Shown here piece by piece: positions 1-64,000 of a stretch of 64,000 nt of DNA. Source of the stretch: a virus. Location: positions 31,598-95,597 of the IMG/VR virus record IMGVR_UViG_3300036770_002165, one strand, 5' to 3'. The notes beneath the pieces were generated by a model that ran no database searches, was not told the DNA's origin, and saw nothing but the letters and a program-made list of their open reading frames with translations. How positions within the stretch are numbered: the stretch's first letter is position 1; the number at the start of each line of letters is the position of its first letter. A program made the translations under genes and the position numbers.

Positions 1-1
1 C

Positions 2-385
2 ATGTTCGACTCGCCCGAGTCAGCATCGTGGACCCACCCGTCCACTGGTGAGATCTTCCGTCCGCACGCTGAGTTCAGCGTGTTCATGACCACCAACGTG
101 GAGGACATGGACGAGTTGCCCACGGCACTCAAGGATCGCTTCCCTGTTGCGATCCGCATCAACCAGCCGCATCCGACTGCTCTGCTGTCGTTGTCGCCTG
201 ACCTCCGTCAGGCTGCCAGCCTCAGTGCTGACCGTCGTGGTGAGCAGCGCATCTCCATGCGTACCTGGAAGGCCTTCGACCAGATGCGCAAGTCCCTCGA
301 TGACGAGCGTGCTGCCGCTCTCATCTTCCGTGACATGGCTGTCGACGTGCTCGACGCCATTCGCATCAACGCAGTCACCGCCTAA
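2..385 (+). CDS. MoxR/CbbQ-like AAA+ ATPase, C-terminal part (5' truncated by window)
   Basis: F-MTTN sensor I, LPTALKDRF arginine finger, ISMR sensor II; followed by vWA gene. Confidence 0.8.
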   Translation: MFDSPESASWTHPSTGEIFRPHAEFSVFMTTNVEDMDELPTALKDRFPVAIRINQPHPTALLSLSPDLRQAASLSADRRGEQRISMRTWKAFDQMRKSLDDERAAALIFRDMAVDVLDAIRINAVTA

Positions 386-413
386 TCATTAGGCCAAACA
401 GAAAGGGGTCATC

Positions 414-1790
414 ATGACCAACGGCTCGGCTTATCCCGAGTTCCAGGAGCGTGATGACGTAGAGGTCGGTACGTGGGATGTTCGCCCGTCGATCACCCCA
501 CGTACCGACTTGGTTAACCGCATCATGGCAGTGCCTCTTGGTACTGACCCCAACTCACGTGCGATCCGTAACCGTGAGACGATGCGTGCCAAAGTAAGTC
601 CTCAGGAACTTTACATTCCTATTGACTTGCCTCCGTCATTTCCTCTCATGGATGCTTGCGAGACTGTGCGTCTCAACGCACTGCTCAAGCACCAGGGCGT
701 AACACACGATGCTGACAGCATCGACGCACGTGGTCTGTCTGCCATGGTCGATCGTGCCCTTGCTAGTCGTGACGTCAACACTCTTGTTGACCTAACGATT
801 AGGCACTACGGCACCAAGGCTGGTAAGTCAGTGTCTCGTGCGATCAAGGATGCGTCTGACAAGCATGGGCTGCCCCAGGCCAACGAGTACTTCAAGGGTC
901 TGCGTAGGGTTCTACGTGACAACTGTGGTAACTGGTCATACAGCTACTACCGGCGTTACTTGTCCGACAATGACCCGTCATCTTTGGCATCGCACGGGCA
1001 CGATGATGTGGTAACGATACCTCACGGTTATCGCTACACCACTGGGCTTGCTGCTGCTGTCAATCGTTTCCTCGAACGTGGTGCCGATCCGACTGCCGAG
1101 GTCAAGCCCAACGAGGTTCCTGGTGATCTCCCCGAGGCTGGTGACATGCCCACCGACTTCGCACCACTCAGGCTTCAGCATCTGCCCAAGCCTGAGCGTG
1201 TCGCTGGTCGTATGGGTCGCAAGCGTTCGGCTACCAACATCGGTGTCAATCCACGCCGTATCCACCGCTACCTGGTTGATCCTGAGAAGCGCATCTTCGA
1301 CCGCCGCATCCGTGGCATTGGTGGTGTCGTTCTCATCGACCAGTCTGGCTCGATGCATCTCAGTACCGACGAGATCTGGGACATCATCAACGCCAGCCCT
1401 GGTGCCACCATCATCGGCTACAGCCACAGCGATGGTGCCCCGCACAACTGCTGGGTGCTTGCTGAGAACGGCAAGGTAGTCAGCGAGGTGCGTGACGGCA
1501 ACGGTGGTAACGGTGTCGACGGCCCTGCCTTGCTGTACGCTCTCAGCAAGCGCAAGAAGGGTGACCCACTCGTCTGGGTGTGCGACGGCCACGTCACTGG
1601 TCGTTACGACCTACACACTCGTGAGTTGGCCAAGTGGTGTGCTCAGGTAGTCTCCAAGTACAACGTCCACATGTGTGAGGACGTGCCCGAGGCTGTCGAA
1701 GCACTCAAGCAGGTGCGTGACGGGCGCAAGTTGCCTATGCGTATGGTCGGCGCAGTCAAGTCTGCTGGCCTCAGGCTCGCACACGCCTAA
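414..1790 (+). CDS. vWA-domain protein, partner of MoxR ATPase
   Basis: VLIDQSGSM MIDAS motif, GGNGVDGPAL, VWVCDG. Confidence 0.8.
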   Translation: MTNGSAYPEFQERDDVEVGTWDVRPSITPRTDLVNRIMAVPLGTDPNSRAIRNRETMRAKVSPQELYIPIDLPPSFPLMDACETVRLNALLKHQGVTHDADSIDARGLSAMVDRALASRDVNTLVDLTIRHYGTKAGKSVSRAIKDASDKHGLPQANEYFKGLRRVLRDNCGNWSYSYYRRYLSDNDPSSLASHGHDDVVTIPHGYRYTTGLAAAVNRFLERGADPTAEVKPNEVPGDLPEAGDMPTDFAPLRLQHLPKPERVAGRMGRKRSATNIGVNPRRIHRYLVDPEKRIFDRRIRGIGGVVLIDQSGSMHLSTDEIWDIINASPGATIIGYSHSDGAPHNCWVLAENGKVVSEVRDGNGGNGVDGPALLYALSKRKKGDPLVWVCDGHVTGRYDLHTRELAKWCAQVVSKYNVHMCEDVPEAVEALKQVRDGRKLPMRMVGAVKSAGLRLAHA

Positions 1791-1810
1791 TGGTTAGGAC
1801 GGGCGTACGC

Positions 1811-1830
1811 CGCAATCGTGCGCCCGTCCA
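1811..1830 (+). promoter_or_regulatory. Conserved leader motif CGCAATCGTG-N5-GTCCA, copy 1
   Basis: Same 15 fixed bases at 5781-5800 and 13235-13254; lies within a hairpin. Confidence 0.7.
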
Positions 1831-1855
1831 GCCCTAACAACCAAGGAGGGACAGT

Positions 1856-2221
1856 ATGTCCGTCACACAAGGTATGCCCAACGGCGTGCTCGTTTACCTG
1901 GATAACGAAACAGGTAACTGGGTCATGTCGGTCAACAGATTCGTCAAGAAGAAGATTGACGCAGAGCAGCGTGCTGAACTCCTTCAGCAGGCTAAGGAGT
2001 TTCTCCGTGAAGCACAGAGCCAGGGTTTCCCAGTCGTTGATCCTGACGACGATGACGCAATCTCCGAGCGTATCCCGTCGATTGGCGAAGAAGTCGAAGG
2101 ACTTGAGTCACTCAATCGGGTCCTCGAAGGTGGTCTTGAAGAGGCGGCGTCGATCCTCCCTAACCTCTGGGATTGGCTCGTCGGTATCACCGAAACGCCG
2201 TGGCAGCCCGACGAGGACTAA
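1856..2221 (+). CDS. hypothetical acidic protein
   Basis: AAGGAGG RBS; fits gene tiling. Confidence 0.7.
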   Translation: MSVTQGMPNGVLVYLDNETGNWVMSVNRFVKKKIDAEQRAELLQQAKEFLREAQSQGFPVVDPDDDDAISERIPSIGEEVEGLESLNRVLEGGLEEAASILPNLWDWLVGITETPWQPDED

Positions 2222-2238
2222 TGATTAGGAGGGCTTAG

Positions 2239-2445
2239 ATGCCTCTTAGCCCACAGTTCGCAGACCTTAACAAAGGTCTAGAACAAACACTCACCACACA
2301 AATCAAAAACAGTGTGGACGAAATGTTGTCGATGACTGCTGGTCACCAGATAGTCTCGGCATCAGAAATGGCCGACAAGTTGCTTGACCTACGCATCCTT
2401 GTCAGCCAACTAGAACACCAAGGAGAACCACATGGTGACGATTGA
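2239..2445 (+). CDS. hypothetical protein
   Basis: AGGAGG RBS. Confidence 0.65.
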   Translation: MPLSPQFADLNKGLEQTLTTQIKNSVDEMLSMTAGHQIVSASEMADKLLDLRILVSQLEHQGEPHGDD

Positions 2446-3079
2446 CGATGTGTGGAAGCACATCAGCAACAAGATTGCGAACAAGGTAAACGACCCGTTT
2501 GCTGAGTTGTTCGCAATGGTGATCCCCGTCGATACAGAGGGCAACTTCTGTAAGGAGATCAACTCGGACTGCGAGGAGTACGAGGGCGATAGTTACACGC
2601 TCCTTCGCAAGTTGAGTAAGACCACTGAACTCCTGCCCAGCGGGACGTTTGCGTATGCCTGCCCGGCTAAGATTAGGCAGGTTGATCTGGCTGGGCGAAA
2701 CGCCGATGAGATCGACGCCGAGGAGTTGGAGGAGTTGCGAGCCAGCACGACTCCCACTCAGGTGCTGATGATCAACCTCGTCCATGCGGTCGAGGCTAAG
2801 GACGACGGCCATCCTGGTGACATGGTCATCGAGAGCGGCGTCTACTACATCGATGAGAACCGTTTCGAGGCGTTGCCCACGCTGGTAAACGGTTCCGACG
2901 ACCAGGGGCAGGACAGCAAGGGCCCGCTGACCATTGCTCTTGGTGCTCTCGCACTTGCGTGGGCACTCAGTAACGACAGGCTTGGTGACGTGGGTCGAAT
3001 GCTCAAGGAGTCATTGGACCTGGCCAAGAAGTCGTTGGAACAGGCAGAAGCAGCTTTCAACAATCTGCCGAAGCCCTAA
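2432..3079 (+). CDS. hypothetical acidic protein
   Basis: AGGAGAACCAC RBS. Confidence 0.75.
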   Translation: MVTIDDVWKHISNKIANKVNDPFAELFAMVIPVDTEGNFCKEINSDCEEYEGDSYTLLRKLSKTTELLPSGTFAYACPAKIRQVDLAGRNADEIDAEELEELRASTTPTQVLMINLVHAVEAKDDGHPGDMVIESGVYYIDENRFEALPTLVNGSDDQGQDSKGPLTIALGALALAWALSNDRLGDVGRMLKESLDLAKKSLEQAEAAFNNLPKP

Positions 3080-3095
3080 TCATTAGGAGGCAACA

Positions 3096-3506
3096 TTGCA
3101 TTCCAACATCTCGATGCTAGTTATATTCCCTAACGGCATCGTTGCAGTTCCTGAGGAGTACATGCCTGAGGACACACCCATGCACGAGGTCATCAACGCA
3201 CAAGTCGGAGGCCACTTCGACTCTGTGCGTCCGATGCGTCGTGAACAGAAGTTCATTGGCTATGTCAATGACGAGGGATTGCTTATGGGTCTTGAGCCTA
3301 ACGCTCTTGCCAGCGCAGTCTTCGGACGGTTCCTTGCGGGGCCGTGCGTCATCGTTGGTACAGCCAATGAGTTCGGGGAAGAGAACGGTGAGGATTACAA
3401 CCTCATGGATAACGATCTCGACCTCATCATGCGCATGGCACAGCCACTTCTTATGTGGCGTGACAGCGTTGACCAGCAGAAACAAATTGAACAACTGAGA
3501 GGATGA
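3096..3506 (+). CDS. DUF3846-like protein
   Basis: VGG...YVNDEGLL.GLEPN..AS...LAGPCVIVG pattern. Confidence 0.7.
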   Translation: MHSNISMLVIFPNGIVAVPEEYMPEDTPMHEVINAQVGGHFDSVRPMRREQKFIGYVNDEGLLMGLEPNALASAVFGRFLAGPCVIVGTANEFGEENGEDYNLMDNDLDLIMRMAQPLLMWRDSVDQQKQIEQLRG

Positions 3507-3507
3507 C

Positions 3508-3981
3508 ATGAACCTTTCCATGGAGATTGCCGAGTGGGTCAACAAAGACCTGCGTGAGTCAATCGACGAGACGCTGCGTTACCGAGCCACCCGCTTGTTC
3601 GCAGTTAACAAGACAGCCAACGGATACGAGCGTCGCCTCGTGGACTCCGACCCTGATCCGTACGATCTGATCAGGCGGCTGCCCAAGCCTGACAAGGTGG
3701 ATGCCTACTGCCTCGTCATGACTGGGTGGATGACTCCCATCGCTGATGGTGACGACGACGAGCAGATCAACAGCCCGTACAACGACGAGCGTGTGCGTGT
3801 GCGTCTCTGCGCCGCTGTGTCCGACGCTGGTGTGTCGGTGCGTGTACAGCGTTGGGTCAACGGTTACCCGGAGGGTGACTCGTTCGAAGATGGGGGCGAG
3901 GGTTCTTTCCCCGATGCTCTCCGTCTGTGGTGGGACGCCACGCAAGGGCGTAACAACCTGTTCGAACTGATGGGTGACTGA
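3508..3981 (+). CDS. hypothetical protein
   Basis: GAGG RBS; TGATG overlap with next gene. Confidence 0.7.
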   Translation: MNLSMEIAEWVNKDLRESIDETLRYRATRLFAVNKTANGYERRLVDSDPDPYDLIRRLPKPDKVDAYCLVMTGWMTPIADGDDDEQINSPYNDERVRVRLCAAVSDAGVSVRVQRWVNGYPEGDSFEDGGEGSFPDALRLWWDATQGRNNLFELMGD

Positions 3982-4442
3982 TGTTCCGTAAGACCATTAT
4001 CGCCCTCTCTGTTGCTGGTGGGCTAATGGTTAGTGCGTGTGGGGGTGAGACTGTGTACGTCACGGTCTCACCCTCCACTACGGAGCCAGCCTCAACTACA
4101 ACGGTGCGTAAGACAACCACGACGTTGGCTACCACGCCACCGTTGGCCACCCGCCCACCATCAAACGTAAGCACGTATGACCCCGATGCTTACGACACTT
4201 TCCTTTGGTCAAGTGTTCGTGACTTCTGGTGGTTGTTCACTGAAGAACAGCTGCTCCAGATGGGCCTGCTTGTCTGCGAGGAGTTCGATCGTGGGTCAAC
4301 TCTCGACCAGGTCACCATGGCTTTGGTGGAGGTTCTTAACGACAGCAATACGGCGTACCTAGCCGAGGGTATGGCTGCGGTTACCGCTGGCGCTCTGACC
4401 TACTTGTGCCCCGAGCACAGTTGGTGGCTTAGCACCATCTAA
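3981..4442 (+). CDS. lipoprotein with Thr-rich linker and DUF732-like domain
   Basis: Signal peptide ending VSAC lipobox; G..VC..F..G and YLCPEH Cys pair. Confidence 0.7.
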   Translation: MFRKTIIALSVAGGLMVSACGGETVYVTVSPSTTEPASTTTVRKTTTTLATTPPLATRPPSNVSTYDPDAYDTFLWSSVRDFWWLFTEEQLLQMGLLVCEEFDRGSTLDQVTMALVEVLNDSNTAYLAEGMAAVTAGALTYLCPEHSWWLSTI

Positions 4443-4459
4443 TCACTAGGAAGGATCAC

Positions 4460-4696
4460 ATGATCATCCTGTACAACAAACACACTGGTGAGCACTTCAA
4501 CGCTGACGACGTGGTGCTTATCAACACCAGAGACATGGACAGCCACGTGCTGTCCGAGTTAGAGGACGGCAACCACGACGTGCTCGCAGACTTCGCTGAG
4601 ACTTCTGTGGCCACGCCGTTCTGGGAGGCGTTCGACCCTTTCGCTGAGCGTAAGGACAATCCCAACTATGGGTACGGCCCAACAATCCTGGTATAG
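4460..4696 (+). CDS. hypothetical protein
   Basis: AGGAAGGA RBS. Confidence 0.65.
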   Translation: MIILYNKHTGEHFNADDVVLINTRDMDSHVLSELEDGNHDVLADFAETSVATPFWEAFDPFAERKDNPNYGYGPTILV

Positions 4697-4708
4697 GAGG
4701 AGATAACC

Positions 4709-5233
4709 ATGGGTATGGATGTGTATGGCAAGAAGCCGCGCACTGAGCCCGGCGGATACTTCCGCAACAATGTCTGGTGGTGGCGTCCGCTGTGGCAGTA
4801 CTGCGTAGAGCAGCACCCCGACATCATTGACCCCAAGACTGCTGAGGCAGGCCACTTCAATAGCGGCGCTGGCCTCAACGCAGGTAAGTCCAGGGCCTTG
4901 GGTAAGGCGCTGTTGGAGGATATCTCCAATGGGGTCACCGACAAGTGGCGTGAGGAGTACTACGCAGCGATCGCCACGCTCCCGATGAGAGAGTGCACAC
5001 TCTGTGGTACAACGGGTATCCGCACCGACGACGTAGGTAAGGATCACGGCATGGACACACGAGAGCTAGACCCTGAGACAGCGACCCTCTTGGGCCGCAC
5101 ACATGGATGGTGTAATGGTTGCAATGGTGAAGGACACATGGAGCCATGGGAGGCCGGTTACCCATTCGAAGTAAGCAACGTCCGTGAGTTCGCAGAGTTC
5201 CTGTTGAACTGCGGAGGATTCGAGATTCACTGA
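4709..5233 (+). CDS. conserved phage protein with CxxCxxxG zinc-finger
   Basis: YFRNNVWWWRPLW; CTLCGTTG and CNGCNGEG. Confidence 0.75.
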   Translation: MGMDVYGKKPRTEPGGYFRNNVWWWRPLWQYCVEQHPDIIDPKTAEAGHFNSGAGLNAGKSRALGKALLEDISNGVTDKWREEYYAAIATLPMRECTLCGTTGIRTDDVGKDHGMDTRELDPETATLLGRTHGWCNGCNGEGHMEPWEAGYPFEVSNVREFAEFLLNCGGFEIH

Positions 5234-5526
5234 TGATCCCTGAGAACATTGAAGATCTGAGCGAGATCGAGTTGGCTGCTTTGTTGCGACCACTCAATCC
5301 GCACCAGAAAGACATACTCAAGCGACGCCTCGGCCTAGCTGGGTATGAGAAACAAACCTTGCAAGAGGTTGCAGACAACATCGGCAAGGATGTAGATTAC
5401 GTCCGCTTGATGGAAGTCAAGGCAATGGTTGACCTCGGTTGGGTCAACCTCGTCAAGAAAGTTGAGAACCACAATGAAGCCATACTTGAACACCCAAGTA
5501 ACCGTTCAGTTCCAGCGACTGAGTGA
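5233..5526 (+). CDS. stand-alone sigma-70 region 4 HTH protein
   Basis: LNPHQKDILKRRLGL...TLQEVADNIG...VRLMEVKAM resembles sigma70 r4. Confidence 0.7.
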   Translation: MIPENIEDLSEIELAALLRPLNPHQKDILKRRLGLAGYEKQTLQEVADNIGKDVDYVRLMEVKAMVDLGWVNLVKKVENHNEAILEHPSNRSVPATE

Positions 5527-5761
5527 AACACCCATTACTCCTGAGTGTCGCACCATTAACGAAGGTGAGGACAACGAATTCCACATCTTCCAGTTTAATG
5601 TTGAAGAAACTCTTCCTCACAAGGTTCAGTTCTTCTTCAATACCACTCAGGAGTTCATCAACTTCCTCAACGATCTTCGCAGTACATGCGAGAACAAGAT
5701 CTGGGATCTGACGGCAATGCCGAGCGAGTACGAGTACGACTACGCTCGTGAGCCGTTCTGA
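5429..5761 (+). CDS. hypothetical protein (true start probably ~5474-5523)
   Basis: Fills gap; acidic C-terminus. Confidence 0.5.
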   Translation: MTSVGSTSSRKLRTTMKPYLNTQVTVQFQRLSETPITPECRTINEGEDNEFHIFQFNVEETLPHKVQFFFNTTQEFINFLNDLRSTCENKIWDLTAMPSEYEYDYAREPF

Positions 5762-5780
5762 CCCCCAGACAACCCGGCGT

Positions 5781-5800
5781 CGCAATCGTGCCGCCGTCCA
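5781..5800 (+). promoter_or_regulatory. Conserved leader motif, copy 2
   Basis: CGCAATCGTG CCGCC GTCCA. Confidence 0.7.
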
Positions 5801-5826
5801 ATCCACACACAAGTAGGAGAACCCCT

Positions 5827-6624
5827 ATGCGTACCTCTGTTCAGAGGGTTACGCCAGACATGGCACGGACCATGCTGGCAACAAACACCAAGAACCGCAA
5901 GCTGCGGCGTGCGCGTATCAACCAGTACGCCGAGCAGATGAAGCGTGGCCAGTGGCAGGCTACCGGGGAGGCGATCAAGTTCGCCAAGGACGGTACTCTG
6001 CTCGATGGTCAGCACCGTCTCCATGCGGTTATCGAAGCCAACGTTGAACTCGACATGCTCGTGGTGCAGGACCTCGACTTGTCGACGTTCAAGGTCATCG
6101 ACTCGGGCCTTACCCGCACTCCGGGTGATGCCCTCCAGTTGATGGGGATCAGCAACAGCAACCATAAGGCTGCTGCTATCCGCATGTACATCGCTGCTGA
6201 TGCTCAGATTCCGATTGACAAGAGCACTGCACTGACCAACCTCATCACCCGCACCGATATCACCAATTTCGTTGCTGTTAACGATGATCTGGTCAACGAT
6301 GCTGTTAACGCAGCCCGTACCGTGTACAACAACTGTCGGGGTAACCGCCCCGCTTGGGCTGCTCTGTACATGATGATCACCAAGAAGTACGGACAGGCTG
6401 AGGCCGAGATGTTCTTCCAGTCAGTTGCGGAGGGTACGAATATGTCCCCTGGTGACCCGCGTCTTGCCCTGCGCAACTGGGCGGTTCGCAACACCAGCAA
6501 CCCGTACCGTGGCGAGCATCTGTATGCGTACTGCCGTGCCTACAACGCTCACCGAGCGGGTGACAACATGCACTTGCTGCGTCTTCCTATCCCGGCGCAT
6601 CGCAAGCCTCCCGTCGTCGACTGA
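5827..6624 (+). CDS. ParB/Srx-like (DGQHR) domain protein
   Basis: NRKL...YAEQMKRGQW...LLDGQHRL.AV; RBS TAGGAG before ATG 5827. Confidence 0.75.
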   Translation: MRTSVQRVTPDMARTMLATNTKNRKLRRARINQYAEQMKRGQWQATGEAIKFAKDGTLLDGQHRLHAVIEANVELDMLVVQDLDLSTFKVIDSGLTRTPGDALQLMGISNSNHKAAAIRMYIAADAQIPIDKSTALTNLITRTDITNFVAVNDDLVNDAVNAARTVYNNCRGNRPAWAALYMMITKKYGQAEAEMFFQSVAEGTNMSPGDPRLALRNWAVRNTSNPYRGEHLYAYCRAYNAHRAGDNMHLLRLPIPAHRKPPVVD

Positions 6625-6932
6625 TGGACGGGTTCCGTATCACCGAGTCGACAGCTGACTTCTACTGGCAGATCATCCATGATCATCCGGAGGAGTTCAA
6701 ACTGGGGCTCGTTGAATCACAGTTGTCGACCGGGGTCACCTACAATGGTGACCCCGAGTCGGCACAATCAATCGCATATGACTTTGGCCGTACTTTCGGT
6801 GAAGCGATGCACGCCCTGTGGGAGAACCTAGATATGGATCACCCACTGTGGAACGACGACGCTTACTGCGATCATGGCCCGAGTGTCTACGAGAGCTATT
6901 GCCCCAAATGCACAGGACAAGAGGATGCCTGA
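6624..6932 (+). CDS. hypothetical protein
   Basis: TGATG coupling; C-terminal CxH..CxxC. Confidence 0.65.
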   Translation: MDGFRITESTADFYWQIIHDHPEEFKLGLVESQLSTGVTYNGDPESAQSIAYDFGRTFGEAMHALWENLDMDHPLWNDDAYCDHGPSVYESYCPKCTGQEDA

Positions 6933-7161
6933 ATTTCACGTTTCATCTAAGCGAATTGTCTACACAAAATTCGCTGCACTAGCACTGACAATCTTGCTCG
7001 CCGGGCGTATCATGCTCAGCGACCCCAACGTGGTGTACCGGTACATCGGTACTCTTGCGTTCATCGGATTCAACATCCGAGCCATGATGTTGGCCGTGTA
7101 CATCCAGTACCGTGGTAAGCACGGTTGGGGTAGTACGGTTGATATCCCAGATAATCATTAG
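6925..7161 (+). CDS. small membrane protein
   Basis: Two hydrophobic segments; GAGG RBS. Confidence 0.6.
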   Translation: MPEFHVSSKRIVYTKFAALALTILLAGRIMLSDPNVVYRYIGTLAFIGFNIRAMMLAVYIQYRGKHGWGSTVDIPDNH

Positions 7162-7172
7162 GAGAACCACCA

Positions 7173-7436
7173 ATGAGAGCTAACCCGTACGTACTTACCT
7201 TTGACGACGGTGCAGACGGTGGCCCAGAGCATTTGTTGTGGGTACTCACCGGTTTCTACTGCAAGTTCATGAAGCAAGGCGAGTTGGTATTCGAAGGGGT
7301 TATCAAGGAGGTGGAGAGCTCCTTGGGGGAGGTACTAGTAGAGATACCCATTGACGAGAGGCCTGACCTAAGCGGCCCAGATCGTCGCCGCCTACTTGAC
7401 ATCTACGAAGACTTTGACGAAGTGATCTACCAATGA
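7173..7436 (+). CDS. hypothetical protein
   Basis: TAGGAGAACCACCA RBS. Confidence 0.7.
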   Translation: MRANPYVLTFDDGADGGPEHLLWVLTGFYCKFMKQGELVFEGVIKEVESSLGEVLVEIPIDERPDLSGPDRRRLLDIYEDFDEVIYQ

Positions 7437-7445
7437 GGACCACAA

Positions 7446-8885
7446 ATGCTTACGTTGCCAACTCTGGCTGTACCACTTCTAGCGCACCAGCAGGAGGCGG
7501 TGCAGTTCGTACTTGACCATCAGCAGGCTTACCTAGCATTAGATATGGGGTTAGGTAAGACAGCCTGTGCCATAGGAGTTGTGGAGTCTGCTCGTGTTAT
7601 CGGGCAGACTCCTGCTCTTCTGGTAGTGCCCCCGTCGTTGCGTACGACGTGGATCAAGGAGTTGCAGAAGTTCGCTCCGCATCTCAAAGTGTTTGTAATC
7701 AAGGGTATGGAGACATACCCATTACCACCTGCTGATGTGTACATCATCGGTGACTCCGTGATCCGTAGTTGGGTAGACAAGGACGACCCCCACTCGCTAC
7801 GGCACCAGATCAAAGTGCTAGTCGTTGACGAGGCCCACCGTGTTAAGAACATGGGCTCTAGTCGTACTCGTGCTGTCATCGAGCTAGCCAAGACGATCCC
7901 TGGTTTCAAGATCCTCATGTCCGGTACCCCTACTCCTAACGGTAGGAACATGGAGATGGGTTCGCAGATCGAGATCCTCGGGGCGTCTGCCTGGGCCGCT
8001 GTCGGTGGTAAGGGTAAGTTCTGGAACTACTACTGCCCCGTGGAGCGTGACGACAAGGGTCGCCTTAACCGTTACGGTAAGCGTGCCAACATCGATTCAC
8101 TTGGTCTGCACGAGGCAATGACAGGCTCGTTTATGATGCGCCGACGACGTGAGGAAGTGCTAAACCTGCCACACAAGGGTAGATCAGCAATTCATATCGA
8201 AGGACGTGGTAAGGCTGTAAGTGATTACATCCTTGCCGAAGAAGATCTTGTTGCGTATCTAGCTGGCGAGGGGTTGCCATTCCGTGCCGCTATGCGCAAC
8301 GAGGCACTCGTCAAGCTAACCACCATGCGGCGGTTGGCTGGCGAGTGCAAAGTTCGTGGTGTTATCGACCACGTGAAAGAGCTGCTCGTTGAGACGGCGC
8401 ACGACGATGTACCCATGGGTATCTTTATCGTTGCTGAGCACCACTCGGTGATGAGCCCCATCGCTGAGGGCCTTGACAAGTACGGCGTGGTCATGTACAA
8501 CGGAACAATGGGGGATAAGGAGAAAGCATCAGCCGTGGAGGACTTCACGTCTGGTGCCGCTCGGGTCATGGTTGGCCAGATCAAGTCGGCGGGTGTCGGC
8601 CTGACACTCCATGGTGATGGTCGTAACCACCGTGTCATTATCGCCCAACTACCTTGGTCACCTGCAGATATCCAGCAGGCCGAGGACAGGCTGCATCGCA
8701 TCGGGCAAACATCCGATGTTGAAGTAGAGATCTGCCTTTCCAGCATCGACAACTCATGGACAGTAGATGAACGTCTGTGGGGATTGCTAGAGGGCAAAGC
8801 ATTCTCAGCTAGTGAACTCATCGATGGTAAGGGTGAGTTCTTACTAGAGGAGATACAAGACAGCATCATTGATTCTTACAGATAA
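7446..8885 (+). CDS. SNF2-family helicase/translocase 1
   Basis: DMGLGKT, DEAH, SGTP, QAEDRLHRIGQ. Confidence 0.92.
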   Translation: MLTLPTLAVPLLAHQQEAVQFVLDHQQAYLALDMGLGKTACAIGVVESARVIGQTPALLVVPPSLRTTWIKELQKFAPHLKVFVIKGMETYPLPPADVYIIGDSVIRSWVDKDDPHSLRHQIKVLVVDEAHRVKNMGSSRTRAVIELAKTIPGFKILMSGTPTPNGRNMEMGSQIEILGASAWAAVGGKGKFWNYYCPVERDDKGRLNRYGKRANIDSLGLHEAMTGSFMMRRRREEVLNLPHKGRSAIHIEGRGKAVSDYILAEEDLVAYLAGEGLPFRAAMRNEALVKLTTMRRLAGECKVRGVIDHVKELLVETAHDDVPMGIFIVAEHHSVMSPIAEGLDKYGVVMYNGTMGDKEKASAVEDFTSGAARVMVGQIKSAGVGLTLHGDGRNHRVIIAQLPWSPADIQQAEDRLHRIGQTSDVEVEICLSSIDNSWTVDERLWGLLEGKAFSASELIDGKGEFLLEEIQDSIIDSYR

Positions 8886-8893
8886 GGAGAGAT

Positions 8894-9082
8894 ATGCCCA
8901 TTATCAAATCATCAACAAACGGAGATGACATTACAGTTGTTGTCTTCTCCAAGGAGGAGGCCGAAGCCTTCGTAAACATGATGTGGAATGCATCTTTCAA
9001 GAAGAGCAAGGATGTTAAGGAATCTATCGAAAAGCTAGAAGAAATGTTCTATGCATTCGGTATTCCTTACCCTCCTGAGTGA
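8894..9082 (+). CDS. hypothetical protein
   Basis: AAGGAG RBS. Confidence 0.6.
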   Translation: MPIIKSSTNGDDITVVVFSKEEAEAFVNMMWNASFKKSKDVKESIEKLEEMFYAFGIPYPPE

Positions 9083-9163
9083 CGAAGGTCACAAAAATAA
9101 TCCCACAACTTTCCTGTCTTATGGATAGGATGAACCTCAACCACCAACTGAAAGGAACCACCA

Positions 9164-10369
9164 ATGGTTGCAGCCAAAGCCCTCCGTGAGGGCATGGAAG
9201 TAGTCATCAACTCCGGGCCCTACACCGGACTGATAGCACGGGTCATCGATCCCACCGTCTTCCCCGACGGGCACCCCGACCAGCGCAAGATCCGTGTTGA
9301 TATCGCTGGTGTCGGTGAGACGCTGATCATTCCCAAGCAGCTCAGCATCACCGGCATGGCCCCCGTGGTGCACAGCGCACCAACTGTGGTTGCCAGTACT
9401 GCACCAGTGCACGTGCCAACCGTGGCCGTGTCCAAAACGCCTATCACATCTCTTGACGATCCTGCCCTTGACCGTTGGCGTCCACAGCGTGCCAGCGTTG
9501 TCAAGGAGTACGTATCTCGAGAGTTGCCTGGCGGTATCAAAGATGTCGATGCGCTAGTCAAGTACTGGCGTGACGACCGCATCGATGGGTACGCCCCTAA
9601 CATCGGCCTGGTTGGTGACACCCAGTCCGGTAAAACAATGCTGGTTGAGGTTCTCGCCCACCTTGTGGCCAAGGAGATGGGGTTGTCTAAGCCCTTGCCG
9701 ATCTTCTTGCTCGCCGGTAACAGCGCCATTACCGACCACGATATGTTCGGCCAATACCGTCCTGACGACACGGGTCAACTCGTGTGGATGGAGGGTGTGG
9801 TTGCCCTAGCCGCACGCATCGGCGGAATCCTGTATCTCGACGAGGTCAACGCAATGCCTGGTGCAGTCACCGCGGCTTTGCACCCGTTAGCTGACGATAG
9901 ACACCAGTTCGTTAACATCCGTAAGCCTGTCGATGACGGGCACGGTGGCATGATGCCTGATGTTGTCAAGGCATCTACTGACCTGTGGATCATGTCGACG
10001 TACAACCCTGGCTATGCCGGTATGAGCAAGGCTAACGAAGCATTCCTCGCACGGTTCCGCTGGTTGCAGTGGAACTACGACGAGGAAGTTGAGAAGAAGT
10101 TGATCAAGTCGCCTGGTGTCAGGTTGCTTGGCCAGTCTCTCCGCAACGCCCGTGAGGGTCGTGCTATCTCAACACCGGTGGGCACATCCGCACTGCAGCG
10201 TCTTGAGCGTGACATCGCCATGTTCGGCGTTGAGTACGCACTCTGGTCGTTCTGCGGGCAGTTCACCAGTAAGGCCGAGCGCACTGTTGTCGAAACCCTA
10301 ATCGAAGACCGAAGCATCCGGCTCATGATTACCACAGAAGTCGAGGGGACAGTTAAGGAGCAAGCATGA
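9164..10369 (+). CDS. MoxR/CbbQ/NorQ-like AAA+ ATPase with N-terminal KOW-like region
   Basis: GDTQSGKT Walker A, LYLDEVN Walker B, TYNPGYAG, AFLARF. Confidence 0.9.
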   Translation: MVAAKALREGMEVVINSGPYTGLIARVIDPTVFPDGHPDQRKIRVDIAGVGETLIIPKQLSITGMAPVVHSAPTVVASTAPVHVPTVAVSKTPITSLDDPALDRWRPQRASVVKEYVSRELPGGIKDVDALVKYWRDDRIDGYAPNIGLVGDTQSGKTMLVEVLAHLVAKEMGLSKPLPIFLLAGNSAITDHDMFGQYRPDDTGQLVWMEGVVALAARIGGILYLDEVNAMPGAVTAALHPLADDRHQFVNIRKPVDDGHGGMMPDVVKASTDLWIMSTYNPGYAGMSKANEAFLARFRWLQWNYDEEVEKKLIKSPGVRLLGQSLRNAREGRAISTPVGTSALQRLERDIAMFGVEYALWSFCGQFTSKAERTVVETLIEDRSIRLMITTEVEGTVKEQA

Positions 10370-12297
10370 CAGACATTGATGAGCCCCAGGAAGTAGTGCC
10401 CGGAGTAATGACCCGCAAGGAGTTACAGAACTCACGATCTAGGCTACGTAACTGGATCACACGAGATGCTGCTAACTCTGAGAAGCGTGCTCGTAACCTC
10501 GCGGCACAGCTGCTAGCAACTGCGGATAACAACTACCTTCACCGCTCCCGTAACGAGAGGATGAAGTCAGACGCGCTAATCAATAGCGTTAGCAATCTGG
10601 CTAGCCGAGTGCTAGTGAGTATGAACGTTACAGCACGGGTTAAAGTGTCCCACGGGTCGGCTAAGTACTCCGGTAGGGCTGTTCAAGCTTACACGGACTT
10701 TGACACGATTAACATTCAGGTTGATCCATCGTCGTTTAACACCAGCAGCATTGAGAGCGTGTCTGAGCTAATCCACGTAATCAAAGGCCTTGTGTACCAC
10801 GAGGGTGGGCATATCGCATGGACTACGCCGATGTCATCGTTGTGTGACAGGATTGGGTGCAGCCGTAACCACGATATCGATGGTAAGCAGTACCCGTTGG
10901 TGTATATGCAGCAGTCGTGGAACGTTCTTGAAGATCAGCGTATGGAACGCGCCATGGTTGTTACCTCTCCGATCATGGCTAAGTACTTCACGAGTATCGT
11001 TGCGAAGTATGCCATTGACCCGCAGCTTCCTGGCCTAGCTTGGCCGTGGCTTGTTGGCCGTACGTATTTGCCAAAGGAATTGCGGCGTGCTGTACGAGCC
11101 GAGGCTGAGCGCATGGAGGCTGCCCACCTTATACCGAGGATGGAGTCCGCTATCTTGGCTTACTGCAATGCCAGCGATGCCAGGACAATGCACGATGCTG
11201 TTATCGAGATGCACATCTGTCTTATGGAATGGCTTTCTTCCAACAACGGCAAGATCAGCGAGGTTGACCGTCACTCTGGCCTTTTCAAAGATGACAAGCG
11301 CAGTTCACAGGAAATGCCAGTTCCCCCAACGCCAATGGAACCAGACGACAACGGTGATTCAAGCGAGGGGGGCAGCCCGTCTGACGACGCTGGTGAGGAC
11401 ACGCAGGAGAAAGACGAGAACGACGGTGACTCAGATAGTGATAAGGATTCCACCGACAAGTCGGCGGGTGATGGTGTTAGTGATAAATCGATCAAGGAAC
11501 AGCTTGAGCAGATCGTAAACCAGAACATCAGTTCAACCAACATTAACGAGGTTAATGAAGTTATGGCTGATATCAACACCAGCCAGGGAATGATGGCTAT
11601 TCGTGACGACACAATCAAGCAGATGAATAACACTGAGGTAACACTGAGCACCGAAGTCCGTAACCGTATGCTTGATGTGCTTGACCGCTTGGTTGTTCAA
11701 GTAGATCCGTCTTGGATGTTCTATCGGGAGAACGGTGTGCTAGACCCCACCGCCTACACGACACGTGAGCCTGGTGACATGAACTTCTGGTCAGGCATGG
11801 ATGGGGATAAGGGCAACGGCCATGATCTCGCTGTGTCTCTGCTTATCGACTCATCAGGGTCGATGGGCAATGAGATCGAGAACGTCAGCATCATGGCTAT
11901 GGGTATCCGTAAGGCGTGCGAGCATTACGATATCCCCTGCACTATCACCACGTTCTCTGAGGACGTACGCTTAGTTGCTGCCGGTGACGAAGAATGCGGG
12001 TTTGTCAAGGTAGAAGCTGGCGGTGGTACGCAAGTGTTCGATGCCATGACCATCCTTGATGACCAGCGTTACGGTAAGCATAACCACCTCGTAGTCATCC
12101 TTACGGATGGTGAATGGAGCGACCTAAAGGACGTGCGTATCTGGGGTAAACCAACGCGCCACATCATGATCGTCGGGTACAACGTAGATCATTCAATCAT
12201 TGCTGATAAGGGCGCTAATAGCGCCATTACCATTAGCAATATCAACGAGCTAGCGCCGCTAGTCACAAACTCCCTGGCTGGGTATTTCGGTAGCTAG
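10366..12297 (+). CDS. CobT/NorD-like vWA protein with metallopeptidase-like N-domain
   Basis: YHEGGH...NVLEDQRME; acidic linker; LLIDSSGSM; VILTDGE. Confidence 0.85.
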   Translation: MTDIDEPQEVVPGVMTRKELQNSRSRLRNWITRDAANSEKRARNLAAQLLATADNNYLHRSRNERMKSDALINSVSNLASRVLVSMNVTARVKVSHGSAKYSGRAVQAYTDFDTINIQVDPSSFNTSSIESVSELIHVIKGLVYHEGGHIAWTTPMSSLCDRIGCSRNHDIDGKQYPLVYMQQSWNVLEDQRMERAMVVTSPIMAKYFTSIVAKYAIDPQLPGLAWPWLVGRTYLPKELRRAVRAEAERMEAAHLIPRMESAILAYCNASDARTMHDAVIEMHICLMEWLSSNNGKISEVDRHSGLFKDDKRSSQEMPVPPTPMEPDDNGDSSEGGSPSDDAGEDTQEKDENDGDSDSDKDSTDKSAGDGVSDKSIKEQLEQIVNQNISSTNINEVNEVMADINTSQGMMAIRDDTIKQMNNTEVTLSTEVRNRMLDVLDRLVVQVDPSWMFYRENGVLDPTAYTTREPGDMNFWSGMDGDKGNGHDLAVSLLIDSSGSMGNEIENVSIMAMGIRKACEHYDIPCTITTFSEDVRLVAAGDEECGFVKVEAGGGTQVFDAMTILDDQRYGKHNHLVVILTDGEWSDLKDVRIWGKPTRHIMIVGYNVDHSIIADKGANSAITISNINELAPLVTNSLAGYFGS

Positions 12298-12334
12298 GTT
12301 GTAGCAACAATAAACACAAGGTAGGGTGAACCAC

Positions 12335-12694
12335 ATGGACCACAACATTGAGAACCAAATCAGAGAGTTTCTGCAGATCAGAGACGCAATCAAGACATTT
12401 GAGCCCAAGCTCAAAGACCTTGAAAACCAACTGAAGCAGTACATGACAGACAACGAGATCAAGAAGATCACCGTCGATGGACGGACCATCACCTTGGTTT
12501 CGTCGCCTGGTGTACGTAACTTCAATGCCGAAGAACTGCAGAAGCTCATCTCCGCAGCAGTGTTCAAGCAAGTCACAGAACCTAAGGTCAAGACAGAACT
12601 TCTTGATGCTGCTGTAAGTCTCGGCAAGATCCCCCAGGATGTTGTCGATCAAGTAACAACAAAAACCCCCTACAACCAGTTGCGAGTCAACTAG
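12335..12694 (+). CDS. coiled-coil phage protein
   Basis: N-terminal coiled coil; architecture like 34987-35415. Confidence 0.65.
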   Translation: MDHNIENQIREFLQIRDAIKTFEPKLKDLENQLKQYMTDNEIKKITVDGRTITLVSSPGVRNFNAEELQKLISAAVFKQVTEPKVKTELLDAAVSLGKIPQDVVDQVTTKTPYNQLRVN

Positions 12695-12703
12695 GAGATA
12701 ACA

Positions 12704-13078
12704 ATGAAAACCATCAAGAGTAGTACGTACAACCTCAACCCCCGCGATCTTGACCTCAAGACTCTGGTTACCCTGGTTGCTGAGGGTTACGTCGAGAGTG
12801 ACATCGCAATCGTCCTCATGGCACGAGCCTCAAACGTAGACGAGGGTGCCCTCGCCAACGCTCTCCGCAAGGTCCCCAAGGCTGTCCGTAAGGCCACCAA
12901 GTGGACCGTCGAAGAGGAGCAGATCATCATCAAGATGTGGAACGAGGGTAAGACCGCTCGTCAGATCGGGGAGATCATGGGCCGCACCGCTGGTTCCGTT
13001 GGTCTCCGTATCAACCACTTGCGTAGCGCAGGCCACGAGCTCGTCTCGCACGAGGCTGGCCGCCGCAAGCAGGCGTAA
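12704..13078 (+). CDS. GcrA-like HTH protein
   Basis: KWTVEEEQIIIKMWNEGKTARQIGEIMGRT..SV. Confidence 0.7.
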   Translation: MKTIKSSTYNLNPRDLDLKTLVTLVAEGYVESDIAIVLMARASNVDEGALANALRKVPKAVRKATKWTVEEEQIIIKMWNEGKTARQIGEIMGRTAGSVGLRINHLRSAGHELVSHEAGRRKQA

Positions 13079-13254
13079 GGAGAGTAAGCCGGAGCCTTCA
13101 GGAACCTTAGTAGGGGTAAGCGTGGTCATTCGCTCCCCTGTCTCCTTTCACCTGAAGGAACTCTCCTCCCTCCCATCCCTATTTCGTTGCTGTTGCGGGG
13201 ATGGGAGGGTGAGTCCGGTTAGACTCCACACCAGCGCAATCGTGGCGCTGTCCA
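13079..13254 (+). ncRNA. putative structured RNA/leader, ending in motif copy 3
   Basis: Six nested or tandem stems in an intergenic gap (see findings). Confidence 0.45.
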
Positions 13255-13265
13255 AGGAGGTCTAT

Positions 13266-13736
13266 ATGAGTCTGTGCCGTGGCCCGCTATGTAGCGAGAA
13301 AGTCGTGGCTAAGGGTTTGTGCGCTGCGCATTATAAGCAGATGCAGCGTGATGGTGTCTTACACGTCATTGAGAAATCCAAACTCCCAGAAGATAAGTTC
13401 TGGAAAAATATCAACCGCACTGACGATGGCTGTTGGTTGTGGACCGGCCCGGTTGACAAGGGTTATGGGCGTATGTACGTGGGTAACAAAGCGTTTCAGG
13501 CGCACCGATGGTCATACGAGCAACACAAGCACATAAGTCTTACCAAGGCTGAGACGCTGGACCACCTATGCCGAAACACGCTGTGCTGTAATCCCGATCA
13601 CCTTGAAAAGGTTTCTCTTATCGAGAATATCGAGCGGCAGCACCTATACCACGCGCTTAACGCCGAGATAAAGCGCCTGCGAGAGTTCTTGATTGATATC
13701 GGGTACAACCCCGACACGCTACAAAAGGAGATGTAA
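13266..13736 (+). CDS. HNH endonuclease
   Basis: CWLWTG..GYG..AHRWSYE..LDHLCRNTLCCNPDHLE; AAGGAGG RBS before ATG 13266. Confidence 0.9.
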   Translation: MSLCRGPLCSEKVVAKGLCAAHYKQMQRDGVLHVIEKSKLPEDKFWKNINRTDDGCWLWTGPVDKGYGRMYVGNKAFQAHRWSYEQHKHISLTKAETLDHLCRNTLCCNPDHLEKVSLIENIERQHLYHALNAEIKRLREFLIDIGYNPDTLQKEM

Positions 13737-13951
13737 TGGAAGAGGAAATCCCTAACGAGGTACAACTTAGGTACATCAAACACCCGTACTTCTGCCCTTA
13801 CTGCGAGAGTGAGAGCATAGGACTGGTTAACCACCCCGAACCATCAGAAGCAGACTTCGTGACTCAGACCGTCGGCTGTGCTGACTGCGACAACGTGTGG
13901 TTAGAGGTGTACCAACTAAGCGGTATCGAGCCGTACCCCAGCCTGCCATGA
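13736..13951 (+). CDS. small zinc-ribbon protein
   Basis: CPYC...CADC. Confidence 0.65.
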   Translation: MEEEIPNEVQLRYIKHPYFCPYCESESIGLVNHPEPSEADFVTQTVGCADCDNVWLEVYQLSGIEPYPSLP

Positions 13952-13992
13952 CCGGGAAAGCATTTCATAACCCTTCCGATAACGGAATAGAT

Positions 13993-14208
13993 ATGAAATC
14001 TGACGACATCGTGACCCGACTATGGCAGTACACGCCAGAAGCGCCAAATATCCCAATGGAGACACGGTTGCTTCTGAATGATGCCGCCAATGAAATTTTA
14101 CGACTTCGGGCTGAAGTCGCCCGTCTAGGCACATTCCTGCATCCAGTTGGAATGGTCATAAACACCTATGGGACAAGCCTGACAAAGAGAGCATGCAATG
14201 AAACCTGA
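13993..14208 (+). CDS. small phage protein (DDIVTRL...A.EI.RLR type), paralog 1
   Basis: MKSDDIVTRL; first 30 nt repeated at 14198. Confidence 0.65.
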   Translation: MKSDDIVTRLWQYTPEAPNIPMETRLLLNDAANEILRLRAEVARLGTFLHPVGMVINTYGTSLTKRACNET

Positions 14209-14512
14209 CGACATCGTGACCCGACTACGGGAATCGCTAGAAATGATTCACCCCGACCCCCAGGATGTGCGCGACGCCATCAACGAGATTGAACGGCTAC
14301 GTGGATACCAGGCAGGATATGCCGGTTTAGTCGAGGATAACTCGACCTATGAAGATGAGGTAGAGCGTCTCAAAGGGTTGTTAGACCCCATCATCAAGGC
14401 ATTCACGGTTCAGGGACCCGTTCCTGCGTACCATGAACACATCAAGCGCGGTTTGAAGAAAGAATGGCCTGTTCTGTACCGAGCGCTAGAACAGGCTAGT
14501 AAACAGTACTAG
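14198..14512 (+). CDS. small phage protein, paralog 2
   Basis: MKPDDIVTRL...AINEIERLR. Confidence 0.7.
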   Translation: MKPDDIVTRLRESLEMIHPDPQDVRDAINEIERLRGYQAGYAGLVEDNSTYEDEVERLKGLLDPIIKAFTVQGPVPAYHEHIKRGLKKEWPVLYRALEQASKQY

Positions 14513-14522
14513 GAGAACCACC

Positions 14523-14972
14523 ATGCAGACATTCGTACCATACGGTAAACACTTCGTTGGTAATGCCGCTGTTCTTGACCGACAGCGATTAGGTAAGCAA
14601 CGAGTCGAAGGATTACAAATCCTCAGAACACTTAAGGGCATCAACTACGGATGGGCCAACCACCCAGCTGTCAAGATGTGGGATGGCTACGAGGACGCCC
14701 TGGGGTATTACACCCTAACCATATGTAACCGTTGGACTTCTTATGGTTACAAAGACACCTGCGCTTACAAGGTGCGCCAAATCCTCCCGCATCTTACTGA
14801 CGCAGTTATTAACCGTGAGCAGATCAGGGAAACGATTGAAATGCCGCCGTGGTTAGACGACCTAGACTTAATGATGTCTCATAGGTCAAACCTGATCCGT
14901 AAGAAGCCTGACTACTATGGACCGATATGGCCAGAGACTCCTAGCTACCTGCCTTACAAGTGGCCCCGCTAA
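14523..14972 (+). CDS. MSMEG_6728-like protein (pyrimidine-dimer glycosylase/EndoV-like)
   Basis: MQTFVPY...LDRQRLGKQRVE...GWANHPAVKMW...SHRSNL. Confidence 0.85.
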   Translation: MQTFVPYGKHFVGNAAVLDRQRLGKQRVEGLQILRTLKGINYGWANHPAVKMWDGYEDALGYYTLTICNRWTSYGYKDTCAYKVRQILPHLTDAVINREQIRETIEMPPWLDDLDLMMSHRSNLIRKKPDYYGPIWPETPSYLPYKWPR

Positions 14973-15367
14973 GCGGCGGCGACCATCTCCCTTACCCGCA
15001 TCTTTCCCCATCCGGTAGGGGTGGTCCAGACGGCGGTGTGAATACCGTAATCGTTTAGCATCTCTTGGCAACGCTCACAAGGCATAGCCATACCTACATA
15101 ACCGCTTCTGGTTACCCGCGCGACGTAGATCTTCGAGCCAGCTACGTCTCCAGCGCGTCGGATCGCCACCTCTTCTGCGTGGTAAGAGACCCCATCAAGA
15201 GACATTACCTTTGAGGGGTGGTTACGGTAACGATTAACACCAGTGCTTAGGACACTCCCACCACGGACGATCACCGCCCCCACTCTCCATTGAGAGTGAG
15301 GTGCGGTAACCGCCTGATCCATAGCGTAGTTAAGCCACCTAAAGTCAGATGAACTCAGGGAGGGCAT
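14969..15367 (-). CDS. Zn-dependent cytidine/dCMP deaminase family protein
   Basis: VGAVIV, HAE, PCERC. Confidence 0.85.
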   Translation of the reverse strand: MPSLSSSDFRWLNYAMDQAVTAPHSQWRVGAVIVRGGSVLSTGVNRYRNHPSKVMSLDGVSYHAEEVAIRRAGDVAGSKIYVARVTRSGYVGMAMPCERCQEMLNDYGIHTAVWTTPTGWGKMRVREMVAAA

Positions 15368-15875
15368 TGTTTTTGATCATTCTTTCTACTGCTGACGTGG
15401 TGGTGTCCAGGTAGGGGGCCAAATCCGCAGCGAGAGATACGGGTTTAGGCTTACCCTCCATTCGGCGCATCCTTTGGATGTCTGTAATCAAATACCTAAC
15501 TGGTATACGTGAATCTTGCTCTAGATTGTCAAGCGACATCTTGCGCCTATCGCGCGAAGTCTGCCCGCCGTACATCCCATAGGTAAGCCCGTTATCCAGG
15601 GCAAACGCTAGGCACTCTTTCCTAACTGAACACTTAGCGCACAGCAACCGAGCGCGGCTAAGCATGTTGCCCTGAAGGTTGGGGTTTGTTGAGTCCTTAG
15701 TTCTTTCTCTGGCCTTCTTCTGGGCCACTGTCATCCCGCTTAGATCTTCTTTTTCGGGAAAGAACACTCTGGTGTCTTTACCCTTGCAGGCTGCCTTGGA
15801 GCGCCATGCGTCATCCCCCCAGTTATTTAGTGATGGTAGTTGTACTTGTCTTTGTAGGTCTAGTTCTAGTTCCAT
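15345..15875 (-). CDS. whiB: WhiB-family regulator with insertion and C-terminal extension
   Basis: W...AACKG..FFP...CAKCSVRKECL...GMYGG. Confidence 0.85.
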   Translation of the reverse strand: MELELDLQRQVQLPSLNNWGDDAWRSKAACKGKDTRVFFPEKEDLSGMTVAQKKARERTKDSTNPNLQGNMLSRARLLCAKCSVRKECLAFALDNGLTYGMYGGQTSRDRRKMSLDNLEQDSRIPVRYLITDIQRMRRMEGKPKPVSLAADLAPYLDTTTSAVERMIKNNALPEFI

Positions 15876-15881
15876 AGTCTT

Positions 15882-16949
15882 TCAGATGTTAGAGATGATG
15901 TCTGTTAGTAGCTTTGTACCAATTGAAATGTCTCGTTTAATCCGTACCACCTCCCTGTTCATGTCCGCCTCCTCTTGTCGTACTCGGTAATCCGACAGCC
16001 TCTTAATGTGCTTACCCCAATCAAGAGGTTTTTTGGCGATCAACCCAACGCCGAGGTCGTGCTGCAGCTCAATGTAGGCGTCGAGGTTGCTGGCGATGAA
16101 TGGCACGCCCGCTGCGGCATACTCAAGGCCCTTGATGTCTGATTTACAACGATTAAAGGGCATGTTGGTCAGCGGTACTATGCCGATATCCATGACCATC
16201 AGCTTTGGGTACTGATCGTGGGGGACTAAGGGCATCGTAGACACTGCTTCTTCAGGTACCCCAACACGGGAAGCAAAAGAGGGGGCCTTATCAGTTACCC
16301 CTCCGTGAAACAAGCGGATGCTCTCGTTGCGGACTAGCGGGGCAAGCACACCTTTGAGGGTTTCAAGGTCCCCTGAGCGATGCTTGGTACTACCTACCCA
16401 CCCAACTGTAGGCACTGGCGTGTCGAAGTGCTCACGTGGGGTGAACCGTCTGGCGTCTACGGTGTTCTTGGAGATCACGATCGGCGCACGACAAAAATCC
16501 TTGACACGACTAGCTAGGTAAGGTGTGCTGGCTATGACAAGATCAGATCGTGAGATGATCGACCGATAGTGATTGAAGTTCTCTTTGGGGTTGCGCTTAG
16601 GGTGGTTGTGGTTGAACGCATCGTTAGCTGTTGAAAGGCCCCAATACCAGTCATCAATGTCATTAATGATCTTGATGCCCTGCTTCTGGGAGGCCACAAT
16701 ATGGTCTGCGATACCAGCGTGCATAAGGCGCTGCATGAGGATCACGTCGACATCGTGCAACCCACCCGCTTGATCCATGATCCCCAGGTGGTCGTTAATC
16801 CAGGTAAGCGTCCCCGTAACGATAGAAAACGGAAGATGTTCGATGTACTGGCCAACACGGGCCCAACCAGAGCCACCCCACCGTTCTTTTTTATCAGCTG
16901 TCTTCTGCGGACTTGCCCAGTCCCCTGACGCTATTCCTAGTCTTAACAC
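15882..16949 (-). CDS. GT-B glycosyltransferase
   Basis: DIDD, VGWVGS, DIGIVPL...FN.CKSDIKGLEYAAAGVP. Confidence 0.85.
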   Translation of the reverse strand: MLRLGIASGDWASPQKTADKKERWGGSGWARVGQYIEHLPFSIVTGTLTWINDHLGIMDQAGGLHDVDVILMQRLMHAGIADHIVASQKQGIKIINDIDDWYWGLSTANDAFNHNHPKRNPKENFNHYRSIISRSDLVIASTPYLASRVKDFCRAPIVISKNTVDARRFTPREHFDTPVPTVGWVGSTKHRSGDLETLKGVLAPLVRNESIRLFHGGVTDKAPSFASRVGVPEEAVSTMPLVPHDQYPKLMVMDIGIVPLTNMPFNRCKSDIKGLEYAAAGVPFIASNLDAYIELQHDLGVGLIAKKPLDWGKHIKRLSDYRVRQEEADMNREVVRIKRDISIGTKLLTDIISNI

Positions 16950-17097
16950 CCTTTTCCCCTTTGTACACCATTAGATGAACTTTCTTCCCTACCCCGCAAC
17001 AGTGGGTTGGAGCCTCGGTAAGAGGGACAAATACTTCCAACCCACTGTTGCACTTAGGGCACTCGTAGTACCCTGCGGGCAGTAGGGGTTTTTCCAT
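16894..17097 (-). CDS. small Cys-rich protein
   Basis: YECPKC; coupled to upstream stop. Confidence 0.5.
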   Translation of the reverse strand: MEKPLLPAGYYECPKCNSGLEVFVPLTEAPTHCCGVGKKVHLMVYKGEKGVKTRNSVRGLGKSAEDS

Positions 17098-17294
17098 CAG
17101 GCCGACTTTGGCTTGCGACGGTTCCAAGTGGTTGCAAAGGTGCGGATGTCATCCAGGTTCCACAGCGGGGTGGCTGCGAGAGTACGGATGGGCTTAGGGA
17201 AATCGGCGCGCTTACGCAACGCATGGATCTGCTGCTTGGGGCAGCTAAGAAGCTCTGCGACTTCCGCGGTTCCACCGATGTTATTGATGTCCAT
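17097..17294 (-). CDS. AlpA/excisionase-like HTH protein
   Basis: GTAEVAELL...FPKPI...PLW; AAGGAG RBS. Confidence 0.75.
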   Translation of the reverse strand: MDINNIGGTAEVAELLSCPKQQIHALRKRADFPKPIRTLAATPLWNLDDIRTFATTWNRRKPKSA

Positions 17295-17334
17295 ACTTGC
17301 TCCTTGTTTTGTACACCGTGGTGGTGTGGGATAC

Positions 17335-17363
17335 ATGATACACGTGTTGTGATCAACGTGCAA
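17335..17363 (-). promoter_or_regulatory. sigmaA-type promoter
   Basis: TTGCAC-N17-TATCAT on minus strand. Confidence 0.55.
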
Positions 17364-17364
17364 C

Positions 17365-17976
17365 TTACGGGTGGCGTTGAATTGTGGTGTACTTGTTACA
17401 TGGGGTAGCCCATGGCCCACGCCAGCCACAGCCGTGCTTTTCTTCGCCGTACAACCAGATGGCTAGGCCAGCCCGGAGGTTGATCTCTGGATTGTAAAGG
17501 TCATCACAGGTGGTAAGGATGCCACGGTCCTGCAACCAACCAGCCTTTGACCATTGTGAGGGCCTGCACCAGTAGCCGTTGATCTGCATCAGGCCGCGAG
17601 AGCCGGACATAGGGTCGGTCTTGTTGTGGCTACCGATGTTGCACCGACTCTCTCGGTACAAAACGTATGAAAGAGTCGGCCACTCCTCTGCTGGCCACCC
17701 AACTAGAAGGGCCAACTCGCGCCACTCGCCACACTTACCGTAGGTATCCCTGGCGATTTGCTTGAAGTCAACCCCGGACAGATCGGGGAATGTGGTTGTG
17801 GTTGTAGGTGCTGGGGTTGCTGGTGGTTGTGTTGTAGGTGCCGCCGTGGTGGTAACCACAGTAGTCGTTGTCGACTCGGGGGCCGCTGCTGGTGTTCCTA
17901 CTTGCCCTGCGCAGAAGGTGATCACGAGACTTGCGATTGCTACACCTACTGCTCTGGGGATGGTGAGGATACTCAA
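17365..17976 (-). CDS. secreted SLT/lysozyme-like transglycosylase
   Basis: Signal peptide, T/P-rich linker, RESRC, GLMQING, NPEINL. Confidence 0.8.
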   Translation of the reverse strand: MSILTIPRAVGVAIASLVITFCAGQVGTPAAAPESTTTTVVTTTAAPTTQPPATPAPTTTTTFPDLSGVDFKQIARDTYGKCGEWRELALLVGWPAEEWPTLSYVLYRESRCNIGSHNKTDPMSGSRGLMQINGYWCRPSQWSKAGWLQDRGILTTCDDLYNPEINLRAGLAIWLYGEEKHGCGWRGPWATPCNKYTTIQRHP

Positions 17977-18000
17977 TAGTCTGCTCCTTGATAGGCGGAT

Positions 18001-18033
18001 AAAGCAAACGCCCTACTTTGGACGTAGGGCGTT
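18001..18033 (-). terminator. intrinsic terminator-like hairpin
   Basis: AACGCCCTAC/GTAGGGCGTT then TGCTTT on minus strand. Confidence 0.6.
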
Positions 18034-18071
18034 GACTCAATGTTACCATCTGGTTACGAAAAGTTCCTACA

Positions 18072-18446
18072 TCATCCACCAATTAGGGTAAAGAGCAGGG
18101 CTTTTACGTCGAACTCGACGCCTTGAGCCGGGAGTAGAGACAGGTCCGCGCGATTCGGGATGCGTACGTTGGCCTCTCGGCACGGGGCACACCGGCAACC
18201 TTTTCGGTATGCCTCAACAGTACCGCACTGAAGCTTTACTGTTCCGCGACGTTCTTGCGGGGTCAACCCACCCCACATACCCCAGGTTTCCGACTTACCT
18301 GCCTCAAGACATTGCGCCCATACCGGACAGCGGTGGCACGCCAGCTTGGCAATGGTGTAGTACTCGTTGGGTGAGGACGACTCAAGGGGGGGATACCACA
18401 GGTCGGCGTTCTTGTGCCGACAGAGCGCGTCCCGCATCCACTCCAT
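18072..18446 (-). CDS. whiB: WhiB-family regulator with C-terminal CRC..C motif
   Basis: ALC...CHRCPVWAQCL...GMWGGLTPQER. Confidence 0.9.
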   Translation of the reverse strand: MEWMRDALCRHKNADLWYPPLESSSPNEYYTIAKLACHRCPVWAQCLEAGKSETWGMWGGLTPQERRGTVKLQCGTVEAYRKGCRCAPCREANVRIPNRADLSLLPAQGVEFDVKALLFTLIGG

Positions 18447-18868
18447 TACGAGTTGAGTGGACGTTCCTCTAGTATTACTTCATCAAACAGGCGCTCGTTT
18501 GAGAGTAGGTGCCGTGGGTGTGGTGAGGCGCTGCGACGAAACAGGCACACTGCGATAATCGCATACGTGGCGATGTCAAGGAGGCTGTCCTCGATCCCCT
18601 CGTTCTTGAGGGTAGATCCCTTAGCAGCCGATTGTAATCTGGCCACCTTGTCGCTTACCCGCATCATTGCCCCAACCCATGGCTCGATACCCCAATTAGC
18701 GGATGCGCTTACGTTTGCAAAGAAGTCCTCGTCGGTGCCGTAGTCCGCACCCTTGCGGCGGTGCATCTCAAGAACCTCTTCAACGACTGTTTCAAACTCT
18801 GGGCTACCGTTGGTGATCGCTGGTTCTAGGGCCCGAATCATGGCTTGCCTCATTTCTTGAAAGTCCAT
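18446..18868 (-). CDS. DUF1599/nucleotide-modification-associated domain protein
   Basis: K.ADYG...R.SDKVARL...EGIEDSLLDIATYAII. Confidence 0.75.
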   Translation of the reverse strand: MDFQEMRQAMIRALEPAITNGSPEFETVVEEVLEMHRRKGADYGTDEDFFANVSASANWGIEPWVGAMMRVSDKVARLQSAAKGSTLKNEGIEDSLLDIATYAIIAVCLFRRSASPHPRHLLSNERLFDEVILEERPLNS

Positions 18869-19185
18869 CAGTGTGTGTGGGCGTGTGTCGGGCCGTTATG
18901 GAGATAGGCGTGTACAGCGTTACGTACCCATTCCTGAAGGAACGAGGAGTTGATCATCGGTAGGATCTCGTGTGTTAGATCTACAACTTCATTGCCGACA
19001 GTGAGTGTAACTTGTGTTAGTTCTCTGTACCGACGAAACTCAGCTGCCTGAGCAGCGATGAACTCTGAGGCATCACGGAGGATGTCCGCGATGTCCTGTA
19101 CGGTGTAACTCGTCATATCCGAGATCAGGTCATCAGCCGTCTCGGCAAGAGACTTAGCGTATTGGTATGCGTCAATGGGTTCCAT
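18868..19185 (-). CDS. hypothetical protein
   Basis: AAGGAG RBS. Confidence 0.7.
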   Translation of the reverse strand: MEPIDAYQYAKSLAETADDLISDMTSYTVQDIADILRDASEFIAAQAAEFRRYRELTQVTLTVGNEVVDLTHEILPMINSSFLQEWVRNAVHAYLHNGPTHAHTH

Positions 19186-19220
19186 GTATGCTCCTTGTTA
19201 GGCCCGTGATACTACAGGTT

Positions 19221-20657
19221 CTACTGCTGCTCGTCAATGTTTATTACGTTGGCTATGAAGTTATCTGTACGAGAGGCATCTAACCCGCCTCCCGGTAACT
19301 GCCTGGATATCTCCCCGGCCTTTTGGCCAAAGAGCCTAGAAAGTACACCGGCACTACCGCGGGCCTCGACCTCAATACGCATCATGTCGCGGGTGTCAGA
19401 GATATTCTTAAACTTGTCAACCAAGGCAAAGAGGCGATCCATCTCTGATGAAAGGGCTGGGTCAAGACCTTGTCCCTCAAGTTCCTCAGCAAACCGAGCA
19501 AACAAAACTCGGCTTGCCTGCATCTCAATTAACGCCTGCAGCATGGCGGTCAGCTGGTCCTTGGTGCGTATCTCCACAGGCAACTTGTAACCACAATCAG
19601 AATGTTCGCGGAATGCAGGACAACGAGATGCTAGATAGCAACTATCACACTGGCGTAGAGGACCCGATTGATACCTGATTACGGGGGTCTCTTGGGGGTC
19701 CACTTCAATGTATTCACCCTGGTCATAGTCGGTTTGAGTACCAACCGAGACTATGTTCTCTATACCGATTACCGGTAGTAATACGCGTTCCCCCTCGTGC
19801 CGCCTTTCTAGGGGCGCGGTAGTAATAGGTGATGCTTTGGGAACCAGTTTAGGTGGGGTATGGGTTTCAGGGGTCATAGTAACTATTTCCCCTGTTTCGT
19901 TGTTTACGAACTCTTCTTCGTCGTCATCAACCTGGGGGTCATAGGCCCTAATTGTGGACTCTTCCCACGCCAACCACGAGCGGATGGCAAGTGTACCCAT
20001 TGCACTAACATCGTCTTCCATAACAGCGTCGTAGTCGACTCCGAGACGGATGATGTCTGGGCGGTGCTTCTTGCGAGACGACTCTTTCTGCTGGGCCGGG
20101 TACCGCCGTAGCCCGTGCCCATCCCATACCTGGGTTTCCCCGTAGCGAATAACGGAAGTCCAGGAGCCGACGACTACCGCTGACCAAGGTAGGGATTCGA
20201 TAACGTCTGGCTTACTTGTTAAACCAATTAAGGAGGCTCCCCACCGCTGCGAGAGGGAGCGGATGCGCGGGGCGGTCTTAGCGTTGATTGCTTTGTCGGA
20301 TATGGCGGCTCGCCCGTATCGTTGGCATAACCACGCTAGACGCTCTAGGTCGTCCCCGTCAGACCACAGGGGTATGTATTTATCGCCCATCCAGTCACCG
20401 TCATAGCCAGGACGACCTATGACGAAAGAGAGATCATCGATGTGTTCCCGAACGAAGTCCGTATACCGGTTCTCATCCTCATCACCTTCTGAGGTGTACA
20501 ACAGAACCTCAGCACCATTGAACACGGTAGGGACGTGGAACTCCTTCACCTTGGGGATAGGCAAGTGGGTAAGGTTGACCGCCATGCTTTGTACGCCGTT
20601 AGCGATAAGCATGTTTCTGTGGGCACCCTTTTCAGCTCCGCCCAGGAATACCTTCAT
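19221..20657 (-). CDS. hypothetical protein; possible degenerate TGT/DpdA-like N-domain plus 4-Cys domain
   Basis: LPWSAVVVGSWTSVIRYG; CDSCYLASRCPAF...C. Confidence 0.6.
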   Translation of the reverse strand: MKVFLGGAEKGAHRNMLIANGVQSMAVNLTHLPIPKVKEFHVPTVFNGAEVLLYTSEGDEDENRYTDFVREHIDDLSFVIGRPGYDGDWMGDKYIPLWSDGDDLERLAWLCQRYGRAAISDKAINAKTAPRIRSLSQRWGASLIGLTSKPDVIESLPWSAVVVGSWTSVIRYGETQVWDGHGLRRYPAQQKESSRKKHRPDIIRLGVDYDAVMEDDVSAMGTLAIRSWLAWEESTIRAYDPQVDDDEEEFVNNETGEIVTMTPETHTPPKLVPKASPITTAPLERRHEGERVLLPVIGIENIVSVGTQTDYDQGEYIEVDPQETPVIRYQSGPLRQCDSCYLASRCPAFREHSDCGYKLPVEIRTKDQLTAMLQALIEMQASRVLFARFAEELEGQGLDPALSSEMDRLFALVDKFKNISDTRDMMRIEVEARGSAGVLSRLFGQKAGEISRQLPGGGLDASRTDNFIANVINIDEQQ

Positions 20658-21127
20658 ACATCCCTCCACGAGCGCTCAGCAGCCTTCAGGGCCTGTGTGT
20701 CAATTTCATCTACAAGTGAGCCCCACTCCCTGATCTTCCTACCCGTATCCCATTCGGGGCGAACGATATATGGTACGGCTGCTACCAATGTGGGGATGCC
20801 CAGCTTGATGGTCTCGGCGCATGTCCTGGCGTCGTTGTCTATGTACCAGTTAATCTTGCCCGCGGCTGACCCAATGCGGTGTACTTTTTCCGCTTTGAGA
20901 ACTGGGTCTTCCTCGTCTAAAAAGTCAAGCATTGATGCCTTGAACTGTTCCCGTTTAAGCCAGTCCATAAATTGCGAGCGGTCATATACCTCGTCGCATA
21001 CAACAATTATACGGCCCATGTACTTATCAAACATGGCACCCCACAGGGCTCTGCCGTCTGAGTCGGGTTGCCGTAGCGACAGGTTCTCAGCTGGCCTTGC
21101 CAGGACAGCAAAGTTAAAGACGATCAC
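20654..21127 (-). CDS. hypothetical protein, possibly HAD-like without DxD
   Basis: MIVFNFAVL start, WYIDND. Confidence 0.55.
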   Translation of the reverse strand: MIVFNFAVLARPAENLSLRQPDSDGRALWGAMFDKYMGRIIVVCDEVYDRSQFMDWLKREQFKASMLDFLDEEDPVLKAEKVHRIGSAAGKINWYIDNDARTCAETIKLGIPTLVAAVPYIVRPEWDTGRKIREWGSLVDEIDTQALKAAERSWRDV

Positions 21128-21582
21128 CCGTCGTACATCCCCTTAGCCTTACGTACCTTATGAATAACGTAAGCGGATGCTGGGCAGTAATGGCATAGGT
21201 ATTGGAGGTTCTCCTTAGGCACACCGATAGTGCGGCCAATCACCTTAGACCCATCCTCATAATCTGGACACATTCCAGATGGCCGGTTATGCTTGTTGAA
21301 GCACTTAAGGGCTTCAACCTTGAGGTCATCGCGTACTTCTCGTACTTCCCACTCGTTCTTGAGGAGCTCTTTTTGGATCTGAGTTTCATTGCCCAGCTTT
21401 TCCCAGGTCTTCTCGTCTACCCGGAAGATAAGGGATAGGTGGGAGTCAGGGTTCTGATCCGATGCCTGGCCGAGGTGGCGTTTGATTAGTTCCTGGAGCT
21501 CCATGTCGTAGTCAGGAGGGCCGTCATAGTCGTGCATCTTATACATGGTGCCGCAAGAACGGCAGGCCAGAAGCCTGGGCAT
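21124..21582 (-). CDS. Cys-rich hypothetical protein
   Basis: CRSC; CF..HNRP...CPDY; LCHYCP. Confidence 0.7.
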   Translation of the reverse strand: MPRLLACRSCGTMYKMHDYDGPPDYDMELQELIKRHLGQASDQNPDSHLSLIFRVDEKTWEKLGNETQIQKELLKNEWEVREVRDDLKVEALKCFNKHNRPSGMCPDYEDGSKVIGRTIGVPKENLQYLCHYCPASAYVIHKVRKAKGMYDG

Positions 21583-21606
21583 ATTGTGCTCCTAATTAGC
21601 GATTAA

Positions 21607-21831
21607 TCAGTCTTCAGCGTAGCCTGATTCGTACTCGTGGTCAAGTACCTTAGGTGTAACACCCTTCATCATATCAGTTACGTTGTATTGTGCCTGTAGT
21701 AATCCGGACCGCACGTTGGCGTGTGACTCGTCGACTTCACCACCGCGGTCTGGAGTGAGGTTCTTCAGACGCCCATCATTTGTGCCGAGGTGGAGGTCGT
21801 TGTTCATCGAGCGGGAGTCGTTGATAGCCAT
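21607..21831 (-). CDS. hypothetical protein
   Basis: AAGGA RBS. Confidence 0.6.
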   Translation of the reverse strand: MAINDSRSMNNDLHLGTNDGRLKNLTPDRGGEVDESHANVRSGLLQAQYNVTDMMKGVTPKVLDHEYESGYAED

Positions 21832-21847
21832 AGCGGGTCCTTATCTG

Positions 21848-22798
21848 TCAGAGCTTCTTGCCGAAACCGCGGTTACCTTTACCGCGGCCACGGTTGCGTG
21901 GTTGGTTGGGGCGCTGTGAAGCGCCTGCTGCTCCGGTTCGTCGCTGTGTGGTGGTCTGCTGTCCTGCTGCCATGTTTGATGCTCCCTGTTGGTGTTGTGA
22001 GAAGGTTGGGGAATCCCAAATGTCACCGGAACCCCAAATGTCATCAGATCCTACACTATAGGTGGACGCGCCGCTAGTGGATTGCGTTACTGGTGTTCCC
22101 CAAATGTCATCCGTGGGACCACCAGTTGTAGCGCTCTGTGTCATCGGGAATGACCCGAGAAGGTTAACTTCTCTATTGGCCGTGGGCCTACGCAGTGGCG
22201 ATTTAGCCCCTGGTTGCATAGGGCCTTGCTGCATACCTGTCTGCAGGGATTCTGCAGTTCCCATAGTGCGCCCAGCAAACTCCCCCAGACGAGCAGACTT
22301 TGCAGCTGCGGCTTGCTTGTCTGCACGTGCCTGCTGACGAGAACGGATGTTCTGTATACGCTCTGCTCGCTGTTGCTTTCCACGGTAATTTTGGTAAATG
22401 GGTGTGCCACCAAAACGAAAGTCAAGATCTGGGTCAGCCCCAGGCATACGGTCCATGGCAAAGTTGGCCGCTGTCTTGCCCAACTGTGCAGTCATACCGG
22501 CGGTGTTGGCGAGTGTTCGGTAATTGTACCCACCTGGGTTAGATGGGGTTCCACCACCACCGGGGCCGCTGATTGATACTGATCCTGAGCCAGTGTTATA
22601 CCCCCAGTTACCTCCTGGCGCGGAGGAGGGGCTACCGAGTGTCGTGCGGTATCCGGGCTGATCAAGGTAGCTCCAGATGTCGTCCTCACGGCCACCGTAA
22701 CGCATGGCCATAATACGGGAGAAAGTATCGACGTTGCTGGCGTTACCCGCCATCGGGGTAGACGACCATCCTGGATTTTGTGCCTGCATTACCATCAT
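21848..22798 (-). CDS. G/S/Q/T-rich low-complexity protein
   Basis: 316-aa ORF with repeated DDIW motif. Confidence 0.65.
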   Translation of the reverse strand: MMVMQAQNPGWSSTPMAGNASNVDTFSRIMAMRYGGREDDIWSYLDQPGYRTTLGSPSSAPGGNWGYNTGSGSVSISGPGGGGTPSNPGGYNYRTLANTAGMTAQLGKTAANFAMDRMPGADPDLDFRFGGTPIYQNYRGKQQRAERIQNIRSRQQARADKQAAAAKSARLGEFAGRTMGTAESLQTGMQQGPMQPGAKSPLRRPTANREVNLLGSFPMTQSATTGGPTDDIWGTPVTQSTSGASTYSVGSDDIWGSGDIWDSPTFSQHQQGASNMAAGQQTTTQRRTGAAGASQRPNQPRNRGRGKGNRGFGKKL

Positions 22799-23094
22799 GA
22801 ACTCCAGAGACTGCTCATTGAATACCGACCAGAACCGGAGAACGAACCGTCCTCAAATGAAGTACGCATTACTGGCATACCGGATACCCAGGACCTATAT
22901 GAGGGAGCGCCGTAGCGGCTGGTGTTGAGCACACTAATGATGGTGTGCTCTTGGCGAGCAAAACCAAGACGATCTGGGAAAAGAACCTGGGGTACGACAG
23001 GGCGTGTTTGCCTAATGGTCTCTGGATCGCTGATCGCGGATTCCAGGGCCAGGTCAGTAAGCATCTCCTGCCGTGTAGTCCAAGGCTTAGGCAC
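22795..23094 (-). CDS. hypothetical protein
   Basis: Fits gene tiling. Confidence 0.6.
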   Translation of the reverse strand: MPKPWTTRQEMLTDLALESAISDPETIRQTRPVVPQVLFPDRLGFARQEHTIISVLNTSRYGAPSYRSWVSGMPVMRTSFEDGSFSGSGRYSMSSLWSS

Positions 23095-23096
23095 TA

Positions 23097-23261
23097 TTAG
23101 TACCCTTGTGAGTTAGCGTTGTCCCCACGACCAGCGCCCATGCCACCACGAATAGTCCCCTTGATCTTTCGCGGCTTAGGTGCAGGTGCAGTAGTTGAAT
23201 CAAACCGCTCGGTTTGATCTCCTTCTGGCATTCCCTGTGGATTATAAGATCCTGATCCCAT
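23097..23261 (-). CDS. small hypothetical protein (54 aa, not in ORF track)
   Basis: MGSGSYNPQG...NSQGY; TGATG coupling. Confidence 0.55.
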   Translation of the reverse strand: MGSGSYNPQGMPEGDQTERFDSTTAPAPKPRKIKGTIRGGMGAGRGDNANSQGY

Positions 23262-23425
23262 CACTTACCTCGCTTTTTAATAGCAGCGTTGGCTGCCCTA
23301 ATTGCTTTAGCATCGTCTCCTGTAGATTTTAGCACCTTATTTGCTACAGCAGACCACTGCTTCTTCTCAGCATTGGTGTTTACTTTTTTATTCTTTTTAG
23401 GTGCGTCAGATGGTTTCCAGGGCAT
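23261..23425 (-). CDS. small basic ChaB-like protein (54 aa, not in ORF track)
   Basis: MPWKPSDAP...KQWSAVANKVL..GDDAKAIRAANA. Confidence 0.6.
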   Translation of the reverse strand: MPWKPSDAPKKNKKVNTNAEKKQWSAVANKVLKSTGDDAKAIRAANAAIKKRGK

Positions 23426-23426
23426 G

Positions 23427-23936
23427 TCATCTCCACGGTGGTGCTAGGCGCTTTAGCTTGCTGCGGCGCTCCATGTTGACGACTTCCTGCTGGGGCCGAG
23501 ACAACCCACGTGGAATACCGCGGGGGCCGGTCTTACCGTCGTTGGTAAGACGCACAGGCTCCGCCCCAGGTGGGGCGAACTTCTTGCCCTGAGCCTGCAA
23601 CTGCAGGCCGGTCAGGGGATTGAACTCCTGTGGCCAGATGTAATCACCCTGGTTGATGCGCTCACCTTTGTGCACGCCACGTGAATACGGTCTGGTGTTG
23701 GAACGCATTACCGCATTTGTCAACTTATCTTGACGGCGATTAGAGGACATTGTCCCCAAATACCCGTCTGGGTACTGCACATCAGGAGATGCGCCCCAAG
23801 CGGCAAGCTGCTGGTCCTTACCGTTACGGAATACTGGGGCGGGTCCAAGCAGGGGCTGGCTGGTATTGGCATATGGGTCGTAACCCCCACCCCAATCAGT
23901 AAAAGTCTGTTGGTTAGCCACGGCTATTCGCACCAC
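23427..23936 (-). CDS. hypothetical protein
   Basis: YPDGYLGT...RRQDKL...RGVHKGERI. Confidence 0.7.
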   Translation of the reverse strand: MVRIAVANQQTFTDWGGGYDPYANTSQPLLGPAPVFRNGKDQQLAAWGASPDVQYPDGYLGTMSSNRRQDKLTNAVMRSNTRPYSRGVHKGERINQGDYIWPQEFNPLTGLQLQAQGKKFAPPGAEPVRLTNDGKTGPRGIPRGLSRPQQEVVNMERRSKLKRLAPPWR

Positions 23937-24187
23937 CCATGCTGTTCAAGATGGAAGCCTGCCCACCTCCTGTGGGGGGAACTGGGCGCGGCTTCTTCTT
24001 GATCTTGCGCTTCTTAGAATCAGTAGTCTTCTTTGACGCCAAATCGACCATGCTCCTTGCGTCGTTGTTTGCTTTGATGGACTACTTCTTCTTCGTATAA
24101 CTCATCAAACTGATCTTCATAGTCTGGTGAGTTAGCTAGTTTGTACCAGTCTTTTTGTGAATGTTTTGTCATATAGATAATAAATAT

Positions 24188-26392
24188 TTAGGGCTGCTGG
24201 CGGCGCTTCTTCTCTTCTGCCTTTTGCAAGTTGTAATTATAATTAGACAAGCCTCGTTGGTATGCCCCAACCATACCCCCGCGTGACTCAAACGGTGCTA
24301 CGTGTAACGCCCTGTTGCGCATTTCAAAATCAGTAGGCTGATCCTTGGGAGCCTTAAACTCCTCCATTGCACCGGTCTCTTCGCTGTACTGTAGTGGCGG
24401 CATAGGTCCGGTTCCGGGAACTACTGGGTACGCCTTCTTGGGCGGTTGGCTTAGCGCTGCAACAGCTTGCTGGTATGTTGCAACGAACTGCTGGCCTCGC
24501 ATTGCCTGACGGGCGGCAATACCCTCTGGTGACTTGTAGAGAGCGGCCTGAGCGTTGCGGGCAACATCCTGGGCTACACGCTGGTCACCACCTGCTGGTG
24601 CGGGCCCTTGCTCTGGTGCAGGAGGGGCTGCTGGGGCTGGGCGTGTGCGTGGCGTTACGCCAGGCGAAACCTCAGTACCACGACGCCACATTGGCACTTC
24701 GCCACGCTCCCATTTAATAGTGTCGCTGGGGCCGACTGTGCCGGTGTACATACCAGCCTCTAGGGCGGCTCCGGCACGCGGGCTGCGCTGTTTCAGTTCT
24801 GCAATACCACGGAGTGATGGGGTTGGCATTGACCGGCCTGGGTCGCTGCGCCGCCCCAAATTACTGCGTCGGTAATCGAAGGGGACGGGAAGTCCCTTGC
24901 CATCCTGTCCCTGCAGCTCAATATCATATGGCTGTTCGCCGCCAATACGAGGACCACCTTCGGCAAGGGGGCGCAGTTCAGAGTAGGTCTTTAGACCAAG
25001 GGGTTGCTCTGCGACTTCGATCTCACCAATAGCAGATGTAATTTCATCAATACCCATGGTGTTGATCATTTGCTTTGTGGTCCCCCGAAAGCCAGCCTTC
25101 TGGTATTCACGAAGATTTGATTGCAATAGGTCTGTACGCATTGGCGTGCCAGTGGGGTTAGCAGGGTCAACATCAGCACTTACTGGGTTTACCAGGCGGG
25201 CGGCCTGCCCTGAGCTAGTGCGTGAGGTTTTTGCTTTCGGGATATACGTAACCCCAACTTTTCCGCTGCGCCTTTCGCGACGGCGACCAACTACCTCGCG
25301 TAGCGCCCCTTCGTCAGTCAGGGGGTCCATGATGTATGGTTCATCGGGGTCGTCTGGATTGGGTGTAATCCGAAATCCTTCACGAGTTTTCAATGGGACA
25401 TTACGTTGAACATCTCGAACCACTGATCCAACTGCAGATCGCGTTGTTTCTGGGCTGACAGGTGCTTGCCCGAACATAGCTCCGAGGCCACTTACAACCT
25501 GAGATGCCTCCGAGGCTTCCTCCTGTGTTGGGAACGTTATACGTTGTCCAGTGAGATCTCTACCAACCTTGGGGTCCCATGCTTTTATAGCAGCAGCATC
25601 AGCGGCACTCGGGGATGGGCCTGGACGACCGCCTCCGAGGATCATCGGACTGCGGCGTTGTGTCTTTTCAAAATACTCTGGCTGTTTAACTTCCTTAACA
25701 AGACGTGTCCTCTGAGCGCCTTCGGTGATGCCGATTGACTTCTCAAGTGATCCGATTGAGTATGGCTTTGGCTTATCAAATCCCGCAGGACGGTCGGCGC
25801 TTCCAACAACTACGTCTGCCTCTGGTGTGGTATCGCTAGCGGCGCGCTTGATCTGTGTGCGTCGAGCCGTTTTTGGATCCGGGCTCATAATACGTGGTGT
25901 CTCGGCAGCACGGCCAATCGACTCCTGCTTAAGAATGTCTCCTACTGGAGTGCCCGCTCGCCGCGAAGGCATATTACGCCCCAAAACGCGAGATGAAACA
26001 TTTGCTCCTGGTAGGAACCCCTGAAGGGAAGTGTCCCGAGCAGTAGCGTAATCAGCTAGTACACGCGCTGGGTCATCACTGAACTGGGTTGATAGATAGT
26101 CAGGATCAGAAATATCGATGTCCTGCCCTACATCAAGAGCCGATCGCAGGCCAGTGCTGATATCAGGGGTTTCATCTTCTTCGAGCCCGACGCTGACCAT
26201 CCCGCCTTCGGTGGGATCGTAGTCTTCGACTGATCCTCCTGATAGGGCAATGTCTGATTCAGCACGCTGTTTCCGCAGGCGACGAGCTTCATCAACGCGC
26301 GCCTCAGCCTGGAGTCGCTGCTTTGTCTTTTGGCCTGTTAGCTTAGCGCGACGATTTGCAGGAGCGCTTACTCGCTTTTTCTTTGAAGCCAT
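24188..26392 (-). CDS. large P/G/R-rich, probably disordered protein
   Basis: 734-aa ORF, GAGG RBS, no domain recognised. Confidence 0.7.
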   Translation of the reverse strand: MASKKKRVSAPANRRAKLTGQKTKQRLQAEARVDEARRLRKQRAESDIALSGGSVEDYDPTEGGMVSVGLEEDETPDISTGLRSALDVGQDIDISDPDYLSTQFSDDPARVLADYATARDTSLQGFLPGANVSSRVLGRNMPSRRAGTPVGDILKQESIGRAAETPRIMSPDPKTARRTQIKRAASDTTPEADVVVGSADRPAGFDKPKPYSIGSLEKSIGITEGAQRTRLVKEVKQPEYFEKTQRRSPMILGGGRPGPSPSAADAAAIKAWDPKVGRDLTGQRITFPTQEEASEASQVVSGLGAMFGQAPVSPETTRSAVGSVVRDVQRNVPLKTREGFRITPNPDDPDEPYIMDPLTDEGALREVVGRRRERRSGKVGVTYIPKAKTSRTSSGQAARLVNPVSADVDPANPTGTPMRTDLLQSNLREYQKAGFRGTTKQMINTMGIDEITSAIGEIEVAEQPLGLKTYSELRPLAEGGPRIGGEQPYDIELQGQDGKGLPVPFDYRRSNLGRRSDPGRSMPTPSLRGIAELKQRSPRAGAALEAGMYTGTVGPSDTIKWERGEVPMWRRGTEVSPGVTPRTRPAPAAPPAPEQGPAPAGGDQRVAQDVARNAQAALYKSPEGIAARQAMRGQQFVATYQQAVAALSQPPKKAYPVVPGTGPMPPLQYSEETGAMEEFKAPKDQPTDFEMRNRALHVAPFESRGGMVGAYQRGLSNYNYNLQKAEEKKRRQQP

Positions 26393-26450
26393 TAATGTAA
26401 CCTCACCGACTAAATGGGATATGAATAGATATTACCACTTTGTGGAGGTG

Positions 26451-26735
26451 TTAACGGATTACAGGCTTAAAGGTTATGGCAGAGATAACCTCACCATTCT
26501 CGCCCTTTATGTCATCAAATCCGATAACAAACGAGAGGTCAATCCCTCGCGGTGCGGCAAACCCGCGAGCAATAGCGCAGGCTTTGGCGGCCTGGTTAAC
26601 TGCGCTGGCACCGATGGCCCGCATCTTGGGGGCCTGCCCTGCTACAACCGCTCGGGCTACGATCGAGCCCACACTCTGGGGGTTGCTCGTACCGGAAACC
26701 TTTATTACGTCATCTACCGATAGCTCTTGAGACAT
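26451..26735 (-). CDS. spoVS: SpoVS-family protein
   Basis: KVS..SNP.SV...AIGASAVNQA.KA.AIARGF.AP.GIDL. Confidence 0.9.
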   Translation of the reverse strand: MSQELSVDDVIKVSGTSNPQSVGSIVARAVVAGQAPKMRAIGASAVNQAAKACAIARGFAAPRGIDLSFVIGFDDIKGENGEVISAITFKPVIR

Positions 26736-26777
26736 TGTGTACTCCGTTATACTCTTATGGACCTACGTCCATAAATA

Positions 26778-27137
26778 CTAGGAGTAACCGGCCTCTTTTA
26801 ACAGTTCAACCAAGTCACTAAGGCGCATAACAACGTATGAATCACCCAACGCTTTTTCCCCTTTACCAGGGCGTTTAACAACCAGGGCAGGGGCGGCATT
26901 ACCCAGGTTAGCTGCCTGCTCTACCGTGGCATCTAACCACGCACTCAACGAGAACGCCTTCTGGTTCTTGCACTGTACGGCTACCTGTCGATTGGGGCCC
27001 TTGATCCCATTGATATCCCCCGTATCGCCGCCGCCCTTTAGTACGGTCCGCTGTGCCTCGGGGAAACCGTTGTCGTTTAGGTACTGACGTACAAGGGTTT
27101 CAAACGCTGTGCCCTTTTGCTTAGCTCGGTTGCCCAT
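26778..27137 (-). CDS. Holliday junction resolvase (PD-(D/E)xK)
   Basis: KQKGTAFE...DTGDI...AVQCKN. Confidence 0.8.
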   Translation of the reverse strand: MGNRAKQKGTAFETLVRQYLNDNGFPEAQRTVLKGGGDTGDINGIKGPNRQVAVQCKNQKAFSLSAWLDATVEQAANLGNAAPALVVKRPGKGEKALGDSYVVMRLSDLVELLKEAGYS

Positions 27138-27294
27138 CGGCTGCTGTCCTACGGCGTTTATATGCTTCGTTAATTATTTCTGGCTGGCGTCCGCATAGTC
27201 CACACACGCCCATACGCAGATAGGGTATGTGGGGCCAGTCCCTGCAACATCTTGCTGTTTTGAGATCTTCGTATACTATGTAGTCGTTATCCAC
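27121..27294 (-). CDS. small Cys-rich protein
   Basis: CC...CGLC; start uncertain. Confidence 0.45.
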   Translation of the reverse strand: MDNDYIVYEDLKTARCCRDWPHIPYLRMGVCGLCGRQPEIINEAYKRRRTAADGQPS

Positions 27295-27616
27295 CGTTGT
27301 TCGTTTCCTGCATGTACATACGGATGCGCTCGCGCAAATTAAAGACCTCATTACGTAGATGTAGAATCTCTTCTTCTCGATCATTAACGGTGTTCATTAG
27401 CTGTCGAGCAATATCCGCGTTATGGGCTGCCTGCTCGCGGTACCTAAGGGTGTCCTCTTGCTGTGCGTCTAGCATGGCCTTCAGTATGTCTCGGATTTCT
27501 CCGAGAGTGTCGTTAGATCGCATCTGCTGGCCCAGTTCGTTACTGCGACGTAGCTGCTCGTTTGCTTCCTTGGCTGCTGCACGGCCAAGCTCATCCCATG
27601 TTGGGCTAAACGTCAT
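27287..27616 (-). CDS. coiled-coil protein
   Basis: Heptad pattern. Confidence 0.65.
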   Translation of the reverse strand: MTFSPTWDELGRAAAKEANEQLRRSNELGQQMRSNDTLGEIRDILKAMLDAQQEDTLRYREQAAHNADIARQLMNTVNDREEEILHLRNEVFNLRERIRMYMQETNNGG

Positions 27617-27766
27617 GATTGACCCTTTTTCTTTTCAAGCTTCTTTAAAGTCTTCATAGCCTTTTTATACTCTTTTTTGTAGATGTAAGAGTAGTTAGCT
27701 GATCTTTTTAGGCGGCCAAAGATGTTGTAGGCCTTAAATGGTTTGGGCGTCTTTTCTTGTTCCAAT

Positions 27767-28267
27767 TTATGCTCCAAATCTACTTGTACGTTGTTCTTTA
27801 CCATGAAGCCCAATACGACGGCTTAGTTCCCTAGATAGAAGTTGCGCACCGCGCTCGCAGCCCTCAAACAGAGCTTCCACAAGTTTCCGATAAGCCCGAG
27901 CATTCTGGTACTTCTCCTGCTGAAGAACTACCCGCTCGTCTACATCACGGCGGGCCTTGGCAATAGTAACACGGTCACCCTTGGCGTCCGATCCCCACTG
28001 CTCGATAAGGACCCGGGCCTCCAGGATGCGGGCCAGGTTGGATTCCTTGTCCTCATCGATCTCAGACTTTACCAGCTCAGCCTTGGCGTAAGACACCCAG
28101 GCCATGAACTGGGAATAGAGTTCCATGAGATCTCTGTCGTCCATGTCGTCAAGGTCGAACGGGATGGTTGGAGGGTTATCACCGGGGCGGTTGGGCAGTT
28201 CAAACTTACTATTGAACTTTGTAACAGCAGGGTGTTCGGCTTGATCTCTACTGATGATCCGTGTCAT
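27767..28267 (-). CDS. UvsY-like helical recombination mediator (tentative)
   Basis: All-helical, LSRELSRR end, in recombination cluster. Confidence 0.5.
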   Translation of the reverse strand: MTRIISRDQAEHPAVTKFNSKFELPNRPGDNPPTIPFDLDDMDDRDLMELYSQFMAWVSYAKAELVKSEIDEDKESNLARILEARVLIEQWGSDAKGDRVTIAKARRDVDERVVLQQEKYQNARAYRKLVEALFEGCERGAQLLSRELSRRIGLHGKEQRTSRFGA

Positions 28268-29136
28268 TGCCAGCAGACTTTCTGGTAGGGGCAGTACTTG
28301 CATCCTGTGCAGTCTTTTGACTCTGCCCAGTCGGGTCGTTCGGGAGCAACATTCTCAGATAGGCATTCAATAACCAGTTTGCATTTGTCAAGAATTGGTT
28401 TAACAATCTCTTCGTTGTACCTGACCACAAACTCTTTGACTTCTTGTGTTGGCTTCCATTCATAGATGAACACAATCTCTTCGATGCCAGTGCAGTAGAG
28501 GTACAGATTACCCTGCCGGACATGAGAAGCAAACGGCTGTTTGATGTTTTGCCATAGGCCATCGATGTTCATGGCTCCGCTTGAGTAGTCCGCAAACAAT
28601 TTGGGCTTCTCAAAGCGGACAGTGCCAACGCCTACGCTCTTGACTTCGACAAGGGCTGTACCTTGTTTATCAACCACTTTTCCATCCGCGTGCCCGAGTA
28701 TCCGGTGTTCAGCGTTATGCACAGGAACCTCGCGGTACCTAATACGAACACCACCGCAGCTAGGGCAGGTATCAGGAGCAGTTGCAGTCCAGGTATGATC
28801 ACACGTCTCACAGTCCCAGTCACCTGACAGCACCCCGGCTTTCCATAGTAGGGTTTGCCATTTGTGGTGAATGGCGTGACCCTCTTCGAATACGTTTAGT
28901 CGGCTGAACGTCAGCCGCTCCTCTTTCTTAACCTCACCGGTAATGGTGTAGTACGACGACCGGGGGCACCAGTGCTTCTTGGAAAGCTCGCTGGGGTGCA
29001 GATGGTCGGTATCTCGAAAGGTGTTGCGCATCTGCTGAGACTTGATCAACTGCATTTCTGCCAGCGGAACAAGGCGGCCACGGGACTTCAATGATTTCTG
29101 GTACTCCTTCAAGTACCACGGTGTCTCGTCAGCCAC
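28264..29136 (-). CDS. Cas4/RecB-like exonuclease
   Basis: HPSE..CPR, GHADG, EVKS, QGNLY, C..CKYCPY..VC. Confidence 0.85.
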   Translation of the reverse strand: MADETPWYLKEYQKSLKSRGRLVPLAEMQLIKSQQMRNTFRDTDHLHPSELSKKHWCPRSSYYTITGEVKKEERLTFSRLNVFEEGHAIHHKWQTLLWKAGVLSGDWDCETCDHTWTATAPDTCPSCGGVRIRYREVPVHNAEHRILGHADGKVVDKQGTALVEVKSVGVGTVRFEKPKLFADYSSGAMNIDGLWQNIKQPFASHVRQGNLYLYCTGIEEIVFIYEWKPTQEVKEFVVRYNEEIVKPILDKCKLVIECLSENVAPERPDWAESKDCTGCKYCPYQKVCWQ

Positions 29137-29372
29137 TATTCAGATGCTCCTGGGTTATGCCATGCGGTGTGTAGATCTGTGTGGGGTTCAAGTACTGCTG
29201 AGTGGCACAGTTCGCAAATAAAAATATTAACCTTATTTGAATGCTCTATAACATTGTGGTATTCGACACCATCTTCAACACCAAATATGGGTTCTGACTT
29301 ATAAGTAATCTGCACTATTCCTGGTGTTGAATACCCTGGGATTGAATTAGTATGAATAGTCTCTTCAGTCAT
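29136..29372 (-). CDS. small zinc-finger protein
   Basis: CELC...H..WH. Confidence 0.5.
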   Translation of the reverse strand: MTEETIHTNSIPGYSTPGIVQITYKSEPIFGVEDGVEYHNVIEHSNKVNIFICELCHSAVLEPHTDLHTAWHNPGASE

Positions 29373-29721
29373 CGAGTCCACCCAGGTCTTCGGCCATGGC
29401 AATAAAATCGTCTTCATTGAGTACGACGAAGTGCTTGCCACCAATATCGAACTGCAGAACGGGTGTTCTGTCGTCCAGGATCGCGCGCTGTGTTAGCTCG
29501 TTCATCTCCTGAAGCTTAACGCTGTAGCTCTTAACGTTATTGGTCAACTTGTTCTCAATAAGGAACTTGTGGCTACGGACATCGTTCTTGCGAAGCCACC
29601 CTGAGCCTGACCCGGCGTTGCGGCTACCGCGGTAGATTTTTGCTGACCGATCTTCCTGCTTGCGTGAAGCTTTCATAATGCTGCGTCGTGCAGCTTTGGC
29701 GTCGTCCTTACCAAAAATCAC
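29365..29721 (-). CDS. second resolvase-like PD-(D/E)xK nuclease
   Basis: QE...GSGSGW.RKNDV...LIENK. Confidence 0.7.
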   Translation of the reverse strand: MIFGKDDAKAARRSIMKASRKQEDRSAKIYRGSRNAGSGSGWLRKNDVRSHKFLIENKLTNNVKSYSVKLQEMNELTQRAILDDRTPVLQFDIGGKHFVVLNEDDFIAMAEDLGGLDD

Positions 29722-30734
29722 AGGAAGTACTCCTTTGCTTTCTGCTTTAGCTCTTCTTGCATTGTTAGGTCCCCGCGAACATGGGTTACTAGAGCGTCTT
29801 TGCCCTGCCACTTCTGATCGCCGTAGTTGTAGTAGGCACCCGCCCGCGTGATTACCTCAATAGCAATACAAATGTTAACGATGTCTTTTACTGTGTCGAA
29901 CTCCCCAAGATGGAAAGTGTCGTGGTCAGCAAAGTAAAAGTCAACCTGAGCAACCTGTTGCGGTCGATAGGTCTTGTTCTTCATAGTACGGGCACGGATC
30001 GTCTGGCCGATGGGCTCGTCTTTATGCTTGATCCACTCATCACGCTTGACTTCCACGCGAGTGAAGTAATGGAAGTTCTTGGCCTTGCCACCGGGTGTAG
30101 TGCGCGGATCGCCGTACAAGACTCCGATCTTCTCGCGCCACTGGTTGATAATCAACCCAGTACAGCCACGGTCTTCCCGAATGAGGGAGCGCTTCTGTGC
30201 CTTTGACGACTTGCGGAAAAACTTACCTGTAAGGCGAGCGCCAAGGCCGACGGAAAACTCTTCCATCATCTTCTCTGCTTCATCACCAGGCACCAAAGCT
30301 GGTAGGGAGTCGAGGATAATGCAGTCAACAGCACGGTTTTCCATGGCACGGAGAATCAGATCGTAGGCGTGCTCCATGACGTTGGTCTCTACCACCCATA
30401 GGCGCTCAAGATCTACGCCAATCGCAGCAGCATACTCTGGTACAAATTCCTCGGCAGCAACCCACATTGCAATCCAGTCCGGATCAGCTGCCTGGTTGGC
30501 GGCGATGGTCTTGAACGCAAGAGCTGTTTTGCCTGATGACTCGTCCCCGATTATCTCTGACCACTGATTTACAGGCCAGCCACCACCAAGCATGAGGTCA
30601 AATGCTAGGACCCCAGTTGTAATGCGAGGAAGCTCTTCTTTGACCTGGCTACCTTGGACGATGATGTCTTCGCCGTACTTTTTGTTGACGGAAGCGACGA
30701 TCGACTGGATCGTCTCCCACTGCTCAGATTTCAA
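29718..30734 (-). CDS. recA: RecA/UvsX recombinase
   Basis: GDESSGKT, IILDS, INQWREKIGV.YGDPRTTPGG. Confidence 0.95.
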   Translation of the reverse strand: MKSEQWETIQSIVASVNKKYGEDIIVQGSQVKEELPRITTGVLAFDLMLGGGWPVNQWSEIIGDESSGKTALAFKTIAANQAADPDWIAMWVAAEEFVPEYAAAIGVDLERLWVVETNVMEHAYDLILRAMENRAVDCIILDSLPALVPGDEAEKMMEEFSVGLGARLTGKFFRKSSKAQKRSLIREDRGCTGLIINQWREKIGVLYGDPRTTPGGKAKNFHYFTRVEVKRDEWIKHKDEPIGQTIRARTMKNKTYRPQQVAQVDFYFADHDTFHLGEFDTVKDIVNICIAIEVITRAGAYYNYGDQKWQGKDALVTHVRGDLTMQEELKQKAKEYFL

Positions 30735-30747
30735 GTTGTTCTCCTAG

Positions 30748-31143
30748 TTATACAACCCAGCTGGATTGTTCGCCTTGTTCGTAGATTCCGTTCCAGCCGC
30801 ACTCAAAGCAACGTGGGGCTGGGGTGGCACCATTCACCATAGTGCCTTTGGCCCGAGAAAACACGTTACGACTACCGCAGGATGGGCAAGTTGCACCACC
30901 CTCACGACGGGCCGCTTCGCCGCCCTTCCATAGACGGATAGCTTCACCCATCGAAACGTTATCTGTGGGGGCACGGTTCTCGTCTAGAACCCGCTGATTA
31001 CCTGGTTGGGCCTGTTGCGCGGGGGCTTGAACAGGAACATGCACCCCAAACCTCGTTGGGGGTGTTACCGGGGGTGCGGTTTCCTGGCGCTGGGTTGGTC
31101 GCGGTGAGGTATCTGCCAACCGGCGTGACCACCAATCACTCAT
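30748..31143 (-). CDS. zinc-ribbon protein
   Basis: CPSCGS...RCFECG. Confidence 0.7.
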   Translation of the reverse strand: MSDWWSRRLADTSPRPTQRQETAPPVTPPTRFGVHVPVQAPAQQAQPGNQRVLDENRAPTDNVSMGEAIRLWKGGEAARREGGATCPSCGSRNVFSRAKGTMVNGATPAPRCFECGWNGIYEQGEQSSWVV

Positions 31144-31591
31144 CGTCCTCTTCCTCGTCTTCTAGATCGTACAGCTCGTCGTCTTCATCGGTGATGATAA
31201 ACGTGAGGAGGTTAAATATAGCGGAACCTTTGCTGCTGTCAATCTCCCTTGGTGCAACTTCTGGCAGTAACAACATGTCGTTATCTACCAGGTGCGAAAC
31301 AAGAGCCATACCGAATGACATGATTACATTCTTAGTGTTCTCAAGATCGTCCTCGTCTAGATCGTTATGTATCTTGACAACTTCCATCATCCATTCCGAG
31401 CATTCCTGGATTGTCTGGAAGATACCGAGGTTAGTCAGGATTAGCCAGCGGCTAATAGTGTCCATTATTTCGCTCTCCTGTACCTCTTGAGAGGGTACGG
31501 AGAAACCAGCAGACGAAGCAATCTTTTGCCCTTCTAGGATAGATAGGGCCAGATAGAAATTTCGTTTGTCTACTGGGGATGTGCTCATCAT
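31136..31591 (-). CDS. hypothetical acidic protein
   Basis: Fits gene tiling. Confidence 0.65.
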   Translation of the reverse strand: MMSTSPVDKRNFYLALSILEGQKIASSAGFSVPSQEVQESEIMDTISRWLILTNLGIFQTIQECSEWMMEVVKIHNDLDEDDLENTKNVIMSFGMALVSHLVDNDMLLLPEVAPREIDSSKGSAIFNLLTFIITDEDDELYDLEDEEEDDE

Positions 31592-33681
31592 TTACCTTTA
31601 GCCTCCGCCCAGCTAGCTGCTGAGTGACAGGACACCTTAAGTGGGATGCCCTCATATGTTACTCCATCACCCATAGCCGTAACCAGCAGGTTCATCAAGT
31701 CGTCTGCCTGGCCCTGCTCTACAAGGACGACGAGTTCGTCGTGTACCTGTACCAGCAGCTTTGCCCCGTGAGGTGATAGTGCGTCGTAAACATCGATCAT
31801 TGCTTTCTTGCAAATGTCAGCAGCAGACCCCTGGACTACGGCGTTTACGGCTTGCCTTTCCGCGCGCGCTCGAAGCTGCTGATCAGTAGATACAAGATCG
31901 TTGAGGTGGCGACGACGGCCAGAGAGGGTACTAACATAGCCCTTAGACTTTCCATAGGATATAACCTCTTGCTTCCATTTAGTTATTCCAGAAAACTGTC
32001 TATAGTACTGGTCAATAACAAACTTAGCATGCTCTTCGTCAATGCCCGTTGTTCGGGCAAGCTTCTGAGCCCCACCACCGTAGGCGGTTAGGAAGTTAAC
32101 GCCTTTGCCTAGCTGCCGCTCTTCTGGGGTGATCTGCTCTACTGGCTTATTGAGGCACAGCGCAGCAGCGCCGGAGTGGATGTCCGCCCCCGTTAGGAAG
32201 AACTCGCTCATCTTTACGTCGTGGGAGAACATGCACATGACCCTAAGTTCGATCTGGTCGTAGTCGGCAACGAGCAGTTCGTAACCTTCCGGGGCCACGA
32301 ACAGGCCTCGTACGTGGCTGTCGCGAGGGATATTCTGCAAGTTCGGGTTGCTTGATGAAAGACGCCCGGTGGCCGTACGGTGCAGGTGGAACGATGGGTG
32401 CAGACGACCGTGGTTTAACTTTGGCAGCAAACCGTCAACATATGTTGACACCAGCTTTTTGGTTTCAGCCCACTCCAACATGAGTGGCACTACTGGGTGC
32501 TTAGTCTCTAGTTTACGAAGTGACTCCTCATCAACAGATGGCTTACCGCTGGGAGTGGTTTTTGATGGCTTGAGACCAAGTCCGCCTTCCCTTTTCTTGT
32601 TGAAAAGTAATTGCTGCTTATGCCTCACGCTGTCGGGGTTGAACCCGGGCGGCGCGTAGTTCATCATTTCAAGGTTGATCTCGTTAAGGCGCTGCTCTAA
32701 CTCTTTGCCAAGTTTGGTCATTGACCTCTGGTTAACCGGGATGCCCGTGTCTTCCATGTCCATGAGCACGCGTAGTACAGACATGTCCTGGCGGAGAGAA
32801 GCAAGGATCTCTGGAGTCTTAATAACCTTTGCGTACAGCTTTTTGTACAAAAGCCATGTCCACCTAACGTCCAGGTGGACATAACGGAGAGCCTCTGTAA
32901 ACGAGGTTTCCGTGATCATCGCTCCTAGTTTCCCGTCACGATGGTAGGCATTAAACCCATCGAAGTTGTGAGCGATCAGATGCTCAAGACTGTACTCAGT
33001 CAAGTTCTCATTCAGCACGTGCTGCAGCAGCATCGTATCAAGGAAGGGGCCAGGGGGAAGGTCACCACCGAAGTATTTACGTACTGACCTGGTGTCAAAC
33101 TTTACGTTATGCCCTACTTTGACAATGGTGTCATCAAAGAATATGGGGCGCAGGGCATCAAATACCTCTGACGGTGACAGTTGCTTGGGGGGCTGGCTGT
33201 ACACGGCTGGTTTGTAATACTTAGCCTTAGCCTTAGATTCCTTGCCGTTCTTAAGTATGGCGCGGTAGCCGGGGGGCGGAACCGTTGAGCCGTCACCGCG
33301 TTCAGCTGGTTCTAGCATTGCCCCGTTGGGGTGCCCCATAGGGATGGCCCAAGACTGGTTATCCGTAGCTATACCAATCCAGAACACGCTGTTGCGCAGC
33401 GGATCCAGAGCAAGGTTGTTGCGCCACCGATTGACGATGATCTCCCGTGCCCGAGCAAGGACATCGGGGTGGGTCGTCTTGAGGGTGGCTAGGTGATCTT
33501 GCCACTCACGCTCAATCCACTGCTCTACGTCTGGGTGGCGCTCTATGGAACCGAGTGTCTCTACGTCAAAAGCAAACGCCCCGACGCGTTGAACTTCGGC
33601 AACTATCTGGCGCAGCTCTTCTACGGTGGAGACGAAGCAGGGGGCCGTGTAGCCCCCTGCTCCTACCATCTCTGTTGTCAC
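31588..33681 (-). CDS. polA: DNA polymerase family A (3'-5' exo + polymerase)
   Basis: FDVET, HNVKFD, TGRLSSSNPNLQNIP, DYDQIELR, K.VNF..AYG, QVHDE. Confidence 0.97.
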   Translation of the reverse strand: MTTEMVGAGGYTAPCFVSTVEELRQIVAEVQRVGAFAFDVETLGSIERHPDVEQWIEREWQDHLATLKTTHPDVLARAREIIVNRWRNNLALDPLRNSVFWIGIATDNQSWAIPMGHPNGAMLEPAERGDGSTVPPPGYRAILKNGKESKAKAKYYKPAVYSQPPKQLSPSEVFDALRPIFFDDTIVKVGHNVKFDTRSVRKYFGGDLPPGPFLDTMLLQHVLNENLTEYSLEHLIAHNFDGFNAYHRDGKLGAMITETSFTEALRYVHLDVRWTWLLYKKLYAKVIKTPEILASLRQDMSVLRVLMDMEDTGIPVNQRSMTKLGKELEQRLNEINLEMMNYAPPGFNPDSVRHKQQLLFNKKREGGLGLKPSKTTPSGKPSVDEESLRKLETKHPVVPLMLEWAETKKLVSTYVDGLLPKLNHGRLHPSFHLHRTATGRLSSSNPNLQNIPRDSHVRGLFVAPEGYELLVADYDQIELRVMCMFSHDVKMSEFFLTGADIHSGAAALCLNKPVEQITPEERQLGKGVNFLTAYGGGAQKLARTTGIDEEHAKFVIDQYYRQFSGITKWKQEVISYGKSKGYVSTLSGRRRHLNDLVSTDQQLRARAERQAVNAVVQGSAADICKKAMIDVYDALSPHGAKLLVQVHDELVVLVEQGQADDLMNLLVTAMGDGVTYEGIPLKVSCHSAASWAEAKGK

Positions 33682-33686
33682 AGAGA

Positions 33687-34391
33687 TCAGCCGTCCAGGT
33701 CCTCAAGTGCGATCTGCTGGAGATCCTTGCGGGTTGGGATTTGGATGATCTCTGGTCCGTAGGCGTTCTTCTTGAGACGGGCAATGTCGTCGGGGCTGAG
33801 CACCGGCAAGTCCCATTCTTCAAGATCTCGTTCCTTAACGAGTTGGTGGTTAGTTGCCGAAGTGGCACCCTTGCCGCTGCGGGACACCGCCCAGTAGTGC
33901 TTCGACAATGGTCCCTGACGGGGGTCGTTGTGGAAGTTCTTCAGCTGGTCGATAACACGGGGGCCAACCTCGTACGACTTGACACTAGGGTCACTGTCGC
34001 TGCTGAGAAGAACCACGTTAAACGAGAAGCGGGTGGCCGGTCGGCTACCAGCATCGCAAAGTGGGCAACCCTTTGGGTCGATGTCAGCAATACAAGTGAA
34101 TGACTTCTGGCCGGAACGCTCGATCCAGTGCTGGCGATAGGAAGCGTAAGGCTCGTCCTCAAGGAACTTGATGACGATTGGGTCTTCCATAACGCGCAGA
34201 CGCTGTGCGTACGGCGAGTCAGCATTCTTGACGGATTCTGCTGCTCCCCAGCCGCGGCGGATTACTCGCGCTGCAGACGCTGGACGCTCTTCAGTCTCTT
34301 CGTCGTCTTCGGTGACTGCGACGGGAGCCTTGGGGGCACGGACCGGAGCCTCGTCCTCCATGATCTCGTCTTCGTCGTCGTATCTACTCAT
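33687..34391 (-). CDS. gp32-like ssDNA-binding protein
   Basis: IKFL...QHW...C...CPLC; acidic ends; next to polA. Confidence 0.65.
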   Translation of the reverse strand: MSRYDDEDEIMEDEAPVRAPKAPVAVTEDDEETEERPASAARVIRRGWGAAESVKNADSPYAQRLRVMEDPIVIKFLEDEPYASYRQHWIERSGQKSFTCIADIDPKGCPLCDAGSRPATRFSFNVVLLSSDSDPSVKSYEVGPRVIDQLKNFHNDPRQGPLSKHYWAVSRSGKGATSATNHQLVKERDLEEWDLPVLSPDDIARLKKNAYGPEIIQIPTRKDLQQIALEDLDG

Positions 34392-34402
34392 GATGTTTGT
34401 CC

Positions 34403-34852
34403 TTAATCGTTGGGCCATTGAGTTTGAAGGTGCTGTCTGAAGCCGTCCCAGTTGGCCTGGGCTGGGTCGTCTATCTCGTACCGCGACAGCGCGGTAAGTA
34501 GAAACTCTACCTGCTCAAGAGTGTAGAGCCTACGTCCTTTCAAAGGTTTTCCAGGAATCTGTTCTTTCTTGGGTGGCTGAGTGCGGTACTTGGCTTTTGG
34601 TAGCCACCCCTTTAGTTCCCACATTCGGATAGTCCCTGGCTTCCTACCCAGGGCTTTTGCTACTTCTCCTACTGTAAAGAACTGCCGTGGGGTTCCGTTG
34701 ACAACCAGTATCTTGGACTTTGCGCCGTTGAATCGATCCTCAGCGAGTATTCCCTCGTTGTTTTTGACGGGGCGATTCTTGGGTGGGGTCTTTCCTGGGA
34801 AGTCAGGCAGGTTGCCGAACAGCTCCAGAGGATCACGAGGCATCTGAGTCAC
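34403..34852 (-). CDS. MerR-like HTH protein
   Basis: FTVGEVAKALGR..TIRMWE..G.LP...RRLYT. Confidence 0.8.
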   Translation of the reverse strand: MTQMPRDPLELFGNLPDFPGKTPPKNRPVKNNEGILAEDRFNGAKSKILVVNGTPRQFFTVGEVAKALGRKPGTIRMWELKGWLPKAKYRTQPPKKEQIPGKPLKGRRLYTLEQVEFLLTALSRYEIDDPAQANWDGFRQHLQTQWPND

Positions 34853-34994
34853 CGCGTTTCATGTCAATAAAATCTTGAGCGTCAGTCAGCATGACGAAGG
34901 AAGCACCCACGTACTGGTACAGATCCCTGTTGTTATCCACTTTTTTGTATATCTTATAGAGTTCTTTATGACGAATGATAACGTAATCACTCAT
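34833..34994 (-). CDS. small hypothetical protein (53 aa, not in ORF track)
   Basis: MSDYVIIRHKELYKIY...; fills gap. Confidence 0.45.
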   Translation of the reverse strand: MSDYVIIRHKELYKIYKKVDNNRDLYQYVGASFVMLTDAQDFIDMKRGDSDAS

Positions 34995-35415
34995 CATCGT
35001 CGTCGTAGCTCTTCTTTTCTACGAGCTTAAATGCCCAGGTCTCTCGCTCGCTGTATAGCTTTGCGAGCTCTTCTTCCTTGTCGGGGTTTTCCCAGAAGTG
35101 CTTGAGTAACAAGTCTTCTGACAGAACCTCGATCGTCTCCTTGACAGAATCCCACAGACCGTTTTCACGGGCCCACTCTTCAGCGTTAACGCGGTCAAGA
35201 TTTCGTGATACACGACGCTCGTGTTTGACCTGGCTGCCTCCAGCCGCGAGCCACAGGTGCCCCTTGTCATCAGGGACCCCATGGGTTTTGACGAGCCGAA
35301 CTAGTTCCTTCTTTAGTTCGTCTGTGCGCGCGGCAATCTTGTCGGAAAACTCCTTGGATTTGCGGTACTCGGTTACGAGCGACTCAACAACTGAAGCATC
35401 GACTTTTGATTCCAT
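34987..35415 (-). CDS. coiled-coil phage protein
   Basis: Fits gene tiling. Confidence 0.7.
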   Translation of the reverse strand: MESKVDASVVESLVTEYRKSKEFSDKIAARTDELKKELVRLVKTHGVPDDKGHLWLAAGGSQVKHERRVSRNLDRVNAEEWARENGLWDSVKETIEVLSEDLLLKHFWENPDKEEELAKLYSERETWAFKLVEKKSYDDDDE

Positions 35416-36962
35416 TAGACCTGTGACTCCCTTAGAAATTTTGAAAGACTGCTTAACATAATGTCATACCCACCTTTTACGTCATGGTGTTTACCATCTA
35501 CAAAGGCTTCGTTGATCGATCGTTTTTCCTGGAGCATCTCGTACTGCCGTTCCTCGATCGACCCCTGCATGACGAACGTTGCAATAGTAACGTGCGAGAA
35601 CGTTGATGACAAGCGGATGATCCTGGCCTCACGCTGTTCAAGCTTACCACTGCTCCATGGCAGATCATACGAGATGAGGTAGTTGGCCATAGGCAAGTCG
35701 ACTCCGTAACCACCAGCATCTGATGACAAGAACAGCCTGGTGTTGGGGTCAGAGGAGAACTTCTGCTTTGCAACGTCTTTCTCCTCTGAGTTCATGTCCC
35801 CAGTAAACAACACGCTGTTAGTCAGCTTTGCTGTAGCGCGCTTGATAAGCCTGAGGTTGTCCTTGAAGAAAGAGAACAGCACAATCTTGTTGGCGGGGTC
35901 CTCATCAAGCACCTGCTCGATGTAGTCCATGACTGCATCTAGCTTCGGCGTGCCGATGCTGGCTGGCATAAAGCCGCGGCTGACGATCAGGTCAGCGTAG
36001 GCGCTGCCTTGCTTGGGTCGGTCTGGATCGGCAAATGCTTGGGCAGAGTTAACAATTAGCTGTGGGTTGTCACAGAGCATCCGTAGAACGAGCAGTCTAG
36101 ACATGATCTGGCCCTGGGCTTCGTTTGACTCCGGATCGTTGTAGTGTCGCCAGATGTTGAATGACCCGCCGTGCTTGCTGATTACCTGCTGTAACTGGTT
36201 AAGAAGATCAGATGAAATGGTCCGGTACAGCTGCGCACCAGCTGAGTCAAACGGGACCGGGATCGTCTGGTGGATGATCTGGGGCAGCTGGTCGGCAATG
36301 TCTTCGCGGGTCTTTCTTACCATGCATTCGGTCATGGACTCGTGTAGCGACTTTAAGTTTCTGTAGCGCGTTGGCTTGCCAAAATGGTCGCGGACAATAA
36401 AGGTGCGGTCAAAGGTGTCAAACCTACCGAGCACTTCTGGATCAACGAATTCCATAATTGAGAAGAGCTCTTCAGGGCGGTTCTCAATTGGCTGACCAGT
36501 TAGGGCGTAGCGGTAGTAGACCCGACGGCCAATCTTCTTGATGATCTTTGAACGTTTGCTGACCCGGGACTTGATGATGGTTGCCTCGTCAACAACTACC
36601 GCCTGGTAATCGACTTTGAGACAGTGAGACAGATCACGGATGAGTGTCTCAGGATTTACAATGATGTACTTAGCCGACAGCGTGGAGCGCCATGCCTTAA
36701 CGCGCTCTTTGGGGTTACCGTCGATAACGACTACTCTAGAATTTGTAAACCGCTCGATCTCTCGCATCCACTGGTACTTCAGGGAAGCCGGAACAACAAC
36801 TAGGCACTTGTCCACCTCGTTTGATTCCATGAGCTGCTCTATAGCCGCGATGGTGGTAACGGTCTTTCCCGCGCCCATTACAAGGCCGAGTAGCATCTGC
36901 CCTCGGTCAACCATACGGGCGACAGACTCTTCCTGGTATGGGTAAAGCTTTCCGTTAAACAT
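35415..36962 (-). CDS. SNF2-family helicase 2
   Basis: MGAGKT, DEAT, LTGQPIEN, QREARIIR. Confidence 0.92.
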   Translation of the reverse strand: MFNGKLYPYQEESVARMVDRGQMLLGLVMGAGKTVTTIAAIEQLMESNEVDKCLVVVPASLKYQWMREIERFTNSRVVVIDGNPKERVKAWRSTLSAKYIIVNPETLIRDLSHCLKVDYQAVVVDEATIIKSRVSKRSKIIKKIGRRVYYRYALTGQPIENRPEELFSIMEFVDPEVLGRFDTFDRTFIVRDHFGKPTRYRNLKSLHESMTECMVRKTREDIADQLPQIIHQTIPVPFDSAGAQLYRTISSDLLNQLQQVISKHGGSFNIWRHYNDPESNEAQGQIMSRLLVLRMLCDNPQLIVNSAQAFADPDRPKQGSAYADLIVSRGFMPASIGTPKLDAVMDYIEQVLDEDPANKIVLFSFFKDNLRLIKRATAKLTNSVLFTGDMNSEEKDVAKQKFSSDPNTRLFLSSDAGGYGVDLPMANYLISYDLPWSSGKLEQREARIIRLSSTFSHVTIATFVMQGSIEERQYEMLQEKRSINEAFVDGKHHDVKGGYDIMLSSLSKFLRESQV

Positions 36963-37885
36963 CAGGCTACCCAGGGGGGGACAACGGTTGCTGTAGCAAG
37001 ACCGCGCTCGATTTCCTCGTCGGTCATATCCCCGATGTCTTTGGCATCCGTGCCACCGTAATTCCACCAACGAATGCCGCGGCGTGGGGTGTCCATAAAC
37101 TTGTACAAGTTCTTGCTCGACTTTAACCCTGCCTCGTCGTTGTCCATAGCGATGACAACTCGGCTAGCTATATGAGTCAGTAGGCGGCACTGTTCATACG
37201 AAACGGTAGCACCGAACGAAGCGACAGCATTTGGCTTGGTGAACACACCGGCAAACCTGACTACGTCAAGAGGCGATTCGACAAGAACAACTGTGGCACT
37301 GCGGACACGCTCAACGCCGAACAGCGTGTGGCTCTTCTTAACCCCAATCGGGTAGTTGCGCACCCAGTCTGGCTTCTTTTCCTGCCACCCCTGTAGTTGG
37401 CCTAGGGGTGAGATGATCGGCAGCGCCCAGCTTTTATTAGTGGGATTCCACCGTACTCCGTACCGGTACGCAACATCGGGATCAAGATTTCGCGACGCGC
37501 ATCTACGGTCTGACACACGTTCAAATGAGAAGAACGCATCGCGATCAACTACTACTGGAACGTCTGGGGTTGTGGAGTCCCCAGCAGCCAAGCGCTGCAT
37601 CCCAGCGTTTACTAGGAACTGCTGAGCGGAGATCGAGTCGTCCCCAGAAAGCTCACGCAATAGTGACGATAGAGAGCCGCGTGCACCGCATGAAAAGCAG
37701 ATCCACAGTCCGGTTGAGGAGTTGATACTCCACGATGGTGAGCGATCCTCGCGTCCTACTGTGCGCACATGGACTGGGCACCTGCCCATGATCTCACGAT
37801 CGCCAACCTTGGTGATCTCCACGCCCGCTGTTTGCAGAACGTAAGCAATGTCAGTCGAAAGATGGGTCGACGCTGACGCTGCCAT
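36962..37885 (-). CDS. dnaG: DNA primase (CHC2 zinc finger + TOPRIM)
   Basis: CPVH...CFSCG; VES.LD; DNDEAG; KDIGD. Confidence 0.88.
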   Translation of the reverse strand: MAASASTHLSTDIAYVLQTAGVEITKVGDREIMGRCPVHVRTVGREDRSPSWSINSSTGLWICFSCGARGSLSSLLRELSGDDSISAQQFLVNAGMQRLAAGDSTTPDVPVVVDRDAFFSFERVSDRRCASRNLDPDVAYRYGVRWNPTNKSWALPIISPLGQLQGWQEKKPDWVRNYPIGVKKSHTLFGVERVRSATVVLVESPLDVVRFAGVFTKPNAVASFGATVSYEQCRLLTHIASRVVIAMDNDEAGLKSSKNLYKFMDTPRRGIRWWNYGGTDAKDIGDMTDEEIERGLATATVVPPWVA

Positions 37886-39107
37886 CGAACACCTCCTCAA
37901 ACTCCATAGTTGACCAGTCCCACTTGATATGGACCTCACCAGTGGGAGCGGAGCGCGCTGACACTACGCGGATGATTGCTTGATCATCGATGTCTGGGTT
38001 GCGCTCAACGCCAAGGATTAGGTCAGCGTCTTGAGCAAACGATGAGGTGTAACCAATCGCGTCTGCTGTGACTGCACGGGTCTTCTTGTTGTTTAGCTTC
38101 CAAGACAGCACCTGGGTAGTGGACACCACTGGAATATCGAAGCGCTGGGCTAGTCGCTTCAGAGATCGGGTGATGTTGGTGAGCGCCTGTGGTGAACCCT
38201 TTGGCTCTCCCTCTTCATCATCCATTAGGTACACGCCGTCAACGATGATCAGATCCGGTTGGTACTCCTGGATCTTTCCGGCTAGAGCAGTAACCGTGGT
38301 AAGCGACGAAGTGTCTTCGCTAAATACGAACGGCTGCATATGTTTGCGCCGTGACAATGCCGCCCGGATCTTCTTCATGTCTGCGTTGTTGAGATCACCT
38401 GAGAGGATGCGACCGTACGGCACTTTAGAAATGAGTGCGTCATAGCGGGCCTCCTGCTCTTCGATACTCATCTCAAAGGAGACGAATAGGGGGCGTTTAC
38501 CATGAACGTGAGCGGCGTTGGCGATGATGAGAGCGAAGAGAGACTTACCACGCTTAGGCTCTCCAGCGAAGACAATGAACTGCTGTGGGCGCAGCCCATT
38601 GGTGATTTTGTCGAGCCCGTGAAACCCGGTGGGTATGCCACGAAGAGCATTGGGTGACAAACGCATTTCTTCATATCGAGCAAGACGATCCTCCCAGTTT
38701 TGAATGATGTCAACATCGCGTAGGCGTGCTGCTTCTACCGACGCTTTTTGAAGACCGGATGACAGCAACTCCATTGCCTTGTTGACATCGTCGTCGTTTA
38801 GTGCGGCGATGCCGGGTGTCAAGGAATCAAATAGACACCGCTTCTTGTAGGCGTCGAAGATCTCTTCAAGAAGACGGGTGAATGGCTCATCCGTAGCATC
38901 GTGCAGAGTAATACCGCCGTGCTCTTGTACGAACACGCGCTCGCTAGGCACCGCTCCATGAGAGCGTTGGTACTCAAGAATCCAACGCCAAATGTCGGAC
39001 CACTCCCCAGTCAGGTGGTCTGGCTTTAGCCCTGACCGGACAGGAACAGTTGTGTCCTTTTCCTGAATGACTTTTGAAATTAGGTAGAGCTCGCTCGACG
39101 ACATCAC
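37851..39107 (-). CDS. dnaB: replicative helicase
   Basis: GEPKRGKS, SFEM, IVDG, AQDAD. Confidence 0.92.
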   Translation of the reverse strand: MMSSSELYLISKVIQEKDTTVPVRSGLKPDHLTGEWSDIWRWILEYQRSHGAVPSERVFVQEHGGITLHDATDEPFTRLLEEIFDAYKKRCLFDSLTPGIAALNDDDVNKAMELLSSGLQKASVEAARLRDVDIIQNWEDRLARYEEMRLSPNALRGIPTGFHGLDKITNGLRPQQFIVFAGEPKRGKSLFALIIANAAHVHGKRPLFVSFEMSIEEQEARYDALISKVPYGRILSGDLNNADMKKIRAALSRRKHMQPFVFSEDTSSLTTVTALAGKIQEYQPDLIIVDGVYLMDDEEGEPKGSPQALTNITRSLKRLAQRFDIPVVSTTQVLSWKLNNKKTRAVTADAIGYTSSFAQDADLILGVERNPDIDDQAIIRVVSARSAPTGEVHIKWDWSTMEFEEVFDGSVSVDPSFD

Positions 39108-39544
39108 ATTCCCCAGGCCGTGTTGGAACTGACGACAGTAGCACGCATACCGAGCACGTAGGCGATCTCCTTGCTCGGCACGTAAACAACTTTGATGCTG
39201 CGGTCGTACCGTAGGTCAGCTTCGTAATCTTCAGGTGATGCGTAGTCGGTGACCGTGCATGAAACACCCTTGCGCAACAGCCAGCGATAAATTTCCTCTA
39301 CCGCTTCTCCGGGAAGGAAAGTGATGACTGCGGTGTTTATGCCGCGGCGCTCTACTGCGTCAATCAAGGACTTCAGCGGTAAATCGTTTGGCTTCCATAG
39401 CTTCAACGCTTTCTCCCAGTCCCCACGCCTGATGTAAAACTTCTCTTTGATAGCTGCTGCACCAGTTGGTCGCTCAGCCAACAGATCTTCGAAGACGCAG
39501 GCTTGACCGAAGACTGTGTACGAGTAGATGTCTCCCTTTTCCAT
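39104..39544 (-). CDS. hypothetical protein, possibly HAD-like
   Basis: MEKGDI...VFEDLL; between dnaC and dnaB. Confidence 0.6.
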   Translation of the reverse strand: MEKGDIYSYTVFGQACVFEDLLAERPTGAAAIKEKFYIRRGDWEKALKLWKPNDLPLKSLIDAVERRGINTAVITFLPGEAVEEIYRWLLRKGVSCTVTDYASPEDYEADLRYDRSIKVVYVPSKEIAYVLGMRATVVSSNTAWGM

Positions 39545-40125
39545 TACGAAACACGCACCTCCCCCATCTCCAGAACGGCGCTCTTAACGCGGTCACCGTA
39601 GCGGCGGTTGAAGTCAGTAACGCCAAGTGTTGTGGTGATGATGACACTGCGGACGTTCTCGTAACGACGACGGATCAGGCTCCCGATTTCATGAACAGAA
39701 AATTCTGTCTCACGTTCCTGCCCAACACCATCAAGAAGCACAACATCGAACACGCCCTGGATGTACTTCACCAAGTACGGGCTTGAGTACATCTCGGGCA
39801 GCAAGTTGTCGCTGTCAAAAGTGTCCTTGAGCATCTCGATGTATTGCTCTGCGGAAACGAACCTGGCGGATAATCCCTTAGTGATCAAATGCCGCAGTAC
39901 TTCCTGTGCGAGCACTGTCTTACCTGTCCCTGGCTTGCCATGGATAAAGAGGCTGCTGCCTTCCTCGTAGTTGTTGACCCAGTGCGCGGCAACCGGGTGG
40001 ATGTCGACTTCAAGATTGCGAAACCGCGGTGGGATCTTGGCGTGGAACAAGCGCTCGTCGCTCGGGCGGTTGCGCCACCAGGCTGCGGATTTCCAGTCAG
40101 TCGGTGTCTGGTAGTTCTGGCTCAT
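39544..40125 (-). CDS. DnaC/IstB-like helicase loader
   Basis: IPPRF, GKPGTGKT, LLDGVGQE, IITT. Confidence 0.85.
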   Translation of the reverse strand: MSQNYQTPTDWKSAAWWRNRPSDERLFHAKIPPRFRNLEVDIHPVAAHWVNNYEEGSSLFIHGKPGTGKTVLAQEVLRHLITKGLSARFVSAEQYIEMLKDTFDSDNLLPEMYSSPYLVKYIQGVFDVVLLDGVGQERETEFSVHEIGSLIRRRYENVRSVIITTTLGVTDFNRRYGDRVKSAVLEMGEVRVS

Positions 40126-40453
40126 GGTGGTCCTCTTGTGTGTCGTTGTAGGAGTTCTCAATTATGTCCCAAAATTTTGAGTTGTCAATCTTCCGCTTGT
40201 GTACAACAGTGGTGTGTACATCAAGACCAGCTTTAGTACTAAATTGCGCTGAGCATTCAGGGCACTTCTCCATGTCCTTTTTGGGAACTTGTTGACGGGT
40301 GCAGAAAATGTCAGTGGGAATCAGTTGGTCCATAGAGTGGTCGAACCAAAGCTCGTACTCCTGCGGTGAGGAGAAGTTCTCATTAACCCAGGCAGCAAAG
40401 AACAGGATGTCATCAAGGCTTGAAAATACGTAACGCTTATCATTTTCTTCCAT
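40097..40453 (-). CDS. C2H2 zinc-finger protein
   Basis: CPECSAQF....L..H...H. Confidence 0.7.
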   Translation of the reverse strand: MEENDKRYVFSSLDDILFFAAWVNENFSSPQEYELWFDHSMDQLIPTDIFCTRQQVPKKDMEKCPECSAQFSTKAGLDVHTTVVHKRKIDNSKFWDIIENSYNDTQEDHHEPELPDTD

Positions 40454-41678
40454 GATTGATTCTTCTGTAGTTGTACACAGCCTCCGTAATTGAAGCGGCC
40501 TGGGGTCTTAAATTTTCTTTTGACAACTTGATCAGCTCGTCAGGCAGTGGAACCCCAGTTAGGGACTCCCGTAGCTCAACCGGGTCACCGTCTTCTTCAC
40601 CAGCTATAACTCTTACTAACGAGTTTAGCGTAGATAGGGTAGGTTTAAATTCTTCAGATGTACCACCTGAACTATTCTCGATGAGGTAAACTACTAGTTC
40701 GGGGTATCGATAACAGATATCCATTCCGTACATGATCACGGTGTTCCTTATGACCTGATCACTCGCCCGGTCATCCCACGGTAGGTCTAGATCACCGCGC
40801 TGAAAGTCGTTTACGACGAAGGAGAGAACGGGGTTGTCTACGGCAACCGTAGCGTCGGTCTGCTCCATTAGTTTTTTCTGCACGGCCTTGCTGGAGAATG
40901 TCAGCACTGGGTTGTCTGAGTTGCGCCAGTGCTCTACGTCGAGGAAGCGTTTGATCATCTGTGAGATGGTGAACTCTGTTAGGCCGGAGTCGGCCAGCGT
41001 GTTGAGGGTCCTTTTCAGTATCACGACTTCTTGCGTGGAGTACGTGCGGCTCATGATAACCCGGGGGTCACCAATGAACTGGGTGACGAGTCGCCCTAGC
41101 TTCCGGTTGGGTTTCTTCTTCGGTGCCGGATCGAACGGAACGTCCTCTCGGTCTGGGTCTGCCCCAAAGATCATGTCCTCACCTCCGCCGCTTGCGGCCC
41201 TCTTTAGTACTTCTATGTCACTAATATCTAGTATCTCTATTGCAATTTCGCGAATCCCCTGGTCGGGCCAGGAAAATGGCCCATTTGAATAGGTCACCGG
41301 TGACCTATTGGGAGCACCATCATGGGTACTTGAATAGGTCACGGCTGACCTATTGAATAGGTCACCGGTGACTCTATTGGTTGGCTTTTGATAGATGATC
41401 TTGTACACATTTACGGCTGGCTTACCACGCCTGGTGGTGAGTACCACTCGATGTTCTTCGAGCCACTTTAATGAACGCTGTACCGTTTTTGGGCTAACCA
41501 TTACGTACTCTGCGATCTGGTTGATAGACGCCCTAACCTCTTGCGTACGGCGTTCCATGAGGGCTACTAGTCCTACTAAAACCTGTAGGTCACGCGCCTG
41601 ACCGTGGTCGCGGATCTCCTCCGCAGCCCACACGGGAACCGCCAAGAAAGGTCCCTGAAAAAGCGAGTTGGTGGTCAT
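40440..41678 (-). CDS. replication initiator (N-terminal wHTH)
   Basis: SINQIAE...SPKTVQRSL..LE; precedes dnaC/dnaB; internal iterons. Confidence 0.75.
   Translation of the reverse strand: MTTNSLFQGPFLAVPVWAAEEIRDHGQARDLQVLVGLVALMERRTQEVRASINQIAEYVMVSPKTVQRSLKWLEEHRVVLTTRRGKPAVNVYKIIYQKPTNRVTGDLFNRSAVTYSSTHDGAPNRSPVTYSNGPFSWPDQGIREIAIEILDISDIEVLKRAASGGGEDMIFGADPDREDVPFDPAPKKKPNRKLGRLVTQFIGDPRVIMSRTYSTQEVVILKRTLNTLADSGLTEFTISQMIKRFLDVEHWRNSDNPVLTFSSKAVQKKLMEQTDATVAVDNPVLSFVVNDFQRGDLDLPWDDRASDQVIRNTVIMYGMDICYRYPELVVYLIENSSGGTSEEFKPTLSTLNSLVRVIAGEEDGDPVELRESLTGVPLPDELIKLSKENLRPQAASITEAVYNYRRINHGRK
41288..41378. repeat. three palindromic iterons, putative origin
   Basis: AATAGGTCACCGGTGACCTATT at 41288-41309; variants 41333-41354 and 41356-41378. 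Confidence 0.85.
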
Positions 41679-41687
41679 GGGTGGGGC

Positions 41688-41752
41688 AGAATACACCACC
41701 CAAGAAACATGCGCAATGATCCTTGCGCGACCAGCGCTCCCGGTGCTACGTT
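41688..41752. promoter_or_regulatory. back-to-back sigmaA-type promoters
   Basis: Minus TTGCGC-N17-TATTCT; plus TTGCGC-N18-TACGTT. Confidence 0.55.
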
Positions 41753-41758
41753 ACGCAT

Positions 41759-41852
41759 ACCAGGCAGTTGGTGGTTCTCCTACCTGGTTTGTAGGTTCAG
41801 CAGACGCCGGGGCTCATGGGGTAAAATCTCCATGACCCCGGCGTTTGTGTTT
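41759..41852 (+). ncRNA. putative anti-RBS small RNA (or dps leader)
   Basis: Promoter, 5' hairpin with loop complementary to extended RBS, terminator hairpin with T-rich tail. Confidence 0.55.
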
Positions 41853-41863
41853 CAGGAGCCTAA

Positions 41864-42298
41864 ATGGACGAGCTAATTAAGGCACTCAAAGTAGCTATGG
41901 CTGATGTGGTTACCATGTACTTCATGGCCCACGGGTACCACTGGAATGTAGAAGGTCAGGACTTCAGCCAGTACCACGACCTGTTTGGGGATATCTACGA
42001 GGATGTCTATGGCTCAGTCGATCCTTTGGCTGAGAACGTACGGAAGCTTGATGACTATGCGCCGTTCAGCCTCCAGAAGTTCATCGACCTTCGTAACGTC
42101 GAGTTCAAGGATGTTGACCCCACGCCAAAGGCAATGGCCAAGTCACTCATGAAGGCCAACGAAACCGTGATCGGGACACTGAACGATGCCTTCAAGAAGG
42201 CTGAAAAAGCTGACCAGCAGGGGATAATGGACTTCCTTGCTAGTCGAATTGATATGCATATGAAATGGGCGTGGCAACTCCGCGCCTCAACTAAGTGA
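41864..42298 (+). CDS. dps: Dps-family mini-ferritin
   Basis: HGYHWNVEG.DF.QYHDLF..IYE...D.LAE.VR; K.AWQL. Confidence 0.93.
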   Translation: MDELIKALKVAMADVVTMYFMAHGYHWNVEGQDFSQYHDLFGDIYEDVYGSVDPLAENVRKLDDYAPFSLQKFIDLRNVEFKDVDPTPKAMAKSLMKANETVIGTLNDAFKKAEKADQQGIMDFLASRIDMHMKWAWQLRASTK

Positions 42299-42305
42299 GG
42301 TAACT

Positions 42306-42596
42306 ATGGCATCAAAGAAAGACCCGCGCTTAGAGCGCGCTGGAGTCAGCGGCTACAACAAGCCCAAGCGGACACCAGATCACCCCACTAAGTCGCACAT
42401 TGTTGTGGCCAAAGAGGGCGACAAGGTAAAGACAATCCGCTTTGGTGAGCAGGGCGCGGAAACTGCTGGCAAGCCCAAGGCCGGGGAATCAGAACGCATG
42501 AAGGAAAAGCGTGAGTCATTCAAGGCTCGTCATGCTGCCAACATCAAGAAGGGCAAGATGTCCGCAGCGTACTGGGCTGACAAGGTGAAGTGGTGA
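42306..42596 (+). CDS. small basic phage protein
   Basis: NKPKRTP.HPTKSH.V...IRFG.QG...SFKARH...SAAYWA. Confidence 0.75.
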   Translation: MASKKDPRLERAGVSGYNKPKRTPDHPTKSHIVVAKEGDKVKTIRFGEQGAETAGKPKAGESERMKEKRESFKARHAANIKKGKMSAAYWADKVKW

Positions 42597-42787
42597 TGGC
42601 CGCCAAAAAGAAGACCGAGTCGAAGGTCAACGAGGCTGGCAACTACACAAAGCCCGCTCTACGCAAGCGCCTTTTCAACGAGATCAAAGCAGGAACCAAG
42701 GGTGGAGACCCAGGCGAATGGTCTGCTCGTAAAGCACAGCTCCTAGCTAAGCGCTACAAGGAAGCTGGCGGAGGGTACAAGGACTGA
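42596..42787 (+). CDS. DUF5872-like basic protein, N-half
   Basis: NYTKP.LR...GG.PGEWSARKAQ...Y...GGGY. Confidence 0.75.
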   Translation: MAAKKKTESKVNEAGNYTKPALRKRLFNEIKAGTKGGDPGEWSARKAQLLAKRYKEAGGGYKD

Positions 42788-43035
42788 TGGCCAAGAAAGA
42801 GCCGCAGAAGAATCTTGAGGCTTGGACAAAGCAAGAATGGCGCACATCCGATGGGTCACCGTCCAAGGGAAAGAAACGTTATCTGCCAGACAAGGCATGG
42901 GACTCTCTGTCACCTTCAGAGAAGGCCGCAACAAACAAAGCCAAAGCTGAGGGCAACCGCAAAGGTAAGCAGTACGTCGACCAGCCCAAGCAGATCGCCA
43001 AGAAGACTGCGAAGCATAGGAAGGAGGGCAAATAA
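42787..43035 (+). CDS. DUF5872-like basic protein, C-half
   Basis: Q..L..WTKQEW...RYLP..AW...GKQYV.QP. Confidence 0.75.
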   Translation: MAKKEPQKNLEAWTKQEWRTSDGSPSKGKKRYLPDKAWDSLSPSEKAATNKAKAEGNRKGKQYVDQPKQIAKKTAKHRKEGK

Positions 43036-43151
43036 TGTGTAAGGAATGTGGATGCGGACTTTCCAACCCCAAGGCACCTGGCTTCGGCAAGGGACCCAAG
43101 GGCAAGAAGAAGGAAGCTGCAAAGAAGGCTCCAGCCAAGAAGAAGAAGTGA
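43035..43151 (+). CDS. tiny Lys-rich protein MCKECGC...KKAPAKKKK (not in ORF track)
   Basis: AAGGAGG RBS; TAATG overlap. Confidence 0.6.
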   Translation: MCKECGCGLSNPKAPGFGKGPKGKKKEAAKKAPAKKKK

Positions 43152-43187
43152 AGTAAGTCTTAGTCAGTAGTTACTGATACAAAGCTC

Positions 43188-43213
43188 AGAGCCACCCTTT
43201 CGGGTGGCTCTTT
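43188..43213 (+). terminator. intrinsic terminator between convergent genes
   Basis: AGAGCCACCC-TTTC-GGGTGGCTCT-TT. Confidence 0.8.
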
Positions 43214-43277
43214 GCTTGGGGGATTATGTTGTGCTTGCAGTAACCATTCGCCCACCGGGTTTATGGTCAAGGTGAAG

Positions 43278-44000
43278 TTACCACTTCTGTGCGTGTTCGA
43301 CAACCACTTCCATTATTTTTTTAAGGATTTCTTGACCGCCGTTGAACCCGATCTCTGTACCGTCTTCCATCAGTACGATGATGGACCCGACCTTCTGTTC
43401 ATGTTGCCCGGACAGCATGTTCACAGCTTCTTCTTTGGACTTAGGATCAAACCCCTTGTCCTTTGCCATGCGCTTGACCAATGCTGTGGGCATCATCTCA
43501 AGCGTCTCTCGCTCGTAATTGGTTTCACCAATGTCAGGAAGTTCCTCTTCCTTCTCCTGCGGCTCATCAGAATCGTTATCCAAGATGATCGGCACAAGTC
43601 CGTTTGTTAGCTCTAGCGTTGGGAGCCGAAGATCGATCGCCTTAGACGCAATACTTACAGAATAGTTTTCCTTCTCCTGGTCCCACAGCACCAAGGCCAG
43701 GCCCTCTACCTCGCGGTTCTTAAGGGCGTTGATAATGTGTGCGTCTACATCATCAACAACAGTTACCGAGGTGGCCTTTTGCGCAAGGACCTTTGGCACA
43801 GCCTTAACCCCGTCCTTAGCTACAACAGAGAACGCAGCCTCGTTGTCCACTACCCAATCGTAAACTGCCTCAAGACCGTCAGTTACTTTGCCGTACCAGG
43901 GGACAATGAACACGGGCTCAAGCCCAATGTCATTAAGAGATGCCTCAATTACCTTGCGGGATGCTGATCCCGATCCAATAACTCCGTACGCCTCGCGCAT
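43278..44000 (-). CDS. hypothetical protein
   Basis: AAGGAGAACC RBS. Confidence 0.7.
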   Translation of the reverse strand: MREAYGVIGSGSASRKVIEASLNDIGLEPVFIVPWYGKVTDGLEAVYDWVVDNEAAFSVVAKDGVKAVPKVLAQKATSVTVVDDVDAHIINALKNREVEGLALVLWDQEKENYSVSIASKAIDLRLPTLELTNGLVPIILDNDSDEPQEKEEELPDIGETNYERETLEMMPTALVKRMAKDKGFDPKSKEEAVNMLSGQHEQKVGSIIVLMEDGTEIGFNGGQEILKKIMEVVVEHAQKW

Positions 44001-44009
44001 GGTTCTCCT

Positions 44010-44264
44010 TTATCTTAGGCTCTTACGTTGGGCCATGTCCCCAACGAGTGTCGCCAAGCGTAGTAGCGCATGGGTCGCTCCTGCAACTGTCGCAACTGAC
44101 AATCCTGAAATCCAGATGTCATCTAGACCCGCCACTGCTGCTGCCCCATACCCAGCCGCGATACTAGCGGTTAGGTTAACCCATGGCATCGGCTCCTTAG
44201 GCAGGAGTGAGTCCAAAAACTGTATCAGTTTGTATACGGCTAGGCCAGCGACTAGTAATTCCAT
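44010..44264 (-). CDS. holin-like membrane protein
   Basis: 84 aa, 2-3 TM segments, basic C-terminus, at end of tail operon. Confidence 0.55.
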   Translation of the reverse strand: MELLVAGLAVYKLIQFLDSLLPKEPMPWVNLTASIAAGYGAAAVAGLDDIWISGLSVATVAGATHALLRLATLVGDMAQRKSLR

Positions 44265-44276
44265 AATTTAAATATA

Positions 44277-46220
44277 TCAGGGCAGCGTGGGTGTTCCGCC
44301 AAAGTCGCTCGGGAGTAGATAACCACTTGGTAACTCATCAACAACTTCTTCAGCCTGAGCCAATCCCTTAATTACGTTCCAGTTAAGTGACCACAACGGC
44401 GTTGCAATGTTGTTTGGTTGGTTGCTATAGACAGGAGCAGCGTATGAAACCTGAGTAACAGGAAGTATTTGAGCCAGATACCGATCAGCAAGAGAGCGCG
44501 TCTTTTTGTAGTTTGAGTTATACACTGAGTACGACTGCTGCGGGTCTCCCTCTACTTCTGACGACGGGTCATCAAAGTTGTGCCACCTATAGTCAGAAAC
44601 GCGTTGCCCAGTTGTGTAGTCAATTACCCACCCCCCCTCAGCGCTGTCCCCATCAAAGTATGTTCCGCCTAGCGTTTTTTCTAGTAATAGTCTTTGGAAT
44701 CCCTTACTGATGTTAGCTGAGGTATTTACAAATATTGTTAGAGAGGCCGTGTACCACTCAAGGGTTGCTGGTGGAATAACCATTTCCCAGTACTTAATAC
44801 CTGCAATGACAATTGGGTTACCAGCATCACATACCAAAACATCATCTTCAGTACCTGAATATCCTGCTGAAGCTGCGCCAGCCCCATTGAGTGCATACAG
44901 TGCAACTCGCACAACCTGGTCTTGTGCGTTATCAACAAAGTCTCCGTGCATAGAGAAGTACAGACGTTCGCCTGGAGAAATTGGGATTGTGTTGTCGATT
45001 GTCTTTAGATAAGACAAAGACCCCCCAGAGGCAGGGTCGGGGGCGTATTGCCAGAACTGCTCGTTAATTTCTTCCTGGAACTGTTCGTCAGCATCCGCAA
45101 ACTCGTCGTACGGACTGAGCGACGAGAATGGGTTACCACCTTCGTATGTCGCGTCAACTACTGGTACTGACGCACCACCAGCTTCAAAGGTGTCTGTAAA
45201 CGTGGATGTTCTAGGAGTACCACCAACTAGAGAACCGGCAGCACCACCAATAATGTTGGGGTCTTTAAGCAGGTTTACGCGCTGTGCGTAAATATCAATA
45301 GCAGGCAGAGGGCCACCGAGGTTAAACGCCGCCTCAGATCCAGTAGCTGATTGTACAATAAGTGCGATACTTGCGGGGGTACCCAAAGCTCGACGAATAA
45401 GCCCAACACTGTCAAGAATATTTCTAAGCTTTGCTGTACCTAGTTCGTCTGAGCGTATGTCTACTGTTAGATCTTTAGCTAGGACATCGAGTACCTTGGA
45501 GTGCGCTACAAGGGGGTCTTTAAACGACATTACGTAGTCAATAGTTGTACGTGCCCTATCCGCCTCAAACCCAAATAGCGAGATCATACGCTTGAGCGGC
45601 CCACCGGAACCAGAATCCAAGCGTGAGTCAAGGTCTCTGTAATACTCCGGAATCTTTTCGTACATGTCATCTGAGCATCCGTAATTGTACGGAAGCAATT
45701 CAGACACTGACGCTACGCGGTCGTAGTAAGCAGAGCCAAAAGCATTTTCATACTTAATAAACATCGTGTAGTATGCCCATTTGCCGGGCTGTACGTAATG
45801 TGTTAGTGAAGTAGAGTTATTAGTGTTAATTAACAACAACCCTTCCGCAACTGTCTGTGGCTCACCGAGGTCTGAGTACACGATAAGGACACGGGTTGGT
45901 TGAGGTGACGGGCTTAGTGCCTCAGCAAGAGCGACATCCCACGTCAGCTTTACTTCATTGTAATCAAGTACTTGTGATTCAAAGTACGAAATAGAAGGGG
46001 TTAGACTCCCCGGAACAGATGGTTCAGAGAGTACTGGAGATGGGCTTAGGTCATCTGATCTAAGTTGTGTATCTTCGTCTTCACGTACTGGCAACCCAAC
46101 AAAGGCGGCTTCGCTACCCACTGGGTATTGAAGGTACGAGCCATACACGGACGCCGAACCAGACGACGCCGACTCAGCATCTGATTCGTATTTTTGAATT
46201 ACAAAGGATTTACGAGCCAC
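44277..46220 (-). CDS. baseplate wedge/tail protein (gpI-like)
   Basis: IPEYYR..D...LKR...GFE.D...L..LA...GT; after baseplate J. Confidence 0.7.
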   Translation of the reverse strand: MARKSFVIQKYESDAESASSGSASVYGSYLQYPVGSEAAFVGLPVREDEDTQLRSDDLSPSPVLSEPSVPGSLTPSISYFESQVLDYNEVKLTWDVALAEALSPSPQPTRVLIVYSDLGEPQTVAEGLLLINTNNSTSLTHYVQPGKWAYYTMFIKYENAFGSAYYDRVASVSELLPYNYGCSDDMYEKIPEYYRDLDSRLDSGSGGPLKRMISLFGFEADRARTTIDYVMSFKDPLVAHSKVLDVLAKDLTVDIRSDELGTAKLRNILDSVGLIRRALGTPASIALIVQSATGSEAAFNLGGPLPAIDIYAQRVNLLKDPNIIGGAAGSLVGGTPRTSTFTDTFEAGGASVPVVDATYEGGNPFSSLSPYDEFADADEQFQEEINEQFWQYAPDPASGGSLSYLKTIDNTIPISPGERLYFSMHGDFVDNAQDQVVRVALYALNGAGAASAGYSGTEDDVLVCDAGNPIVIAGIKYWEMVIPPATLEWYTASLTIFVNTSANISKGFQRLLLEKTLGGTYFDGDSAEGGWVIDYTTGQRVSDYRWHNFDDPSSEVEGDPQQSYSVYNSNYKKTRSLADRYLAQILPVTQVSYAAPVYSNQPNNIATPLWSLNWNVIKGLAQAEEVVDELPSGYLLPSDFGGTPTLP

Positions 46221-46227
46221 GTTTCAC

Positions 46228-47658
46228 CTACACCGAAATTCCACCAACGGTGGTAAACGAGACTGCGCCCTTTCTTATTAGCTCAACGTTAGATGGTGCC
46301 GTACCAGTGACTGTTATTGTTGCGTAGTCAACACCTTCAGTTGAATGTATTGTGCGGTACACATCACCAATACGAATGTCTTTTCCAAATTCGATGTTCT
46401 CTATCGAGAATAGCGCGTCAATTTCGCTCTCAACCACACGTTTAACCGCAGCTGCTTCGTACCCATTTGTAATATAAATAGTACCCTCAATTGACTTAGG
46501 TCTAACTGTCACACTTGCCGGAGCATCAACTGTTACACCCAACATTGACAGCTGCTGAAGCGTGCCTTCCACTATAGCTACGGTCACTGGGTCAACGGCA
46601 ATGGTGTTACTTGAGTATGTAACGTAGTCGGCAATGTATGGGATTGTGTAAATAGAAACAGTGGCAGTAGCTGGGTTATACGCAGCCACTGATTTGTATA
46701 CCCCTTCAAGCTGGAGCGATAAGTCAACATAATCTTGAAGAGTTACAGCTCGCGACTGGGTCTGGATTGCCGCCTTGATAGACCTTTTTATTGATTCAAG
46801 GCTTTCCCCGTCACTACCGCCAATACCTGGTGTTGACCCAGTTACTGCTACGCCGTCGAAGGTGTTGAACTTAAACCCAAGAATTGCGTTTTGCGCAATG
46901 TTAGCTGCCTGACCATTTGTAGTGTTATACGAAACTGTAATGCGCACCCCGACAGGCGGAACACGTCCACTAACGCGGTTACCAAATCGCACTGACGTAA
47001 ATCCTTCAGTAGTGGTGTACACGGAGAAACCACTCACATTTGTTGGAAGCGCGTTTACGTTTTGAACACGAGTCCACTCGGTCGGGTTCTCGCCGTCTTC
47101 GTAAACAAACACCCGTACAGATGATGGAATTACCTGGGAGTTAGATATTGTGTAGGACTGACCTACCTGGCCAGTGGCGCTGTTGGTCAGAGTTTCTTCT
47201 GGGTACTGCACACCTTCGAATACCTGAATGGACCCAGTCTGACCGGCGTCAACAGTAACGTTGGATGTGGAGTAGAACTCATAGTTCGCATCCGAACCCT
47301 CACCAATAAACAGTGTTCCTGCCGGTATGACCACCGATGATGATGATGAGTTACCCACATAAACGGTAACGCGGGCTGGCGTTCTCGTTCGTGGTGTGTA
47401 GTCAAACAGGTTGGCAAGAGCAAGGATGCTTTCTTTTTGAGTGGCAGTATCTAAAAATGCTTCGCCAGCGGCTCGGTCTACATAGTAATGTAGTATGTCT
47501 CCCATATATGCCCACAGATCGACCAACAACATAGTGAAGTCCGAGGGATCACGGTCGGTCCAGTCGGGCAAAACGCGCTCAGCACGAGCAAGAAGATCTC
47601 GTCTTATGTTCTCATAATCGCGACTTGCGAAGTCGAACCCCGGGGTATTTAACGGCAT
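46228..47658 (-). CDS. baseplate J/gp6-like wedge
   Basis: SRDYENI...PDWTD...YYVDR...GGSDGES...RAVTLQDY. Confidence 0.9.
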   Translation of the reverse strand: MPLNTPGFDFASRDYENIRRDLLARAERVLPDWTDRDPSDFTMLLVDLWAYMGDILHYYVDRAAGEAFLDTATQKESILALANLFDYTPRTRTPARVTVYVGNSSSSSVVIPAGTLFIGEGSDANYEFYSTSNVTVDAGQTGSIQVFEGVQYPEETLTNSATGQVGQSYTISNSQVIPSSVRVFVYEDGENPTEWTRVQNVNALPTNVSGFSVYTTTEGFTSVRFGNRVSGRVPPVGVRITVSYNTTNGQAANIAQNAILGFKFNTFDGVAVTGSTPGIGGSDGESLESIKRSIKAAIQTQSRAVTLQDYVDLSLQLEGVYKSVAAYNPATATVSIYTIPYIADYVTYSSNTIAVDPVTVAIVEGTLQQLSMLGVTVDAPASVTVRPKSIEGTIYITNGYEAAAVKRVVESEIDALFSIENIEFGKDIRIGDVYRTIHSTEGVDYATITVTGTAPSNVELIRKGAVSFTTVGGISV

Positions 47659-47668
47659 CTTTGATCTC

Positions 47669-48079
47669 CTAAATCAAGCTGTCTTCGGTTAGCTCCGATG
47701 GCACGGCAACGCTAAATCTTACCACCTGCGGAGAACCTAGTGGTAATCTATAAATTACTGTTATTCCAAGTGTTGTTTCTGGATTGCCGTATGAAGCAAT
47801 TGTGTTTGTTGGAGATACCCTTATGTCAAGTATACTAACTCTACTGATTGCGTCGGCAGCATCTTGCCGAGCGTCAATTATAAAGTCAGCTAACGACAAA
47901 CTGTCTAGCTGATCGAACAGTAGTCTCCGGATATCCGATCCATAACGATGCCGCATTACGCGCTCAAATTTACCGGTAGTAAGAACGTCAACAATCTTTT
48001 GCTCAGCAATAGTTGTAACTGATGATGTTGTTTGAGTTTTACCACCAACAAAATTAAATGGAATTTTTAAAGACTTCAT
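47669..48079 (-). CDS. gp25/GPW baseplate protein
   Basis: IPF...LTT..FERVM...YGS...LLF. Confidence 0.85.
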   Translation of the reverse strand: MKSLKIPFNFVGGKTQTTSSVTTIAEQKIVDVLTTGKFERVMRHRYGSDIRRLLFDQLDSLSLADFIIDARQDAADAISRVSILDIRVSPTNTIASYGNPETTLGITVIYRLPLGSPQVVRFSVAVPSELTEDSLI

Positions 48080-48081
48080 AG

Positions 48082-49047
48082 TTACACCTTAATTATGTAA
48101 TTTAAAACAATATATGGCTGAAGTATATTAAAGGCAGTTGGACTTGCGCTTCCGGCATTGCCGGTGTCACCAGATGCCTGTCCTGTTGTAACGCTTGTGG
48201 TTGGAATAGAAACAGTGTGATCGTGCGAATCGTTTGAAATAGAATGTGTATGACTACCACCACTTATACTCACTGACGACCAGTTACCAACGTTGCCTGA
48301 TACTGTTCCTCCACCGGTAAGGTTATCCCCCCAAAAGTTTCTTGAGACAGTGTGACCATGCGAACCACTGCTGCTGATATCACCATGGTCGTGTGTGTAT
48401 GAGGTAGTGCTACCGCTGTGTCCGTGGTTAGCTGAGTGTGTGTGACTGTTTAATGAATGACTGTGTTGCGGGAGGTTTGTTAAAGCAAGTGCTATTGACT
48501 TACCCCCATCTGTAAAGCCAATGGCGTTGAATTCGGTTTGTGTAACATCAAGCCCAACCGGTACTTTGCCCTTTAAATTTGGAAGGCGAAATTGTCCGAC
48601 AGGCTCACCGCCAATAGCGTACACGTCTCCAATGGCTGTGTACAAAGCAGAATATAAAGTTTTAGAAACAGTCCCCCCCTGACATAGCAGCCACCCGGTT
48701 GGTGCCGCACTTCCTCCAAACTGCATTATTGCGCCGGATGGGACGGACTGTTCCTCTTCGGGAGGTGGCTCCTCTCCACCACCCCCGCCACCTTCAGCAG
48801 CTTGGATAACCGCCAGATTAGGGTAGACCATATACACATTAGAGAAACGGTCGTCTTCAATGGCCACTACTACTTGGCTACCAAGTAGGGGCACTTCCCA
48901 AGTACCATTTACAGCAGCTCGACCAATCTTTGAAATGGGCAATACCTCTGTTGGGCCAAGAATCGCCGGTATGCGCACTCGGATATCTCCGGTTGTTGCG
49001 GAGGCATACGAAACCACGGCTCGATATAAGTTCATTCCATCATACAT
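48082..49047 (-). CDS. gp5-like OB fold fused to tail-collar domain and HxH fibre
   Basis: IRVRIP...P..GSQVVV..E; PSGAIM.FGG..APTGWLLCQG; HxH repeats; NILQPY..LNYIIK. Confidence 0.75.
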   Translation of the reverse strand: MYDGMNLYRAVVSYASATTGDIRVRIPAILGPTEVLPISKIGRAAVNGTWEVPLLGSQVVVAIEDDRFSNVYMVYPNLAVIQAAEGGGGGGEEPPPEEEQSVPSGAIMQFGGSAAPTGWLLCQGGTVSKTLYSALYTAIGDVYAIGGEPVGQFRLPNLKGKVPVGLDVTQTEFNAIGFTDGGKSIALALTNLPQHSHSLNSHTHSANHGHSGSTTSYTHDHGDISSSGSHGHTVSRNFWGDNLTGGGTVSGNVGNWSSVSISGGSHTHSISNDSHDHTVSIPTTSVTTGQASGDTGNAGSASPTAFNILQPYIVLNYIIKV

Positions 49048-50206
49048 ATAGTTCCACCGTTTGTTTAGACGCAACCCACCCATTATCCACGTAATTTGCT
49101 TCTGGAGCAAGCCCTTCAAGGGTTACTGGCGGTACCAAGAATTCTCCAGATGTGTTGTAATCCCGTGAGATCATCAGCTCGGTACCATACGTGGAACCAC
49201 CGACGCTATGCTTAACATCACGCACGTACCACAGACCTTCAAAGTTTGCCTCGTATCCATCTACAGAAACTATTCCTCCGGGCACAATCCCTGCACCAGC
49301 AGAGATCTGCACATGTGCATTAAAGGCAAAGTTCTTTTTGCGCTCTGCTTCAATCAGCTTTTGACCTTCACCAATTGACATGGCAGAATCAACAAGAGTG
49401 CTGATGTACTGGGGGGTTTCACCATACCCAGACCATGATGGTACAGGCCCATTCTCCGGATCAGACACGATTGTTATACTTCCGTTATCGTCAATAGACG
49501 ACACACGGTACTTGTATGACTCGCCATCAGGAGTTAGGTACCCAAATGTACCAGTTAGTTTTAGTATGGCGCCAGGTGTAGGACCAGCATAGGTGTTTTG
49601 TGGCACCAGTCTTTCGAAAGACGCACGACGACCTATTGCTTTAAACGGATCCCATATCCGCATGTGTGTTCCATGAACGGTCATTGAGTAACCGTAGGTT
49701 TCACATAAGCGCACCAGGAATTCCCAGTCAGACTCGTTTGCTTGAACAGCATTCCGAATAATGAACTCATCCTTAATTACCGACAGGCTGAACTTATATC
49801 TAGCAGCTATTTCTTGAGCAATTTTATAAATAGTAGTAGCGCCCCAAACTCTACTCCTAGTGCTTTTCATTGACACAGAAGCACCAAAACATATTACTCT
49901 TGCAGAGTAAAACATAGATTGGTTAACTATCGGCGCTGATGAGTTGTACTCGGGCTCTACATAGAGTACGTACCCAACAAATTCTTGGTACCTACCAGGA
50001 CCAGAATTTAGTGTGAACCTAACTGGTGCGCCCACGTAGTCAGTTATAGCCTTTGATGGTATCCCATTTAAGTGAATAGTTAGTATGTCATGCTTATTAA
50101 TACACAGGTCTAAGTCAATGTTACTTACTGAAAAGTAGTTAACTTCAACACCACCTATTTCCAGATACGTTTTTGGAGATAGCGGTGACCCACTGTGAAC
50201 AATCAT
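49040..50206 (-). CDS. baseplate hub (gpD/gp27-like)
   Basis: Q..ESDWEFL.RL....GY; G.WYV..VKH. Confidence 0.85.
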   Translation of the reverse strand: MIVHSGSPLSPKTYLEIGGVEVNYFSVSNIDLDLCINKHDILTIHLNGIPSKAITDYVGAPVRFTLNSGPGRYQEFVGYVLYVEPEYNSSAPIVNQSMFYSARVICFGASVSMKSTRSRVWGATTIYKIAQEIAARYKFSLSVIKDEFIIRNAVQANESDWEFLVRLCETYGYSMTVHGTHMRIWDPFKAIGRRASFERLVPQNTYAGPTPGAILKLTGTFGYLTPDGESYKYRVSSIDDNGSITIVSDPENGPVPSWSGYGETPQYISTLVDSAMSIGEGQKLIEAERKKNFAFNAHVQISAGAGIVPGGIVSVDGYEANFEGLWYVRDVKHSVGGSTYGTELMISRDYNTSGEFLVPPVTLEGLAPEANYVDNGWVASKQTVELYV

Positions 50207-50445
50207 GAGGGTATGCGGATTACGGTTCCGGTTGGGATGGAGTCAGGCCATTCAACCTGCGGATTGATATCTGCTATTTCCCAGTAGCGGGTTGGGTCGT
50301 TAAGTACGCGTGCTGCTATACGTGAAAAAGTATCCTTGTCACGTGTCACATACTGGTAGTAGGTAACTGATTCATACGGGACTCTATCGGCAAGACGCCC
50401 ACCGTTAGACAACCTGTAGCGACTGGATGTTCTATAGATAGCCAT
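50203..50445 (-). CDS. LysM/gpX-like baseplate protein
   Basis: DT...IA....DP.RYWEIADINP....IP.G..IRIP. Confidence 0.85.
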   Translation of the reverse strand: MAIYRTSSRYRLSNGGRLADRVPYESVTYYQYVTRDKDTFSRIAARVLNDPTRYWEIADINPQVEWPDSIPTGTVIRIPS

Positions 50446-50451
50446 AATAAG

Positions 50452-52332
50452 TCACCTTATATTTGGGTTAACATTTGGGTTGTCGCTTACATCAGCGCCG
50501 TTACTTTCCCAATTTAAAATCATTAGTTTTCTAAAGTTACTAGTGCCACTAAGAACGTCTGAATATGTTTTCTTAATAGATACCTCGTCTGAGGACGACC
50601 CATAAGATACTGATATATCAAAATCAAAGTCCACTATGTAGTACGCGTTTTTAAGCCACGAAAAGCTACCACTTTCAACATCAGCGTAGCTACCGATATT
50701 TTTGTGTATAGCAATTGATGAAATTGCCTCGTTGGGCAATCCTGAGTTACTTGCTCCTCCACGAATTGACCTTCTGCGCACCCGCTCAGCCGCAGCCCCG
50801 GAACCGCTAGTCCCACTTCCCCAACCATCTTTAGAGGTGCATGATTCAGTACCGGAGTACGTGCCTATGAGCCTGGTTGTGTTGGAACTTGTGTAAGATT
50901 TATTAGCCAATAAGGCGTCTGCTTCCGCCTTAGTTAATCCAGGACTGGTTATCTTGCCGTATACGTTTATACTCCAGGTATAAGAAACCGTAAATGTTGA
51001 GCCCTCCTCGTACAGCCGGAGTATTGAATCAACGTCAGCTCCGCGCCTTACTATCGTTCCGTCTGGAAGAGTCTCATCAAACCCACCTTCTTTTGGAACA
51101 ACATTAGGAAATCCTAAGAACAACGCTCTTCCTGATATATTATTTTTACTTGCAACGTTGTCAGCAACAACTAACGTCCAAACTGGCAACTTGTTTTCCG
51201 CTTCTCTAGCGCTGTCATCCCATGATGTTGTCCCCTTCTCATCCCACGCCGAAGAAATCACGAACTTTTTTGCTGTTATCTGCAGGGCTTTAACTATCTC
51301 TGCACGAGTCGCTTCATTTTGCTCACGTTCTTGACGTATTGATTCTGCTGCGTCCTTAAAGGTCTTGGTGAGGAACGTATCTTGGCGAGCAAATCCGATG
51401 TACATAGCACTCATGTTCATCGTTACACGGCACATAAGCGGTACCATTTTTGTATTAAACTTAAGAAAATCAACATTAGTCCCCGTTATGAACCCGTCAA
51501 GCATAAACAGGCTAGAGAACATAACGCGAACTGGGTTTGGCATGAGCAACCCCCAGTTACCATAATTTGCTTCTAGAATGTCGTTTAAAGCAGCATCGTC
51601 GACTTCACCAAGCGTACTTGACGTAGTAGAACTAGACGTTTCAGTACCCTCCGTGGTTGCCCCGTCTTCAGTTGATGTTTCTGCGTCTATTTGATTTCCC
51701 AGTATGCGCTCAGCCCCGGACACCAGAGTCTTTTTTTGAAACTCAAGCATTTCTCTAGAAAACCCTTGGCCTATTACTGAGTACAATATTCGTAGATCTG
51801 CCATTACCCCTATGTCATAAGCATCTTTATCTGGGTTGGGGTTTAGTGGATCTACGTTCTCCTCTGAGGACTGGCTGTAATCAAGCCAACTTTCACCAGT
51901 TTTCCTACCCTTAGATAGTTCATGAGATCTGTCAAACAAAAGATCAAAAGTAAAGTTAACAACCGCACCTATTGGCTGAGACAGCTGAGCAACATCCTGC
52001 AGCAATGGTAGATAAAGATCCTCTCGCATTGCTACGTTCTGTCGGATCTCTTGAGGGTTAAATTGAAAATTGCAACGACTTATCGGGACGTTACCAAACT
52101 GTGGTTGCTCCAGGTTGCGTATGTAACCTCTATGTATTTTATAGTCGCCGCGTGATATTGTGTCAGCAAAGGAATTGAACTTACGCTGCAGTTCCGATTG
52201 CGCATCAAGAAACCTGATGTTCTTATCTGGAAACATGAATGGCGGGTTTTCTTTGCCGCCACCTGATGGTTTTGCGCCACGCGTATCCTGCGCCCAGTCA
52301 ATGTTGAAGAATCCATCCTCACGATAACCCAT
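50452..52332 (-). CDS. tube initiator/baseplate protein with C-terminal extension
   Basis: FQFNPQEI...FDLLFDR...GFIT...F...MVP. Confidence 0.7.
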   Translation of the reverse strand: MGYREDGFFNIDWAQDTRGAKPSGGGKENPPFMFPDKNIRFLDAQSELQRKFNSFADTISRGDYKIHRGYIRNLEQPQFGNVPISRCNFQFNPQEIRQNVAMREDLYLPLLQDVAQLSQPIGAVVNFTFDLLFDRSHELSKGRKTGESWLDYSQSSEENVDPLNPNPDKDAYDIGVMADLRILYSVIGQGFSREMLEFQKKTLVSGAERILGNQIDAETSTEDGATTEGTETSSSTTSSTLGEVDDAALNDILEANYGNWGLLMPNPVRVMFSSLFMLDGFITGTNVDFLKFNTKMVPLMCRVTMNMSAMYIGFARQDTFLTKTFKDAAESIRQEREQNEATRAEIVKALQITAKKFVISSAWDEKGTTSWDDSAREAENKLPVWTLVVADNVASKNNISGRALFLGFPNVVPKEGGFDETLPDGTIVRRGADVDSILRLYEEGSTFTVSYTWSINVYGKITSPGLTKAEADALLANKSYTSSNTTRLIGTYSGTESCTSKDGWGSGTSGSGAAAERVRRRSIRGGASNSGLPNEAISSIAIHKNIGSYADVESGSFSWLKNAYYIVDFDFDISVSYGSSSDEVSIKKTYSDVLSGTSNFRKLMILNWESNGADVSDNPNVNPNIR

Positions 52333-54998
52333 TAACTTCTCCTCAATGCCTGTAGCTCGATTTCTTTACGAATAAGAGCAGCAACTTCTTTAGCAATTTT
52401 TTGTAAATCTTGTGATGACCCATTGCCTGACATGACAATATTTGGGCTGATGTTAAATGTTGGTCCACCAGTAAGTGACACCGCTGCAGTTCCCCCACCA
52501 CCAGACATCTGTGCGAGTTGAGGTGGTCCAGCCGGGTCACCACCACTTAAAGAGGTTGGCACTCCGCGTCCCTCCAGCACTCCGCGCGCGGCGTAGTCTG
52601 GGGCCCATCCCTTAACCATCTTTTCAATTGCCGTGATGATGTCATAAGGGTTATTCGTGTTTGACTGAAGCGCTTTAATAACCCCTTTACCATGTTTCAT
52701 AATATGGTAAGCATTCATCTTTAAACCCTGCTGGTAGTTAGCAAAGTCCTTTACGCCAGTCGTATTAAAATCAGTCCAACCATCGAGGTTTGTTGTACCC
52801 CCCATTGCCTCAGCCGTTGGCTTGCTGACAACAGCCAATGGGTTGAACCTGGCCTTAGTACCCTCTGCTGCAATCCAAGCAGATATGGCTTCCATATTTG
52901 CCAAGTTGATAGGAGCGCCTACTTCACGCAGGAAATCTTGCGCCCAGCGGGTAATGTCAACGCCAGATTTTGCGGTCCCTCCACCCCTGAAGTCCCCGAA
53001 TGTGACGTACGTTCCTGCGGAGCTCTTTACCTTACCGTAGGCTTTCTTACTATTACCACCGCGCACCCCCCCAACACCGGAACCGGAACCAACGCTTATC
53101 GACCGTTCAACTCGGTCAGCGATTGTGACGTTACCGTAGCCGCGTTGTGGTTGAGCTTGTGATTCACCCCCACCGTAGTGATCAAGGCTGTCGCCAAAGT
53201 CCGAGTCAGCGGTATACGGCGCAGCGCCAACCCCACCCCTACCCCAGGGAGCACCTGACTCCTCGTACTTTGACCGTGAGTTAGGTAGCTCTTCTGGCTG
53301 TACATGCCACGGTTCGTTGTTGACACCCCCGAAGTGTTTTAGACCGTACTTATGGGCGTTCTTAACAACCCAATCAAAGTCACCAGTAAGGTCTACGGCC
53401 AAGCCAATTTCATGCATTGAGCGCCCAGGTGGAGCTGCGGGGTTCCCGCTTACATGCTCCCAGTAAGAGCCGTCCCAATAAACGTTTGGCTTACCGTTGG
53501 TGGTTTGTTTATCAGTCTTTTTGTAACGGCTTGTAAACATTGTTCTTTGAGAGGCAGCACTTCGAACACCTTCACCGAACCCAACATTTGGGTTGTCCGC
53601 CATCATGCGCATTACTCTGTCGCGCATCTTTGGGTGCAACTGCTTGAAGCTACTGTTGTTAAGAGCCGACTTAACATTTGGGGTTGAAGCGCTTACCCCG
53701 GCTGTGTTGCCGTCAGGGTCACCACCACCCCCGGTTACGCCCTGGAATATCGTAGTAGCAATACGGTTGCTTCCAACCATTCCGAGGATGCCAGACAACT
53801 TATCTTCCAGAGCCCCGAAGGCCCTGGTAAGAGTTTGGGTTTGACGCTCTAGATGGGCGTAGTTGTCTACTTGGCGACGGTAGAATTGCTCGTCCCTAGA
53901 TGTTTCAAGACGCTGGGTCTCTTCAACTTGCGTAGCAAAGTTTTCCTCGATACCCATAAGGCGGCGGGCCCCCTCCTGGGAGGGGTCATACATCCCCTTA
54001 CCACCCTTTTCTTTATACGTAAGGTTTGATTGGGCGTATTGAATGACCTGGGTGATCATATCCGAGGGAACACCCATAGCGGTTAGCTTTGCCCGGGTAA
54101 CTGATCCTGGCTGAAGTGCGCTCTTCAATGTGTCCTTATCTGTAAGGCCAGCAGAACGAACTATGTTTTGCATCACACTCATCATTGAATTCTGGGTTCC
54201 CCCAGGCCCAATGAGGCCAGTTCCAGTCATCATGAACAACCGGTTCGCAGTTGGGGCGCTAGCCAGGCTGGCCATCATTCCGGTGACATCACCCGTGCTC
54301 AGTTGGTAACCACTGAGGGTTCGCATCGCCTCAACGCTAGAAGCCTGCTGACGACCGCTAATTCCCGTCTGAGCTTCCATGGCCATTAGGTCGTTGATGC
54401 CCCCAGCTCCAAGACGGTACTGGGTCAGGGGCATACGGTAAGTCGAGCTAACCCCAAGCTGACTTTGGCCAGTCATCTGCTGGTACAGCACAGACATTCG
54501 GTCTGCTGCAAGTACCCCTTCACGACCTCGCTCAAATCTCGAATTAGCGGCGTCAATGCCCATGTTGATACCGCCAAGAATGGCTGTACCGGCAGCAGCC
54601 ATTCCGCCGCCCTTCATGAGACCACCAAGCATCTTGGTGCCCCCTCCGCTGGAGAGCCCTGATATCGCGTTGGATATTCCTCCACCGCCACCACCAGATC
54701 CAGCTGCCTTAGCTGCTGCGGTAGCTGCCTTGGCTGTTTCTATGCCAGTGATGACATTGGTTCCAGCTGATGTACCGCCGGTGTCCCCCCCGGTTCCGCC
54801 CATAGCAGCAGCTATATCAGCTTTTAGTTTCTTGCCTATCTTTTCAAACTCTTTAGAAATGTCCGCGAGTAGGGGCTTGATAGCTGTGCGTGCTTCGTCA
54901 ATAGACTTCTTGACGTTGGCACTACCCCCAAGGGCGTCCTTAAGTTGGTCAACACCAGTAAGGCCAAGGAATTGAGTTACATTAATTTCCTCTGCCAT
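52332..54998 (-). CDS. tape measure protein with M15 peptidase and lysozyme-like domains
   Basis: Ala/Gly-rich helical N-part; APPGRSMHEIGLAVD...EPWH; W..AEG...NPL. Confidence 0.85.
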   Translation of the reverse strand: MAEEINVTQFLGLTGVDQLKDALGGSANVKKSIDEARTAIKPLLADISKEFEKIGKKLKADIAAAMGGTGGDTGGTSAGTNVITGIETAKAATAAAKAAGSGGGGGGISNAISGLSSGGGTKMLGGLMKGGGMAAAGTAILGGINMGIDAANSRFERGREGVLAADRMSVLYQQMTGQSQLGVSSTYRMPLTQYRLGAGGINDLMAMEAQTGISGRQQASSVEAMRTLSGYQLSTGDVTGMMASLASAPTANRLFMMTGTGLIGPGGTQNSMMSVMQNIVRSAGLTDKDTLKSALQPGSVTRAKLTAMGVPSDMITQVIQYAQSNLTYKEKGGKGMYDPSQEGARRLMGIEENFATQVEETQRLETSRDEQFYRRQVDNYAHLERQTQTLTRAFGALEDKLSGILGMVGSNRIATTIFQGVTGGGGDPDGNTAGVSASTPNVKSALNNSSFKQLHPKMRDRVMRMMADNPNVGFGEGVRSAASQRTMFTSRYKKTDKQTTNGKPNVYWDGSYWEHVSGNPAAPPGRSMHEIGLAVDLTGDFDWVVKNAHKYGLKHFGGVNNEPWHVQPEELPNSRSKYEESGAPWGRGGVGAAPYTADSDFGDSLDHYGGGESQAQPQRGYGNVTIADRVERSISVGSGSGVGGVRGGNSKKAYGKVKSSAGTYVTFGDFRGGGTAKSGVDITRWAQDFLREVGAPINLANMEAISAWIAAEGTKARFNPLAVVSKPTAEAMGGTTNLDGWTDFNTTGVKDFANYQQGLKMNAYHIMKHGKGVIKALQSNTNNPYDIITAIEKMVKGWAPDYAARGVLEGRGVPTSLSGGDPAGPPQLAQMSGGGGTAAVSLTGGPTFNISPNIVMSGNGSSQDLQKIAKEVAALIRKEIELQALRRS

Positions 54999-55010
54999 AG
55001 GGCTCCTCCG

Positions 55011-55142
55011 TTACTGATTACGCCATTTTGCCATACGGAACCAGAAGTCCCTTTGGCGTACGGTCATAGACCGTAGGTCCGACATACTGAACCCTTTGTA
55101 AACGGAGGCTATTAGTTCGTATTCCCAATAAGTATACTTCAA
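55011..55142 (-). CDS. tail assembly chaperone C-terminal ORF (gp51-like, 43 aa, not in ORF track)
   Basis: LKYTYWEYE...GFSMSDLRSM.VRQR.FW between chaperone and tape measure genes. Confidence 0.65.
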   Translation of the reverse strand: MKYTYWEYELIASVYKGFSMSDLRSMTVRQRDFWFRMAKWRNQ

Positions 55143-55143
55143 A

Positions 55144-55941
55144 TTAACTAAGTAAAAGTGAGATCCAGTCGATCCTGATAATCAATTCCTGATCACAGTG
55201 AGCGCACGGGACCTTCACCTCCTCTAGCTTTGGGCCAGCCTTGACGTCAAGGATGGCTTTGACCATCTTATTGCGATCTGCAACGTTAAGGGACTTAGCC
55301 CACTTCTCAATGTTCTGCGGTTGCTCACCGTCTTCCCAGACTGAGCAACTAGCGATCATGAAGGTGTTTTGCTCAGACGATGTCTGGGACTTCTTGCCTA
55401 TTGCTGAGCTATCACCAGTGGTCGGAACTCGCAGCTTTGCCTTCTTACCGTTGCGTAGTTTAATCTCAATTGGAGATCGCAGATCAACGTTTGGCTCCTG
55501 GATGGGGAAGTCTTCATCCAAATCCATGACCACGTCGTTATCTTTGTCGCAATTTGGGCATGTGGCCTGGAATTCCTTGGTTGCACCGTATGTGGCGCGG
55601 ATGACTCCTAGAAATAGGATGTCTCGATCACCCATGGAAATGTTGTCAAGAACGCTGGGGTTATCGGCTACGGTAAGTTTTCCTACTCGAACAACAGTTC
55701 GCTTAAGAAGCGTCACCATGTAATCCGAGTAGCTGATCGTACCTTTGGCTTCGATCCCGGACATGTACTCTTCGTCCTCGCCGGTCATCTCCCTGACCTC
55801 TGCCTCGGTCTGCCATATACCGCTAACGGGGTCCATAAGACCCCGTTGCAGTGTGACTATAAGGCTTTCTGAAGGGCGGAGCTCTGGTACAGGATCTTTA
55901 ATGGCGTCATTCAACGCCGATGCATCAGATTGAATACTCAT
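55144..55941 (-). CDS. tail assembly chaperone (gp26-like)
   Basis: VREMTGEDEE; GDRD.L...IR.TYG; two CxxC; follows tube gene. Confidence 0.8.
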   Translation of the reverse strand: MSIQSDASALNDAIKDPVPELRPSESLIVTLQRGLMDPVSGIWQTEAEVREMTGEDEEYMSGIEAKGTISYSDYMVTLLKRTVVRVGKLTVADNPSVLDNISMGDRDILFLGVIRATYGATKEFQATCPNCDKDNDVVMDLDEDFPIQEPNVDLRSPIEIKLRNGKKAKLRVPTTGDSSAIGKKSQTSSEQNTFMIASCSVWEDGEQPQNIEKWAKSLNVADRNKMVKAILDVKAGPKLEEVKVPCAHCDQELIIRIDWISLLLS

Positions 55942-55965
55942 TTATTCTCCTAGTTATTTAATTGG

Positions 55966-56565
55966 TCAGCCACCAAGGCCAGCAAGTGAAGCCACTTCTT
56001 CTGGGCTCCAACCTACCACAAACCCCTCATGGTGAACAGTTAGCTGCTGAACAATAATGCCACTGTCACCAGCGTTAAGGTCACTCAACGAGTAGGCACC
56101 TGGCCAGCAGTTAAACAGCTTGAAGCCAAAGCGGGCGTTGCCCAGCTGCAGGTTGTTGCCCTCCACCGTTCCAGGGCTATTGTACGATCCAGCCGAGATT
56201 GGGTGGTCATACACCTTAACAAGGATGTCGCAGCGGTAGTCGTTGTCCTGGCTCGTTGAACCGCCTGACGCCTGGTTCCATGAGTGGAGGAACTGCTGCC
56301 ACTTGTACATCTGTGACTGGTTTTCGAACACACCGCGGCTAAAGGTGATGGGGGCAAAGTCGGACTGACCGATGAACTTATGCGGATGAGTATTCATTCC
56401 GCCCTCGCGGTATCCAACCATCTCGTTCTGTACAGATAAGCCAGACATGGCGGCAAAGCCAATGCGGGACAGATTCTGAGTCAGGTTACCAAGAGCGCCG
56501 TCAGCGTTGATAGTTACCTGGAATTTAAAGTTGCGAATTGGGTCGCTTTTAGCTGAACGTGCCAT
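55966..56565 (-). CDS. tail tube protein (gp19-like)
   Basis: DP.RNFKF...GF..SGL...YREGG...ITFSRG...NCWP. Confidence 0.92.
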   Translation of the reverse strand: MARSAKSDPIRNFKFQVTINADGALGNLTQNLSRIGFAAMSGLSVQNEMVGYREGGMNTHPHKFIGQSDFAPITFSRGVFENQSQMYKWQQFLHSWNQASGGSTSQDNDYRCDILVKVYDHPISAGSYNSPGTVEGNNLQLGNARFGFKLFNCWPGAYSLSDLNAGDSGIIVQQLTVHHEGFVVGWSPEEVASLAGLGG

Positions 56566-56576
56566 TTATAAACTCC

Positions 56577-58106
56577 TCAGAGTGTTGATGCGGTGTTGGA
56601 ACCGCCGGTCCATTGGCTGATATTGATTACAACGAATTCGGCTGGGTACTGCAGGGCGACACCAACCTCCATACGAACTTCTCCATTGTTCACGGTGAGC
56701 GCGGTGTTGTTTGTCTCATCACAGATTACGTAGAAGGCCTCAGAAGCATTAGCCCCCTTAAGACCACCAGCGCGCCAAAACTCGCTGAGGATGGCAGACG
56801 CAGTCATGTTGAGGCGAGTCCACAGCCGGTCGTCGTTGGGCTCAAACACTGCAAAGGATGTTGAATCCTTCAGTGTCTGCTTCAGGAAGTTCAACGAACG
56901 ACGAATCGTGATGTACTTACCGGGGCTCGTGCGGTCAAGGGTGCGTGCACCATTAACCACAATCCCTGCGCCTGGCACTGCCTTGAAGATGTTGACACCG
57001 AAATTGTCGTACAGCAGGGCGGAATCAGCCGAGGTGAACGTGCCGGTAAGGCCAAGTGCGTTACGAACCTCTGCAGCGTACCCGGCTGGTGACTTAGCTA
57101 CTGAACGAGTAAAGTCAGTTCGGACGTAGATACCAGCGATGGCCCCACCCGGATAGGTGTCACGAATAGCACCAGGTCCAGTCTTTGTTGGGTCCACCAT
57201 CTTAAGCATTGGGTAGTACACCGCACCGTAGGAGGACGCGGTGTAGCCGCCGACCGTTCCAGCACCGATAGTTGTGGTGTCGGTTGAAGTAGTGGGGTCG
57301 ATAATTACGAACGAATTACCTCGCTCCTCAGCCTTTGCAAGAAGCGCGTTCACTACCGCACTGCTTGTCTGACCAGGTGCGTTTAGAAGAAGCACACCTT
57401 CAACGGTGTCAAGGTTAGAAAGAGCAGAAATGTAATGGGTTGCTTCTACAGGGTCTCCATCGGAGCCCATAAACATTGAGAAGACATCAGAACTAAAAGC
57501 CCACTCTGCGCTAGCAGTTAGACCGCTAGCTACGGAAACCTGCACGTACTTGGAGTATGTGTTTATTACAGTCTCAACGTATCGGTTGTTAGTTGGGTCA
57601 GTTGAAACTTCATTCCAACGCTCTACCTCAACACCAGCGAGCCGAACAGAGACGTTAAAAGTAGGAACTACTGATGCTGTAGCAGCTACTGCCCCGCCGG
57701 TAGTTACGATCGACAGATCGTCACCCCAGACGCCCTCACTGGATGCTTCGACGGAAAATAGAGCGGCAGAGGCTGCTCCTGTACCATTTGGGTAATACGC
57801 AACCGTGGCGGTCGCCTTTGTAGCAGGGCTGCCATCTCCTGAAGTGCGTAGAACTCGCAGGATGTAGGCATCACGACCACCATTAGCAAAGTAGTGGTAA
57901 ACGGAATAACCCATCTCATGCTCAATGGAAATGTCGCCAAACGTCGACTTAAATGAGCTCCATGAGTTGATGAGTGTTGGTGTCAGCGGTCCACGTGGGG
58001 CTGTACCGATAAAGGTGGCTACAGCCTGAGCGTTGTTAGCGCGAGCAACGTTACTTACCAATGGCGATTCGGTAACGTAAACACCTGGGTTTGAGTATGT
58101 AGGCAT
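56577..58106 (-). CDS. contractile tail sheath
   Basis: PGVYV.E; YFANGG; GARTL; VFEPND; PAEFV. Confidence 0.96.
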   Translation of the reverse strand: MPTYSNPGVYVTESPLVSNVARANNAQAVATFIGTAPRGPLTPTLINSWSSFKSTFGDISIEHEMGYSVYHYFANGGRDAYILRVLRTSGDGSPATKATATVAYYPNGTGAASAALFSVEASSEGVWGDDLSIVTTGGAVAATASVVPTFNVSVRLAGVEVERWNEVSTDPTNNRYVETVINTYSKYVQVSVASGLTASAEWAFSSDVFSMFMGSDGDPVEATHYISALSNLDTVEGVLLLNAPGQTSSAVVNALLAKAEERGNSFVIIDPTTSTDTTTIGAGTVGGYTASSYGAVYYPMLKMVDPTKTGPGAIRDTYPGGAIAGIYVRTDFTRSVAKSPAGYAAEVRNALGLTGTFTSADSALLYDNFGVNIFKAVPGAGIVVNGARTLDRTSPGKYITIRRSLNFLKQTLKDSTSFAVFEPNDDRLWTRLNMTASAILSEFWRAGGLKGANASEAFYVICDETNNTALTVNNGEVRMEVGVALQYPAEFVVINISQWTGGSNTASTL

Positions 58107-58811
58107 TTAAATGACCTCCGAAAACGGGGTAGTGAATACAGTGGGGTTCTGATTGTCTGCATTTGTAATAGTAGCAACAACTGATGTAACTTGCTTGACT
58201 TGGACTAGGTCGGATGCGGGGATCTCAGCCGACATATGTAATGTGTACACTTTTCTAAAGATCCGCTTACGGTAGCCAGCTTCTCCGTCAAGGAGATCGC
58301 TGTTTACCCACGAGATCAAATCAAACCGACGGATTGTCCCGTCTTCCGGGACCTCGATAAAACCGCGGCGAAAGGGCGCTACGCGTCGCAAAATCTTCGA
58401 GGTCAACTGCCGATCATGTAGAGCGCTTCTGGCGTAGGTTGAGATTTGGTAAATGAGAGTCACTGGAACAAATGAATCCGTCCGCAAGTAGTCGTTGCCA
58501 CCCAGCTCAGCAGCCATGCCAGCGGCGTCTAGTTCGGACGGGAAATAATCGAGGTAGACAGGAGATAGGGATGCCCCGGAAATACCACTCGCGTAGTAGT
58601 ATGACTGCTCGGAGTGCTGCAGGGATCGGTTATGGGATAGCCCAACATGCTCGATTGTTATAAACGGGTATTCCTTCTCGGTCTCCCCCTCGGGATAACG
58701 GAAGAATACTTTTGCGACACGCTGGGGGTTCTTATCGTCTGATACAGATATATTCGAAAAGCGAGCCTTAATAGCGGCATCTTCTGCGAGCAGGAATCCG
58801 GGATGAGTCAC
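58107..58811 (-). CDS. tail terminator-like protein
   Basis: Precedes sheath; YPFITI, P..L.YQI. Confidence 0.65.
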   Translation of the reverse strand: MTHPGFLLAEDAAIKARFSNISVSDDKNPQRVAKVFFRYPEGETEKEYPFITIEHVGLSHNRSLQHSEQSYYYASGISGASLSPVYLDYFPSELDAAGMAAELGGNDYLRTDSFVPVTLIYQISTYARSALHDRQLTSKILRRVAPFRRGFIEVPEDGTIRRFDLISWVNSDLLDGEAGYRKRIFRKVYTLHMSAEIPASDLVQVKQVTSVVATITNADNQNPTVFTTPFSEVI

Positions 58812-59194
58812 AGGTCGTAACCCTTCATTGCGACTTTGTACTCCTCGTTAAAGTCATTCTCGTAAACCCGCATTACACCTCGTGGTGGGGAGTCTGGGGT
58901 ACCGTACTCCAGGGCCTCTGCCATCCGCAGTTCTTCTTCGGTACCTTCCACCCCCACCGTTACCCGGTCATCCGCGCCGATGGTTACATTTAGGTTTTGT
59001 GCTGATGTGCCCCACAGTTCCGGAGACGATGCCTCACGCCTAATCTTTGATGTAAATGAGCGGGCTACACGGGAACGTATGGATGGTTTTACTGAGGATT
59101 CAGAAAACGCGGAGGTGAACCCGATGGAGCCTAGGAGGGCGTTAGCCAACACAGAACTAGGAGAGGATTCAGATGTAGAGGTAGCCTTAGACAT
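58808..59194 (-). CDS. neck/tail completion protein
   Basis: LEYGT...PP motif. Confidence 0.6.
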   Translation of the reverse strand: MSKATSTSESSPSSVLANALLGSIGFTSAFSESSVKPSIRSRVARSFTSKIRREASSPELWGTSAQNLNVTIGADDRVTVGVEGTEEELRMAEALEYGTPDSPPRGVMRVYENDFNEEYKVAMKGYDL

Positions 59195-59254
59195 GGCCGT
59201 ACTCTCCGGGTTCTGGGCAGTTGTAGTACCTAACGCACGTCAGGTGATATAAGT

Positions 59255-59791
59255 TTACCCTAAAGTAGGGAGGGTTGCAGGCCATGCGTAATTGTCTATA
59301 CGCAATTGCTCAGGTCCTGGATCATTTATAAACTCTTGGTCAATTAATATTTCTTGACCAGCAATAAGCACAAACACGTCATCGCGTAGACGGCCACGGA
59401 CCCGATAATCGTAGACAGAGTAGTACCTACCATCATATGAAAATATATCATTTAGATGGTTACGGTATTCCCAAGGTTGGTCTATACCAGCGTCTCGCAT
59501 GTCCTGGATTGACACAAACATGTTCATTGTTTGCACAGGCTGACGGCCTTCTGGGATAGACCTCTTTTGATCTTCGTTCTCTGAACCCAAAAGTATAGGA
59601 AGTACTACTCCAGTCTTGTACTCCCTTCCACCAACGCCTGGTACACCCTCGTCATAAACATCGTCGTAGATGCTATTGACAGACGCTGACCCTAGCGGCT
59701 TGAATTCATACCAAATAACGCTTTCGCCAGCCACATCGTGGTGGCGGCGGAAGTGTTTGTTTATGATGCCTAGTTCTCTACGAACGTCCAT
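59255..59791 (-). CDS. head closure/neck protein
   Basis: Position; DDVYDE motif. Confidence 0.6.
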   Translation of the reverse strand: MDVRRELGIINKHFRRHHDVAGESVIWYEFKPLGSASVNSIYDDVYDEGVPGVGGREYKTGVVLPILLGSENEDQKRSIPEGRQPVQTMNMFVSIQDMRDAGIDQPWEYRNHLNDIFSYDGRYYSVYDYRVRGRLRDDVFVLIAGQEILIDQEFINDPGPEQLRIDNYAWPATLPTLG

Positions 59792-60588
59792 CAGTAGTAC
59801 GCCGTAGTCGTCTGCCCAGATCTTGGGGTAGTGTCAACGTACACGTCCTCCCGCAGGTTGTCGTCGGATAGCTCGGTGTTAACAACACCGGAATCGATAT
59901 CTGGCCAGAGACGCTCAAGTGGTGAATAGTCCCCGAATTCCTTAGGCTTGTATAGAGGTACAAGGCGATTAGTGGTGCGGGATGTACGTCGTAGGCTAAA
60001 TACCTCAAGTCGGTCTACGCCGATGTTAAGCGCCGTAGCATGACGCTTGTACTCCCCTTCCCACTGAGCAAGCATGGACTGAACCATACGGAAACGTTGG
60101 CTGGCCGGAATGTGCACAGACTCAGACGTTATTACGTCGATATCACGGCTGTACTCAGTAAGAAGGGCCCAAAGACATTCCACAATTGCAGCAATACCAA
60201 TGGCGTTGACAAGCATGTCTGACATGCCTTCTATACCAACCTTTAGATCGCGCAAATGCTTTTCTAGGGCGCGCTGAGAGTAGAACGATAGATCAGCTGG
60301 GGTTACCCATTCATAGTAGTATCCCTCAATCAGGAGCTTTGACCCAGTTGGTGGTACCGACGCCAGGCGAAGGATGCCGTTGCGGTCATCAAGTGAGTAC
60401 GACGATGACGCCAGCTCCGTCGTCACACCTGTAGTTGTGTACGTTGCAACCCACAGGCTGCTTGCGTCTATGTTGGTCTGCCCTAGTTGGTAGGTGCGCC
60501 CAGCAACGTCAAAAGTTGTTTGAAAGAAGCGCGGAAAGTCCCGAAGGTAAGTACGGGCAATCGTCTCTATATCTGCAAAGGTAGCCAC
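59791..60588 (-). CDS. head-tail adaptor/neck protein
   Basis: Position; RTSRTTNRLVP.Y. Confidence 0.6.
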   Translation of the reverse strand: MATFADIETIARTYLRDFPRFFQTTFDVAGRTYQLGQTNIDASSLWVATYTTTGVTTELASSSYSLDDRNGILRLASVPPTGSKLLIEGYYYEWVTPADLSFYSQRALEKHLRDLKVGIEGMSDMLVNAIGIAAIVECLWALLTEYSRDIDVITSESVHIPASQRFRMVQSMLAQWEGEYKRHATALNIGVDRLEVFSLRRTSRTTNRLVPLYKPKEFGDYSPLERLWPDIDSGVVNTELSDDNLREDVYVDTTPRSGQTTTAYY

Positions 60589-60600
60589 GTCAATATTCTA

Positions 60601-60735
60601 CTATGAGTCAGGTAAGGTATCTTGACGGGCCTGGTTAACACCAGGGTATGAATCTCTGAGTCTCTTACTAGTTATAGACCTTTTAAGTAGTACGGTTAGT
60701 GCCCCAAGACCAGTTGGCTTAGGCAAAGTGCTCAT
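60601..60735 (-). CDS. small hypothetical protein (44 aa, not in ORF track)
   Basis: MSTLPKPTG...; ATGA overlap. Confidence 0.4.
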   Translation of the reverse strand: MSTLPKPTGLGALTVLLKRSITSKRLRDSYPGVNQARQDTLPDS

Positions 60736-61985
60736 GCGTACCTTATAAAGTATCGGACGTACAACGTCTCTGGACGGAGGTCAATTGGGGTCGGGGACTC
60801 TTGTCCTGCGTAACCAGTAAACAAGTTTGAACTAGGGGGGATAGCCACGCTATGGCGGTGGTCTGGGGCTTTTTCAGTTTTTGCTGTCCCATTAATATTG
60901 CTTTGAACGTTTGGGTCACCCGGTTCAGATACCGCCCTAAAGGAGCTAAACGTGTTGCGGCGGTAGTCATGTAGGTGCTCTCCGCCCAACCCGCTGTCCA
61001 CCGCGTTGTGACCGTGGTCCATGGTATGGCGGTGCCGCGGCAAGTTACCTTCAGTCAGGGTTACTTGAGACCCTACGTTTCCTACTGGTGATGCAAGCGA
61101 ACCTCCAGTGGATGGCAGCCCGGCAAGATACATACCGCGAAGGTCTGGTACTTTAAATCTGGTTGTACCCGACTCTTGGCCAAAGGAGTAGTTTAAGACA
61201 TTAAACAAAAGTGGCTTTGTTACCGGGTCTTCAAACCTTCCGTCGCACTCCATCCACACTGCCGGATTTGGTGAGCTACCCGCAACAAGCCAAGTAATTA
61301 CCGTACCTACAGGCACACCTGGGTCAGCCTGGATGTTGGCTAGCTCTACCCACTGGTCACTGGTGCGCTTTACGTAAACTCCGGATGAACCAACACCTAG
61401 AGATCCGGTTTGTAAGTAGAAGTCACCTACGGAACCAACGCTTGGTTGTGGGGCAACAGGTCCACGAAAAGGTATAGGTGTTTGAATATTCTTACGTTTG
61501 TCGACGATTTCTGCCGATGTAATACTGTTACTGGCAAAACGGTAGATGCTAGCTAGAACCACATCTGTGTCGGGGTTGAAGTAGCTGAGTACGTTCAAAC
61601 CCGCTGTAGAAACAATGCGGCTCTTGGACTTGGGGAAAGCCGGGTTAGTTGCTGACTCACTACCAAACAGGCACACTACGGATGCCGTTGACCCAGAAAC
61701 ACGCGCAACAATTAGGTCAAAACGTAGGGTACTTGGGGGTGAGGGAAGGGGTAGGTAACTGTTCGGCTCTACTGCGTAGACGGTGCCGTTAATTACAACC
61801 ACACCACCGGCTACTGCTACTGCGGTGCCCTGCACTGTAGTTGGTGTTACTTCACACCCACTAATAACCCCGGTATTACTGTTACCAAGAACCTCAAAGT
61901 CAATTGAGTCTGGCTCGGCCTGGTCTAACGCTGAGTACTTGTTACCCGACGTGGTATCGATCGCGTTAGGAATAATGTAAGGCAT
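60732..61985 (-). CDS. fibre protein with tail-collar domain
   Basis: PVGTVITW...WMECDG...FKVPDLRG; HRH motifs. Confidence 0.8.
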   Translation of the reverse strand: MPYIIPNAIDTTSGNKYSALDQAEPDSIDFEVLGNSNTGVISGCEVTPTTVQGTAVAVAGGVVVINGTVYAVEPNSYLPLPSPPSTLRFDLIVARVSGSTASVVCLFGSESATNPAFPKSKSRIVSTAGLNVLSYFNPDTDVVLASIYRFASNSITSAEIVDKRKNIQTPIPFRGPVAPQPSVGSVGDFYLQTGSLGVGSSGVYVKRTSDQWVELANIQADPGVPVGTVITWLVAGSSPNPAVWMECDGRFEDPVTKPLLFNVLNYSFGQESGTTRFKVPDLRGMYLAGLPSTGGSLASPVGNVGSQVTLTEGNLPRHRHTMDHGHNAVDSGLGGEHLHDYRRNTFSSFRAVSEPGDPNVQSNINGTAKTEKAPDHRHSVAIPPSSNLFTGYAGQESPTPIDLRPETLYVRYFIRYA

Positions 61986-61993
61986 TTGCTACC

Positions 61994-62245
61994 TCAGAGG
62001 GTGTCGTAGATGTTTCCTGACGCCCGCAGGTAGTTGAAGAGGTCCTTGGGGAGCTTGTAGCGCTTACCATCTTCAAAGTTGTAAGCAGTACGGCCCCAGA
62101 ACATCTTCCAGGTTCCCTTAACACGGGCGTTTACGAGATTTGCGTCGGCAGCCATTGCGATTACCGGCTCTTCGACAACTGGTTCTCCGTAAACCACAAT
62201 GTCTTCTTCTACTTCAACGAACTCTGGATTTGTTTTCCGAACCAT
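61994..62245 (-). CDS. small head-associated protein (tentative)
   Basis: AGGAG RBS; YNFEDGKRYK.P. Confidence 0.6.
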   Translation of the reverse strand: MVRKTNPEFVEVEEDIVVYGEPVVEEPVIAMAADANLVNARVKGTWKMFWGRTAYNFEDGKRYKLPKDLFNYLRASGNIYDTL

Positions 62246-62274
62246 TTTAGCTCCTATTGGGTACATAAATGAAG

Positions 62275-62304
62275 ATGGTGGGGGTGGTTACCCACCCCCA
62301 CCAT
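62275..62304 (-). terminator. hairpin after endonuclease gene
   Basis: ATGGTGGGGGTGG/CCACCCCCACCAT. Confidence 0.7.
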
Positions 62305-62328
62305 ACTACATCATCCGGCCTCTGTGGC

Positions 62329-62793
62329 TCAGGAAATGGCACCACCGAGGTATCTTATGGCTGATAGTAGTAGGTTTGGATTATCTTTAAAATGTCCTAA
62401 TCCAGAATTGCAGTTAGTACAGAGTAGGCCCCGTACGCAGTTTCCGCAAGATGTAGGACCCGAACAACATGCATGGTCGTGGTCTACTGATAGACGACTT
62501 GTAGGCAGACTGCTTAATACAGTACCACAAACAGCACACTCACCATTTTGTTTTGCAAGTAAATCGTCGTATTGATCTACTGTTAAATTAAACCGCTTAA
62601 GTCTCTGGCGTAGCTTTTGAGCGTTGTATAGATCTGGGTTGTTGTTAATCCAGTTTCGTTGTTTTATTATCCCGCATGACTTGCAGTATGGTTGTATTTT
62701 TAATTTACTTTTTGAAGACTTACTTTTGTGATACTCAGTTAGTGGTTTTTCAGTCTCACAGTTGGGACATTTCTTGGTGATCTCGTCTGACAT
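62329..62793 (-). mobile_element. Endonuclease VII-family free-standing homing endonuclease
   Basis: Q.G.CAVC...VDHDH...VRGLLC..CN.GLG..KDN; AT-rich relative to flanks. Confidence 0.88.
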
Positions 62794-62810
62794 GCCTTTA
62801 GAATAACATG

Positions 62811-62840
62811 GAAGAAGGGGGCCAACTGGCCCCCTTCTTC
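62811..62840 (-). terminator. hairpin after major capsid gene
   Basis: GAAGAAGGGGGCCA/TGGCCCCCTTCTTC. Confidence 0.7.
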
Positions 62841-62860
62841 GCAGTAACTATGAAGTTCGA

Positions 62861-63940
62861 TCAGGAGATCGCCCCTCCAAGTGTATTCAGGATGACTCGT
62901 GACTCGTGAGTGATGACACCGAAGCCCCAGATGGCGTACCAAGCGAGACCGTGCTCACGACCGAAGTCGATGACGCCACCGTCGCGGAGTTCAACTGGGA
63001 GTGCGATGGCATGACCAAAGGCGTTGTCACCGATCATGATGGCGCTGTAGGACTCAGCGTCGGGAGCCTGTGCGCCACCGGCCACTGGATCGAGGTCAGC
63101 GGGAAGGGAAAGACCCTTCTTGACCTGGGTGGTCTCAATGAACACCACGTCGTAGAGACGCCCGATTTCACCAAGCATGAAGTTGCCGGGGGCGGCGTAC
63201 TTGGTGACTTCGATGAACTCTGGCCAGTCGCGGAGGCTACGGGCCTGTGATGGGTGCACGAAGCACACGTAGGTGTCGCCAAGACGGGGGATGTTCTGAC
63301 CGGCGAGGACCTCGACAGCGTCCTTGATGGAGGCTGGACTGAGGTAGCCAGGGGCGCTGGCTGTGCCGACAGTACCCGCATCGTATGGGCTGATTGCGCC
63401 ACGGGTTGTCGCGGGGTTACGACCGAAGACAACGCTTGGAGCAACGGCAGAGCCGCCACCGAAGGGAACGCCGTTGGCGTACAGGGTGTTACGAGCCTGG
63501 ATGTCCATGCTCTGGGCCATGTGACGACCAAGGAGACGTGAGGCGGAGGCCATAACGTCGTCGAATGAAGCATTAAGCAACAGTTCGGTAACGGCAACGG
63601 CCTGACCATGCTCAGTCACGGTGATCTGAATCTGGCTAGCTGACAGGGCTACTGGCTCCATACGCACACCTTCGGTGAGTGTTGCACCGGTGCTCTCGTT
63701 TACGGCGAGGTTGGTGTAACGCATGAAGTTGATGGTGAGACCTGGCATAACGCCAAGCTCGGTCTTCTTTACAGCAAACTGCTCGAACCGTAGTACGGGC
63801 ATGGCCTGGAAAAGAATTTCCTTTGACCAGATCTGCTGAATTGCTGGTGAAAGAGTTGCGTCACTGGAATAACCGGTCGTAGTAATGCTCTGAAGACCGG
63901 CTCCGGTAACCGCACCTCCTGCGGGGGCGGGAAATGCCAT
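62861..63940 (-). CDS. major capsid protein (N4-gp56-like)
   Basis: L.EG...EHG.AV..TE; YV.FVHP.Q..L; GEIG...V.FIET; DFGR. Confidence 0.9.
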   Translation of the reverse strand: MAFPAPAGGAVTGAGLQSITTTGYSSDATLSPAIQQIWSKEILFQAMPVLRFEQFAVKKTELGVMPGLTINFMRYTNLAVNESTGATLTEGVRMEPVALSASQIQITVTEHGQAVAVTELLLNASFDDVMASASRLLGRHMAQSMDIQARNTLYANGVPFGGGSAVAPSVVFGRNPATTRGAISPYDAGTVGTASAPGYLSPASIKDAVEVLAGQNIPRLGDTYVCFVHPSQARSLRDWPEFIEVTKYAAPGNFMLGEIGRLYDVVFIETTQVKKGLSLPADLDPVAGGAQAPDAESYSAIMIGDNAFGHAIALPVELRDGGVIDFGREHGLAWYAIWGFGVITHESRVILNTLGGAIS

Positions 63941-64000
63941 GGTGTTATCCTCCGATGGATAGGTTTATTGGTTGGGTTGTTAGAACCGGCCTCGTTGAGT

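Follow-up and report, generated by a model that had tools for sequence, protein, structure and literature searches.

A clustered array of 13-bp palindromes in a phage small-gene block: predicted sites for a dimeric DNA-binding protein

Palindromic arrays of phages and plasmids

Dispersed palindromic words recur in the small-gene blocks of phages, e.g., in Cluster O mycobacteriophages and SPbeta-like phages, and mostly neither their binder nor their function is known. In SPbeta-like phages the palindromes lie at gene junctions and invite comparison with recombination joints. Elsewhere, binders are established: the phiC31 repressor (the c gene products) binds conserved inverted repeats (CIRs), and KorB, a ParB-family protein of plasmid RK2, binds the 13-bp OB operators TTTAGCSGCTAAA. 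Both comprise many highly conserved palindromic operators scattered over a gene block or replicon, a layout shared by the sites described here, and the KorB site even has the 6-1-6 layout with a C/G centre of our word. The binders of these systems are known; the genome studied here has no ParB_N match.

Cluster O mycobacteriophages carry 17-bp dyad repeats, 5'-TGTTCGGNNNCCGAACA (PMC4351075). These and our array alike are short inverted repeats of an actinophage with a variable 3-bp centre (in our case only partly free, Y-S-R), occur in tens of copies between and inside ORFs without orientation bias relative to transcription, and have no established binder or function. However, Cluster O copies are found throughout the genome, whereas ours all map to 12 of 95.6 kb, and the arms measure 7 bp in Cluster O versus 4-6 bp here (PMC4351075). 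Further differences are given by our C/G-limited centre, an orthologously conserved in-gene copy, and recombination breakpoints that fall on the word.

The stoperators of Cluster A phages (L5 gp71) resemble our sites in number and size (more than 20 sites of 13 bp) and in their location in promoter regions or leader DNA and in the narrow gaps between genes, at gene ends; they are proposed to stop both initiation and elongation across many genes (PMC9283540, PMC6550527). Stoperators are asymmetric, monomer-bound and strictly oriented with transcription, while our sites are palindromic and orientation-neutral; moreover, stoperators are spread genome-wide in temperate phages with a known repressor, in contrast to the local array of a probably lytic phage (PMC9283540, PMC6550527). 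The promoter-early stem-loops (PeSLs) of T4-type phages share with our word that conserved short motifs flank small variable genes in a hyperplastic block, that indels and replacements between close relatives end on the motif, and that some copies are fused to a GC stem-loop (PMC2839356, PMC4122927). A PeSL, however, is a composite of an early promoter and a terminator-like stem-loop, whereas no sigma-70-type promoter was detected here and only some copies abut a GC hairpin (PMC2839356, PMC4122927). Unlike PeSLs, our word is a palindrome of 13 bp, with copies inside genes as well. A literature search for the word itself returned incidental primers only.

Layout and composition of the array

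The analyzed DNA, referred to as the window, is a stretch of 64,000 nucleotides that corresponds to positions 31598-95597 of the 95,597-bp genome of an uncultured actinobacterial phage. The palindrome CTAANNNTTAG occurs six times in the window, where 0.51 copies are expected, and not one of 100 shuffles reached this number. The preliminary description regarded the copies as confined to the left end. This proved to be a window artefact, as 10 further exact copies map upstream of the window (genome 27627-31201); the window cuts the array, which is thus located in the interior and not at the end of the genome. All 16 exact copies of the whole genome lie within 8 kb (genome 27627-35630). Including near copies, approximately 25 sites are dispersed over a block of small genes of about 12 kb (genome 26.6-38.8 kb), and none occur elsewhere. 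Along this line, a whole-genome scan with a position weight matrix (threshold 12 bits), which had been proposed together with a shuffled background, yielded 19 matches, all at genome 26.5-39 kb, compared to a mean of 1.1 in shuffles. The array starts at a divergent gap holding five DnaA boxes.

The sites follow the consensus (c/t)CTAAY-S-RTTAG(g/a), and the word extends to a palindrome of 13-15 bp, cCTAAT-C/G-ATTAGg. The half-sites are symmetric, each being independently CTAAT or CTAAC, and reverse-complement variants of the word are interchangeable between sites. All 37 sites have C or G at the centre, in either orientation (16/16 in our phage, 21/21 in G014, a member of the sister clade). 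The orientation of this base is balanced in G014 (11 C versus 10 G) and skewed in our phage (12 C versus 4 G), with approximately 24 versus 18 when pooled. The flanking base co-varies with lineage, being C in our phage and T in the sister clade.

The genes of the block are all encoded on one strand (rightward, 12 kb). Ten copies of our phage hold the stop codon of the upstream gene; six of these are placed 9-11 nt before the next start, where TTAGGAGG fuses the palindrome arm to the ribosome binding site (RBS). At least six copies are located in the leader DNA with which the block begins. Overall, about one quarter of the copies lie inside genes and about one third in leader DNA, away from stop codons and RBSs. 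Stop codon use within sites (TAA:TAG 14:3) resembles the background in long ORFs (19:7), so that no explanation at the level of translation is needed. Furthermore, a tRNA-like element was observed which has a palindrome copy as its anticodon arm.

The eight copies of the preliminary description were all recovered in place (Table 1); as it noted, six contain a gene's stop codon (the TAA of the 5' half in five cases, the TAG of the 3' half at 7150), four run into an RBS, and two lie in frame inside genes. A further copy that it suspected at 10576 scores below 10 bits. The GC-rich hairpin fused to the copy at 1786 is a separate repeated element and is also retained in the array-less relative G001.

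Table 1. Palindrome copies and associated hairpin in the window (window positions; a point in the strand column denotes no strand).
Feature	Position	Strand	Remarks
Palindrome copy CCTAATCATTAGG	381..393	.	22.9 bits; TAA (383-385) ends the AAA_5 ATPase gene; next gene start 414
In-gene copy CCTAACGATTAGG	791..803	.	inside the vWA-partner gene (414-1790), in frame CTA ACG ATT AGG = Leu-Thr-Ile-Arg
Palindrome copy CCTAATGGTTAGG	1786..1798	.	TAA ends the 458-aa gene; abuts the GC hairpin 1797-1829
GC-rich hairpin, loop CCGCAATCG	1797..1829	+	fused to the palindrome
Palindrome copy ACTAATGATTAGG	2217..2229	.	TAA is the stop of gene 1856-2221; 3' arm enters the RBS AGGAGGG of the gene at 2239
Palindrome copy CCTAATCATTAGG	3075..3087	.	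TAA is the stop of gene 2432-3079; enters the RBS AGGAGG of the gene at 3096
In-gene copy GCTAATGGTTAGT	4022..4034	.	signal peptide of the lipoprotein gene (3981-4442); CTA ATG GTT AGT = Leu-Met-Val-Ser
One-mismatch copy TCTAATCACTAGG	4438..4450	.	14.8 bits; TAA is the stop of gene 3981-4442; enters the RBS of the gene at 4460
One-mismatch copy GATAATCATTAGG	7150..7162	.	13.1 bits; TAG is the stop of gene 6874-7161; enters the RBS GGAGAACCACC of the gene at 7173

Conservation and replacement among relatives

In the sister clade, 19-21 copies are retained in this block, though most genes between the copies differ: gene content of the block has changed almost completely between lineages while the word persists. 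The word core shows no substitutions in 144 and in 56 positions, respectively, against 2.4% and 7.6% divergence in the flanks. A near outgroup shares the core genes but contains no array copy, which makes the gain of the array datable and narrows the search for its binder. In the array-less G001 and G002, no 8-mer, 9-mer or palindrome was enriched as a substitute word. No relative of the block was found among 50,697 phage records (megablast, tblastn), the vWA protein had no match in IMG/VR, and a search of IMG/VR with the 15-mer of the type of our phage revealed no closer relative. An array of this kind, with the identical word, is present in an unrelated phage lineage with a genome of 63 kb.

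The preliminary description took the two in-gene copies as evidence of selection at the DNA level, pointing to their CTA and AGG/AGT codons. Codon rarity is a weak argument, since CTA is not rare in this phage (CTA accounts for 17.9% of Leu and AGG for 10% of Arg codons). Instead, the conclusion is borne out by the vWA gene, in which the sister-clade orthologue, 44% identical, has CTAATCGTTAG at the same alignment column as the copy at 791. The sites of the two lineages are reverse complements of each other and encode different residues (LTIR versus LIVS); at this column the array-less outgroup G001 has MVSA and no site. A copy held at its codon position while the residues change indicates selection on the nucleotide word itself. 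An analogous copy to that at 4022 is present in the lipoprotein signal peptide of G014, and in G007 the in-gene sites in the SNF2 and AAA_5 genes were gained together with amino-acid changes.

Breakpoints were analyzed within the sister clade, not in our phage, by comparing L112 and G007 with G014. L112 and G014 are approximately 96% identical through one palindrome, then unrelated for 331 versus 464 nt, with identity resuming at the next palindrome. A second replacement is likewise bounded by palindromes, and 5-6 of 12 breakpoints lie at most 14 nt from a site. The idea that gene gain and loss in relatives breaks at the motif is supported for these segments, which begin and finish exactly on it.

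Predicted regulator and competing explanations

Mirror-symmetric, 13 letters long and present in approximately 25 copies, the word most likely marks docking sites for a paired DNA-binding protein, in an array of a kind already known from other phages. The suggestion of a dimeric binder made in the preliminary description is in good agreement with the symmetric half-sites, the invariable C/G centre and the interchangeable reverse-complement variants. We go further and predict, with roughly even confidence, that a dimeric regulator of the entire block binds the palindromes as double-stranded DNA, and that cassette exchange arises as a side effect. A sequence-specific homodimer would occupy both a cluster of sites in the non-coding leader DNA that adjoins the divergent gap (genome 26.5-28.9 kb) and further sites about every 0.5 kb through the 12-kb block, i.e., at almost all gene junctions and within genes that are too long to be passed over. 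Given this layout of leader cluster and spaced sites, one protein could control the entire block, probably by shut-off through operator occupancy combined with stoperator-like elongation roadblocks. Against the prediction stand the skewed centre base of our phage's own sites and the lytic appearance of the phage, in which an immunity repressor of the stoperator type is not expected.

The placement of the copies follows from the word itself. On either strand, two of its three reading frames contain stop codons, so that in a packed block it can only span a stop codon and RBS or be read in the one open frame. The latter reads Leu-(Ile/Met/Thr)-(Ile/Val)-(Arg/Ser), which is tolerated in signal peptides and membrane helices. 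A word of 11-15 bp at repeated junctions may also double as microhomology for recombination, which would explain why replacements between relatives start and end on it.

These breakpoints fit a recombination role equally well, and the palindromes may instead be primarily joints at which co-infecting related phages swap small-gene cassettes, by homologous or microhomology recombination or by a dedicated enzyme; we consider this possible but doubtful. Apart from the bounded replacements and the turnover of genes around a persistent word, three of four sister-clade contigs end inside the array, and one protein of our phage has RecE-like and Mu Gam-like PHROG matches, both weak. However, any conserved junction word would give such breakpoints as a by-product, since gene-sized swaps end at junctions regardless; the in-gene copies, of which that in vWA is conserved between the orthologues and others lie in SNF2 and AAA_5, are unusable as cassette joints, and site clusters are also found in non-coding leader DNA. 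No recombinase linked to the array was identified, and the two word-carrying lineages have no cassette in common. Cassette shuffling, as considered in the preliminary description, is supported as an effect observed in the sister clade; as the selected function it is a candidate. A stronger version, in which a dedicated exchange system recognizes the word and lets unrelated phages trade small-gene cassettes, would explain the same word and array in the 63-kb lineage, replacements starting and ending exactly on the word, and the anticodon arm of the tRNA-like element, but we regard it as quite improbable. An integron attC cassette array was rejected, as attC palindromes are long (57 bp or more) compared to our sites of 13-15 bp, which also occur in genes; no integrase was seen among the proteins adjoining the array. 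Alternatively, the word could act in mRNA, as a hairpin at the stop codon whose 3' arm covers the next Shine-Dalgarno sequence and mediates translational coupling or repression, or as a processing or stabilizing signal between cistrons. The stop-codon copies, their spacing and fusion to the RBS, the single coding strand and the tRNA-like element would agree with such a role, which is nonetheless unlikely: hairpin energies range from 0 to -9.3 kcal/mol with two sites that do not fold, deviant copies break pairs without compensation, the loop would be UCA or UGA equally often in G014, reverse-complement variants are interchangeable, and neither the in-gene and leader copies nor the background-like stop usage fit. 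Host sigma-70 promoters (the word is unlike -10 or -35, and the block lacks promoter-like sites), N4-type hairpin promoters (the start site would lie inside or past the RBS, and the centre is strand-neutral) and intrinsic terminators (no T tract follows the word) were rejected as well.

The preliminary description also proposed a parS-like cluster for a ParB-like gene at 5827. A centromere- or KorB-like system, in which a ParB-family protein loads at the palindromes beside a DnaA-box origin and spreads or slides over the block, would match the start of the array at five DnaA boxes and the 13-15 bp palindromes, some of them in genes; chromosomal parS sites also occur inside genes. The protein at 5827-6621 (window) has a DGQHR motif, but neither a Pfam match nor a PDB relative, belongs to a PHROG family of unknown function, and is without homologue in the five array-bearing records G014, G006, G007, G011 (complete) and G012. 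ParB_N of Pfam had no match in our genome or the eight related records searched (9 genomes). This system is disfavoured, and we hold it to be highly improbable. Scarcely more probable is that a host protein reads the sites, e.g., a Fur-family regulator that the phage senses or titrates. The inner 9 bp, TAATSATTA, equal the core of the Fur box GATAATGATAATCATTATC, a 15-bp 7-1-7 inverted repeat TGATAAT-N-ATTATCA bound by a Fur-family dimer, although the outer, discriminating positions differ (CC/GG versus GA/TC) (PMC11353095). The copy at 7150 reads GATAATCATTA. The same word in an unrelated lineage, and the failure to find a phage-encoded binder among the candidates checked, would also suit a host protein. 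However, the nearest isolates of the 63-kb lineage infect Proteobacteria, whereas two WhiB genes are present in our phage, which renders a shared host factor unlikely. Searching species genomes with a WhiB protein gave no match. Moreover, the flanking base follows the phage lineage, no Fur gene is present in the phages, and a scan of 185,579 species genomes for exact GCCTAATCATTAGGC gave at least 120 stretches (80 listed), scattered over unrelated taxa and without actinobacterial enrichment among these 120.

Returning to the predicted dimeric regulator, no gene checked, neither array genes nor HTH proteins, tracks presence or absence of the array, which counts against it, though remote homologues may escape such a search. 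The product of the first gene of the block (190 aa) has no Pfam, PHROG or PDB match. Neither the sigma region-4-like protein (5233) nor the HTH protein (12704) is conserved with the array, MerR-like and HTH_17-like proteins occur in array-less relatives too, and small zinc-ribbon proteins common to G014 and G011 were not found in our phage. If found, the binder would be a compact switch by which one protein controls an entire gene block in phages of freshwater actinobacteria, and replacements bounded exactly by the word connect this probable regulatory site with mosaic evolution.

An early-gene operator array, as envisaged in the preliminary description, stays the best reading, as a prediction whose early timing is itself presumed. 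A scan of genome 26.3-32 kb found no sigma-70-like promoter, where 2.0 are expected and actinobacterial promoters may escape, so that operator-promoter geometry cannot be shown in our phage. In favour of operators, sites of the 63-kb lineage abut the -35 element of perfect TTGACA-N16/17-TATAAT promoters or lie approximately 70-80 nt downstream of the -35 hexamer.

Extent and setting of the array

Six matches to CTAANNNTTAG occur in the whole window, where 0.51 are expected on average and none of 100 dinucleotide-preserving shuffles reaches six. The complete record, 95,597 bp with direct terminal repeats, holds 16 matches, every one within genome positions 27627-35630. A position-weight scan of the whole genome with a cut-off of 12 bits returned 19 matches, all located between 26.5 and 39 kb and none elsewhere, compared to 1.1 in composition-preserving shuffles. 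The palindrome array of the preliminary description is thus confirmed and extended to a total of about 25 sites within 12 kb. Its assignment to the left end, however, results from the window, which covers positions 31598-95597 of the record and whose edge cuts through the array; the array sits inside the genome rather than at an end.

The phage encodes a tail sheath, a family-A polymerase (PolA) and two SNF2 helicases, and two WhiB genes identify it as a phage of actinobacteria. Left of genome position 26.5 kb the genes run leftward, while a rightward block of small co-oriented genes begins at 27038; the 540-bp gap in between carries DnaA boxes. Most genes of the block reveal no family match. 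The exceptions encode an AAA_5 ATPase with its adjoining vWA-type partner, a DUF3846 protein, the protein previously called ParB-like and a sigma region-4-like protein.

Some further observations concern this region. DnaA boxes are found at the equivalent place in the array-bearing relatives G014 and G006 and in the array-less relative G001. The distance of two CTAACATTAG copies to the next start codon is nearly constant (68 nt from 26970 to 27038, 67 nt from 28136 to 28203), suggesting that these sites form a subclass linked to promoters. AGAATAGGGCTA is present twice in the divergent gap. A 28-nt segment that includes it has 96% identity in G006, and the corresponding region of G001 contains AATAGGGCTA at least four times; the repeated word may represent a family-wide promoter or regulatory word. 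The G+C content is 51.9% in the present phage and 43-47% in all related records.

Table. Coordinates of the array and of associated features (L005, piece covering the region upstream of the window; G012 and G013, fragments related to genome G011)
Feature	Position	Remark
CTAANNNTTAG, exact matches	window 382, 792, 1787, 2218, 3076, 4023	
One-mismatch copies	window 4438 and 7150	
CTAACATTAG, 2-bp spacer	genome 26684, 26970, 28136	three identical same-orientation copies; 0.07 expected
Further deviant copies	genome 26633 and about 29906	
Five co-oriented GTTATCCACAGG repeats	genome 26860-26946 (L005 6860-6946)	consensus DnaA box TTATCCACA; divergent gap, array start
AGAATAGGGCTA, two copies	genome 26510-26581 (L005 6510-6581)	divergent gap
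In-gene copies (four)	genome 30120, 30365, 32389, 35620	all in CTA frame
vWA-partner column, present phage		CTA ACG ATT AGG, LTIR
vWA-partner column, G014		CTA ATC GTT AGT, LIVS
vWA-partner column, G001 (array-less)		ATG GTC TCT GCG, MVSA
Junction TAATCATTAGGAGAACCACC(A)ATG	window 7150-7175; L086 (G007) 1337-1362; L114 7011-7036	
tRNA-SeC(tca)-like element	genome 28780-28849 (L005 8780-8849)	ARAGORN call
GC-rich hairpin, loop CCGCAAYCG	window 1797-1829, about 5770-5795; L005 about 7775-7805, 9868-9900	
Second-lineage pieces	L153-L156 (G011), L157 (G012), L158 (G013)	

Origin and conservation of the word among related phages

A polymerase search placed the phage in a large family of uncultured phages. 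The closest group, which bears the array, is composed of G006 and G007 (one phage, PolA 100% identical), G014 and L112, with identities to the present phage of 78% for PolA, 72% for SNF2 and 84% for the second helicase. G014 contains 21 exact copies, all at 18920-30625, between the DnaA boxes and the AAA_5 gene past SNF2. No copy was found in G001 (PolA 74%), although its core genes are the same and include both the ATPase and the vWA partner, and this is equally true of G002-G005 and L115/L116; in G001 and G002, no other word is enriched in place of the palindrome. This distribution places the gain of the array in, or shortly before, the ancestor common to the present phage and the G014 group. 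The word persists though the two array-bearing lineages have few block genes in common, namely the ATPase, the vWA partner, SNF2 and three or four small genes. Several small block genes are common to the present phage and G001 and missing from the sister clade.

In the orthologues of the vWA partner protein (44% identity), a site occupies the same alignment column, with the G014 copy reading as the reverse complement of the copy in the present phage. The stops of the ATPase, the vWA partner and the following gene likewise retain junction copies. Copies within the SNF2, AAA_5 and membrane protein genes of G007 are absent from the present phage, where the residues differ; copies are thus both gained and lost. 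At the eight core positions, 0 of 144 changed between L112 and G014 and 0 of 56 between G007 and G014, compared to flank differences of 2.4% and 7.6% (P = 0.03 and 0.01), whereas two of 21 changed at the three centre positions, one by a C/G swap. The preliminary description had named a refuting condition for its finding, and this conservation in relatives decides it in favour of the finding. With G001 as a clean outgroup and with in-gene conservation, the array is a good case for finding a binder.

Placement of the sites and their possible function

On either strand, one frame of the word contains TAA and a second contains TAG, which leaves the CTA frame as the only open one. In ten of the phage's own copies the stop codon of the preceding gene is part of the word (nine TAA, one TAG); six of these copies precede the next start by 9-11 nt and have a 3' arm that merges into the RBS. 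Since the TAA:TAG ratio in the sites (14:3, own and G014 pooled) matches the general stop usage of the phage (19:7), the TAA preference needs no special explanation. Apart from the in-gene copies, the other sites are located in leader or spacer DNA, with several at the block head. In-gene copies tend toward hydrophobic stretches (two lipoprotein signal peptides, two small membrane proteins), in which Leu-Ile/Met-Ile/Val-Ser/Arg is tolerated. CTA accounts for 17.9% of the Leu codons and is not rare, so that the earlier argument from codon choice to DNA-level selection fails. The junction composed of palindrome, RBS and spacer is common to the present phage and its sister clade, with different genes downstream.

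The consensus is (c/t)CTAAY-S-RTTAG(g/a), where the four outer core bases per half are invariant by search definition. Half-site position 5 is T in 84% and otherwise C, and the flank base differs by lineage, with C in the present phage and T among the G014 group. All 16 own sites and all 21 G014 sites have C or G at the centre, with C:G ratios of 12:4 in the present phage, 11:10 in G014 and 9:10 in L112, and variants are found alongside their own reverse complements (TCG/CGA; TGG/CCA). This pattern is exactly what a symmetric dimer on double-stranded DNA would tolerate and what an RNA-level reader would not. RNA folding of the sites is weak and uneven (0 to -9.3 kcal/mol, with two sites unfolded), and deviant copies reveal broken base pairs with no compensation; an RNA-level role is considered less likely. 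The most likely reading, to which we give about even chances, is that a dimeric regulator of the whole block would recognise the sites as double-stranded DNA, with cassette exchange at them as a consequence. Arrays of this kind are known from Cluster O dyad repeats, stoperators and PeSLs.

The main rival, in which the sites primarily act as recombination joints, draws on the sister clade. L112 and G014 (about 96% identical) share identity through one palindrome, lose it over 331 and 464 nt, respectively, and regain it exactly at the next palindrome; a second replacement is likewise palindrome-bounded. As the preliminary description had envisaged, replacement ends coincide with palindromes, and five to six of 12 breakpoints (G007 versus G014 included) lie no more than 14 nt from a site, with the caveat that a swap the size of a gene would in any case end at a junction and that identity last extends over the shared word itself. 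We regard recombination as the primary role as rather unlikely. The ParB-type reading of the earlier description is less likely still: the protein at window 5827-6621 has no Pfam match, no PDB relative and no homologue in five other array-bearing records, and Pfam ParB_N has no match anywhere in the genome. The same grade applies to a host factor. The inner 9 bp of the word agree with the Fur-family box core, but the phage has no Fur gene, and exact copies in bacterial genomes are scattered over unrelated taxa among the matches listed.

Among other candidate binders, the MerR-like protein at genome 66.2 kb and the HTH_17-like protein at 48.8 kb have counterparts in array-less relatives, and none of the array genes has the right phyletic pattern. 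Further HTH candidates are encoded at window 5233 and 12704.

Occurrence in a second lineage and associated elements

A scan of 2.9 million IMG/VR contigs for GTCTAATCATTAGAC revealed three records: G011, a genome of 63 kb that is complete, and two fragments, G012 and G013. Clustered copies of gTCTAAC-N-RTTAGAc number 14, 8 and 6 in these records, respectively. They share no proteins with the present phage except remote PolA, helicase and AAA/vWA matches and contain no WhiB gene; the isolates nearest to G011 are Rhizobium and Pseudomonas phages. Sites of this lineage adjoin the -35 of perfect sigma-70 consensus promoters of the form TTGACA-N16/17-TATAAT or precede an RBS, and others lie about 70-80 nt downstream of a -35 hexamer. 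The shared word may reflect a shared regulator or convergence, and coincidence is plausible because the word was searched for in so many contigs. The G011-lineage array surrounds an AAA ATPase/DUF2201 vWA-metallopeptidase pair, near Nmad5 and DUF3150 genes.

In one Janthinobacterium MAG, the exact 15-mer GCCTAATCATTAGGC was also found about 47 nt away from the ends of many contigs (L194, L199, L201, L209, L217, L230 and others). There it belongs to an identical terminal repeat, 140 nt long, of an IS-like element and is followed by a leftward ATG at a distance of about 25 nt. The occurrence is probably coincidental.

In the tRNA-SeC(tca)-like element, which has no match to the Rfam tRNA model, the anticodon arm is a palindrome copy, the loop is AAUCAUU, lacking U33, and the T arm is a near-match to that of tRNA-Arg(CCT) in the G014 and L112 arrays. 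The GC-rich hairpin often adjoins or is flanked by palindromes. Both G014 and the array-less G001 retain it at the orthologous vWA stop, and thus it is older than the palindrome array.

Follow-up and report, generated by a model that had tools for sequence, protein, structure and literature searches.

Gene arrangement and parts of the element

The stretch of viral DNA analysed here (the window; 64,000 nt) is part of a 95.6-kb virus record with direct terminal repeats. A putative RNA element on its plus strand, at 41759–41852, lies between two divergent units: a minus-strand replication module, made up of a lambda-O-like wHTH initiator (40440–41678), a zinc-finger protein and a DnaC-like loader, and a plus-strand dps/ferritin-like gene, whose ATG is at 41864 and whose Shine-Dalgarno (SD) sequence, AGGAG, is at 41854–41858. 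The features of the region are listed below.

40440–41678, minus strand: replication initiator (wHTH, lambda-O-like) with its ATG at 41678 and no SD; assigned by PHROG replication-initiation families, its N-terminus aligning with relatives
41688–41693, minus strand: −10 hexamer TATTCT, 9 nt before the initiator ATG; TAnnnT stands 9–10 nt before the ATG in nearly all lineages
41711–41728, either strand: palindrome GCGCAA-N6-TTGCGC, read from the sequence, between the two divergent promoters (initiator and small RNA)
41744–41752, plus strand: extended −10 promoter element TGcTACGTT, read from the sequence; predicted start of the small RNA near 41758–41760
41759–41852, plus strand: predicted small RNA of ~94 nt, consisting of stem-loop 1, a spacer, hairpin 2 and a U tract; from the fold, a covariance model and covariation
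41759–41788, plus strand: stem-loop 1, ACCAGG (41759–41764) pairing with CCTGGT (41783–41788), 6 bp with an 18-nt loop; from sequence and fold
41765–41782, plus strand: loop CAGUUGGUGGUUCUCCUA (as DNA, CAGTTGGTGGTTCTCCTA), near-invariant in relatives and the subject of the duplex statistics
41800–41848, plus strand: hairpin 2, GC-rich, ~21 bp, terminator-like, with its core at 41803–41843; from the fold, a stem that covaries and G·U pairs that favour the plus strand
41822–41827, plus strand: TAAAAT within the hairpin-2 loop, perhaps the −10 box of a promoter that dps has to itself, as relatives suggest
41844–41852, plus strand: U tract TTTGTGTTT, of varying quality among relatives
41864–42298, plus strand: Dps/ferritin-like gene downstream of the element (Pfam Ferritin, E = 8.9e-17; phrog_3636)

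All of the parts that a preliminary description had placed at 41759–41852, namely the promoter, the ACCAGG/CCTGGT stem, the loop, the GC-rich hairpin and the U tract, were found again on re-reading the sequence; the promoter and terminator of the small RNA are predictions from pattern matches. A sigma-70 consensus scan did not flag the TGcTACGTT box. In RNAfold the 94-nt RNA reaches −49.4 kcal/mol (z = −5.6), a stability attained by none of 200 shuffled sequences. The core of the loop, GUUGGUGGUUCUCCU, is the complement of AGGAGAACCACCAAC, and the predicted intrinsic terminator is formed by the covarying hairpin of ~21 bp followed by UUUGUGUUU, with a U tract that is weak in some relatives. 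Rfam gave no match at gathering thresholds over the window, the sole match being a chance-level miRNA model (E = 6), and ARAGORN found no tRNA or tmRNA gene over the window. Two ideas about the loop were dropped: that it mimics the 3′ end of 16S rRNA (by eye, about 10 of 15 positions are identical and the central part differs), and that it belongs to a T-box-like element or represents a tRNA 3′ end (ACCACCA), for which there was no supporting architecture.

TAnnnT is found in the hairpin-2 loop of every relative, and in relatives lacking the element TGGTATTAT or TGGTACGAT stands about as far from the dps SD. Because the hexamer thus occupies the position of the dps promoter in the element-lacking relatives, dps may have its own promoter within the terminator loop, in which case transcription of the small RNA could interfere with that of dps. 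As an observation in its own right, the hairpin at 41800–41848 resembles a promoter embedded in a terminator hairpin. The palindrome at 41711–41728 is probably an operator for both divergent promoters; inverted repeats of the GCAAC..GTTGC type occupy the same place in relatives, including those that have no small RNA element.

The use of SD sequences, the TGnTAnnnT promoters and the leaderless-type starts together point to an actinobacterial host. The nearest matches of the RecA protein encoded in the window are those of Streptomyces phages, at 45% identity, and the virus appears actinophage-like, the RecA likeness being only a hint as to the host.

Conservation, covariation and strand

Searches of isolate phages with the region and the initiator (megablast and tblastn) gave no match, and an initiator search of viral contigs returned no relatives; Dps was taken instead as the anchor for finding relatives. 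A search of viral contigs for Dps homologues yielded 80 loci. The element is present upstream of dps, on the same strand and in a single copy per genome, in at least seven lineages (the window, L002, L013, the L015 type, L024/L030, the L038 type and the L047/L129 type), in which the Dps proteins are 67–85% identical. A 21-mer spanning the loop is identical in seven other contigs, and the core GUUGGUGGUUCUCCU is constant in the relatives, with differing flanks, save for GUAGG in L030 and UUCUUC in the L038 type.

Among the relatives, 12 different stems close the identical loop. When 16 sequences were aligned, 24 of 27 pairs were found to change on both sides and 85.9% of cells to be paired, against 60.7% in shuffled controls (0 of 500 reached the observed value) and 43–51% with slid partners, figures that come from an alignment fitted to the covariance model and so favouring the structure. 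The covariance-model alignment was used for these counts; sequence-only alignment with MAFFT followed by RNAalifold mis-paired stem 1. Since stems and spacers vary in length among the relatives, no reading frame is kept, which argues that the element is non-coding. Covariance model R1 found the element in the element-bearing relatives on the plus strand only, and it gave nothing convincing in eight element-lacking relatives.

The plus strand folds better than the minus strand in 18 of 18 copies (summed energies of −849 vs −699 kcal/mol; 95 vs 14 G·U pairs). The UUCUUC variant of the loop, as found in G004, still pairs with GGAG by means of G·U pairs, and the minus strand would there read AGAAG, with no SD. 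In all lineages a TAnnnT hexamer precedes the loop motif by 11–16 nt (20 nt in one lineage), accompanied by TGn in seven, and the hexamers themselves differ; with this spacing, transcription is predicted to begin at the foot of stem-loop 1. It is very likely that 41759–41852 is a plus-strand structured RNA gene, and the preliminary claim of a discrete small RNA gene gains comparative support from the promoter pattern, the covarying stems, the terminator-like hairpin and the near-invariant loop. The sequencing runs that contain window DNA are DNA only (subsurface and freshwater metagenomes), with no RNA run among them.

Two variants of the element deserve description. In one sub-family (L047:3851–3979, L129:7416–7544 and L176:9823–9951), a small extra hairpin lies between stem-loop 1 and the terminator hairpin and is followed by a second, apparently unpaired GUGGUGGUUA motif, a possible additional seed. 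The element has a degenerate relative at L061:3895–3987, which has kept GUGGUGGUU and lost CUCCU; the initiator of L061 begins ATGAAAAGC, not ATGACCACCAAC.

In a different account of the locus, the functional strand would be the minus strand: AGGAGAACCACCAAC would serve, within a long leader of the initiator, as an SD-like standby site or as the ribosome-binding site (RBS) for a leader ORF, and the plus-strand features would be incidental or would represent a cis-antisense RNA acting in the manner of R1 CopA/tap/repA or tisB/IstR-1. This account draws on the lack of an SD before the initiator ATG, on the identity of the loop complement with the RBS consensus of the window phage, and on a 27-codon minus-strand ORF (ATG 41758, in-frame CTG 41767) whose end overlaps the initiator start in an ATGA. 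The ORF, which had earlier been put forward as a gene that a start-associated motif at this place might serve, is however not conserved: it reads MGY-stop in G002, in G001 it is fused to the initiator in frame, and the encoded peptides bear no relation to one another. Coupling through a leader peptide, with the stop of the upstream ORF overlapping the initiator ATG, was rejected for this reason. Neither is any start codon found at a constant, workable distance from the minus-strand SD-like motif. Nearly all lineages, bearing the element or not, keep the TAnnnT hexamer ahead of the initiator ATG; in the L047/L051 type there is instead a leader that carries an SD, AGGAGCCACCATG. Given the 9–10 nt between this −10 box and the ATG, the initiator mRNA is probably near-leaderless, with a start ~80 nt from the element and downstream of it, so that the element would not be part of that mRNA. 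These points, together with the distribution of G·U pairs and the AGAAG reading of the G004 motif, make a functional minus strand improbable.

Complementarity of the loop to translation starts

The loop of the plus-strand RNA is complementary to two kinds of start region. Its 3′ part (UGGUGGUUCUCCU) is complementary to AGGAGAACCACC(A), the SD and spacer in some genes, mainly early ones, the target form being AGGAGAACCACC(A)ATG, and its 5′ part (GUUGGUGGU) is complementary to codons 2–4 (ACCACCAAC) of the neighbouring initiator mRNA. The reverse-complement sites reported in the preliminary description were all recovered, one of them with a corrected extent: the match given there as 11 nt at 5813–5823 is really one of 10 nt at 5814–5823. 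The sites in the window are as follows.

2421–2434, plus strand: start region of a 215-aa gene, AGGAGAACCACATG; 11-nt match (2421–2431), −22.3 kcal/mol
5814–5823: further reverse-complement site; 10-nt match
7159–7175, plus strand: start region of an 87-aa gene, TAGGAGAACCACCAATG; 15-nt match (7159–7173), duplex of −27.6 kcal/mol
9139–9166, plus strand: MoxR leader, AACCACCAACTG then GGAACCACCAATG; matches of 12 nt (9139–9150) and 10 nt (9155–9164), −20.0 kcal/mol
14510–14525, plus strand: start region of a 149-aa gene, TAGGAGAACCACCATG; 14-nt match (14510–14523), −26.0 kcal/mol
30738–30746: recA RBS; 9-nt reverse-complement match
41666–41678, minus strand: initiator 5′ end, AUGACCACCAACU; 10-nt match (41666–41675), pairing with the 5′ part of the loop by 10 pairs including one G·U
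43998–44009, minus strand: start region of a 240-aa gene (43278–44000), AGGAGAACCATG; 10-nt match (44000–44009), −21.0 kcal/mol

An additional 13-nt match is found at genome position 28191, 3.4 kb to the left of the window. The motif-bearing RBSs are situated mostly in the left plus-strand gene cluster, up to ~15000, where 5′ leaders are CA-rich (caacaacaAGGAG, aaaccacaAGGAG), and the G001 orthologue of the 149-aa gene has the same RBS. At 7150, a palindrome of the CTAATCATTAG type abuts the RBS motif (window 7150–7175).

The strict form of the motif, GGAGAACCAC followed by 0–3 nt and ATG or GTG, occurs 4 times in the genome, compared with ~0.07 times in dinucleotide shuffles. Of 136 start regions, 6 form a duplex with the loop at −20 kcal/mol or better; control loops, in which CUCCU was kept and the rest shuffled, gave as many such duplexes in 3 of 500 trials and three duplexes of −25 kcal/mol or better in 0 of 500. 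The observed complementarities are not due to chance, and the AGGAGAACCACCAUG start regions are predicted, as candidates, to be targets of the loop. The term RBS ‘barcodes’, under which these sites had been described, overstates their specificity: the motif is a shared consensus found on a subset of mainly early genes.

The element and its motif also go together across genomes. With one loop sequence as the probe throughout, the bearing genomes G000, G001, G002, G004, G005 and G012 each have 4–8 start regions at −20 kcal/mol or better, as against 0–1 in six element-lacking genomes, and the strict motif is found 4, 4, 4, 1 and 3 times in bearing genomes vs once in total in 14 lacking genomes. 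G003 has the element and no strong target; the early region is entirely missing from its contig (matches to 0 of 32 early proteins). The Dps tree suggests about four gains or losses of the element, with a lacking clade (L003/L008/L009) nested among bearing ones, so that the association of element and motif does not go back to one event; because the genomes are related, the independent contrasts behind the co-occurrence number perhaps 2–4. Individual genes follow the same pattern. Orthologues of the 240-aa gene have AGGAGAAC or AGGAGAAA in 7 of 7 bearing genomes, and AGGAG with other bases after it in six lacking genomes. At the initiator start, ATGACCACCAAC shows no synonymous change in eight bearing lineages, with later codons varying freely, while in lacking lineages the initiator starts ATGGGAACyAGyAAy, with synonymous variation. 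Pairing of the 5′ part of the loop with initiator codons, and of its 3′ part with the SD and spacer, would explain why all 15 nt are frozen.

Since the loop hardly varies, no compensatory change between loop and target was found among the relatives, and the GUAGG variant of L030 adds a mismatch to an unchanged initiator site. The complementarity of seed and targets is thus above chance, and its evolutionary support comes from co-occurrence, not from compensatory change; on both grounds the earlier claim of pairing between the loop and an extended RBS present on a number of phage genes is upheld as a prediction. CA-rich spacers such as AACCACC could, on the other hand, have been selected simply for efficient translation, which counts against reading these sites as targets.

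These comparisons bear on whether the plus-strand transcript does no more than serve dps as a 5′ leader or attenuator, with stem-loop 1 and hairpin 2 acting in cis through pairing of CUCCU with the dps SD, and with the other RBS matches a by-product of an anti-SD sequence. The arrangement speaks for it: the element is always directly upstream of dps on the same strand, 5 nt separate the end of its terminator-like hairpin from the dps SD, and this SD reads (U)AGGAG(A) in all relatives, which permits 5–7 nt of pairing. CUCCU would be enough for such pairing, yet 15 nt are invariant, and a leader acting in cis leaves unexplained both the link to AGGAGAACCACC start regions across genomes and the frozen initiator codons. 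In element-lacking relatives, moreover, dps stands behind a short region with its own TGnTAnnnT box, and the −10-like hexamer in the loop of hairpin 2 means that dps perhaps does not need the upstream promoter. We consider a role confined to the dps leader unlikely. The cis pairing with the dps SD that had been proposed as an alternative in the preliminary description likewise covers only 5–7 nt, and the invariant GUUGGUGG part is not accounted for by it.

It is far less probable still that the loop is a coincidence, i.e. a relic copy of an RBS in an ordinary intergenic hairpin. Sequences containing AGGAG are common, and the 14-mer by itself has many chance matches in the virus collection, but the loop stays constant amid variable flanks in at least seven lineages, and the covariation, the conserved promoter pattern and the co-occurrence with the motif all argue otherwise. 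When viral contigs were scanned with the 14-mer, most matches were chance ones in coding sequence, along with a few real-looking hairpins. The latter, which carry the same loop (GUUGGUGGUUCUCC) in unrelated viral contigs, are located at L138:147–275 (minus strand), L182:13630–13710, L203:744–830 and L169:111–239 (minus strand). A TGTTATAAT box and a terminator of its own accompany the L138 hairpin, those of L182 and L203 are two terminator hairpins in one contig of 39% GC, and the L169 hairpin has a different initiator-like gene for a neighbour. The contig fragments of L138, L182/L203 and L169 showed no RBS motif to match, and for L138 and L182/L203 this weighs against a repressor role of the loop.

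A possible translational repressor and its parallels

The reading that we prefer, and to which we give about an even chance of being right, is that the element encodes a trans-acting small RNA that represses early genes and the neighbouring initiator as a multi-target translational repressor. The RNA would be transcribed from the actinobacterial-type extended −10 promoter TGcTACGTT, would fold into a 5′ stem-loop displaying GUUGGUGGUUCUCCU, and would end at the long hairpin and U tract just before dps. By covering the initiator mRNA at its 5′ end and the start regions of a set of genes, mainly early ones, the loop would hide the ribosome-binding region and lower translation, so that transcription of the replication/dps region would bring about a post-transcriptional shut-off, or throttle, of early genes and the initiator. 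Expression of dps itself might rely on read-through, or the −10 box inside the terminator hairpin's loop might serve it as a promoter.

Several known regulators share parts of this scheme. The multi-target small RNAs 6C/B11, RsaE/RoxS and RNAIII of Gram-positive bacteria and Actinobacteria have C/U-rich loops that pair with SD regions. Like them, the window element is predicted to be a short RNA with its own promoter and terminator, whose loop seed blocks initiation by pairing with the SD and flanks of several mRNAs. Those RNAs are host-encoded, with C-rich seeds (UCCC) and targets that share only the SD; the window element, by contrast, is phage-encoded, and its predicted pairing extends over 13–15 nt, through the spacer up to the AUG. 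In R1 (CopA/CopT-tap-repA) and in IncI plasmids (Inc RNA), a small RNA beside the initiator gene limits translation of the initiator by loop-based pairing. The plasmid RNAs are true cis-antisense RNAs of a long rep leader and act via a leader peptide, whereas the window initiator seems to be near-leaderless, the RNA lies clear of it, and relatives do not keep the leader ORF; an overlap between RNA and initiator leader of the CopA/Inc RNA type is made improbable by the inferred mRNA start ~80 nt away. T4 RegA offers the precedent of one phage factor that represses the translation of many early mRNAs at their start regions; RegA is a protein, and the factor proposed for the window phage is an RNA. 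To our knowledge, a role is established for few of the small RNAs that phages encode, and in the literature searched no phage small RNA was described that targets an extended RBS motif shared by a set of the phage's own genes. The c4 antisense RNA of phages P1 and P7 blocks translation by pairing of its loops around the RBS of a phage mRNA (PMC12197685). It resembles the window element, as predicted, in being phage-encoded and in acting in trans on a site that it does not overlap, and it differs in having one target (ant), in being processed from the same operon transcript and in its immunity role in a temperate phage.

The closest likeness in layout is offered by the Start-Associated Sequences (SAS) of Cluster K mycobacteriophages, which were described in 2011 as 13-bp sequences containing AGGAG (Pope et al. 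2011, PMC3203893). The SAS have the consensus GGGATAGGAGCCC and lie 3–9 bp before start codons, the distance to the ATG being 3–7 bp for 11–19 non-structural genes; their role was unknown in 2011 (PMC3203893) and is still called unknown in publications of 2024 and 2025. A single SAS in the opposite orientation, away from gene starts, was reported in Anaya, Adephagia, Angelica and CrimD (Pope et al. 2011, PMC3203893). We located this reverse SAS at 59870–59882 of the Anaya record and 58682–58694 of the Adephagia record, in the gap between gp96 and gp97 of Anaya and between genes 92 and 93 of Adephagia. There, as CCUCCUAUCC, it caps a ~20-bp hairpin as its apical loop, and the surrounding gap, of 385–432 nt, is untranslated; the hairpin lies near the right genome end (L244:34790–34960, Anaya record 59789–59959; L274:1600–1720, Adephagia record 58599–58719) and is conserved with compensatory changes across K1 phages. 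Late transcription in Adephagia is reported to begin in the 92–93 gap (PMC11373665). In other K subclusters the hairpin is kept and its loop has diverged (UCCUCCUUCCC, CUCCCUUCCC), so as to be only partly complementary to the SAS; Unicorn has at least 13 exact SAS copies despite its diverged hairpin loop. Among the publications searched, none was found that links the SAS to an anti-motif hairpin.

Both motifs are asymmetric, are ~13 bp long and contain AGGAG, and both reach beyond any pairing with 16S rRNA; the two unrelated actinophage groups have in common a motif at many starts and one anti-motif in a hairpin loop. They differ in the motif (GGGATAGGAGCCC in Cluster K vs AGGAGAACCACCA in the window phage), in phage lineage and host, and in copy number, with 11–19 near-identical copies in Cluster K and 3–5 exact copies plus looser ones in the window phage. 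The Cluster K hairpin is without an evident promoter and terminator of its own, unlike the window element, for which both are predicted. The window phage does not belong to the SAS-bearing phages, its motif being AGGAGAACCACC(A) and the architecture analogous only.

The same likeness can be turned toward a protein. The repeated 13–15 bp motif could be a binding site for one, either on DNA, like the stoperators of Cluster A, or on mRNA, as with T4 RegA, and 41766–41781 would then be one more operator just downstream of a promoter. The motif is asymmetric, stands at gene starts in the orientation of transcription, and resembles stoperators and SAS, sequences that have been suggested to bind proteins (PMC3203893). 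Flanking stems would be superfluous in a DNA operator, and yet they covary; a protein that binds AGGAGAACCACC in RNA would not recognise its complement on the plus-strand transcript; and no candidate protein was identified. A protein site accordingly has little probability in our estimation.

Returning to a repressor RNA, we suggest by analogy, as something possible rather than probable, that some actinophages define a regulon of early genes by an extended RBS motif and shut it off with one anti-motif hairpin RNA at the onset of middle or late transcription, the window element and the K1 reverse SAS being two independent inventions of this arrangement. If this is true, the purpose of the Start-Associated Sequences would be explained. 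The Cluster K parallel amounts to a concrete, testable hypothesis for the SAS, for which RNA-seq data, BRED engineering and a tractable host exist, and pairs of motif and anti-motif could serve as orthogonal translational switches. For the window phage itself, the small RNA, if it acts as proposed, would provide a simple RNA-based temporal shut-off of early genes together with a throttle on the replication initiator.

Follow-up and report, generated by a model that had tools for sequence, protein, structure and literature searches.

An Endonuclease VII-type gene inserted into the last codons of a phage major capsid gene together with a re-spelled copy of the gene end

As far as we know, homing endonucleases are thought to reach the interior of essential genes only by way of an intron or intein and to sit between genes otherwise. 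T4 mobA reportedly comes with the gene 60 bypass element. For phage Aeh1, mobE is described as splitting nrdA in a reference given in PMC2988022. Both resemble the locus described here in that a free-standing endonuclease, with neither intron nor intein, occupies the coding sequence of an essential gene, which an accompanying feature keeps functional. However, these cases yield two polypeptides from a split gene or require a bypass of the gap by the ribosome, whereas the spare gene end carried by the inserted cassette here keeps the protein intact and unaltered. The genes for intronless homing of the T4 seg/mob type (SegF, SegG, SegB) likewise encode free-standing nucleases beside conserved genes, occur sporadically among relatives and are inferred to spread via break repair in co-infection; in contrast to the present case, they are located between genes and owe their immunity to target polymorphisms (PMC2988022, PMC2330249). 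The review PMC2988022 makes no mention of a duplicated gene end for them. With regard to the nuclease itself, F-CphI of cyanophage S-PM2 is comparable in motif layout, being phage-borne and free-standing with an Endonuclease VII (Endo VII) motif located C-terminally behind a separate N-terminal region (PMC6083498). F-CphI, however, has as its neighbour a gene containing a group I intron and is directed at the site of intron insertion, and it neither lies inside coding sequence nor is accompanied by a gene-end duplication (PMC6083498).

The closest known analogue is provided by the mobile endonuclease ORFs (mORFs) of fungal mitochondria. Their 'gene hybrids' are described for atp6 of Allomyces macrogynus (Paquin et al. 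1994, cited in PMC3630166), for atp6, atp9, cox2 and nad3 of Glomus sp. (PMC3630166), for atp9 of Rhizopus oryzae and for cox2 of Mortierella verticillata. As in the cassette reported here, the endonuclease gene lies in the 3′ end of an essential gene, the inserted C-terminal copy is in phase with the core of that gene, and the native C-terminus is stranded downstream of the endonuclease ORF. Likewise, in both systems the native copy is the one closest to relatives, while the inserted copy is diverged in DNA and conserved in protein, which here also holds for a terminase gene described below. The systems differ in the genome concerned (phage versus organelle), in the nuclease family (Endo VII motif versus LAGLIDADG or GIY-YIG) and in the length of the duplicated piece, which comprises 6-10 codons here and ~17 to >90 in mORFs (spans in Table 2 of PMC3630166). 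Moreover, unlike in mORFs, the phage nuclease always reads into the native end, borrowing its stop codon and terminator, and the capsid cassette provides a replacement terminator hairpin. The element works like a mORF, outside the mORF nuclease families. In the open-access literature, including a review of T4 mobile elements and a paper on the ICP1 nuclease, we did not find the duplication of a gene end described for any homing endonuclease of phages.

Limits of the insert and the two capsid ends

The window analysed is a stretch of 64,000 nucleotides from a metagenome-assembled virus record (IMGVR_UViG_3300036770_002165), and all features described here lie on its minus strand. The major capsid ORF (62861..63940) encodes 359 aa with the C-terminus ...NTLGGAIS; its native body, codons 1-346 (62903..63940), was assigned to Pfam PF25209 (E 2e-9). 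The protein shows 84-94% amino acid identity to 80 IMG/VR relatives and ~60% identity to major capsid proteins of the Streptomyces phage BRock type. Within the last codons of this gene lies an inserted cassette of 532 bases (62351..62882), which consists of a replacement capsid end, a hairpin and the body of a nuclease gene. The insertion splits codon 353 after its second base, leaving 22 bases to the end of the ORF including the stop codon.

The limits of the cassette were defined by an empty-site contig, by the relatives and by the point where homology with the relative L016 breaks, which marks the right boundary. The empty site is represented by a 193-nt contig from run X5, a freshwater metagenome of a different study than the source, in which 62883 is joined to 62350 and the 532 bases 62351..62882 are skipped exactly. 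Its 127 nt of capsid gene (3 mismatches), which include 62883..62902, are fused directly to 62350..62285, with the native end joined straight to codon 353. In line with this, no nuclease separates the capsid gene from the gene that follows it in any of the 80 capsid relatives (IMG/VR, 84-94% aa); in all of them these two genes are neighbours. Carriers of the insert were found among contigs from two studies. This presence and absence at one precise site of a conserved gene is the pattern of a homing endonuclease gene.

A previous reading of the window from its letters alone (the sequence-only reading) had noticed that the capsid and the nuclease both terminate in LGGAIS, encoded at 62861..62881 and 62329..62349, respectively; the codons are exactly as it had quoted them. 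The replacement end (62861..62882) comprises the third base of codon 353, codons 354-359 and the stop codon. The native end (62329..62350), likewise 22 bases including the stop codon, now provides the last codons and the stop of the nuclease. Five of the six shared codons differ, every difference being synonymous, again as first noted, and the longest run common to both ends is 6 nt. The replacement end therefore encodes the same peptide with other codons and leaves the capsid protein unchanged.

The relatives identify which copy is native. Over the last six codons and the stop, the copy fused to the nuclease is one base off the capsid ends of L016, L020, L021 and L023. Moreover, the final 22 bases of the nuclease ORF together with the following 83 correspond to what insert-free relatives have at the end of and behind their capsid genes, L016 being the best match. 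The capsid end that the sequence-only reading had predicted for insertion-free phages is thus present in L016 with one base changed, followed by the same intergenic region and hairpin. By contrast, the inserted end is at least 3 bases away from the capsid end of every relative, all differences being synonymous. Of the 58 distinct relatives, none uses GGA for codon 355, while codon 356 is GGG in 2% and codon 357 is GCG in 5%; an insertion-free relative with the GGA GGG GCG end, which would have spoken against the insertion, was found in 0 of 80 cases.

Each of the two ends is followed by its own hairpin, as had likewise been noted before (62840..62811 and 62304..62275, with 13-bp stems and 4-nt loops). 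The spacer of the cassette (62794..62860) contains the first of them (62811..62840; -30.2 kcal/mol, z -4.4) and a weak ribosome-binding site in front of the nuclease ATG; a counterpart of this spacer downstream of the capsid gene was found in none of the relatives. The native capsid-downstream region (62246..62328) contains the second (62275..62304; -36.9 kcal/mol, z -3.8) and, at 62250..62255, the ribosome-binding site for the gene that follows, and it aligns to the capsid-downstream region of L016, L015, L007 and many other relatives. Both hairpins are terminator-like on the minus strand, and the folding of both beats 200 of 200 shuffles. The next gene, an 83-aa member of the virion module, was placed at 61994..62245; its start was moved from 62266 to 62245, because the relatives begin at the equivalent ATG after AGGAG.

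Unusual synonymous codons also occur to the left of the insertion point, from codon 347 to the second base of codon 353 (62883..62902). The last ~16 capsid codons had initially been regarded as atypical, a view that is partly borne out. Of this stretch, codons 347-357 constitute the 11-codon window with the rarest codons relative to relatives coding for the same residue (0.172, median 0.536), ranking 1 of 348, although the statistical weight of this rank is modest since the windows overlap. At the DNA level, the last 39 nt of the capsid gene agree with the relatives at 27-31 of 39 positions, the preceding 100 nt at 88-94 of 100. The odd codons at 62883..62902 may represent a co-conversion tract or lineage-specific variation.

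The nuclease and its homologues at other essential genes

The nuclease ORF (62329..62793) encodes 154 aa and belongs to the Endonuclease VII type (DHHRN / F-CphI-like; PF02945) of free-standing homing endonucleases. Residues 65-149 match the Pfam Endonuclease_7 family with 77.5 bits (cut-off 23.6; E 7e-22), and among structure entries T4 endonuclease VII (1e7d, E 3e-5) and Hpy99I (3fc3, E 6e-5) were matched. The DHHRN motif is composed of CX2-4C, DHDH, a conserved Arg and CX2C followed by Asn, with D40, H41, H43, R54 and N62 in T4 Endo VII (PMC6083498). The nuclease contains this motif with the full set of catalytic and zinc-binding residues, aligned to residues 16-71 of T4 Endo VII; C86, C89, D104, H105, H107, R121, C125, C128 and N129 are invariant across 7 aligned homologues. 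The catalytic motif spans residues 79-138 of 154 and follows an N-terminal region with four cysteines (C9, C12, C37, C40). It is located C-terminally in the endonuclease clade and N-terminally in the resolvase clade (PMC6083498), and in this arrangement of the motif the protein has the layout of the endonuclease clade. In agreement with the initial description of the gene as AT-rich, the nuclease body has 39.5% G+C compared to 58.5% for the capsid gene, and 33% versus 64% at third codon positions; its composition is foreign. The ORF lacks a stop codon of its own, and the native capsid end supplies the last residues of its C-terminus (...RYLGGAIS) as well as the stop.

The C-terminus of the homologous nucleases has 0-1 residues in common with that of the protein encoded upstream, except in ten of the 194 distinct ORFs compared. 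In the ten exceptions (10/10) the tail remnant is in frame at the nuclease stop. Out-of-frame native tails, or tails beyond a stop of the nuclease's own, were not found in the three frames around each nuclease stop, where one spurious 3-residue match occurred. Since ~95% of the surveyed homologues lack the duplicated-end layout, this layout is not general to the family. An LGGAIS ending outside the capsid-site lineage was encountered in none of the 194, and unrelated Endo VII proteins do not end in this way; had they commonly done so, this would have counted against the sequence-only reading.

The capsid-site insert itself was found in one IMG/VR genome only. Within IMG/VR, single protein and alignment queries yielded no closer capsid-site nuclease relative above ~56% local identity, and a metagenome scan with a generic motif returned none with >54% identity to the nuclease among the matches listed. 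Two proteins from other assemblies (P0002 and P0003) are 76-77% identical to the nuclease and end in YLGGAIS, and a third (P0004; 58% identical) ends in YMGGAIA, a variant of the capsid end that is present in relatives. It is the tails of these three proteins that may point to a spread of the insert between lineages at the capsid site.

The same design recurs at two further essential genes. In L018 and L030, diverged phages with an identical position of the junction, portal protein and nuclease both end in RVPDEE; the nuclease-fused portal end and the sequence following it match insert-free relatives, whereas the end within the portal gene contains unusual Gln-Arg-Arg codons. Correspondingly, the large terminase gene of L293 (= L325) and its nuclease have a 10-residue tail in common, and it is the copy fused to the nuclease, with the sequence behind it, that agrees with L326 and L327, the closest relatives without the insert. 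In addition, L017 retains the unusual portal codons of L018 and is equal to it except for 461 missing bases, which in L018 are enclosed by two perfect 16-nt repeats. Judged from this sequence, L017 looks like the footprint of a lost insert.

Proposed course of the insertion and alternative explanations

Taken together, these results very probably reflect the entry of a free-standing homing endonuclease gene with an Endo VII motif into the capsid gene, accompanied by a re-spelled spare end. An insertion with a recoded tail and terminator, leaving the ancestral tail in frame with the nuclease, had been proposed from the window alone and is largely supported by the relatives and the empty-site contig. 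The mobile unit brings the last six capsid codons and the stop codon once more, together with a hairpin that substitutes for the native terminator and has the same dimensions. The nuclease ORF reads in frame into the displaced native end, using the native stop, terminator and downstream signals. During co-infection, the enzyme is predicted to cut insert-free capsid alleles at or near the junction ...AAT AC|C CTC GGT..., and repair of the break from an insert-bearing genome would copy the cassette. Carrier genomes contain this site as two separated halves, the right one in re-spelled form, an arrangement that should protect them from their own enzyme; with a longest shared run of 6 nt, the re-spelling would also leave too little identity for easy deletion between the copies. 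Cleavage, its site, immunity, present-day activity and homing itself are predictions drawn from comparative data. The replacement end may, alternatively, be the diverged capsid end of a donor phage, in which case no selection for immunity was involved.

It is conceivable that the insertion was real and not driven by the nuclease. An AT-rich foreign gene could have been acquired by ordinary illegitimate or mosaic recombination along with part of the capsid end of a different phage, with the enzyme serving the phage in the manner of T4 gp49, for instance by resolving junctions or assisting in packaging. The Pfam assignment is to the T4 endonuclease VII family, and cleavage by the nuclease is so far a prediction. 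Moreover, mosaic boundaries are common in phages, and the nearest relative changes here from L005 for the capsid gene to L016 for the right flank, as at a mosaic boundary. However, an enzyme serving the phage is difficult to reconcile with 80 of 80 close relatives lacking the nuclease at this site, and the C-terminal catalytic motif behind a Cys-rich N-terminal region marks the endonuclease clade rather than a resolvase (PMC6083498). In addition, the same in-frame design at three different essential genes, in frame in 10 of 10 cases, is not expected from chance recombination. We therefore consider this explanation unlikely.

A target-site or tandem duplication at insertion, which produced two initially identical ends that later drifted apart, is highly unlikely. 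The ends do form direct repeats around the insert, and the repeats of L018 still share a perfect run of 16 nt. With drift, however, the copy under capsid selection should have remained close to the relatives and the freed copy should have diverged. The reverse was observed, in that the capsid copy deviates from all relatives and the freed copy is within one base of them; all five differing codons are synonymous, and the terminase site has the same polarity. On the polarity at the capsid and terminase sites, duplication followed by drift is largely refuted.

Even less probable is an artefact of metagenome assembly, in which two phages, or one phage and a contig unrelated to it, were joined into a chimera, although the source is a metagenome-assembled record and the composition shifts sharply at the insert. 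Contigs of runs X3 and X4, from other samples and in the case of X4 from another study, span the insert and cross both junctions, with ~95% identity over 62161-62981 in X4, and the insert is thus not an assembly artefact. Portions of the window lacking contigs in runs X2 and X5 were given no weight, nor were runs with a small share of the window, which carry no information on habitat. Furthermore, the capsid tail is present in the three related proteins (P0002-P0004) from other assemblies, and the capsid and nuclease reading frames are both intact. Chance similarity of the LGGAIS ends is ruled out by a background of 0-1 shared residues and by DNA homology that runs past the stop codon.

We regard it as an evenly balanced possibility that 'cut and rescue' is the dedicated design of a lineage of Endo VII-motif homing endonucleases found in actinophage-like viruses, comprising a stopless ORF, an in-frame landing and a re-spelled spare end. 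Its targets would be the last 6-10 codons of essential genes of the virion and of packaging, namely those for capsid, portal, terminase and a tail protein, and a spare terminator would be carried sometimes. Translation of the nuclease would end at the stop of the host gene, leaving downstream expression signals unaltered, and the re-spelling would serve both immunity to self-cleavage and protection against deletion between the repeats; L017 would then be the remainder of a case in which the latter protection was too weak.

A phage nuclease located inside capsid coding sequence without an intron or intein, by means of a spare gene end, would represent a third route into essential genes. It would extend the strategy of fungal mitochondria to viruses and to another nuclease family, the portal and terminase homologues being alike in this respect, and engineered 'cleave and rescue' gene drives have a natural counterpart in its layout. 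Where phage structural genes end, such inserts could also account for some local oddities in codon usage and some mosaic boundaries. A test system is ready in the form of sequences, namely those of the empty site, of the carrier junctions and of the probable scar allele L017. Finally, the copy in X4 contains a 1-base deletion at 62551, observed in this single contig; some copies may therefore be decaying, or the deletion may be an assembly error.

The doubled capsid gene end

In the window, the major capsid gene (62861..63940, minus strand; 359 aa, PF25209) is followed by an ORF for an endonuclease VII-type nuclease (62329..62793, minus strand; 154 aa, PF02945 Endonuclease_7, E 7e-22), a predicted free-standing homing endonuclease, and 3′ of the latter by a small minus-strand gene of the virion module, probably starting at 62245 and encoding 83 aa. 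The window stems from an IMG/VR virus record of 95.6 kb that has terminal repeats; its capsid protein is ~60% identical to the counterparts in Streptomyces phage BRock and related phages. A sequence-only reading had claimed that the capsid and nuclease proteins share the C-terminal end LGGAIS, which was confirmed by reading both ORFs. The last codons are CTT GGA GGG GCG ATC TCC TGA in the capsid gene and CTC GGT GGT GCC ATT TCC TGA in the nuclease ORF; five of the six codons differ, every difference being synonymous. Its further claims of a terminator-like hairpin for each copy and of an AT-rich nuclease likewise held: a hairpin of 13 pairs with a 4-nt loop lies 3′ of each copy, both were detected on the minus strand by a terminator scan and folded better than 200 of 200 shuffles, and the G+C content is 39.5% in the nuclease body versus 58.5% in the capsid gene. 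In the small gene, the longest ORF starts at 62266, within the tail of the terminator hairpin, and the start of the relatives corresponds to the ATG at 62245, after AGGAG at 62250-62255; judged from this arrangement, the product probably comprises 83 rather than 90 residues.

An IMG/VR scan yielded 80 loci whose capsid proteins share 84-94% identity with that of the window. The capsid gene is followed by a homologue of the next gene in all of them, with a gap of 37-218 bases measured from the capsid stop to the beginning of the match to the next gene, and a nuclease was found between the two genes in none of the 80. Most of these relatives carry GGT GGT or GGT GGC at the capsid end, and the ending GGA GGG GCG, sought because its presence in insert-free relatives would speak against an insertion, is absent from all 80. 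The sequence-only reading had expected insert-free relatives to carry the nuclease-fused version together with its hairpin. One relative, L016, does so (CTT GGT GGT GCC ATT TCC TGA, with CTT for CTC at the first codon); the intergenic stretch that follows in L016, including the hairpin and the ribosome-binding site, can be aligned base by base with the sequence after the window's nuclease, and the homology extends back into the nuclease ORF as far as the 22nd base from its end and no further. The window's capsid stop is followed by a 67-base spacer for which no relative has a counterpart. Thus, the tail fused to the nuclease is the original capsid end together with the original terminator, and the tail on which the capsid gene now ends arrived with the insert.

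The last ~16 capsid codons had also been described as atypical, a claim that stands in part, for codons 347-357. None of 58 distinct relatives in a codon alignment has GGA at codon 355; GGG at codon 356 occurs in 2% and GCG at codon 357 in 5%. Codons 347-357 form the 11-codon stretch in which the gene's own codons are least frequent among relatives coding for the same residue (0.172, the median being 0.536; the lowest of 348 windows, which overlap). Over the last 39 bases, 27-31 positions agree with the eight closest relatives, versus 88-94 of 100 in the preceding 100 bases; the capsid protein sequence is unchanged. The replacement end may have originated as the capsid end of a donor phage with lower G+C, which would account for its codons ending in A or T; codons 347-353 fall left of the insertion point, in a part also covered by the empty-site contig of run X5, and may stem from co-conversion or be the lineage's own.

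Empty-site and carrier contigs

Contigs of four public sequencing runs were aligned on 61990..63100. A 193-nt contig of run X5, a freshwater metagenome from a different study, joins 62883..63009 (3 mismatches in 127) directly to 62350..62285 and skips exactly 62351..62882, that is 532 bases. Therefore, the insert consists of one base, six codons, the stop, the 67-base spacer and 443 bases of the nuclease ORF. The empty site reads ...AAT AC|C CTC GGT..., leaving an intact capsid gene with the native ending. Together with the relatives, it supports the structural part of the earlier interpretation, an insertion with the native tail fused to the nuclease: a foreign 532-base unit occupies the last codons of the capsid gene and supplies a spare end that leaves the capsid protein unchanged, and the native end, with its stop and terminator, now serves the nuclease.

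An 820-nt contig of run X4, from a third study, is ~95% identical across 62161..62981, and contig pieces of run X3 span the right junction; these contigs carry the insert, which is therefore real and present in more than one assembly. In the X4 copy, a single contig at depth 7.5, one base is missing at 62551 in the nuclease ORF; this loss would break the reading frame and reflects either decay of that copy or a mistake in the assembly. The nearest relative differs across the insert, being L005 for the capsid gene (62903-63940; 88% nucleotide identity) and L016 for the right flank (61994-62350; 76%), where L005 is outside the eight best; the nuclease sits on a mosaic boundary.

Portal, terminase and other upstream genes

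In two of the capsid relatives, L018 and L030, a nuclease of 39% identity lies directly 3′ of the portal gene (PF05133), and RVPDEE ends both portal and nuclease. About 45 insert-free relatives have a portal end and intergenic region that match the nuclease-fused portal end and the downstream sequence. For Gln-Arg-Arg, the in-gene copy uses CAA AGA AGG in L018 and CAA CGA AGA in L030, compared with CAG CGY CGT in nearly all other relatives, and the junction lies at the identical base in both. In another phage, L293, the nuclease shares a 10-residue tail with the upstream large terminase gene, a site at which 0 of 26 relatives carry an insert. Its nuclease-fused end and downstream sequence match L326 and L327, the nearest phages lacking the insert; the in-gene end (CGT AGA CGC AGT versus AGA CGC AGA TCG) and its spacer do not. 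Thus, the polarity of the native copy predicted from the window held in two independent systems, portal and terminase. L293 belongs to a group of ~111-kb phages (loci L325-L350 and L357); the design is therefore present both there and in the window's group.

L017, an insert-free relative, is 95-98% identical to L018 in both flanks: L017:722-751 equals L018:1643-2133 minus exactly 461 bases between two perfect 16-nt repeats, and the unusual portal codons of L018 are retained. Loss of the insert by recombination between the two ends would leave such a sequence, and L017 probably bears the scar of a homing endonuclease gene that has been lost.

Three scans gave 194 distinct homologous nuclease ORFs, whose tails were compared with the upstream gene. 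Besides L293, nine shared residues were found in L286, six in L261-L264, five of eight in L256 and three each in L089, L303 and L305, the last upstream of a tail protein X gene. The remaining ORFs have 0-1 tail residues in common with the upstream gene. Outside the capsid-site lineage, none of the 194 has the LGGAIS end, whose commonness among unrelated nucleases of this type would have undercut the earlier reading. The native tail is in frame and ends at the nuclease stop in 10 of 10 cases; none lying out of frame or behind the nuclease's own stop was found by a search able to see such cases. At L303:2711-3534, a nuclease follows a homologue of the window's 61994..62245 gene and both end in DTL; the design may thus have another target in this neighbour of the capsid gene, with only three residues shared.

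The enzyme and its proposed mobility

The nuclease aligns with the catalytic core of T4 endonuclease VII (1e7d, E 3e-5) and with the restriction enzyme Hpy99I. It contains the Endo VII motif residues (CX2C, DHDH, Arg and CX2C-Asn), without which F-CphI, a homing endonuclease from a cyanophage, does not function (PMC6083498); seven aligned homologues show no variation at these residues or at four N-terminal cysteines. The motif occupies the C-terminal part of the protein, a position that marks the endonuclease clade as opposed to the resolvase clade (PMC6083498). A protein search retrieved three more capsid-tailed nucleases: P0002 and P0003 (154 aa, 76-77% identical) end in YLGGAIS, and P0004 (58%) ends in YMGGAIA, GGAIA being a capsid-end variant of several capsid relatives. 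A 48% homologue, P0006, ends in YLGS without the capsid tail. Because P0002-P0004 carry tails and P0006 ends in YLGS, the natural end of the family seems to lie just after the conserved Tyr-Leu, and the capsid-site lineage seems to have diversified while retaining the capsid tail.

The closest parallel in order of parts and native-copy polarity is provided by mobile endonuclease ORFs of fungal mitochondria, in which an inserted C-terminal copy is followed by the endonuclease and the native C-terminus, the native copy being closest to relatives and the inserted one diverged in DNA only (PMC3630166). However, nuclease family, host genome and length of the duplicated piece differ, and the window nuclease obligatorily reads into the native end and its cassette has a spare hairpin. 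F-CphI, a phage homing endonuclease with the Endo VII motif, is intron-associated (PMC6083498), and unlike such enzymes the window nuclease is not tied to an intron.

In phage cases with a nuclease inside coding sequence, either the gene is split, as nrdA is by mobE (PMC2988022), or ribosomal bypass is needed, as for mobA with gene 60; in the window, the capsid protein stays whole. In the open-access literature searched, no phage nuclease with a duplicated gene end was found.

Cleavage, immunity and homing can be proposed by analogy with the mitochondrial elements (PMC3630166) and with the free-standing homing endonucleases known from T-even phages (PMC2988022). In mixed infections, the enzyme would cut insert-free capsid alleles near the junction, and repair would copy the unit from the carrier, with homology provided by the capsid gene on the left and by the native end and intergenic region on the right. 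The carrier would escape cutting because its site is split and the right half is re-spelled at 6 of 18 positions. As one possibility, stopping in frame at the native stop might leave downstream expression signals as before. The longest run shared by the two ends in the window is 6 nt, versus 16 nt in L018, and such low identity should also hinder deletion.
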